Source: an uncultured virus (IMG/VR IMGVR_UViG_3300023179_000076) (lineage: Duplodnaviria > Heunggongvirae > Uroviricota > Caudoviricetes). From it: DNA of 20,000 bases. The notes beneath the pieces are model-generated. The model saw only the letters and a program-made list of their open reading frames with translations. It was not told the origin of the DNA and searched no databases. Every line of letters begins with the position of its first letter. Positions within the stretch are counted from its first letter, which is position 1. The position numbers and the translations under genes are program-made. The stretch covers positions 57,281-77,280 of the IMG/VR virus record IMGVR_UViG_3300023179_000076; one strand, given 5' to 3'. Below are positions 1 to 20,000 of this stretch, in pieces.

Positions 1-3000
1 CATAGGCTGCTTCTTTTTTATCTTTAAATCCAGGAACAGGAATCTGTGGAGATTTTTTAGGATCTGTAAAATACTTATTATTAATTGGTAATCCTAATCC
101 TTTAAGAAATTGAGGAGTATCAAGATCAGTACCTTTATAAGTTCCTTTATATAATTCTACAAAAAATGCTCTATAAGCATAATTTTTTAACCATTCTGGA
201 TTAGTTAATCTTTGATCAGGAACTGTTTTTGATAAATCTTTAGATAATTTAGTTTCATTATCATTAAGTTCTCTAATTATAGAGCGAACATCTTCTAGTT
301 TAGCTGGTTTAGCAGATTTGATCCCGATTGCTTTTTTACCAATATCATAAACTGCTCGTGCAATACCAACTTTTTTAGCATTTGTAAAAGCATCTCCTGT
401 TTCTAGTTTTATTTTAGGTTTGGTTTTAGCAGTATCTACAGCTTCATTCTTAAATACTTCTGCTGCTCTATCTTTTAGATTTTCTTTAAACTTTAGAGCA
501 TCGACCTCCATATCTGTTACTACAGACGGAACAATATACGGAACAAAATCTTGTAATACCGACTTATATTGATTGCCTAACTCAGATTCAACACTATCAA
601 AACCACCCATAGGATCAGCAAACATGTATTTGAAAGTTTTTTCGGCTCCTATTAATTTTCCAGTTTTATTATCATATTGATTAGTATTATTTTTTAATTG
701 ATTATTAAAATTTTGCCATTGATTTTCTGGAATAAATAACTTATCTTGTGACATTTCTCCAAAAGGAGATCTATTATTATCTTGTTTATCTATAACATAA
801 TAATTAATTGGTTCTCCAACAAATTGTCTTTTTGATGTATCGTATCTTGTGCCTCTTGTGATTTTTCTGTAAAAAAACCAAGGCGCTAAATCTTTTTCTT
901 TTCCGTATTCTATAGGTGGACTTAAAGTATCAAATAGTTTTTGAGGCTTGGGTCCGAATTGTGATTTACCAGATGATACAAAATTTTCATGAGTGATATC
1001 AGTAACATTAAAGTCTTTAGATAGCCACGGATACGAATCAATTCTATTTCCTGTTTTTAGATCTATCAAATCAATAAAATTATCTGTATCAGCTTTAAAA
1101 TCATCATTTATAGGCAACAAATCTGCCAAATTATTTCCATTATTCTTTGATTTTTCTAATTTAGTTTTGAATTTATCTATTTGATTTTGCCATTGATTTG
1201 CTCCAATATTATATAAAGTTAAAGGTAATAGTTTGCCCTTAGCTTTTTGTCCATCTAAAATATTTTCATCTTCATCCCCTAATTCTATAGAGAATAATTT
1301 TTTATTTGCAAAATCTTCTAGTAAACTTATAATTGTTTTTTTATTTTGAAATTTTGAAGATGCTACAAATTTTTCTTTATCCATATTTTCAATGACTCGT
1401 TCTAAATTAGCATAGTTTTGTTTTGTAATGGATAAGTCCGCAAAAGCCTGCGAATAGTCAGATAGTAAACCGCCTGAGCCTCCTGCCGATTTATAATCTG
1501 TAAGATTCTCAATTTTTACCCCACCTCCGGTATTTGAGAATACTCCTTGAGGCATTCGACTAAGATTAATTGGATATGCCGCTGACTCCGAAATTTTATC
1601 TTTGCTTAAAAGATATTTTTTAGTTGAATCACTAACAGCTAAATTGTCTATAGACGCTTCGGAATTCGGATACCCAAAAAAAGCTCGTGGTATTTTTATA
1701 TCAAGGACACTGTCTTTAATTCTTGGAATAAATTTATCTTGAGTGGTAATATCCTTATCCAATATATTTTTATCAATTAAATTTAATATATTTTTATAAA
1801 TAGGTTTATTTTTTTCTAATTGCTGTTTTGTTATCGGTTTTTCATCACTAGACAAAAATTTGGATGTATCTAATAACGATTTGATTATTCTTTCAGCTCC
1901 TAAACCATTATACATATAGGAGTTTTTATCATTAACATCTATACTATTACCAACATAAGAAGATCCGGGAACTATGTTAAAATTACTATTTGGTACTGGT
2001 TTTTTAATTATTTTTTGTGTAAACCAATTTCTCTCTGCTGGAAACTCAATATCTTGTGTATATTTTTTATATGCTCTGGCGGGAGTTAATAGAAGTTCTT
2101 TTTGGTCGTCTGCTTTTGGTTCTTTTTTAACTTCTGGATAAGATTTTGATGTTTGTAGCTCGGTTTTGTCTCGTTCTGATGATTGATATAATTTTTGTTT
2201 ATCTGGTGTTGTCCAATTCTCTCCAGGTACAATACCACCATCTTGTAGATAATTAATCTTTCCTCCTCGACTACTATTAATACTTTGTAATAATGGTAAA
2301 TTACGTCTAGTCGAAGCTCTATTAACAACAAATTCTCCAGGAGTTAACATAGCCGGTACGGTGTCCGTACCTTTTGGAGCAAAGTCTATGGATGCTCCAT
2401 TACTGGCATAAACGATACCTCCGGTAGCAAATCCTGATGCTTTTTGATTATTTGCTACTAAATTTTTTAAATTAATAATTTCTAATCTAATATCATTCAA
2501 TATTTTCTCTTCAAATGTAAATTTAGTTTCTTGAAGTGCAACTTTTAATTTTTCAGCAGCATTTTTTGCTGTATTTTCTGACATTAATTCTTTGATTTCG
2601 CCTAATCTAGCATTTGCGCTAGCTTGTAGGCTAACTCCTTGCTTATAAACACTAATAGCTTCTTGCATCTCCGGATCACCTTCCGGATTTCGTAAACTAT
2701 CCAAAACTTGTGCAAACATTGGGGTAACGCCCTGTCCACTTTCAAGCAACATACTTTCTAGTACATTAGCTCTTAATTCATTTTGTTTAGCTCCTTCTCC
2801 CAATAAGGGGGCTATCATATTAAAAGATTGTAAACTCTCTGATCTTTGTTCAGCGGTTGTTCCGCGATTTACAATACCTCTCATATTATTATCTAATCTG
2901 TTCAAAGAACTATTGAATTTATTAAGCTCTTCGGAATTTGATGTTACAATTTTTTCTATTAAATTAGCGCCTGACTGCCTTTTTGCTTGAATTTCTTGTA

Positions 3001-6000
3001 TTTTAGCTAATGCAGCACTAGCTATCTCACTACTTTCGGCTAGATTTTTAAGCGCATCAAAATTTTGTCGTAATGCTAAATTATTATTACGAAGTCTATC
3101 TTGCATAGTCTTAAATTCATCCTCTGCTGACGGTCCTTTTGCTGCGGCAGAATCCGAGGCTTGTTGTAATGTTTGTCTAGAATTTTCTAAATTTTGAATA
3201 TTTCTAGATATTCTAACAGGATCTGTTTCTCCTCCTGTTTGTCTTCGTGCTTTATCTAATGTTTGTGTCAAGGTTTCTCTTAAACTAATTTCTCTTCCAA
3301 ACACTTTAGATAATTCATTATTTGATGAAGTAATAATATCTGATGCTTTATTAAAAGCCTGATTTGCTTCTAACTGAAGATCTATCATAGTATTCATAGC
3401 ATTAGCATATTCATTTACTGCATTCTGATAGAATTCCATAGCCCTAACAGCACTTTCCTGTGCTCGTTTAGCAGCTTCTATTTGTTTTGTTAAGCCTGGA
3501 ACTTTTTCTGCTATTTCATCAAAATTAACTTGGTCTAAATCTCCTTTAGTGCTAATATCTTTGAGAGCGCTCTGAATTTGTTTACTAAAAGATGGAACTA
3601 AACTATCAGGAATTTGTAGATCTCTTAATTGTTTATCTAAATTAGATCTAATTCTAGCTAACACTTTTTCATTAGTTGCATTTGGATCTTCTTTACGTGT
3701 TCTATTAATTGTTTGTAAGATAGTATCTTCTAGTTGACCAGCACCAATATTAAGAATTGATGATATTGGTTGGCTCGCTGATCCAAAAAATGAACCAGCA
3801 AAATTTACAGCCTTATCTTGTTCTTCTTGGGAGTATACACCTCTGTTTTGTAGTACATTAATGGCTTTTAAGTTAACCTGTCCAGCTTTAGCATTGCCAT
3901 TTAAAGAAGCAGTAGCTAATTCAGCGCTATTAGATAGTTGTTGAATTTTGAAAGATGCCTTATTTATTGACATCTCCATATTAGAATATATTCTTTCCAT
4001 ACTATTAACAAACGTATTAACGCCCTTATTTAATTTTTCAAATTCTATTTCTCTAGCAACTCTAGCGTTATTTAATATGATTTGTTTTTCCGCTTCTCTT
4101 GCTATTATTCCATCTATTATTTTTTTTCTCTGGTCATCATCTAAATCTGCTCTAGCTTGGGTTTCTATAATTTGTTGTGCTACGATAGGATTTGATCTTG
4201 CGATAGTGTCAGCAAATTGTGAAACATTACCATTAGCGTCTTTTATAGAGGCTAATATTTCATCTTCTGATTTTTGACCACTTCTCATTTGCTGTTCAAA
4301 AACTCTAAATATATTATCTGCTAATGGCTTAAACATTGCTGATTGCTGTTGTGCCAATCCAGGGGCTAAAGCAAACATATTTGATTGTCTATTTAGAGCT
4401 GCTTGTTCATTAGCTGACCTATTGCTGAATATTTTAGTATCATACATGCTTGATCCACTCAATGCTTTAAAAATAGCATCTGGTATTCCAAGAGCAAGAG
4501 CATTAGCAGTCATTCCTATTGGAGCATTACCAAGTGTAGTAGATTGCAAATATGCTCCAACTCCTTGTTGTTGTAAAATCATGCTTCTTTGTGTTGCTTC
4601 TGATCCAGAAAAAGCCATTGCATCTATAATATTTGTCCAAAACATAGCCGGTACTTCCGTATCAATCTTTAGTCTTGCCATAGCAGCAGATATTCCAACA
4701 TTTATTTGATCTGTTATATCTTTTAGAATACTTAACTTAGTCATATCTTTACTAAATTCATCAAATAGTATAGATATTCTATCCAAGCTTGTTTGTAGTT
4801 TTTTACTAGCTAATTCTTTATCAAATTCTCGTGCCGCATTATAAGCATCTTTAAATGCTGCTGCTAAACTTATAGCGGCGGTTGCTGCTATTCCAAATGG
4901 TCCAGTTAATACTTTTGTTAGTCCAGGCAAAACTGATCCTGCTAATTTTCCTATTCCTGTACCACTAAATATAGTAGAAGTAGATAATTCTTTTAATGTT
5001 TGAAGACTTTGGCCAATACCAACCGCTAATGTTGAGGCTGTGGATGTTCCACTAGAAATTGCTGCTGCTGCCATTGCTGCGTTTCTGCTTTCTGTTGCAT
5101 CTATAAATTTAGCTATAACACTACCAGCAGCTCCTATAGCTAAACCAAATTTACTAAATTTTGCAGATATTTTATCGATTTCCTTAAATAGTTGTTGAGT
5201 TTCTCCTCTGGATTTTAATGCTTCTCCTGTGGCTCCTTTAATTTGTTCTGGTTGTATCTTATTTTGAGCAGCAATCATTGTCGCTGCTCTGGATACAATT
5301 GCTTCATCGGTTGATATATTCTTTATAGCATCAGTTAAACTTTGAACATTAAAAGCTTGTGTTGGAGTAGCCCCCTGTTTTAACTGATCCATAATATCTT
5401 TTAGTATTTTATTACTATCACCAGCAAAATTTTCTCCTAGAATATTTTCAAGAGTATCTCCTATACTTTCTTCTAGTTGTGAAATATCTATAGCTTTTCT
5501 CTCTTGTCCTTCTTGATTAGCATATTCTCCTTTTGCTTCTCTAGCGCTTATATTTTCAAGACTTTGTTTAGCATCAAATAATTGTTCTTGAAAACTATCT
5601 AAAGCTCTAGGAAGATTATTCTTAAATTGTTCAGCTAAATTTAAAGCCTGATCAGATAATGACTGAGAATATTCCTCAAGACTTTGTCCGGCTAGTCTTG
5701 CTCTCAAAGCCAAATAATCGTTCGCTGTGGCAGCAGCCTGGGCCTTATTTTTTGTTTCGGAAATTTGTGATATTATATCTTTTATATTGGTGCCTTGTCC
5801 TAGATCAGTCACATCAAATGCTTGTAGTCCTCTAGATCTAATAGTCTCGCTAAGTGCTTGTTGTCTTGCTTCTTGTGTGGACGGCACCTCTGGTCCTAGT
5901 ACATTGCTAAAATCTTGCTCCATAATATTGATTGATCTAGTATCAATTTCTTGTTGTAACCCAGATATATATTCTTCTGTGGATTGATTAGCTTCTTTAG

Positions 6001-9000
6001 CTCTTTGAGCTAATAGTTCTTGTAGTATTATTTGTTGTTGAGCAGCTTTATTGGCCTGTATGGTAGCATCAACAGCTTGAAATTTTAGCCTAGCTTCATC
6101 TTGTATCGCTTGCTTATCTTCTCTGGACGATGCTGCTCTGTATAATGGGTCATATTCTGATTTGATTCTTTCTTTTGACTCTATTCTTTGAGCAATTGCT
6201 TCGTTTTCTACTGCTGCTAGTTTTTGCTCGGCAGATTTGGGTACGGGAGGTGGGGTTGGTGATAAAGAAGATCTGTTTCTGCGACGAGGGCGTGGTGGAG
6301 TAACTGTATATGTTGTTGTTGATTTTGGAGGCTCTATAGGAGCAGGATTTTGATATGTATCTATTGCTTTATTTAGAGCATCAATATAATGAGTCATTAT
6401 AGCATCAACTTCTGCCGTTGTTTTTCCTTGTTTAGCCAAAGACACGACTACTGCGCGGTAGCTTTGCACCATCAAACTAGCATCGTCTAATGTTGCATCG
6501 ATAGTACTATGATATCTATCTAAAGTCTTTGCTAAAATCGGAGCCACTTTGTCTATCTCTTGCCAGGCTGAATAGCTATTACTTATCATTTGTTCTGTAG
6601 TTCTAAAGCTATCTACTAATAATATTGCACTTGTCTTTAGAAATCCAAGATCAGGCATGAGCGTCCGAATACCAGTTGTGTCTTTTCTTCCATAAGAAAC
6701 CTTATCACCGTCTTTAAATCTTCTTATTCCAACAATACCACCACTATTTAAACCTAGTGCTTTGGTAGCTTTTTCTCTTATTATAAAACTTCCTACTGGT
6801 AAATTTGTTGGTATACTATCACTAGTACCACTTCCCGGGCCTTTAAATATGCTAATCCCACCAGAGTTGAAACGACCCATACCATTTTTATCAGCTTGAT
6901 TCATTCGGCCTAGTGTTCCGTATCCAATACGTTTAGCAAGCTTAGGAGGCACGTAAGCCTCTCCATTACTTACCAATGCTGGAACAGTACCGCCACTAGC
7001 GAATCTTGGTAATGTTTGATAAAAGTCTGATTTTAATCCAGTATCCGCAAATATTTGTTCTAAAATTTTAGCAGCTGATGTGCTCCCCTCGGATGCTGCG
7101 CCAAGCAGAACCGGTATAGCTTCGTTTCTTCCAACATCAAAACTACCTCTACCCAAAGCCCTTAAAGAATTTCTGCTTGGATCAACTTTAGCTTTTTGTA
7201 AAGTTGTAAAACCAGATACCGCCATATTTTTCCCGATGTTTCTCTGTTCGCCAAGGGTTCTGTCTGTCAAATTTGGTAAAATATCGGTTAATTGATAATT
7301 TCCTGGACCGGTCCATTTTTTATTGTCAGGATTTTCATACCATTCTTGAATTGAATCTTTTTGTTTTTCTATAGAAGCAAATAATTTACCCATAATTTCT
7401 GGATAGTAATCATATAGATATCCTTGAATATCATGAAATGTTTCGTGTGCTAAGACGCCTTTATGTTTAGCACCTCCGACTTCTATTGTATCCGGAGTAT
7501 CATAAGTTTCGAATATTATATTTTGATCAATAAAATCTTTAAGTATAGAATATTCCTGCTTAGATATAAGCGGCTTGGCTTGCTCTATCTGATATCGCAT
7601 GGCCTTGAAAGGTAATGCTCCGGAGTAATAAGCCTGTTGTCCGACTGTGGAAATATTTATCTTTTCGCCTTGCCCTGTGGGGGTTTTCAATAAGCCATCT
7701 TCGGTCAACATTTCTTTTGGTAAAATACTTGATAAAACTTTTTTATATTGAGCTAGTAATTCTTCAGGAGATGGTTTGGATTTTTTCTTTCCAAAAAGTA
7801 ATTCTTTAATATCTGTTACTGGTCCACCTGTAGCAAATTTTTGTCTACTTATTCCAGCACCTCCCAATAAGTCATTTAGAGTACTATCCAAAATTCCACT
7901 TAAATTTTCATCTAATAATGGTAATTTTTGTATTAATGTTGTTAAAAATTCTTCTTTACCATTATCTTCATATTTATCTATAACATCTTGGCTTATTTTA
8001 CCTCTTAATAAAATATCATTAACTTTAGGATTCAGTGGTTTAAAAGCTTTGGCGGTTGTTGTAGAATTAGTTGCTGCCCAAGTTTTTCTTAATTCTGGAA
8101 TATATTCTGGATCACTATTAACATATTTTGCAAATGACTCTTTGGCTGATCCTATCATCAAGCTGCTTAGTCCACTAAGTTTATAACTTCTTCCATAAGC
8201 AACATCAGCACTATTATATCCGCTATTTCCTACTAGAGCATCAAAAGCATCTGCCACATCATCATTATTTCCATCAAATAAACTAGCAACTTTTGCTCTG
8301 TATGCTTCAAATGATTGAGCATTTTTAGTTCTAAGACTATTAAAAAGTTGATGAGTTAATTCATGATATAAAATACTATAGTCTTGACGTTGACTTGTAT
8401 TGAACGGATTAGTAGCTATACCAACGCTACCACGACCACTCTGATTTGCGGATTGTAATCTAGATTCTTTTGCAGCTTTAATAGCCGCATTGTTTTTATC
8501 AATAAGAGATCTTTGTTGTTTTTGTAAATCGTCTAATTCTGCTCTTAGTTTTTCTGCTAGAGCCGTATCATAGCTAAAACTACCATCTTCATATGTTGTA
8601 ACAGGAGTTTTAATTGTTTTTAATATTTGTTTCTTTTTTTCTTCTATTAGTTTAGTATATCCGAATAAATCTTGTTTATCTTGTTCAGTATAACCATATG
8701 GTGTCAGATCCACTCCTTGTAGTCCCCTGGTTCCTGGGCCAGAAGGATCCTTGCTAAATAATGCTGTAGCAGGATAATTAACACCAAAGTCTAATTGAGT
8801 TGGTATTGCAGATAAAAGATCGGTGGGTGGCAATCCTATAACTCGCGCAAATTGCCCCATTCTTTCAAAAACTGTATTTCTATTTATTTTATCCTTAAAC
8901 GAATTTATGAATAGTTCTCTAGTAAAAGGAGATTCATATCCTTTTTTCACAGCCTCCTCGTCCACAACCATTCTTTCATTACCAGGATACGTTGAAAAAA

Positions 9001-12000
9001 CCTTTTCCATTTGTTCTTGTTCTAATAATTTTTCCATTTCCCGAACATAAGCATTACTTATTCTTTTGGGGAATTTAAATGCTCCAGAACCAAATGTTGC
9101 TGTTCCTCCTTTAGCAAAGGCTTGTGGATTTTCTTTAAAGTATCTACTAAATTCTTCTCTGGCTTTTGAAAAACTGTCTCCGTCCAAAGTTCTTTTTACT
9201 TCTGTTTCGATATTAGGAGGTAATCCAAAAAGTTGAGCACCTCTGCCTAGTCCCTGTGGAAAATCAATCGCCCTATTTCTTTGTAAAGCATCAACATTTA
9301 TATTATAGCCCAATAATTGTGACAATGCCGCTTCTAACAAGCCTCCTTCAATATTAGATTGTCCAAATTTTTCTTCTGCTGATCCTTTGAGTTCTGGAAC
9401 TTCGCCATAACGAAAAGTACTTTTACCAGCAGCCATTGTTGCTCTAATATTTTCTTCATTATCATCGATTAATTTTTCAGCTCTTGCAACATCAGCGGCT
9501 TTAGCTTTTGCTATATTTGTTCCTAGTCCTTGACTAACTCCAGTAACATCTTGTTCTAAATATGGTAATCCAAATCTATTAAGAGTTGATGCTATGATAT
9601 CTGCCGTACTTTGAGGACGGGCCGTTAAGATACGACTATACATCCTAACATATCCGGGATTTTTTTGTTCTATACTAGCCAATCTTTTAGCTAGAGAGGT
9701 TGGTCTAGCTTGGGCTAGACTCTTCGTAACTTTTTCTCTATCCGAATAGGCCGGTAAATCTTCTTTACCATTTTCATCTAGCATTTTTGTTCCAAGAGCT
9801 AGTGTTTCATCAAAATCTATTGCTAATGGTTGAATTGGCCCCTGAATATTTCTATTACCTAATCCGCCTAATGCTGCCGTATCTTGAATATCTTCAGCAA
9901 ATTTTTGACGAGTAGCTCTATTAGCCTCTTGCATAGCTTCTATTTGCGGTAAAAAGCTAGATTGAAATCCTCTAACATAACCATAAATTTCTCTACCATC
10001 TTCCAACTTCCAGTCTGAAAAATCTTTATTATAATCTAATGGAAATAATCCGGCAATTGCAACTTTTCTCATAGCTGCTTCTTTTGCTTCTTTAGCAGCA
10101 TTTTGCTTTCCTGTCTTAGCCAACGCCCTATTTATATATCTAATAGCTTTTTCTATATTTTTACCAGCTTTAATATTACCAGCATTTAATATGGCGCCAG
10201 CCTCTCTATCTCCTGATCCTAATCCTAATATTTTTTTAACTCCACTAGCATCTCCAAAGCTAGACAATTGTTCTAAAATTACAGTTTCAATAGATTTTTT
10301 TTCTTCAGCAGCTATGCCCTGTACTGTTCCGCCAACCGCAAACCTTCGTCTTGCTGCTTTTTGATCACCATAAACTATGCGTTTACCAACCGGACCACGC
10401 GAAGCTTGTGTTGCTAATTTTCCTCTTTTTATAAACTCTCTAATAGTTTCTTCGTCTTTTAGTTCATCAAATCTCATAGTCTCAGTACCACCAATAGCAC
10501 CATACCTGGCTATTGGAAATCCATTTAAAACACCAACAGAAGACGATTTTTCTGAAAATAGCTTTTTAAATAATGGCAACTGTGATCTAGATGATTCTAA
10601 ATTAGCAATAATTTTATCAGCACGAGCCTCATCAATTATCATAGAATTAGAAATTGATTTTGATATAAGTTGTTCATCGCTTCCATAAAATTCACCCAAA
10701 AGAGTTCTTATGGTCGATAATTTAGATTGTAGTGCTTCTCCTCCACCAGCAAATTTTTGAATTAGTCCACCAGAATTTAAATTTCTAGCCCTAACTATAT
10801 CGGCCATAGGTATATTTAGATTATTAGCATTTTTTATTATTTCTTGATTAAATTTATCCTGATAATATTTATCAAAATTAGATTTTGTTTGATTTGGATT
10901 TTCAGGATAATAAATACTAGTATTTTTTAGTGGACCTTTACCTTTGTAATTAGATGTAAATAAATCTAAGCCATCCGTCCATGGTAACATATCTTGATCA
11001 TGTACAAGTCTTTTAACCAAAATAGTCTTATCGTCATTCTGTTTATTTCTGCTAAAATATTTAAAAACTCCTTTCTCAAATTTAGCATCTCCACTTTCAA
11101 AATCCAGTGGTGCAAAATGTTCTTCTACTATCTCTGGAAAAGTAGAATTGCTGTCAATAGAATATCCTGATAATAAACCATACTTTTTAATTAATAGTCT
11201 TTGAAACGCATTGCCTTTTGCCCAATTCGCTGGCGGTCTTGGAAGCGGCAAATCTAGCGTTTCCAAGTCTAGATTTTTTTTAGCAAATAAACTTTTTGGG
11301 GTGTCGTTATTAAGTATTTCATTATTTGCAGACATTCTTTTATATTGTTTAATATTAGATATATAGTCTTGTTTAATAAAACTTACTAAGTCATTAAAGT
11401 CATTTTGATTTAAAGTAATCGGTTCTGGTATTATTGTTGTCTCTACTTCGTCGGACTCTTGTATTCCTCCTATACCAAGTTTAATTCTTGTCCCGCCACT
11501 TACAGCCGTCAGATTATCAATAGAATCAATAACTTTAGACCCTTTAGCATATCTATTCATCCTTACCAAATTACCTCTTCCATACTTATTAACAGCTCTA
11601 TTGCTCATTACAACTTCGCCAGGCTCTAATAATGCTGGAACTTTGTCTCCTTTTCCGCTGCCAGGAACAGTTCCTCCTTTAGAGAAACCTAAAATACGAC
11701 CACCTCCACTAGCGGTAGTTGGTCCGCCGCCTCCTCCCAAATCTTTTCTATCTAAAGTAGCATCTAAATTAACCAAAGCGGCGTACACACTATTTAGCAT
11801 ACTATTATTATCTGATAATATATTGGTATTATCTTGTAGTTTTGAACTATTGAGAGTTAAACTATTATTAAGTATATTAAAATCGATACGAAGATTATTG
11901 ATACTTGTCCTTAGATCGTTAAATACTGTTGGGTCAATAGACACGCCTGCGGCACTAGTAGGGCTGCCAGCAGGAGCACCAGCAATATTCAGAGCAGATA

Positions 12001-13723
12001 AACTAGAAATTAAAAGATCTAATTTTCCAGCAACTTTGTCTAACGACGCACTATTTTGATCCAAATCTCTACTAACTTGTTCTGTTTTAGCGCCAACAAG
12101 ACTACTTCCAATATTTCTTCCAATAGAACCAACCACGCTTTGTGGTTGTTGTGCTCCTGGTCCTCCTTTAGGAACTTTTTTCAAACCACCAATAAATCCG
12201 CTAGTAAATTGACTTAATCCTCTAAAACTAGCCCCAGCTGCTAAAATAGCAAGTGAAGGTAAAACACCTTTAACAGCATCTGTAATCTTAATAAGACCAC
12301 TAGCAAATGTTAATGCTCCTCTAGCTAAAGTTTGAAAAGTATCACTTTGTCCCAAACTACGAATTAATGTTAAAAATTCTTCTCTCACTTTAGCTATTTG
12401 ATTGGCTAAACTTAATTGTGCTTTAGCAGCATCTGCTGCCAAACTACCCTGACCAGCCTGAGCCACTCTCAAAGCATCTTGTGCGGTAGCAAACTGTTGA
12501 ATCAATGGAATAACTTTGCCAATTTGACGAAAACCACCAAGCTCTTCAACTATTTGGCTAAATCTTATGTCTCTAGGATCTATACTACTTAATCCTTCGC
12601 TAAGTAACTGTACAGCCTTGTATGCACCAACAAATTTACCTTCGGCATCAGTCAGTGTAACACCAAATTCTTTGAGTGCTTCTATAGTACCTTGTCTTTG
12701 AATACGTGTAAAAATAGTTCTCAAACCTGTAGCGATTGTTTCGGCGCTTTCACGCGTTGTGGCACGAACACTAGTAAACACGGCTATAAATTCATTAAGA
12801 GCGTCTGCTCCTTCGCTAACTCCTTTACTCGCGGTTGCAAACACACCACCGGTTCGTTGTATAGCCGCAATAATATCGCTAGACTCAACAGCAAAAGCTG
12901 CTGCAACACTATTAACACTACCTAATGCTTTTTCTAAATCTTTTGCTGCTATGCCAAACTGTCTCATTAGAGCAATAGATCCTTCGACTGTTTGATTAAT
13001 ATCATCAAAACTAGGCGCTAATTCTGTTAATGCTAATGCTTTTAAGGCCTGTTCAGTTTCTCTAGCGCTTAATCCTGCCTGAGCTAATGTTGATGATACT
13101 TGAATTAAACTATCAGAACTAACACCAAGACCAGTTGATAGTCTTGTAATTTCATCTTGGAGTCCTTTTAATCCATCGGCGCTTTGACCAGTAACTTGCT
13201 GTAATCGCACTAATTCTTTATCAAATTCTATAAAGTTTTTCAATCCGCTATTAATTGCTCTATTAAGACTAAAAAATACTCCTGTTACAGCACTAAATGC
13301 AGCAAAACGACGAATGGCTAATGCGCTTTGACGACCAAATTCTTCCATCTCTGTTCGTGCTACAGAAATATTTTTTGCTGTTTTTGTTACTGTTGTTCCT
13401 AAATTACCAGAACTACTTATTGTTTTATTTATATTAGAAGATAATTTATTAGAAGAATTACTAATAGAATTTATACTTTGACCAAAATTTTTAATAGCAG
13501 ATGCTGCCGCAGTAGCGTTGGACGAAACAGAAGATAGGTCGGAACTTAGTTGTTGTAATGATTTACTAAGTTTTGTTGTATTATTAATTGCTGATGGATC
13601 AATATTAAATTTTATATCACCAGTAATTGTACCAAGTTGTTTTTTAACATCCGAAACTATTTGCCTAACATTTGATGGTCCACGCAAATTTAATTGTGCG
13701 GTTAAATTAAAGGCTTGTGCCAT
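1..13723 (-). CDS. Giant tape measure protein with embedded enzymatic modules (3'-truncated by window edge, >4574 aa)
   Basis: ATG at 13723 with AGGA upstream; reads MAQAFNLTAQLNLRGPSNVRQIVSDVKKQLG. Manual translation found no in-frame stop down to base 2 (...PGFKDKKEAAY), which explains its absence from the ORF track. N-terminal part has typical TMP core sequence (EFDKELVRLQQVTG, LAQAGLSARETEQAL, FAVESSDI, RESAETIATGLRTIFTRI, LKEFGVTLTDAEGKF, LGGFRQ). It lies downstream of tail tube and chaperone-like genes. Confidence 0.93.
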   Translation of the reverse strand, partial: MAQAFNLTAQLNLRGPSNVRQIVSDVKKQLGTITGDIKFNIDPSAINNTTKLSKSLQQLSSDLSSVSSNATAAASAIKNFGQSINSISNSSNKLSSNINKTISSSGNLGTTVTKTAKNISVARTEMEEFGRQSALAIRRFAAFSAVTGVFFSLNRAINSGLKNFIEFDKELVRLQQVTGQSADGLKGLQDEITRLSTGLGVSSDSLIQVSSTLAQAGLSARETEQALKALALTELAPSFDDINQTVEGSIALMRQFGIAAKDLEKALGSVNSVAAAFAVESSDIIAAIQRTGGVFATASKGVSEGADALNEFIAVFTSVRATTRESAETIATGLRTIFTRIQRQGTIEALKEFGVTLTDAEGKFVGAYKAVQLLSEGLSSIDPRDIRFSQIVEELGGFRQIGKVIPLIQQFATAQDALRVAQAGQGSLAADAAKAQLSLANQIAKVREEFLTLIRSLGQSDTFQTLARGALTFASGLIKITDAVKGVLPSLAILAAGASFRGLSQFTSGFIGGLKKVPKGGPGAQQPQSVVGSIGRNIGSSLVGAKTEQVSRDLDQNSASLDKVAGKLDLLISSLSALNIAGAPAGSPTSAAGVSIDPTVFNDLRTSINNLRIDFNILNNSLTLNSSKLQDNTNILSDNNSMLNSVYAALVNLDATLDRKDLGGGGGPTTASGGGRILGFSKGGTVPGSGKGDKVPALLEPGEVVMSNRAVNKYGRGNLVRMNRYAKGSKVIDSIDNLTAVSGGTRIKLGIGGIQESDEVETTIIPEPITLNQNDFNDLVSFIKQDYISNIKQYKRMSANNEILNNDTPKSLFAKKNLDLETLDLPLPRPPANWAKGNAFQRLLIKKYGLLSGYSIDSNSTFPEIVEEHFAPLDFESGDAKFEKGVFKYFSRNKQNDDKTILVKRLVHDQDMLPWTDGLDLFTSNYKGKGPLKNTSIYYPENPNQTKSNFDKYYQDKFNQEIIKNANNLNIPMADIVRARNLNSGGLIQKFAGGGEALQSKLSTIRTLLGEFYGSDEQLISKSISNSMIIDEARADKIIANLESSRSQLPLFKKLFSEKSSSVGVLNGFPIARYGAIGGTETMRFDELKDEETIREFIKRGKLATQASRGPVGKRIVYGDQKAARRRFAVGGTVQGIAAEEKKSIETVILEQLSSFGDASGVKKILGLGSGDREAGAILNAGNIKAGKNIEKAIRYINRALAKTGKQNAAKEAKEAAMRKVAIAGLFPLDYNKDFSDWKLEDGREIYGYVRGFQSSFLPQIEAMQEANRATRQKFAEDIQDTAALGGLGNRNIQGPIQPLAIDFDETLALGTKMLDENGKEDLPAYSDREKVTKSLAQARPTSLAKRLASIEQKNPGYVRMYSRILTARPQSTADIIASTLNRFGLPYLEQDVTGVSQGLGTNIAKAKAADVARAEKLIDDNEENIRATMAAGKSTFRYGEVPELKGSAEEKFGQSNIEGGLLEAALSQLLGYNINVDALQRNRAIDFPQGLGRGAQLFGLPPNIETEVKRTLDGDSFSKAREEFSRYFKENPQAFAKGGTATFGSGAFKFPKRISNAYVREMEKLLEQEQMEKVFSTYPGNERMVVDEEAVKKGYESPFTRELFINSFKDKINRNTVFERMGQFARVIGLPPTDLLSAIPTQLDFGVNYPATALFSKDPSGPGTRGLQGVDLTPYGYTEQDKQDLFGYTKLIEEKKKQILKTIKTPVTTYEDGSFSYDTALAEKLRAELDDLQKQQRSLIDKNNAAIKAAKESRLQSANQSGRGSVGIATNPFNTSQRQDYSILYHELTHQLFNSLRTKNAQSFEAYRAKVASLFDGNNDDVADAFDALVGNSGYNSADVAYGRSYKLSGLSSLMIGSAKESFAKYVNSDPEYIPELRKTWAATNSTTTAKAFKPLNPKVNDILLRGKISQDVIDKYEDNGKEEFLTTLIQKLPLLDENLSGILDSTLNDLLGGAGISRQKFATGGPVTDIKELLFGKKKSKPSPEELLAQYKKVLSSILPKEMLTEDGLLKTPTGQGEKINISTVGQQAYYSGALPFKAMRYQIEQAKPLISKQEYSILKDFIDQNIIFETYDTPDTIEVGGAKHKGVLAHETFHDIQGYLYDYYPEIMGKLFASIEKQKDSIQEWYENPDNKKWTGPGNYQLTDILPNLTDRTLGEQRNIGKNMAVSGFTTLQKAKVDPSRNSLRALGRGSFDVGRNEAIPVLLGAASEGSTSAAKILEQIFADTGLKSDFYQTLPRFASGGTVPALVSNGEAYVPPKLAKRIGYGTLGRMNQADKNGMGRFNSGGISIFKGPGSGTSDSIPTNLPVGSFIIREKATKALGLNSGGIVGIRRFKDGDKVSYGRKDTTGIRTLMPDLGFLKTSAILLVDSFRTTEQMISNSYSAWQEIDKVAPILAKTLDRYHSTIDATLDDASLMVQSYRAVVVSLAKQGKTTAEVDAIMTHYIDALNKAIDTYQNPAPIEPPKSTTTYTVTPPRPRRRNRSSLSPTPPPVPKSAEQKLAAVENEAIAQRIESKERIKSEYDPLYRAASSREDKQAIQDEARLKFQAVDATIQANKAAQQQIILQELLAQRAKEANQSTEEYISGLQQEIDTRSINIMEQDFSNVLGPEVPSTQEARQQALSETIRSRGLQAFDVTDLGQGTNIKDIISQISETKNKAQAAATANDYLALRARLAGQSLEEYSQSLSDQALNLAEQFKNNLPRALDSFQEQLFDAKQSLENISAREAKGEYANQEGQERKAIDISQLEESIGDTLENILGENFAGDSNKILKDIMDQLKQGATPTQAFNVQSLTDAIKNISTDEAIVSRAATMIAAQNKIQPEQIKGATGEALKSRGETQQLFKEIDKISAKFSKFGLAIGAAGSVIAKFIDATESRNAAMAAAAISSGTSTASTLAVGIGQSLQTLKELSTSTIFSGTGIGKLAGSVLPGLTKVLTGPFGIAATAAISLAAAFKDAYNAAREFDKELASKKLQTSLDRISILFDEFSKDMTKLSILKDITDQINVGISAAMARLKIDTEVPAMFWTNIIDAMAFSGSEATQRSMILQQQGVGAYLQSTTLGNAPIGMTANALALGIPDAIFKALSGSSMYDTKIFSNRSANEQAALNRQSNMFALAPGLAQQQSAMFKPLADNIFRVFEQQMRSGQKSEDEILASIKDANGNVSQFADTIARSNPIVAQQIIETQARADLDDDQRKKIIDGIIAREAEKQIILNNARVAREIEFEKLNKGVNTFVNSMERIYSNMEMSINKASFKIQQLSNSAELATASLNGNAKAGQVNLKAINVLQNRGVYSQEEQDKAVNFAGSFFGSASQPISSILNIGAGQLEDTILQTINRTRKEDPNATNEKVLARIRSNLDKQLRDLQIPDSLVPSFSKQIQSALKDISTKGDLDQVNFDEIAEKVPGLTKQIEAAKRAQESAVRAMEFYQNAVNEYANAMNTMIDLQLEANQAFNKASDIITSSNNELSKVFGREISLRETLTQTLDKARRQTGGETDPVRISRNIQNLENSRQTLQQASDSAAAKGPSAEDEFKTMQDRLRNNNLALRQNFDALKNLAESSEIASAALAKIQEIQAKRQSGANLIEKIVTSNSEELNKFNSSLNRLDNNMRGIVNRGTTAEQRSESLQSFNMIAPLLGEGAKQNELRANVLESMLLESGQGVTPMFAQVLDSLRNPEGDPEMQEAISVYKQGVSLQASANARLGEIKELMSENTAKNAAEKLKVALQETKFTFEEKILNDIRLEIINLKNLVANNQKASGFATGGIVYASNGASIDFAPKGTDTVPAMLTPGEFVVNRASTRRNLPLLQSINSSRGGKINYLQDGGIVPGENWTTPDKQKLYQSSERDKTELQTSKSYPEVKKEPKADDQKELLLTPARAYKKYTQDIEFPAERNWFTQKIIKKPVPNSNFNIVPGSSYVGNSIDVNDKNSYMYNGLGAERIIKSLLDTSKFLSSDEKPITKQQLEKNKPIYKNILNLIDKNILDKDITTQDKFIPRIKDSVLDIKIPRAFFGYPNSEASIDNLAVSDSTKKYLLSKDKISESAAYPINLSRMPQGVFSNTGGGVKIENLTDYKSAGGSGGLLSDYSQAFADLSITKQNYANLERVIENMDKEKFVASSKFQNKKTIISLLEDFANKKLFSIELGDEDENILDGQKAKGKLLPLTLYNIGANQWQNQIDKFKTKLEKSKNNGNNLADLLPINDDFKADTDNFIDLIDLKTGNRIDSYPWLSKDFNVTDITHENFVSSGKSQFGPKPQKLFDTLSPPIEYGKEKDLAPWFFYRKITRGTRYDTSKRQFVGEPINYYVIDKQDNNRSPFGEMSQDKLFIPENQWQNFNNQLKNNTNQYDNKTGKLIGAEKTFKYMFADPMGGFDSVESELGNQYKSVLQDFVPYIVPSVVTDMEVDALKFKENLKDRAAEVFKNEAVDTAKTKPKIKLETGDAFTNAKKVGIARAVYDIGKKAIGIKSAKPAKLEDVRSIIRELNDNETKLSKDLSKTVPDQRLTNPEWLKNYAYRAFFVELYKGTYKGTDLDTPQFLKGLGLPINNKYFTDPKKSPQIPVPGFKDKKEAAY
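4810..4829. repeat. 20-bp exact direct repeat, copy 1 (ctaattctttatcaaattct)
   Basis: Identical to 13210-13229; both copies encode EFDKEL in the TMP frame. Confidence 0.9.
7004..7822 (-). other. TMP module E: zincin-like metallopeptidase domain 2
   Basis: VLAHETFHDIQ (HETFH 7433-7447), with downstream RNEAIPV (E 7121-7123). Bounded by FATGG and FASGG. Confidence 0.7.
7838..9103 (-). other. TMP module D: zincin-like metallopeptidase domain 1
   Basis: ILYHELTHQL (HELTH 8351-8365) after a beta-strand (GSVGIA), with downstream EEF (7946-7954) as candidate third ligand. Bounded by FAKGG and FATGG. Confidence 0.7.
9119..9360 (-). other. TMP module C2: putative PD-(D/E)xK nuclease domain
   Basis: EGGLLEAAL (E at 9332-9334), AIDFP (D at 9263-9265), ETEVKRT (EVK at 9194-9202). 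Confidence 0.6.
9420..9830 (-). other. TMP module C1: HAD-superfamily phosphatase domain
   Basis: Motif I LAIDFDETL (9800-9826), motif II ILTARP (9614-9631), candidate motif III Lys in AKAKAA, motif IV LIDDNEENI (9446-9472), in canonical order. Confidence 0.8.
10781..11536 (-). other. TMP module A: putative PD-(D/E)xK restriction-endonuclease-fold domain
   Basis: KGNAFQRLL...PLDFESGDAKF resembles GxxFE...D...(D/E)xK, with Q in place of E. Bounded by YAKGS and LNSGG motifs. Confidence 0.4.
12150..13330 (-). other. TMP core domain (PhageMin_Tail/TP901-family-like) within giant ORF
   Basis: Ala/Gln/Leu-rich helical sequence with the TMP core motifs, followed by hydrophobic segment GVLPSLAILAAGASFRGLSQFTSGFIGGL. 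Boundaries approximate. Confidence 0.85.
13210..13229. repeat. 20-bp exact direct repeat, copy 2
   Basis: Identical to 4810-4829, 8400 bp away. Confidence 0.9.
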
Positions 13724-13745
13724 AAATCAAATTCCTAGATTAAGA

Positions 13746-13787
13746 TAAAAATATTCCCCGATTAGAAGAAACTCTAAACGGGGAATA
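13746..13787 (-). terminator. Putative intrinsic terminator/attenuator hairpin upstream of TMP
   Basis: Minus strand TATTCCCCG-T-TTAGA-gtttct-TCTAA-T-CGGGGAATA followed by TTTTT; 9-bp plus 5-bp stems. Confidence 0.7.
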
Positions 13788-13800
13788 ATATAACCCAATA

Positions 13801-13811
13801 TTATATACACT
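13801..13811 (-). promoter_or_regulatory. Candidate late-promoter motif (AGTGTATATAA)
   Basis: GTGTAT core plus A/T-rich tail in an intergenic gap; the same core occurs upstream of the tail tube gene. Confidence 0.4.
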
Positions 13812-13817
13812 AATTTA

Positions 13818-14726
13818 TCAAGTTGTTGACACTGTTTGTTCAGTTGATGCAGAAACTGGTTGGGCTTCTTGAACAACCGGGCTTTCTGTTGGAACTGATG
13901 GTTCAACCTTATCATCTTTGGGTTTTTCCTCATCTAATATTATTGGATTTCCATTTTCATCAAGGAATGGTTGACTATCAACCAAATATTCTCCATCTTT
14001 ATCTACTTTGTTACCAAACTTATCAACAAAATTACCTTCTTCATCAATAAATCGACCACTCTCATCGATCAGTCTACCTTCTCTATCTATTAATCTGCCT
14101 TTCTTATCTACTAGTCGTAATTTTTCATCAATAAATTTAAATTTCTTTAAGAACTTATTTTCTGGTAAATTACTTTCATAATCGTTATCAAGACCATACA
14201 GCATATTAGCTAAATTTTGAGCGCCCATTATAGCAACCTTTTCTGTGCTGCTATTTAGATACTCTTCCATATTTTTGTAAACAGGCTGTTTAGTATCATT
14301 ATACACCAAACAAACACTAACTAAATAATTAAATCTACTATTATCAGCTTGACCTTCTGCGCTATGATTATCTAAACTTGTTCTTACGCTAATAAGATCT
14401 CTTATTTCATCTCGTATGCTTTTCATCTTGATAGCAAGATCTTTGGCTTCATTTAAACTAAAGCCACCTTTTGCTAATCTTTTTTCTCCATCTAGCAGAT
14501 CTTTTTGTAGTTCAGTAAACTTAGCTTGTTTCTCATCATTCCACAAGCCCTGATCTTCTAATAAATCATCTAGCTTTGCTCGTACAACACTTTTACTTTT
14601 AATAGCATCTGTAAAAGCTTGATTATAAACTTTTTGAGCTTCTCTTTGATTTTCTAAGGTTGGGCTTCGTACTAAAAATTCTTTTTCGACACCATCAACT
14701 TCGAGCTTAAAAGTTTTTGTTTTCAT
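13818..14726 (-). CDS. Putative tail assembly chaperone with DxxG heptad repeats (302 aa)
   Basis: GAGGAG RBS (14735-14740), ATGA overlap with upstream gene, position immediately upstream of TMP, helical N-terminal domain. Function inferred from synteny. Confidence 0.6.
   Translation of the reverse strand: MKTKTFKLEVDGVEKEFLVRSPTLENQREAQKVYNQAFTDAIKSKSVVRAKLDDLLEDQGLWNDEKQAKFTELQKDLLDGEKRLAKGGFSLNEAKDLAIKMKSIRDEIRDLISVRTSLDNHSAEGQADNSRFNYLVSVCLVYNDTKQPVYKNMEEYLNSSTEKVAIMGAQNLANMLYGLDNDYESNLPENKFLKKFKFIDEKLRLVDKKGRLIDREGRLIDESGRFIDEEGNFVDKFGNKVDKDGEYLVDSQPFLDENGNPIILDEEKPKDDKVEPSVPTESPVVQEAQPVSASTEQTVSTT
13939..14114 (-). repeat. Protein-level 7-aa tandem repeat h-h-D-x-x-G-x
   Basis: LVDKKGR LIDREGR LIDESGR FIDEEGN FVDKFGN KVDKDGE, then YLVDSQP FLDENGN. 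Confidence 0.9.
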
Positions 14727-15010
14727 TTGTTATTCTCCTCTTTGAAATTAAGTTTATAAGTATATTTTGAACTAATAGTATTCTTTGATAAATATTTTTT
14801 AATGTCATCAATAGCAGCACGAGCTTGCTTATTTCCATTATTTAGTATACTGTTCCTAGTATATTCCCAAGTATCCCAAATTGGACTATCGTCAGGTTCT
14901 TTATCCCATAAATGTCCAAAATGATCTTCAAATCTTGCCAATGCTCCTATCATAGTTGTTTGAAATCTTTTGTATAGATTATCTAATAATTCTTGTTCAC
15001 TATTATTCAT
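14723..15010 (-). CDS. Hypothetical protein in tail module (95 aa)
   Basis: Tightly packed in operon (3-bp gap upstream, ATGA overlap downstream); protein-like sequence FQTTMIGALARFEDHFGHLW. Confidence 0.8.
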   Translation of the reverse strand: MNNSEQELLDNLYKRFQTTMIGALARFEDHFGHLWDKEPDDSPIWDTWEYTRNSILNNGNKQARAAIDDIKKYLSKNTISSKYTYKLNFKEENNK

Positions 15011-15013
15011 ATA

Positions 15014-16039
15014 TTATTTCCTGTTTTTAATTTGTTGGTTAAGTTGATTTCTTAGATCTAACTGTACATCTGGTAGTTGACTTTCTTCTGTTTGTCCAAA
15101 TTTTTGCACATGGCTTATTTTGCTTTTCATTCTATTCAACGACTCCGGACTGTTTAATGATATAATTTCCTCTGCTTGATTAACATTATTAGCCATTATA
15201 AAAACTTCCTGAGCATTTTTAAGTTTTGGATTCATATTATCTATTTGTTGTTGTTTTTTATCTTTTTCTATTTTACGTTTTTGTATTATCATCCATCCAT
15301 CGAGAGCATCGTCATCTTCTAGAATATCATCATCAGGACATTCAGGGTGCTCATATACCCTATCGTACATTTGGCTAATACCTATCAGTGTTCTCTGGTC
15401 ATCTGTTAAGTTTCCATCGAACACATTATTCTTTTTAACATTCCAATATGATCGCCATAGTTGGCTGCGAGCCAATTTTTTAAAATCAGTTATGGATATA
15501 CTGTATTTATTAAGTTCACTAACAATATTATTAAATAACATATAATTAGATGCATTTTTACTAGAAACAAATACTTTATCTTTGTTCTGAATTAATGTGT
15601 GAGAAATAATATATTCATTTTTTATACTATTAGCATATCCCTCTAATGTATTAGAATATAGTTCTTCTTTTTTAGATAGTATAGAATTTAATTGTTTTTT
15701 ATAATTATCAAGATTTTTTTTGATACTATTTTTTTTATCAGAAAGTTTAAAATTTGAATAGTAGTCAGCTTTGCTATTTTCTATTTTTTTATCTAAATCC
15801 TTAATAATCATTTTGGTGTCTTTTGTCCATAAACTTAAAAGTATTAATAAATTTTCTAAATTTTCTTCTCTTATCCAGTCATTATATTTTTCATCATTAA
15901 TGATATTATTATATAATAATTGCGCTTCGTATTTAATAGGTATGGTTGGTGATTTTAAAACATATTTTTCATTATTATAGTAAAAAATTAAACTTCCATA
16001 AAAAATTCTATATAATAATAATTCCAGATCATCATTCAT
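15014..16039 (-). CDS. Putative tail assembly chaperone (341 aa)
   Basis: Lies between tail tube and TMP; N-terminal half paralogous to 13818-14726; acidic C-terminal motif MYDRVYEHPECPDDDILEDDDALDGW. Function inferred from synteny. Confidence 0.6.
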   Translation of the reverse strand: MNDDLELLLYRIFYGSLIFYYNNEKYVLKSPTIPIKYEAQLLYNNIINDEKYNDWIREENLENLLILLSLWTKDTKMIIKDLDKKIENSKADYYSNFKLSDKKNSIKKNLDNYKKQLNSILSKKEELYSNTLEGYANSIKNEYIISHTLIQNKDKVFVSSKNASNYMLFNNIVSELNKYSISITDFKKLARSQLWRSYWNVKKNNVFDGNLTDDQRTLIGISQMYDRVYEHPECPDDDILEDDDALDGWMIIQKRKIEKDKKQQQIDNMNPKLKNAQEVFIMANNVNQAEEIISLNSPESLNRMKSKISHVQKFGQTEESQLPDVQLDLRNQLNQQIKNRK

Positions 16040-16181
16040 CCGAACCTTCTGTATGAGAAGTCTTTAGTCGTTGTATCTCGTTTTCCTTTTCCGAAAGCTG
16101 CTGTCTCATTATCTCTAATACTTTTTGAGCGTTAGATATATCAACATACAGCTTGCCGATTATATTAAACAATTCGTCCAT
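16032..16181 (-). CDS. Small coiled-coil protein (49 aa), not in ORF track
   Basis: MDELFNIIGKLYVDISNAQKVLEIMRQQLSEKENEIQRLKTSHTEGSDE*. Fills the gap after the tube gene and overlaps the next start as ATGAATGA. Confidence 0.75.
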   Translation of the reverse strand: MDELFNIIGKLYVDISNAQKVLEIMRQQLSEKENEIQRLKTSHTEGSDE

Positions 16182-16220
16182 AGTCCAGGAATCATCCTTT
16201 TATCTTTTTTACCTCTACTA

Positions 16221-17342
16221 TCAGTCACCAACAACAGCGTCGTTAGCGTTATCGATCCATTTAACTTCTTGGAAAGTGCCACTAGCTGTAACCTTAAACT
16301 TATTGAAAGTTTGATAGCTATATGTGATGGTAACATTATCACCACCAGCTTCGCCACCAGTATAGTTAACACTAGTGAGTTTATTCTTAGTACCAAGATC
16401 TATTTCTAAATAGTCATTTACTCCGCTGCCACACACAACAATCTTCACAGGCTTATCTTGAAGATTTTTGTATACAACATCGCAACCAACCTGACCATCA
16501 AAGTCTTGACCTTCTACTTGATCGCCGTTATCTCCAATAACCTCGAATTCGCTAGTTACTTCAACTGGGAATGTAACATAACGATAGTATGGGGCCATAG
16601 CGCCAAGTTCATTAATAGCTTCACGACCAAGATCGGTACTAACAGTAACACTCTGTAGATATGGCATAGTGCGATTTTCTGGAATTGGAATACCTCCACC
16701 AGCTCCAGTTGGAATAACGCTTTGACTGCTATTGAATTTATAACGTCTACCAATAGAGGGAGCTGTCATTGTGCCAGCATCGGCTTGGGTGCTGAAAAAT
16801 CCAGCGTTAGCTGCTCCAACATTTGTGCTATTCCAGTATTTATTATTTCCAACAAGTGTAACGTCTTCTGTTGCATTACCATCAACAGGAATAGTGAAAC
16901 TTACGCTGCTAAGATACATGCCAGAACAATCTACCCATGTTGGAACAGTACCAGTTGCGGCACTATTAGTATCTGAATAGATACCAAGTCTAAAATTTAC
17001 TCTATTGTTTGCTAAATTAACTAATTCTTGACCATTGGCCCCAGGAATACCAGTCGAACCACCCATACACATTAGGTATAATGGTGCTGTTCCGTCGATA
17101 ACCTTATTAATTGTTACTTCAACTTCTGGTACGTCTTCAACGTTTTCATATAGTTCGATTTGACCAAGTTGGAAAACTTGTTCCAAAGCAAAATTTGTTG
17201 TTATACCAGCGCTTTGAACACCACGAGGATAGTACCATCCATCGGCGCCACCTGAAAAATATGTTGGAGGTGTTGTGGTATCACTTTGTGGCTTTAGAGC
17301 TATAGCTTGAGTTGCATAAAAAATTCTGTTGTTTCGTGCCAT
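16221..17342 (-). CDS. Major tail tube protein (373 aa)
   Basis: GGAG RBS (17351-17354); beta-rich Gly/Thr/Val composition; tube-like motifs GVQSAGITTNF...FQLGQ and LQSVTVSTDLGREAINELG; located between terminator-like gene and chaperones/TMP. Confidence 0.75.
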   Translation of the reverse strand: MARNNRIFYATQAIALKPQSDTTTPPTYFSGGADGWYYPRGVQSAGITTNFALEQVFQLGQIELYENVEDVPEVEVTINKVIDGTAPLYLMCMGGSTGIPGANGQELVNLANNRVNFRLGIYSDTNSAATGTVPTWVDCSGMYLSSVSFTIPVDGNATEDVTLVGNNKYWNSTNVGAANAGFFSTQADAGTMTAPSIGRRYKFNSSQSVIPTGAGGGIPIPENRTMPYLQSVTVSTDLGREAINELGAMAPYYRYVTFPVEVTSEFEVIGDNGDQVEGQDFDGQVGCDVVYKNLQDKPVKIVVCGSGVNDYLEIDLGTKNKLTSVNYTGGEAGGDNVTITYSYQTFNKFKVTASGTFQEVKWIDNANDAVVGD

Positions 17343-17376
17343 GGAAGAATCTCCGTTTTATGAAATATGGTTTATG

Positions 17377-17388
17377 TTTTAATACACC
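17377..17388 (-). promoter_or_regulatory. Candidate late-promoter motif (GGTGTATTAAAA)
   Basis: GTGTAT core about 40 nt upstream of the tail tube ATG; shared with the TMP upstream gap. Confidence 0.45.
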
Positions 17389-17400
17389 GTTCTGATGTAA

Positions 17401-18327
17401 CTATGGAAAAATTTCTATTGACCATCTCACAACACCGTTATACAAAGAGCTACTCAAACTATTTAATTCTCCAACTGAACTATCCTTAATAGTACACCAA
17501 TAATTTGAAAAAGACTCTACAATATTTGGATAATTATATCCGCTAGGATTAATATTTCCAAATTTATTCAAAATATATTTATTATTTTTGATAACTTTAG
17601 AAACATCATATAAATTTAATGTTTTGTCTTTTTGATGAATTAAAATATCTATAAGAGTATTTCTTTGATTAGCATTCTCTGTATAAACATGCAAAAATAC
17701 ATCTTGTATAATAATATTTTCTGTTGTGCCCAATTGATGCGGAACTAATATTGTACGTGGAATTAATTCCACAATAATTGCTGGTAATTGAACTCTATGA
17801 TTAGCTGTTATACTATAGTCTTGTTTATTAAAATTAGATGGATTATAGGTTTCTTTTTGTACTTCTTTCCACCATACATTATCGCTACTTTTATATACTT
17901 GTACGTATCTATAAGAATAACTAGCTAAAACAGAGCTTTTAGAAGAAACAGCATTGTTAAAAACTATTTGTCCTAGTGGATAATTAACATTATATCCGTA
18001 ACTTCCACTACCTGTTGGTGCTGGTAAAAATGTATTATTAAGATAAATTCCAGAAAAAGTTGTCGGGCTTCCACTTTCATAAACTACGCCGCTTTCATAA
18101 ATCCAATCTTTGCGAGGAGCTTGCCATACTTTATCTTTTAGGGATGGATCTTCAGCATTTTTTAATATATGAAAAGTTCCTCCATTAACTCCACTTGTGG
18201 GTATTTCCACATTGACAAATCCACCAATATGTAAAAATGACCAGTCTAAAAAACTTTTTACATTATCTTCTAGTAAAGATATTCTATTCTTATTTGATAT
18301 CGATGAGATATTATGAAATGTTGTCAT
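17401..18327 (-). CDS. Putative tail terminator/completion protein (308 aa)
   Basis: Directly upstream of tube gene; QLPAIIVE...QLG...QDVFLHVYTENANQRNTLIDIL fits the terminator (SPP1 gp17/lambda gpU-like) pattern; ATGA overlap with upstream gene. Confidence 0.6.
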   Translation of the reverse strand: MTTFHNISSISNKNRISLLEDNVKSFLDWSFLHIGGFVNVEIPTSGVNGGTFHILKNAEDPSLKDKVWQAPRKDWIYESGVVYESGSPTTFSGIYLNNTFLPAPTGSGSYGYNVNYPLGQIVFNNAVSSKSSVLASYSYRYVQVYKSSDNVWWKEVQKETYNPSNFNKQDYSITANHRVQLPAIIVELIPRTILVPHQLGTTENIIIQDVFLHVYTENANQRNTLIDILIHQKDKTLNLYDVSKVIKNNKYILNKFGNINPSGYNYPNIVESFSNYWCTIKDSSVGELNSLSSSLYNGVVRWSIEIFP

Positions 18328-18968
18328 ATAATATTTTCTAAATTATTTTGTATTACGGATACTATGGCAGTATCTAGTTTACTAATTGCTCTTGTTGTCC
18401 AGTTATTGCTTTCTGTTCCAACAAAATTAGAAGGAACTCTCCAATTACTATTAGATTTTACCATTAATGCTAAACCACTACGAGATTTTGGACTATTAGT
18501 ATAATTTACACTATAGTTTTGTACTATTGTTTCGTTTCCTTTTAATAGGAGCCATTCTAACCAAGGTAAAGAATATCCTTTTTCATTATCATTCACACTA
18601 GCAATATCTGTATATATAATTCCATTAATATCATCGCTTTTAATCATAGTTAGTATAAAACCACCACTAAGACCGTTACCAGTTATTTTAATTGGCGTCT
18701 GTGTGACTTCTAGTGTGTTTGTCATAGCGTCTACAACTCTATCGACAGATTCTGGATCGCTTATTCCAAATTCTGCTTTTAGCGTACCAGCTTTTAATGA
18801 AGTATATTCTGGTTCATTTATTAAAGCATTTTTAACTAAATTTTTAATATCTTTAGTAATATTTGGCAGTGTTTTATTTATAGCAGTAGAAAGTTGATCC
18901 TTTAGATTATCAAGAATTAATTTAATTATTTCACTATTGTTTTCTACTACATCTAATGAAATTTTCAT
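18324..18968 (-). CDS. Putative neck/tail-completion protein (HK97 gp10-like position)
   Basis: ATG 18968 (ATGA overlap with upstream stop) preferred over GTG 18980; LPWLEWLL and WRVP...FVGT...NWTTRAI motifs; synteny between closure and terminator genes. Confidence 0.5.
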   Translation of the reverse strand: MKISLDVVENNSEIIKLILDNLKDQLSTAINKTLPNITKDIKNLVKNALINEPEYTSLKAGTLKAEFGISDPESVDRVVDAMTNTLEVTQTPIKITGNGLSGGFILTMIKSDDINGIIYTDIASVNDNEKGYSLPWLEWLLLKGNETIVQNYSVNYTNSPKSRSGLALMVKSNSNWRVPSNFVGTESNNWTTRAISKLDTAIVSVIQNNLENII

Positions 18969-19498
18969 TTTTTCTTCCACAAAGTTAAAATATATCTATT
19001 ATCACCAAAGCCTAATGGTTCTGGATCGCTGGCTCTCTCATATTTAAAATGGCCAATATTAGTTAAATTATTATCAAATATTATTTCATTAGCATTTTTT
19101 ATTTTACTCAATAAACTAATATTGCATAAACTTTGAATAGATCCATCTGGAATATTGATAACTTTAGAGTTGATATTTAAAAAATATTTACTATCAAAAA
19201 TAAAAGCTAAATATATAATTTCACTAGAACTGTTGCTTCTAATTTGTCCTTGTCCAACACAAACAGGACAAATACCACCCTCCGGAAATTCTATTGGACC
19301 AGACCCATTATAAACATTGCTTGATAATAATGAAATAGGATCAAAAATACAATTATTACAATATGTTGTAGCTATTTGATTATCATATAAAATTTTACAT
19401 GGTAAAGATAGTGCATTATTTTCAAGCAGTGCATCTATAGCATTATTAAATAAGCCCTTTAGTTCTGATGAAATTATACCACTAAATGGATTACTCAT
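18965..19498 (-). CDS. Putative head-closure/neck protein with CxxC...CxxC motif (177 aa)
   Basis: CNNC and CPVCVGQG; C-terminal beta-rich part (YERASDPEPLGFGDNRYILTLWKK); synteny. Confidence 0.55.
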   Translation of the reverse strand: MSNPFSGIISSELKGLFNNAIDALLENNALSLPCKILYDNQIATTYCNNCIFDPISLLSSNVYNGSGPIEFPEGGICPVCVGQGQIRSNSSSEIIYLAFIFDSKYFLNINSKVINIPDGSIQSLCNISLLSKIKNANEIIFDNNLTNIGHFKYERASDPEPLGFGDNRYILTLWKKK

Positions 19499-19694
19499 AA
19501 TAATTAATAGTTATAGTTGGCGATATACTATCATTAACATTTAATATTGACTTGGTAATAGGTCCTGATTGCGATAATATTTGTTTTGCTATGATAATTT
19601 TTTTATCTATATTATCAATACTGACTATATTGAAATTAGAAAAATTAATTATAATATTATTATTACTAGTATTATCTAATAAGGTTATGATCAT
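19491..19694 (-). CDS. Hypothetical protein (67 aa, Asn/Ile-rich)
   Basis: Overlaps both neighbours in operon style (ATGA at start, ATGAGTAA at end); low complexity. Confidence 0.55.
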   Translation of the reverse strand: MIITLLDNTSNNNIIINFSNFNIVSIDNIDKKIIIAKQILSQSGPITKSILNVNDSISPTITINYYE

Positions 19695-19918
19695 ACTGGT
19701 TTTGGTTCTCCAGATAGTCCTGGACCGGCTGGTGCGTATGGTGCTGTACTATCTGTTATGGATAAAATACATAATTGAGCCCAATTATTAGCATCATTAT
19801 AGTTTGCCCATGCTGTACCGTTTGGCCAGTTTGGTTGATAAATAACTGGAGTATTATTACCTTGTACATAAACATTAACAGCAAAGGTTATAGAGTCCAC
19901 AGTATATGTTAAATTCAT
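19691..19918 (-). CDS. Hypothetical protein (75 aa)
   Basis: AAAGGT upstream of ATG; Trp/Pro pattern QPNWPNGTAWANYNDANNWA; ATGA overlap downstream. Confidence 0.75.
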   Translation of the reverse strand: MNLTYTVDSITFAVNVYVQGNNTPVIYQPNWPNGTAWANYNDANNWAQLCILSITDSTAPYAPAGPGLSGEPKPV

Positions 19919-19938
19919 ATAAGATACCTTTTTTATTA

Positions 19939-20000
19939 TTAAGAATTAAAAACTATAGCTCCCCAATTATTATTAGAAATAGATCGTTGTGTCCATGTTA
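19939..20000 (-). CDS. C-terminal end of probable beta-propeller repeat protein (partial)
   Basis: Reads ...TWTQRSISNNNWGAIVFNS followed by TAA TAA TAA; TWT.R......W..I.F resembles one blade of BNR/Asp-box-like repeats. Only 19 codons visible. Confidence 0.5.
   Translation of the reverse strand, partial: TWTQRSISNNNWGAIVFNS

Follow-up and report, generated by a model that had tools for sequence, protein, structure and literature searches.

The window analysed here, a stretch of 20,000 nt, comprises bases 57281-77280 of a 77,280-bp virus record (IMGVR_UViG_3300023179_000076) and originates from an uncultured freshwater (lake) phage with a long tail, the genome of which is probably larger than 140 kb. 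All features are given below in window coordinates unless the contig is named, and all lie on the minus strand. A single frame runs free of stops from an ATG at 13723 to window base 2 (2..13723; aa 1-4574), where its 3' end is open, and continues for 3,435 nt past window base 1 to a stop at contig base 53847. The complete ORF therefore encodes 5,718 aa (contig 53847..71003), on a contig without any N. The frame had been described in a first-pass annotation as open from this ATG to the window edge; retranslation confirmed that it is free of stops, and extension along the contig revealed a protein that exceeds the 4,574 aa visible in the window. To our knowledge this is longer than any tape measure protein (TMP) studied. 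The ATG at 13723 is credible as the start site because AGGA lies ~10 nt 5' of it and because the N-terminus MAxxFNLTAxLNLRGP recurs in most related genes. A hairpin upstream of the TMP start (ATTCCCCG...CGGGGAAT) was considered as a terminator and rejected, as it fails the terminator rules applied.

We assign the 5,718-aa protein to the TP901-type tail tape measure proteins because PF10145 matches aa 189-384 (79.2 bits against a cut-off of 33.2) and TIGR01760 matches aa 161-497 (84.8 bits against 28.8), because aa 17-997 are matched by five TMP families of PHROGs, and because the gene is preceded by a tube-like gene and followed by large tail genes, the order of genes expected of a TP901-type TMP. 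The earlier call of a giant TMP is thus borne out, at a length beyond that seen in the window. The tail-tube-like protein (373 aa; 16221..17342), encoded 2.5 kb upstream of the TMP gene, was identified by look-alike search only, its ESM Atlas look-alikes belonging to a Phage_tube_2 cluster (score 0.97). It had no match in Pfam, PHROGs or PDB and no similarity to the tube protein of P74-26, and neither it nor a 308-aa protein had meaningful relatives in PDB. Tail assembly chaperone genes usually sit between the tube gene and the TMP gene; here this interval (13818..16039) holds three ORFs of 341, 95 and 302 aa, none with a family match. The same-strand ORFs downstream of the TMP gene include ones of 1,188, 858, 2,242 and 2,704 aa.

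The TMP family is large and uncultured. Among 1,090 proteins scored, 313 were related at E<=1e-3 (3,144-10,007 aa); the 120 of these that were listed measure 3,515-7,872 aa, 79 of them exceeding 5,006 aa, and IMG/VR loci contributed 34 complete related genes (2,201-6,543 aa). One identical database entry of 5,718 aa (P0003) is the window's own protein and so lends no independent support. Among cultured phages none has an N-terminal core above about 27% identity, and the central block is absent from them altogether. The literature searched contained no description of this TMP family, and other papers could exist. Lake and freshwater sequencing runs from numerous studies contain DNA of this phage. 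A host search of prokaryote genomes returned three MAG contigs only and no integrated copy, and a scan of four loci (contig 1-20000 and 22001-72000) detected no tRNA genes.

Alignment with 119 relatives delineated regions common to most of them at aa 1-500, 2900-3850, 4600-4850 and 5500-5700. About one third of the protein (~1,900-2,000 aa) can be assigned on this basis to a backbone common to the family, which begins with a TP901-type core at the N-terminus, continues with a helical central block, constant in length and bearing a hydrophobic segment, and closes with an end piece at the C-terminus. The core (aa 1-520; 12164..13723), in which the PF10145 and TIGR01760 matches lie, is common to 114-117 of the 119 giant relatives. 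Two helical stretches recognised in the first-pass annotation, at 13723-11690 (aa 1-678) and 6700-2440 (aa 2342-3762), agree with our blocks M0 (aa 1-679) and M6 (aa 2346-3764), which were delimited by joint positions and by a low content of aromatic residues and proline. M6 (2432..6688) comprises a proline-rich linker, a variable helical stretch, the hydrophobic segment at aa 2938-2956 and the family-wide central block. The central block (aa 2919-3832; 2228..4969) is of near-fixed length in 127 family members, its span having a CV of 2.7% against 19% for total length (3,512-7,872 aa), and close relatives lie more than 1,000 aa apart in total length (4,648 to over 5,725 aa) despite the fixed length of the backbone. 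A PDB profile search with alignment A2 gave weak coiled-coil matches only, to coronavirus spike heptad repeats.

Set into this backbone are predicted variable blocks, each ending in a short joint of the form [FY]xxGG. The motif occurs 12 times, against 2.2±1.5 in 2,000 shuffles (maximum 8), and the family median of 14 copies is 6.2 times the composition-based expectation. In six of the joints the motif is followed by the extension G(T/S)D(T/S)xPAxLxxGExV. Those in the window are joint 1 (aa 680-745; 11489..11686), where FSKGG is followed by VPALLEPGEVV... in a form like that of lambda gpH, a tandem pair (aa 2241-2345; 6689..7003) reading FASGG...VPALVSNGEAYV and FNSGG...GTSDSIPTNLPVGSFI, and joint 4 (aa 3765-3845; 2189..2431) reading FATGG...GTDTVPAMLTPGEFVVN; the window ends before joints 5 and 6, block M8 and the last 150 aa of the protein. 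The joint copies are 52-61% identical in DNA, which indicates that it is the peptide that is conserved, and across 28 diverse C-termini GTDTVPAMLTPGEFVVN is near-invariant, with 13 of its 17 positions identical in all and two in at least 90%. The last extended joint starts at aa 5497, ~220 aa before the end, with its core motif at 5520 (~200 aa before the end), and the distance from the last joint to the C-terminus is fixed (median 194 aa) across all 120 giant TMPs, the present one among them. The features of a lambda gpH-type joint, namely [FY]xxGG, P-A-x-h-x-x-G-E-h-V, a short helix and a position near the C-terminus, were all found. AlphaFold2 returned a poor model of the C-terminal 280 aa (pLDDT 56.8, with the joint itself <50).

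The N-terminal variable blocks M1-M2 (aa 746-1127; 10343..11488), with a short joint at aa 991, are rarely shared, 6-26 of the 119 relatives matching per 100-aa bin from aa 801, and this region takes alternative joined forms in lake runs. The four motifs of HAD-type phosphatases are present in cassette M3 (aa 1133-1535; 9119..10327), with a D...(D/E)xK motif after them. Block M4 (aa 1541-1962; 7838..9103) contains an invariant YHE(L/M)THQ, with HExxH at aa 1787, and ends in FATGG, while block M5 (aa 1968-2240; 7004..7822), common to few relatives, has a second HExxH at aa 2093. Variable block M7, of which aa 3846-4574 fall within the window (2..2188), is rich in aromatic residues and proline and has no family match. 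In these cargo blocks aromatic residues and proline are more frequent than in the backbone, a composition expected of folded domains. Pfam searches at E<=1 with nine segments and with all 25 members of alignment A3 gave chance-level matches only and no recognised cell-wall hydrolase in the cargo, and NCBIfam had no match for the cargo segments aa 1126-1978 and 1979-2333.

The distribution of identity along the protein points to an exchange of whole blocks between related phages at the joints. The segment aa 1126-1978 is 92-96% identical in contigs in which the N-terminal core is 58-85% and the central block 25-69% identical, and sequencing depth rises over the same segment in lake runs X3, X4 and X6. 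Alignments to relatives, as computed here, break preferentially at joints: 505 of the 1,032 internal alignment endpoints fall inside joint windows, which make up 16.9% of the protein, and when endpoints are counted as unique bins 57 of 203 do so (p=4.7e-5).

We looked specifically at the cargo for enzyme motifs. In M3, HAD motifs I-IV occur in order, with D1303, D1305, T1307, K1408, D1420 and D1421 present in 20 of 20 aligned members and motif II position 1367 (T/S1367-A-R-P) occupied by T in 18 and S in two. Profile matches to phrog_415, 2643 or 8630 at E<=0.1 were obtained for six of the 20 members (best E 2e-5) and for none of the families with the segment of the lake phage protein itself. 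These three PHROGs are phage nucleotidase or polynucleotide-kinase families. Pfam, NCBIfam and a PDB profile search (alignment A3) returned nothing for M3, the ESM Atlas no usable match for aa 1330-1680, and hhalign no match between alignment A3 and E. coli GmhB; a search for stand-alone homologues of the HAD region at 204-650 aa recovered one 339-aa partial fragment only. With the T5 protein Dmp, annotated in the T5 record as a deoxynucleoside-5'-monophosphatase and a pre-early gene, M3 shares the layout of motifs I and II, including a D..G..DL..Y insert after motif I, although with weak statistics: hhalign brings both motifs into register over 85 columns at a probability of only 1.5% (E 0.035). 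M3 is thus a probable HAD phosphatase resembling this dNMP phosphatase. Each would act in the earliest phase of infection, but Dmp is produced from the first-entering DNA as a stand-alone protein of 244 aa, whereas the M3 domain is part of a virion protein. The D...(D/E)xK piece of M3 may be nuclease-like, as a candidate PD-(D/E)xK domain; all 21 members have D1487 and K1510, with E or D at position 1508, and no family model matched. In M4, a candidate zincin-type metallopeptidase, all 11 members retain YHE(L/M)THQ. Neither HExxH block matched a peptidase family, and the M4 type of block is nearly restricted to giant proteins: of 42 matches among 1.84 billion representatives, 33 sit in proteins of 2,709-7,279 aa.

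Giant TMPs with an enzyme inside the ruler polypeptide are likewise found in the Thermus phages P23-45 (gp96) and P74-26 (gp95). The first-pass statement that most TMPs are well under 2000 aa is fair, yet P23-45 gp96 is a studied precedent of 5,002 aa with cargo, a virion RNA polymerase that in the published model is delivered with the TMP (PMC10770324). The Thermus cargo is N-terminal, whereas in the lake phage the TMP core is N-terminal and the cargo internal. At 5,006 aa the P74-26 TMP is 712 aa shorter than the lake phage protein, relatives of which reach 7,872 aa among the matches listed, and it shows no enrichment of [FY]xxGG (2 copies where 1.6 are expected, with 497 of 1,000 shuffles reaching 2). 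BLASTP finds no similarity between the two. A virion RNA polymerase was likewise rejected as cargo here, on this BLASTP result and since the sole D.D.D match, DLDDD at aa 3193, lies in a helical stretch.

Lambda gpH (853 aa) contains the same joint, FATGG at 735-739 and then PAGIVHRGEFVFTKEATSRIGVGNLYRLM (PAGIVHRGEFVF...) from 747. Its residues 735-775 are matched by the joint-unit HMM at E=0.005 in a one-sequence search, and [FY]xxGG is enriched in it (3 copies against 0.34 expected). The joint lies about 100-200 aa before the C-terminus in both proteins, but gpH has one extended joint and is free of cargo, whereas the lake phage protein combines at least seven variable blocks with six extended joints. 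The cultured aquatic siphovirus vB_NpeS-2AV2 of Nodularia also has a large TMP with an extended joint (SDTVPAMLTPGEFVVN at aa 1011, with a second copy at aa 1080); here the joint alone matches, the N-terminal core and the central block do not, and the joints are internal rather than near the C-terminus. In TM4 gp17 and other TMPs with cell-wall hydrolase motifs the enzymatic segment lies within the ruler, as in our protein, and in TM4 it is reported to be dispensable for assembly yet to count in tail length (PMC1796659). The TM4 motifs are small peptidoglycan hydrolase pieces, whereas the cargo here amounts to thousands of residues fenced by joints.

Taken together, a modular giant TMP, in which a family backbone carries exchanged, joint-bounded, enzyme-like blocks and the whole chain acts as the ruler and delivers enzymes, is probably the best explanation, and we hold it with fair though limited confidence. 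The entire chain would occupy the tail tube and set its length, which would be roughly 0.9-1.3 µm; the data on TM4, P74-26 and 2AV2 favour such a whole-length ruler. The TMP would leave the tail ahead of the DNA, so that the enzyme blocks would reach the host ready-made, and the blocks may first be cut apart at the joints.

The 5,718-aa frame could alternatively be a chimera, in which the metagenome assembler had switched from one co-occurring strain to another within a block common to them. The assembler could be misled by aa 1126-1978, which has 92-96% identity in several contigs and raised depth, alternative joined forms exist at window 10336-11554, and no single listed piece among the Logan contigs spans the whole gene. 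We nevertheless consider a chimera highly improbable, as window 1-7907 is tiled in a different sample (run X3) by exact, abutting or overlapping pieces, including 1-2690, 2694-5117, 5113-6800 and 6774-7907, and the relative L022 (5,586 aa) is collinear with our protein over aa 1-1978, aa 2238-4850 and the C-terminus. All 30 bins of window 1-14000 are represented in Logan contigs from four further runs. The listed relatives above 5,006 aa (79 of 120), on contigs of up to 241 kb from several sources, make the giant size and the architecture independent of this one contig. A different challenge concerns the ruler itself. If the conserved ~1,900-2,000 aa alone set the tail, at roughly 300 nm, the second estimate of the first-pass annotation, cargo blocks would be compact, looped or stored elsewhere and would not add length in proportion. 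The near-constant central block amid totals of 3,512-7,872 aa, the difference of more than 1,000 aa in cargo between close relatives and the folded-domain-like composition of the blocks would fit such a ruler too. We judge it unlikely, however, as the cargo is flanked by backbone segments in one chain and must pass through the tube lumen, and as known tails behave otherwise. Deletion of the 114-aa enzymatic motif of TM4 is described as shortening the tail from 200 to 180 nm (PMC1796659), so that this motif adds to length. The P74-26 tail, reported as nearly 1 µm and among the longest known (PMC10034513), and the 795-nm tail reported for 2AV2, with a TMP of 3,404 aa (PMC6293099), both exceed the length of the whole TMP at 0.15 nm per residue. 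A helical-only count, made with a crude proxy for helical sequence, gives about 350 nm for both phages, far below these values. With a lumen ~4 nm wide and about half-dense packing, moreover, three to six copies of 5,718 aa would need a tube of at least about 0.3-0.6 µm. The helical-only ruler of ~300 nm proposed earlier is not supported by TM4, P74-26 or 2AV2. Of the related proposal that over half the protein is non-ruler cargo, the cargo part stands, in that roughly two thirds of the protein falls outside the backbone common to the family and has the look of cargo, while the step from 'not helical' to 'not ruler' finds no support in the same three phages.

The modular whole-chain ruler could be refined, rather than replaced, by treating the joints as maturation cleavage sites, at which cleavage after assembly would separate the backbone from free enzyme pieces, with the HExxH blocks of the TMP itself as the possible protease. 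The model for this is lambda gpH, which matures to gpH* and gpHC; its cut is reported to lie in a glycine-rich region near residues 690-710, the exact site being unmapped, so that its nearness to the joint at aa 735-775 is only approximate (PMC12617516). The fixed C-terminal distance of the last joint in 120 of 120 giant TMPs and the near-confinement of the HExxH block to giant proteins are consistent with such a polyprotein. The failure of the HExxH blocks to match a peptidase family speaks against it, and the joint could equally be kept invariant because it binds a chaperone, the tube or the tail tip; we regard cleavage at the joints as a tentative and somewhat doubtful refinement. Rather improbable as a whole is the fuller scenario in which the TMP would measure a tail of ~1 µm or more and then be cut at its joints, free enzymes (a phosphatase resembling Dmp, a nuclease-like piece and a pair of metalloprotease-like blocks) would be injected before the DNA, and the cassettes would be traded among lake phages. 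Were it true, the tails of relatives of up to 7,872 aa would extend well beyond the longest known, and the joint-bounded cassettes would represent exchangeable first-strike tools of lake phages.

Enzyme-carrying TMPs are already known from TM4, T5 and P23-45. In the modular TMP favoured here, cargo makes up most of the protein and comes as cassettes with a common joint, exchanged between co-occurring phages. The joint common with lambda gpH, near the unmapped cleavage site of the latter, offers a concrete peptide for tests of TMP processing. With a fixed backbone and more than 1,000 aa of difference in cargo, the family constitutes a natural experiment on whether tail length depends on folded inserts as well. 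Should the entire chain act as the ruler, many freshwater phages would have tails at or above the record of nearly 1 µm.

The gene for the tape measure protein (TMP) starts at the ATG at window position 13723 on the minus strand. The first-pass annotation had described a single frame open from there to the window edge, and this was confirmed by the ORF listing (minus strand to base 2, 4,574 aa, no stop). On extension of the contig, the frame was found to end at contig base 53847; the complete ORF of 5,718 aa (17,157 nt including the stop codon) is larger than the window alone could show. An AGGA lies about 10 nt 5' of the ATG, and the N-terminus MAxxFNLTAxLNLRGP is found again in most related genes. 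The source record is a linear virus contig of 77,280 bp without any N, estimated 53% complete, and the window forms its final 20 kb. Just 5' of the TMP gene, at the place where a tail chaperone would be, a 302-aa ORF (window 13818-14726, minus strand) without a family match contains short repeats in a row (GRLIDREGRLIDESGRFIDEEGNFVDKFGNKVDKDG), and its tail is acidic and rich in proline. It is separated from the TMP start by an inverted repeat, ATTCCCCG ... CGGGGAAT (window 13735-13785, minus strand), with a 17-nt loop followed by a T-rich run, at which the terminator scan called no terminator.

A chimeric assembly of the TMP gene is unlikely. Although none of the listed metagenome contig pieces spans the whole gene, contigs from four runs not flagged as possible sources cover 30 of 30 bins of window 1-14000, and a relative of 5,586 aa (L022) is collinear with our TMP. 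Part of the window DNA was present in lake and freshwater metagenome runs of 15 studies (20 rows), with five rows containing half or more of the words sampled from the stretch. Exact contig pieces from one run (X3) lie at window 1-2690, 2694-5117, 5113-6800 and 6774-7907. No independent support comes from the identical database entry P0003, which is the window's own protein. Relative to most of the gene, summed contig depth was clearly raised at window ~7940-10740 (block aa 1126-1978) in three of four runs (X3, X4 and X6), and alternative joined forms occurred among the metagenome contigs at window 10336-11554; both fit a block common to several co-occurring phage strains.

The first-pass reading of the product as a giant TMP was upheld by matches of its N-terminal part to PF10145 (aa 189-384, 79.2 bits against a cut-off of 33.2), TIGR01760 (tape_meas_TP901; aa 161-497, 84.8 bits against a cut-off of 28.8) and five PHROGs TMP families. 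The protein belongs to the TP901-type TMP family, and in the window part of it (4,574 aa) Pfam gave no family besides PF10145 at E<=0.01. Upstream, a 373-aa product resembles tail tube proteins (by look-alike search of the ESM Atlas rather than by alignment; Phage_tube_2 cluster, score 0.97). The same-strand ORFs downstream encode 1,188, 858, 180, 300, 403, 386, 444, 668, 2,242 and 2,704 aa, with domain matches to FGE-sulfatase, fn3 and BNR/glycosylhydrolase. The 1,188-aa ORF directly after the TMP gene (L002:10282-13845, minus strand, on the same contig) has an FGE-sulfatase-like domain (E 1.2e-9), and the 444-aa ORF further down (L002:2503-3834, minus strand) has BNR/sortilin repeats and an F510_1955-type glycosylhydrolase match (E 4e-17). 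The other arm of the contig encodes PhoH, a UvsX-like recombinase, DnaB, primase, dNMP kinase and a split family-B DNA polymerase. On the strength of the TMP domain matches and these neighbouring genes, the gene therefore encodes the tape measure of a large tailed phage.

Elsewhere on the contig, the products of L003:3647-18483 (contig 25644-40483, minus strand) may be tail fibres. The polymerase is divided among ORFs of 432, 294 and 537 aa, each matching phrog_405 (L004:11080-16568, plus strand). Two other ORFs lie between them, one of 233 aa resembling an exonuclease subunit and one of 283 aa matching endonuclease and HNH endonuclease families; the arrangement looks like a gene interrupted by mobile endonuclease genes or inteins. 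Also among the replication genes, a 662-aa ORF (L004:9095-11080, plus strand) matches exonuclease families at its N-terminus and large-terminase families at its centre (phrog_19299, E 3.4e-28), an odd site for a terminase. The TMP N-terminal core (N-core, aa 1-520) is 100% identical in a 5,341-bp contig (L082) binned in an Alphaproteobacteria MAG, and two further MAG contigs match it at 59%. All of them probably represent binned phage DNA, and they can serve as no more than a faint clue to the host.

A family search limited to proteins of 3,144-10,007 aa recovered 313 family proteins at E<=1e-3 among 1,090 scored. The 120 listed of these measure 3,515-7,872 aa and lie on contigs of up to 241 kb, and PF10145 is present in nearly all of them; counting our own protein, 79 are longer than 5,006 aa and 47 longer than 5,718 aa, with 12 reaching 7,000 aa. 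IMG/VR loci added 34 complete family genes of 2,201-6,543 aa. In the cultured phages searched, N-core identity was never above ~27%, the central block (aa 2919-3832) had no match and the joint peptide alone matched, and a literature search found no description of such a TMP family. By BLAST against 119 giant relatives, most have in common aa 1-500 (114-117 of 119), 2900-3850 (79-114 of 119), 4600-4850 and 5500-5700, and few aa 800-1300, 1600-2200, 2400-2900, 3900-4600 and 4900-5450. The smallest members retain the N-core, the central block and a C-terminal piece. This common backbone makes up about one third of the TMP; the variable blocks are termed cargo. The length of the central block is almost fixed across the family (0.988-1.094 of the model span in 127 proteins, CV 2.7%), and the same proteins have total lengths of 3,512-7,872 aa (CV 19%). 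Aromatic and proline content is low at aa 1-800 and 2500-3800 and higher elsewhere, in agreement with this split, and one hydrophobic segment is at aa 2938-2956.

The blocks, M0 to M8, lie between joints bearing the peptide [FY]xxGG, which occurs 12 times (aa 680, 991, 1128, 1536, 1963, 2241, 2285, 3765, 4625, 4839, 4846 and 5550) against 2.2±1.5 expected from 2,000 shuffles (maximum 8). The median copy number across 148 proteins of the family is 14, 6.2x the composition expectation. Six joints carry an extension whose core, GTDTVPAMLTPGEFVVN, is near-invariant in the C-termini of 28 diverse members (13 of 17 positions identical in 28/28, two more in >=90%). Joint copies within the gene have a DNA identity of 52-61% with exact runs of 8-14 nt, and therefore it is the peptide that is conserved and not recently duplicated DNA. 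By a strict pattern, the extended joint is present in 1-8 copies in 120 of 120 giant proteins tested (our own included), at a median copy-to-copy spacing of 1,039 aa, the last copy lying a median of 194 aa (IQR 183-213) from the C-terminus. At least 644 IMG/VR stretches match two back-translated joint patterns, and TMPs of cultured Burkholderia, Shewanella, Ralstonia, Paracoccus, Gordonia, Rhizobium, Pseudanabaena and Nodularia phages carry the joint once or twice. Modelling of the final 280 aa with AlphaFold2 from 28 aligned sequences gave a poor result (pLDDT 56.8); because the joint core scored below 50, the joint probably needs a partner to fold.

Judged from the alignments, relatives have swapped blocks at these joints. 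Close relatives (TMPs of 4,648, 4,706, 4,746, 5,586 and >5,725 aa) are 92-96% identical over aa 1126-1978, against 58-85% in the N-core and 25-69% in the central block, and sub-block order differs in other members. When internal ends of alignments >=150 aa were counted, 505 of 1,032 fell inside joint windows, which occupy 16.9% of the protein; as unique 10-aa bins the count was 57 of 203 (p=4.7e-5). Other endpoints accumulate at the boundaries of the N-core and the central block.

Among the cargo, block M3 (aa 1133-1535) is a probable HAD phosphatase, as suggested by four HAD motifs in order (D1303-F-D1305-x-T1307; T/S1367-A-R-P; K1408; D1420-D1421) that do not vary among all 20 aligned members save at position 1367 (T in 18, S in 2). 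Six of the 20 match phrog_415 (polynucleotide kinase), phrog_2643 (deoxyribonucleotidase) or phrog_8630 (nucleotidase) at E<=0.1 (best 2e-5); the query's own segment matches none of the three at that threshold. Aligned with T5 Dmp, M3 has motifs I and II in register over 85 columns with a similar insert (E 0.035, probability only 1.5%); E. coli GmhB gave no match, and a search for stand-alone homologues of the HAD region found none. A conserved D1487...(D/E)1508-x-K1510 motif follows. In M4 (aa 1541-1962), YHE(L/M)THQ is invariant in 11 of 11 members, and its profile found only 42 proteins among 1.84 billion representatives, 33 of them large (2,709-7,279 aa) with the block at varied positions. 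M5 (aa 1968-2240) has a second HExxH motif, and M7 (from aa 3846) and M8 match no family. T5 Dmp is annotated in the T5 record as a pre-early gene on the first DNA entering the cell, and bioRxiv 10.64898/2026.04.02.716235 is reported to link the pre-early genes to host DNA degradation; by analogy, a virion-borne Dmp-like domain would act at the same stage of infection.

A ruler of 5,718 aa would correspond to 858 nm at 0.15 nm per residue. The first-pass proposal that only the helical stretches act as ruler fared poorly against two phages with giant TMPs, P74-26 (5,006 aa; tail of nearly 1 µm in a passage of PMC10034513) and Nodularia phage 2AV2 (3,404 aa; tail of 795 nm, PMC6293099, Table 1; 0.23 nm per residue). 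By a crude proxy, the share of 50-aa windows with F+W+Y+P <=8% (0.47 in P74-26, 0.68 in 2AV2, the only two giant calibrators), a helical-only count predicts ~350 nm for both, far under the measured tails. The same shortfall weighs against a ruler made of the backbone only, with a tail of ~300 nm, which would also suit a family whose backbone is fixed in length while the cargo varies freely. In TM4, the tail measured 180±6 nm instead of 200±10 nm once an enzymatic motif of 114 aa had been deleted (PMC1796659). We give a little better than even chances to the whole TMP length setting the tail length by analogy with such phages; the observed ratios of nm per residue would then yield ~0.9-1.3 µm.

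Among known systems, the TMP would work like P23-45 gp96, a ruler bearing an enzyme as cargo (its RNA polymerase occupies residues 327-1124; PMC10770324), but it falls outside the gp96 family, and the TMP of P74-26, a relative of P23-45, does not use the [FY]xxGG joint, unlike the present family. With lambda gpH the joint is in common (FATGG at 735-739, PAGIVHRGEFVFTKEATSRIGVGNLYRLM from 747), and the joint-unit model matches gpH at E=0.005 in a one-sequence search; a passage of PMC12617516 places the cut of gpH into gpH* and gpHC in a glycine-rich region near residues 690-710. The novelty of this TMP lies in its scale and its cassette organisation.

What the first reader, a model, noticed from the sequence alone, without database searches (positions are those of the whole stretch)
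6704..11686. TMP as a polyprotein effector cassette: enzyme modules punctuated by FAxGG motifs
Seen: motifs FSKGG (11672-11686), YAKGS (11537-11551), LNSGG-LIQK-FAGGG (10739-10780), FAVGG (10328-10342), FAKGG (9104-9118), FATGG (7823-7837), FASGG (6989-7003), FNSGG (6857-6871), LNSGG-IVGIRR-FKDGD (6704-6751), often preceded by K/R. They fall at apparent domain boundaries and define modules of about 252 aa (nuclease-like), 132 aa (unknown), 403 aa (unknown + HAD + nuclease-like), 422 aa (HExxH) and 273 aa (HExxH). Established: TMPs are ejected into the host, some (lambda gpH, T5 pb2) are proteolytically processed, and phage 'polyvalent proteins' combine zincin peptidases, REase folds and phosphatases. 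Inference: the TMP is cut at the GG motifs to deliver a swappable set of host-takeover or anti-defence effectors before phage gene expression. This is the best candidate novel system in the window.
Basis: partly seen in the sequence, partly recalled or inferred. Interest (0 to 1): 0.92.

Follow-up and report, generated by a model that had tools for sequence, protein, structure and literature searches.

The report
Cassette-built giant phage tape measure protein
The tail "ruler" protein of this uncultured phage is a 5,718-residue chain of swappable enzyme-like modules joined by a short conserved joint that phage lambda's ruler also carries next to its maturation cut, but whether the chain is cut at these joints remains untested.

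Summary
All listed motifs lie at the stated coordinates on the minus strand, in one ORF of 5,718 aa (4,574 aa in the window) that is a TP901-type tape measure protein (TMP). F[ASN]xGG occurs 8 times against 0.33 expected.

The motifs are the end-caps of a ~50-65-aa "hook" joint (FAxGG...D-T-V-P-A-x-L-x-P-G-E-F-V...N...YxxGG). Ordinary TMPs carry it once near the C-terminus: lambda gpH 731-786, JBD30 gp46, Douge gp16.

Related giant TMPs insert, delete, replace and reorder modules exactly at these caps, at protein and DNA level. Modules keep catalytic-type residues (HAD DxDxT/K/DD; a (D/E)xK signature; two unrelated HExxH modules). Free-standing homologs of module 5 end where FASGG begins, and an AlphaFold model places both caps outside its folded core.

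Cleavage is not shown. Lambda gpH is cut in the Gly-rich stretch just before its joint, at an unknown site. P23-45's giant TMP stays full-length in virions.

This scan has reported the same architecture on at least 18 other genomes. My literature searches found no description of it. I rate it a new variant of a known kind.

The parts
2..13723 (-). Tape measure protein ORF: aa 1-4574 of 5,718. It continues past the window start to contig position 53847.
   Evidence: PF10145 E 4.9e-22; TIGR01760 85.3 bits vs cut-off 28.8; PHROG TMP families
11744..13723 (-). N-terminal TMP backbone, aa 1-660 (PhageMin_Tail / tape_meas_TP901 domain plus helical region)
   Evidence: conserved in most of 86 homologs
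11528..11695 (-). Joint ('hook') 1, aa 677-732: FSKGG...KVPALLEPGEVV...RMNRYAKGS
   Evidence: hook HMM domain E 1.4e-20; phrog_35029; homolog HSP ends pile up at aa 620-680 and 720-740
10781..11527 (-). Module 1, aa 733-981. Unknown family with conserved H869, D874, D879-x-K881.
   Evidence: 6 sequences aligned; no Pfam, NCBIfam or PADLOC hit; Atlas best score 0.78, a lead only
10739..10780 (-). Abbreviated joint, a cap doublet 9 aa apart: LNSGGLIQKFAGGG (aa 982-995)
   Evidence: DNA similarity blocks to relatives start at aa 982-984; family consensus N.GG.[IV]Q[KR]FA.GG
10343..10738 (-). Module 2, aa 996-1127. Unknown; found only in close relatives.
   Evidence: cluster of 4 of 86 proteins
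10328..10342 (-). Single cap FAVGG (aa 1128-1132)
   Evidence: 24 HSP ends in aa 1120-1139; DNA blocks start at aa 1128-1131
9119..10327 (-). Module 3, aa 1133-1535. HAD-type phosphatase signature (D1303-x-D1305-x-T1307, K1408, D1420-D1421) followed by a PD-(D/E)xK-like signature (D1487 ... E1508-x-K1510).
   Evidence: residues kept in 18/18 to 19/19 non-redundant rows; weak HAD hits to the DD motif, E 0.56-1.1; module cluster present in 66 of 86 proteins
9104..9118 (-). Single cap FAKGG (aa 1536-1540), followed by a variable-length K/T/P-rich spacer in relatives
   Evidence: GG kept in 27/28 and 28/28 rows; 37 inserted alignment columns in aa 1520-1549, the largest hotspot; alignment view
7838..9103 (-). 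Module 4, aa 1541-1962. HExxH module (H1787-E1788-x-x-H1791).
   Evidence: 16/16 rows; cluster in 29 of 86 proteins; only one hit of 232-739 aa, P0088, itself flanked by joints
7823..7837 (-). Single cap FATGG (aa 1963-1967): left edge of a cassette-swap site
   Evidence: pLDDT<50 and no secondary structure in the model
7004..7822 (-). Module 5, aa 1968-2240. Zincin-like HExxHD+E module (H2093, E2094, H2097, D2098, E2201), unrelated to module 4.
   Evidence: AlphaFold mean pLDDT 86.2, pTM 0.83; invariant residues in 15 rows; VIA Z 6.4-5.6 to a metal-dependent hydrolase, PPEP-2/3 and lethal factor; free-standing homologs; hhalign M4 vs M5 probability 0.3%
6704..7003 (-). Double joint 'U', aa 2241-2340 (hooks 2 and 3 plus the terminal doublet LNSGGIVGIRRFKDGD). 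It is the most conserved island of the family.
   Evidence: alignment A1, 22 rows, mean column identity 65%; hook HMM E 3.7e-14 and 3.3e-14; 2,603 cluster representatives with E<=0.001
2441..6703 (-). Helical backbone, aa 2341-3761. Rich in helix formers, poor in Gly/Pro and aromatics, with a hydrophobic peak near aa 2947. Probably the length-setting and channel-forming tape.
   Evidence: composition profile; conserved in many homologs; inference for function
2240..2440 (-). Joint 4, aa 3762-3828: FATGG...TDTVPAMLTPGEFVVNR...SINSSRGG...LQDGG
   Evidence: hook HMM E 5.5e-24; used as query
2..2239 (-). Second cargo zone, aa 3829-4574 in the window (runs to aa ~4780). Variable between relatives.
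   Evidence: map; no family hits

Best explanation
This is the tail tape measure protein of an uncultured tailed phage. It is built from a conserved backbone plus cargo zones. The backbone is an N-terminal TP901-type domain, a long helical tape and a C-terminal end.

The FAxGG motifs are not isolated signals. They are the end-caps of a conserved ~50-65-residue joint: FAxGG-x-V ... G-x-x-D-(T/S)-(V/I)-P-A-x-L-x-P-G-E-(F/Y)-V ... L-x-x-(I/M)-N ... (Y/F)-x-x-G-G-x-V. Ordinary TMPs have one or two joints 50-120 residues before the C-terminus. Lambda gpH has one at aa 731-786. In giant TMPs the full joint, or only its caps, separates independently folding modules.

Shown here: the caps lie in linker-like, indel-rich sequence at module edges. 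Phages insert, delete, replace and reorder modules exactly there. The modules keep catalytic-type residues.

Inferred: because TMPs fill the tail lumen and leave the tail ahead of the DNA, the modules are carried into the host envelope or cytoplasm as ready-made enzymes. The joints act as standard connectors that let any module be plugged in without disturbing tail assembly.

I put some maturation cleavage at or beside the full joints, as in lambda, at about 0.4. I put cutting at every FAxGG at about 0.15.
For: TMP identity.

Motif enrichment.

Caps belong to a repeat unit. Six units in this protein were aligned and confirmed by HMM. The consensus comes from 49 diverse units, with GG kept in 47/47 and 46/47, D in 40/41 and N in 44/44.

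The same unit occurs in solved TMPs: Douge gp16 964-1027 and 1411-1457 (E 4.2e-16), JBD30 gp46 1018-1067 (2.9e-6), lambda gpH 732-785 (6e-4). Lambda was re-checked at 731-786, E 3.4e-9.

Breadth: 2,603 cluster representatives at E<=0.001. A pattern scan gave 104 confirmed matches and 79 loci from many phyla. In those loci 0.8-1.6-kaa TMPs have one joint 50-120 aa from the C-terminus.

Modularity: 48% of 410 HSP ends in aa 600-2400 lie within 15 aa of a cap, against 12% of the length. Module order is shuffled in some relatives. One site is empty, filled by two different single modules, or filled by two modules in four relatives. Nucleotide similarity blocks end at aa 728-732, 982-984, 1128-1131, 1962-1974, 2241-2248 and 2339-2341, with block-specific identities from 67 to 99%. 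Cap-bounded segments fall into 164 clusters, 101 of them singletons. The cargo zone is 292-2,585 aa with 1-8 modules in 106 of 214 proteins.

Selection at protein level: codons differ among the 12 caps.

Autonomy of modules: of 14 free-standing M5 homologs aligned, 12 end within 3 residues of '...LPR|F', where FASGG starts. The AlphaFold core spans model residues ~31-288, with both caps at or outside its edges.

Catalytic residues. An ART domain lies between junction doublets in P0010.

Precedents, from passages read: the T5 pb2 enzymatic C-terminal piece is cut off and stays in the tail (PMC10038345). The P23-45 TMP-fused virion RNA polymerase transcribes pre-early genes (PMC10770324).
Against: No virion, proteomic or expression data exist for this phage or any relative. 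Delivery of the modules is therefore inferred from what TMPs do in T5, lambda and P23-45.

Folded 130-420-aa modules in three or six copies are hard to fit into a ~4-nm tail lumen. They would have to travel unfolded or be removed, and neither was tested.

Enzyme assignments rest on motifs. Pfam, NCBIfam, PADLOC and PDB sequence searches gave no significant hit for any module. Foldseek found nothing at E<=0.001 for M5, and the VIA Z values of 5.6-6.4 are in the range the tool calls common.

The low pLDDT of the flanks is partly expected, because the free-standing homologs in the alignment do not cover them.

HSP-end counts come from related proteins and are not independent events.
Confidence: 0.7

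Rival explanations
1. The TMP is a true polyprotein, cut at each FAxGG/GG motif during tail maturation or after ejection. The modules are released as separate effectors before phage genes are expressed.
For: [quoted passage not shown] In lambda the Gly-rich stretch aa 695-722 directly precedes FATGG at 733. A cut at 710-725 gives 14.6-13.4 kDa and a cut before F733 gives 12.7 kDa.

T5 pb2 is cut after R1127, which separates a metallopeptidase domain (PMC10038345, passages). TP901-1 Tal is processed at a Gly-rich motif before its catalytic domain, and a Gly>Arg mutant is not processed (PMC11409707, passages).

K/R stands at -1 of 340 of 680 caps. Free-standing M5 homologs end exactly at the cap. 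Caps lie in stretches without predicted structure and next to variable spacers.
Against: No cleavage data exist. Lambda and T5 show one cut each, not a series.

No protease accompanies the joints. The HExxH modules occur in 29 of 86 (M4 type) and 7 of 86 (M5 type; 11 by BLAST). Joints occur in 86 of 86 and in lambda, which has no peptidase in gpH.

No relative splits the gene at a joint among about 45 distinct loci.

The invariant residues of the joint are mostly Gly, Pro and hydrophobic. That fits a structural turn better than a catalytic centre.
Confidence: 0.2
2. The joints are docking elements, not cut sites. Each hook binds the baseplate hub, the tube wall or the tail assembly chaperone. 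This keeps a very long, cargo-laden chain in register and later anchors it in the opened hub. The caps are only the turns that close each hook.
For: JBD30 gp46 residues 1022-1066 coincide with the joint match 1018-1067. [quoted passage not shown] In T5 the 43 C-terminal residues of pb2* sit in a crevice between hub subunits (PMC10038345, passages).

Ordinary TMPs carry the joint at a fixed distance from the C-terminus. The Gly residues are invariant.
Against: The joint profile did not match T5 pb2 among PDB chains at E<=10, so homology with the T5 element is not shown.

One hub cannot bind six hooks per chain at once.
Confidence: 0.25
3. The motif is a recombination linker acting at DNA level: short shared nucleotide stretches that promote cassette exchange, without a role in the protein.
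For: Breakpoints of nucleotide similarity fall on the caps and joints. The full joints are 70-90% identical between relatives at DNA level and could support homologous exchange.
Against: The 12 caps of this gene use different codons for F, A and G, and a cap is only 15 nt. The amino-acid pattern is kept across phyla and across TMP families PF10145 and PF20155, and in lambda.
Confidence: 0.03

Closest known systems
Phage lambda tape measure gpH and its maturation to gpH* plus gpHC
   Same: It is a TMP. It carries one copy of the same joint with both caps (FATGG at 733, YATGG at 778; hook HMM 731-786, E 3.4e-9; PDB profile hit 8iyk_H). The joint lies about 70 aa before the C-terminus, as does the last joint here. 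The protein is cut in the Gly-rich stretch that abuts the joint (PMC12617516, passages).
   Different: 853 aa, one joint, no inserted modules and no known enzyme activity. The cut site and its catalyst are unknown, so it cannot yet be said that the cut is at the motif.
Thermus phage P23-45 gp96 (5,002-aa TMP fused to a virion RNA polymerase)
   Same: A giant TMP that carries a working enzyme into the host, where it transcribes pre-early genes (PMC10770324, listing abstract and passages).
   Different: I fetched gp96 and found no joint (HMM E 0.035, domain score negative) and FxxGG 1 vs 0.86 expected. The cargo is N-terminal and single, and the protein is full-length in virions.
Phage T5 pb2 (pb2* plus pb2C)
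   Same: A TMP whose C-terminal metallopeptidase piece is cut off during tail assembly and kept in the tail tip. The stretch before the cut binds the hub after opening (PMC10038345, passages).
   Different: One cut after R1127. The joint profile gave no match to pb2 at E<=10. There is one small enzyme, not a cassette series.
Polyvalent proteins of phages and conjugative elements (Iyer et al. 2017, PMC5512222)
   Same: Long mosaic polypeptides combine zincin-like peptidases, nucleases, ADP-ribosyltransferases and other enzymes. They are proposed to be injected and perhaps self-processed (passages read).
   Different: 'Tape measure' occurs 0 times in that paper's main text. Those proteins are head-packaged or conjugation-transferred. 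No Pfam LPD or other polyvalent-protein family matched here. The only hint is an Atlas cluster with LPD23 on 18% of its members, score 0.89. No joint punctuation is described there.
TMPs with embedded cell-wall hydrolases (mycobacteriophages; prophage TMPs)
   Same: Douge gp16 has two joints about 385 aa apart. An Acidipropionibacterium prophage TMP has a joint at 925-996 followed by an SLT domain at 1249-1319. So enzyme inserts beside joints also occur in ordinary TMPs.
   Different: They have one or two inserts of known muralytic type. That mycobacteriophage TMPs carry Rpf- or M23-like motifs is recalled (Piuri and Hatfull 2006) and was not checked here.
TP901-1/Tuc2009 tail-associated lysin Tal
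   Same: A Gly-rich motif (NGGGNSGGGD) at a domain junction of a tail protein is proteolytically processed, removing an enzymatic domain (PMC11409707, passages).
   Different: It is a different protein (hub/fibre, not TMP) with a different motif and a single site.

Membership tests
Tail length tape measure protein, TP901 type (TIGR01760 / PF10145) | N-terminal family domain above the curated cut-off | tested here: met
   PF10145 79.2 bits vs 33.2; TIGR01760 85.3 bits vs 28.8
Tail length tape measure protein, TP901 type (TIGR01760 / PF10145) | Long helical region and position in a tail gene block | tested here: inconclusive
   Helix-former-rich, Gly/Pro-poor region at aa 2400-3750. The same order of ~300-, ~350- and ~375-aa ORFs precedes the TMP in about 45 relatives, but these neighbours match no PHROG.
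Lambda-type TMP joint ('hook'; no curated family found) | Core G-x-x-D-(T/S)-(V/I)-P-A-x-L-x-P-G-E-(F/Y)-V flanked by aromatic-x-x-G-G caps | tested here: met
   Six units in this protein, HMM E 1e-14 to 1e-24. The same profile hits lambda, JBD30 and Douge TMPs. The four junctions at aa 991, 1128, 1536 and 1963 carry caps only.
Lambda-type TMP joint ('hook'; no curated family found) | One copy 50-120 aa before the C-terminus | tested here: met
   The last unit is at aa 5493-5559 of 5,718, outside the window. The same placement is seen in ordinary TMPs and lambda.
Viral polyprotein with defined cleavage sites | Mature products with termini at the motif | not testable with these tools
   No proteomic data. 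Indirect only: free-standing M5 homologs end at the cap.
Viral polyprotein with defined cleavage sites | A cognate protease present wherever the sites are present | tested here: not met
   HExxH modules are in 29 and 7 of 86 proteins and joints in 86 of 86. No protease family was found among 49 other ORFs of the contig.
Polyvalent proteins (Iyer et al. 2017) | Several effector-type domains in one polypeptide with mosaic variation between relatives | tested here: met
   (domains assigned from motifs, one from Pfam in a relative)
Polyvalent proteins (Iyer et al. 2017) | Match to the families that define the class (MPTase, LPD domains and others) | tested here: not met
   No Pfam hit at E<=10 for any module; alignment members likewise
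HAD superfamily (module 3, N-terminal half) | Motifs I DxDxT, III K, IV DD conserved | tested here: met
   D1303, D1305, T1307, K1408, D1420, D1421 kept in 18/18 to 19/19 rows
HAD superfamily (module 3, N-terminal half) | Significant profile or fold match | tested here: inconclusive
   PDB profile hits to HAD proteins over the DD motif only, E 0.56-1.1. No Pfam hit.
Zincin metallopeptidases (module 5) | HExxH plus a downstream Glu, invariant | tested here: met
   H2093, E2094, H2097, D2098, E2201 invariant in 15 rows. HExxH lies on helix 136-152 of the model.
Zincin metallopeptidases (module 5) | Zincin fold | tested here: inconclusive
   VIA Z 6.4 (3dl1_A metal-dependent hydrolase, 147 aligned, rmsd 4.3), 6.2 and 6.0 (PPEP-2 and PPEP-3), 5.7 and 5.6 (lethal factor). 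All are below the Z of 8 that the tool treats as clear. Foldseek found nothing at E<=0.001.

The most novel reading that the evidence does not exclude
The ~60-residue joint is a self-contained processing element shared by lambda-type tape measure proteins. Once the tail is assembled, or once the chain is ejected, the chain breaks at or beside the aromatic-x-x-Gly-Gly cap, either by self-cleavage or through a ubiquitous host protease. Lambda uses one such element to make gpH* and gpHC. Giant TMPs use up to eleven to turn one gene into a set of separately active enzymes, drawn from an open pool of more than 160 module families. If so, this family would be a phage-wide, plug-and-play system for injecting proteins, and the motif would name the long-unknown gpH cut site.
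Probability: 0.2. Interest if true: 0.85.

Novelty: new variant of a known kind. Interest (0 to 1): 0.62.

Why it matters
Tape measure proteins are known as rulers and channel formers, with a few carrying a single enzyme. This TMP takes 22% of a 77-kb contig. It works as a rack for exchangeable enzyme modules, and the exchange points are a standard joint kept from lambda to uncultured lake phages.

Three things follow.
- It gives a rule for parsing thousands of unannotated giant phage proteins into functional units (2,603 cluster representatives match the joint).
- It supplies a large pool of candidate injected enzymes, almost all without known families.
- It ties the joint to an open question in lambda biology: where and how gpH is cut. 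That question can be tested directly by mutating two short motifs.

Tried and rejected
Only the module-5 job (A4) ran. The fold of modules 1-4 and of the joint itself is therefore untested.

Complex prediction (a trimer of the double joint) was not available, and nothing was folded.

Pfam, NCBIfam, PADLOC and PDB sequence searches on single modules and on alignments gave no significant hit. Foldseek against the PDB found no match at E<=0.001.

ESM Atlas gave M1 a best score of 0.78. M5 scored 0.92 to unnamed clusters and 0.89 to a cluster with LPD23 on 18% of members. These are leads only.

Cultured relatives were not found. Megablast of the window, tblastn of the double joint (one weak hit, Acidovorax phage AP1, E 6e-4) and tblastn of modules 3-5 plus joint found nothing usable in 50,697 phage records.

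Module 4 as a free-standing protein: only P0088, which is itself a joint-flanked fragment. In IMG/VR, module-5 relatives occur only inside giant TMPs.

Other tests:
- hhalign of M4 vs M5 and M1 vs M3 C-half gave probability 0.3% each, so the two HExxH modules are not related.
- A search for TMP genes split at joints found none; the ORFs after short TMPs are the next tail gene.
- No joints occur in any other ORF of the contig.
- No tRNA lies in the window.
- A genome-contig scan with alignment A3 failed for lack of a conserved stretch. It was repeated with one joint.

Literature searches for a prior description of joint-punctuated cargo TMPs found none. Subscription-only papers are outside that library.

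Full report
**What is there.** The window is the last 20 kb of a 77,280-bp contig. One minus-strand ORF fills window 2..13723 and runs off its edge. In the contig it spans 53847-71003 and encodes 5,718 aa, 22% of the contig. Its N-terminus matches PF10145 (aa 189-384, E 4.9e-22), TIGR01760 (85.3 bits against a cut-off of 28.8) and several PHROG tape-measure families. [quoted passage not shown] The rest of the contig carries replication genes and large tail-region ORFs without family matches.

Against 2,000 shuffles of the protein, F[ASN]xGG occurs 8 times (0.33 expected, maximum 4) and FxxGG 8 times (1.35 expected). The 86 homologs found with aa 660-2400 hold 680 FxxGG against 113 expected. 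A further 128 cluster representatives hold 798 against 131.

**What the motif is.** It is the cap of a repeat unit. Six units in this protein align as FAxGG-x-V ... G-x-x-D-T-V-P-A-M-L-T-P-G-E-F-V-x-N ... L-x-x-I-N ... Y-x-x-G-G. In 49 diverse units the two cap glycines are kept in 47/47 and 46/47, the Asp in 40/41 and the Asn in 44/44.
- It also holds four abbreviated junctions that keep only caps: a doublet nine residues apart at aa 982-995, and single caps at 1128, 1536 and 1963.
- The family consensus of a doublet is N-x-G-G-x-[IV]-Q-[KR]-F-A-x-G-G.
- No Pfam or NCBIfam model covers the unit. One PHROG of unknown function does.

**The unit is old and widespread.**
- A profile of 49 units hits the TMPs of mycobacteriophage Douge (two copies, E 4.2e-16), Pseudomonas phage JBD30 (aa 1018-1067, E 2.9e-6) and lambda (8iyk_H, aa 732-785, E 6e-4) among all PDB chains. 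I found this before reading earlier notes of the scan.
- With the lambda record in hand, the unit is aa 731-786 of 853 (E 3.4e-9), capped by FATGG at 733 and YATGG at 778.
- A profile of the double unit finds 2,603 cluster representatives at E<=0.001 among 1.84 billion. The best 150 are mostly 2,000-7,900 aa, with up to eight matched stretches.
- A pattern scan of one genome per prokaryotic species gave 104 confirmed matches (79 loci kept) from Verrucomicrobia, Chloroflexi, Bacteroidia, Planctomycetes, Actinobacteria, Firmicutes, Proteobacteria and others.
- In those loci, TMPs of 800-1,600 aa (PF10145 or PF20155) have one unit 50-120 aa before the C-terminus. About 1,350-aa Burkholderiales TMPs have two. 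TMPs of 2,000-2,500 aa have three. One prophage TMP has a unit followed by an SLT lysozyme domain.
- In this contig the unit occurs only in the TMP.

**Modules are exchanged at the caps.**
- A BLAST map of the protein against 85 homologs is a mosaic, with conserved islands at the joints.
- Of 410 internal HSP ends in aa 600-2400, 48% lie within 15 aa of a cap, against 12% of the length. These ends come from related proteins and are not independent.
- Order is not fixed. In P0007 the module-3 homolog lies about 1,300 aa downstream of the module-4 homolog.
- At the site between FATGG and FASGG, four close relatives show four states. This phage has module 5. P0003 has an unrelated ~190-aa module. 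P0004 has nothing (...LSVGGLISKLKGGG...). P0005 has two modules with a cap between them.
- Nucleotide similarity to relatives comes in blocks that end at aa 728-732, 982-984, 1128-1131, 1962-1974, 2241-2248 and 2339-2341. Identities differ by block, for example 99, 84, 96, 90 and 77% against one contig.
- Cutting 86 proteins at caps gives 526 segments of 90-900 aa in 164 clusters, 101 of them singletons, with narrow length ranges inside clusters.
- In 106 of 214 proteins with an N-terminal joint and a separate double joint, the zone between holds 1-8 modules over 292-2,585 aa. Here it holds five over 1,509 aa.
- The caps of this gene use different codons, so the pattern is kept at protein level.

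**Caps lie between folds, not inside them.**
- In a 40-row alignment of modules 3+4, the left module always ends ...EVKRT...RYF-ENP-x-x-[FY]-x-x-G-G whatever follows (module 4, a joint, or something else). The stretch after GG is a K/T/P-rich spacer of variable length.
- Aa 1520-1549 holds 37 inserted columns, the largest hotspot of the alignment.
- Module 5 has 22 homologs of 223-414 aa. Of 14 aligned, 12 end within three residues of ...LPR|F, exactly where FASGG begins here. Their conserved core starts 23 aa after FATGG, and several have hydrophobic N-terminal extensions.
- An AlphaFold model of aa 1955-2260 built on that alignment has mean pLDDT 86.2 and pTM 0.83. FATGG lies in a pLDDT<50 stretch without secondary structure. 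In FASGG, F-A end the confident core and G-G start the pLDDT<50 tail.
- The flanks have no alignment depth, which lowers their pLDDT anyway.

**What the modules are.**
- Module 3 keeps D1303-x-D1305-x-T1307, K1408 and D1420-D1421 (the HAD pattern), then D1487 ... (D/E)1508-x-K1510, in 18/18 to 19/19 non-redundant rows. A PDB profile search touches HAD proteins only over the DD motif, at E 0.56-1.1.
- Module 4 keeps H1787-E-x-x-H1791 in 16/16 rows.
- Module 5 keeps H2093-E-x-x-H-D2098 and E2201. Its best structural neighbours over long alignments are a putative metal-dependent hydrolase (Z 6.4), Pro-Pro endopeptidases (Z 6.2 and 6.0) and anthrax lethal factor (Z 5.7 and 5.6). These are suggestive of a zincin but below the level the tool treats as clear. 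Foldseek found nothing.
- Modules 4 and 5 are unrelated. Modules 1 and 2 remain unknown.
- In relatives, Pfam finds an ADP-ribosyltransferase domain between two junction doublets (P0010) and a lysozyme-like domain (P0087).
- No module matched Pfam, NCBIfam or PADLOC.

**Is the chain cut?** Nothing here shows it.

For cutting:
[quoted passage not shown] The site and the catalyst are unknown (PMC12617516, passages).
- In lambda the Gly-rich stretch 695-722 abuts FATGG. A cut at 710-725 would give 14.6-13.4 kDa, and a cut before F733 would give 12.7 kDa.
- T5 pb2 is cut after R1127, which frees a metallopeptidase piece that stays in the tail (PMC10038345, passages).
- TP901-1 Tal is processed at a Gly-rich junction (PMC11409707, passages).
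- Free-standing module-5 proteins end at the cap.

Against cutting:
- P23-45's 5,002-aa TMP with its RNA polymerase is full-length in virions (PMC10770324, passages). It has no joints.
- No protease travels with the joints.
- No relative splits the gene at a joint.
- The joint's invariant residues look structural.
- The JBD30 authors read their copy as a hook that anchors the TMP in the baseplate (PMC11445458, section 16).

**Verdict.** This is a cassette-built, cargo-carrying TMP whose FAxGG motifs are caps of a lambda-type joint. Modularity and boundaries are shown. Delivery of the modules is inferred from TMP biology. Cutting is open: about 0.4 for some processing at full joints and about 0.15 for every cap.

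The polyvalent-protein paper does not mention tape measures, and my four searches found no description of this architecture. Earlier agents of this scan reported the same architecture on at least 18 other genomes, and all left cutting untested.

**Papers: what I saw.**
- Passages only: PMC13033339, PMC10038345, PMC5512222, PMC7824862, PMC11101478, PMC12617516, PMC5099701, PMC13585406, PMC11409707.
- PMC11445458: passages plus section 16.
- PMC10770324: listing abstract plus passages.
- Hendrix and Casjens 1974 and Tsui and Hendrix 1983: known only as cited in those papers.

Noticed in passing
window 13818-14726 (-), about 13940-14105: The 302-aa ORF directly upstream of the TMP, in the usual place of a tail assembly chaperone, holds a run of short repeats (GRLIDREG RLIDESG RFIDEEG NFVDKFG NKVDKDG) and an acidic, P/S/T-rich tail. 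It matches no PHROG. An ORF of about 300 aa sits in the same position in about 45 relatives.
   Followed up: partly
window 13818-19498 (-): All seven ORFs upstream of the TMP (302, 95, 341, 373, 308, 218 and 177 aa), presumably tail and connector genes, have no PHROG match at E<=0.001.
   Followed up: partly
window 7919-9766 (aa 1320-1931 of the TMP): The nearly identical database protein P0002 differs from this TMP at 12 positions, all inside modules 3 and 4. No difference lies in the other ~5,100 residues.
   Followed up: no
L107 (contig 11080-16568): The DNA polymerase gene appears in three pieces (432, 294 and 537 aa). They are separated by an endonuclease-like ORF and an exonuclease-subunit-like ORF. 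Several HNH or homing endonuclease ORFs lie elsewhere in the contig.
   Followed up: no
L108/L109 (contig 25644-40483): Two further giant ORFs downstream of the tail genes (2,704 and 2,242 aa) have no PHROG match and no joints. The 2,250-aa reading frame holds three FxxGG.
   Followed up: no
P0221-P0232, P0218, P0234 (free-standing module-5 homologs): Many free-standing relatives of module 5 carry a hydrophobic, membrane-anchor-like N-terminal extension. This hints that the HExxH family works at the membrane or in the envelope. Their genomic context could not be read because the contigs are short.
   Followed up: partly
L110, L112, L116, L127 (genome contigs): TMPs of 2,000-2,500 aa in Verrucomicrobiales, SAR202 and Micavibrio assemblies show a minimal version of the design. 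There is a joint at ~455, a joint at ~770 and a joint ~90 aa before the C-terminus, with one 250-330-aa insert between the first two.
   Followed up: partly
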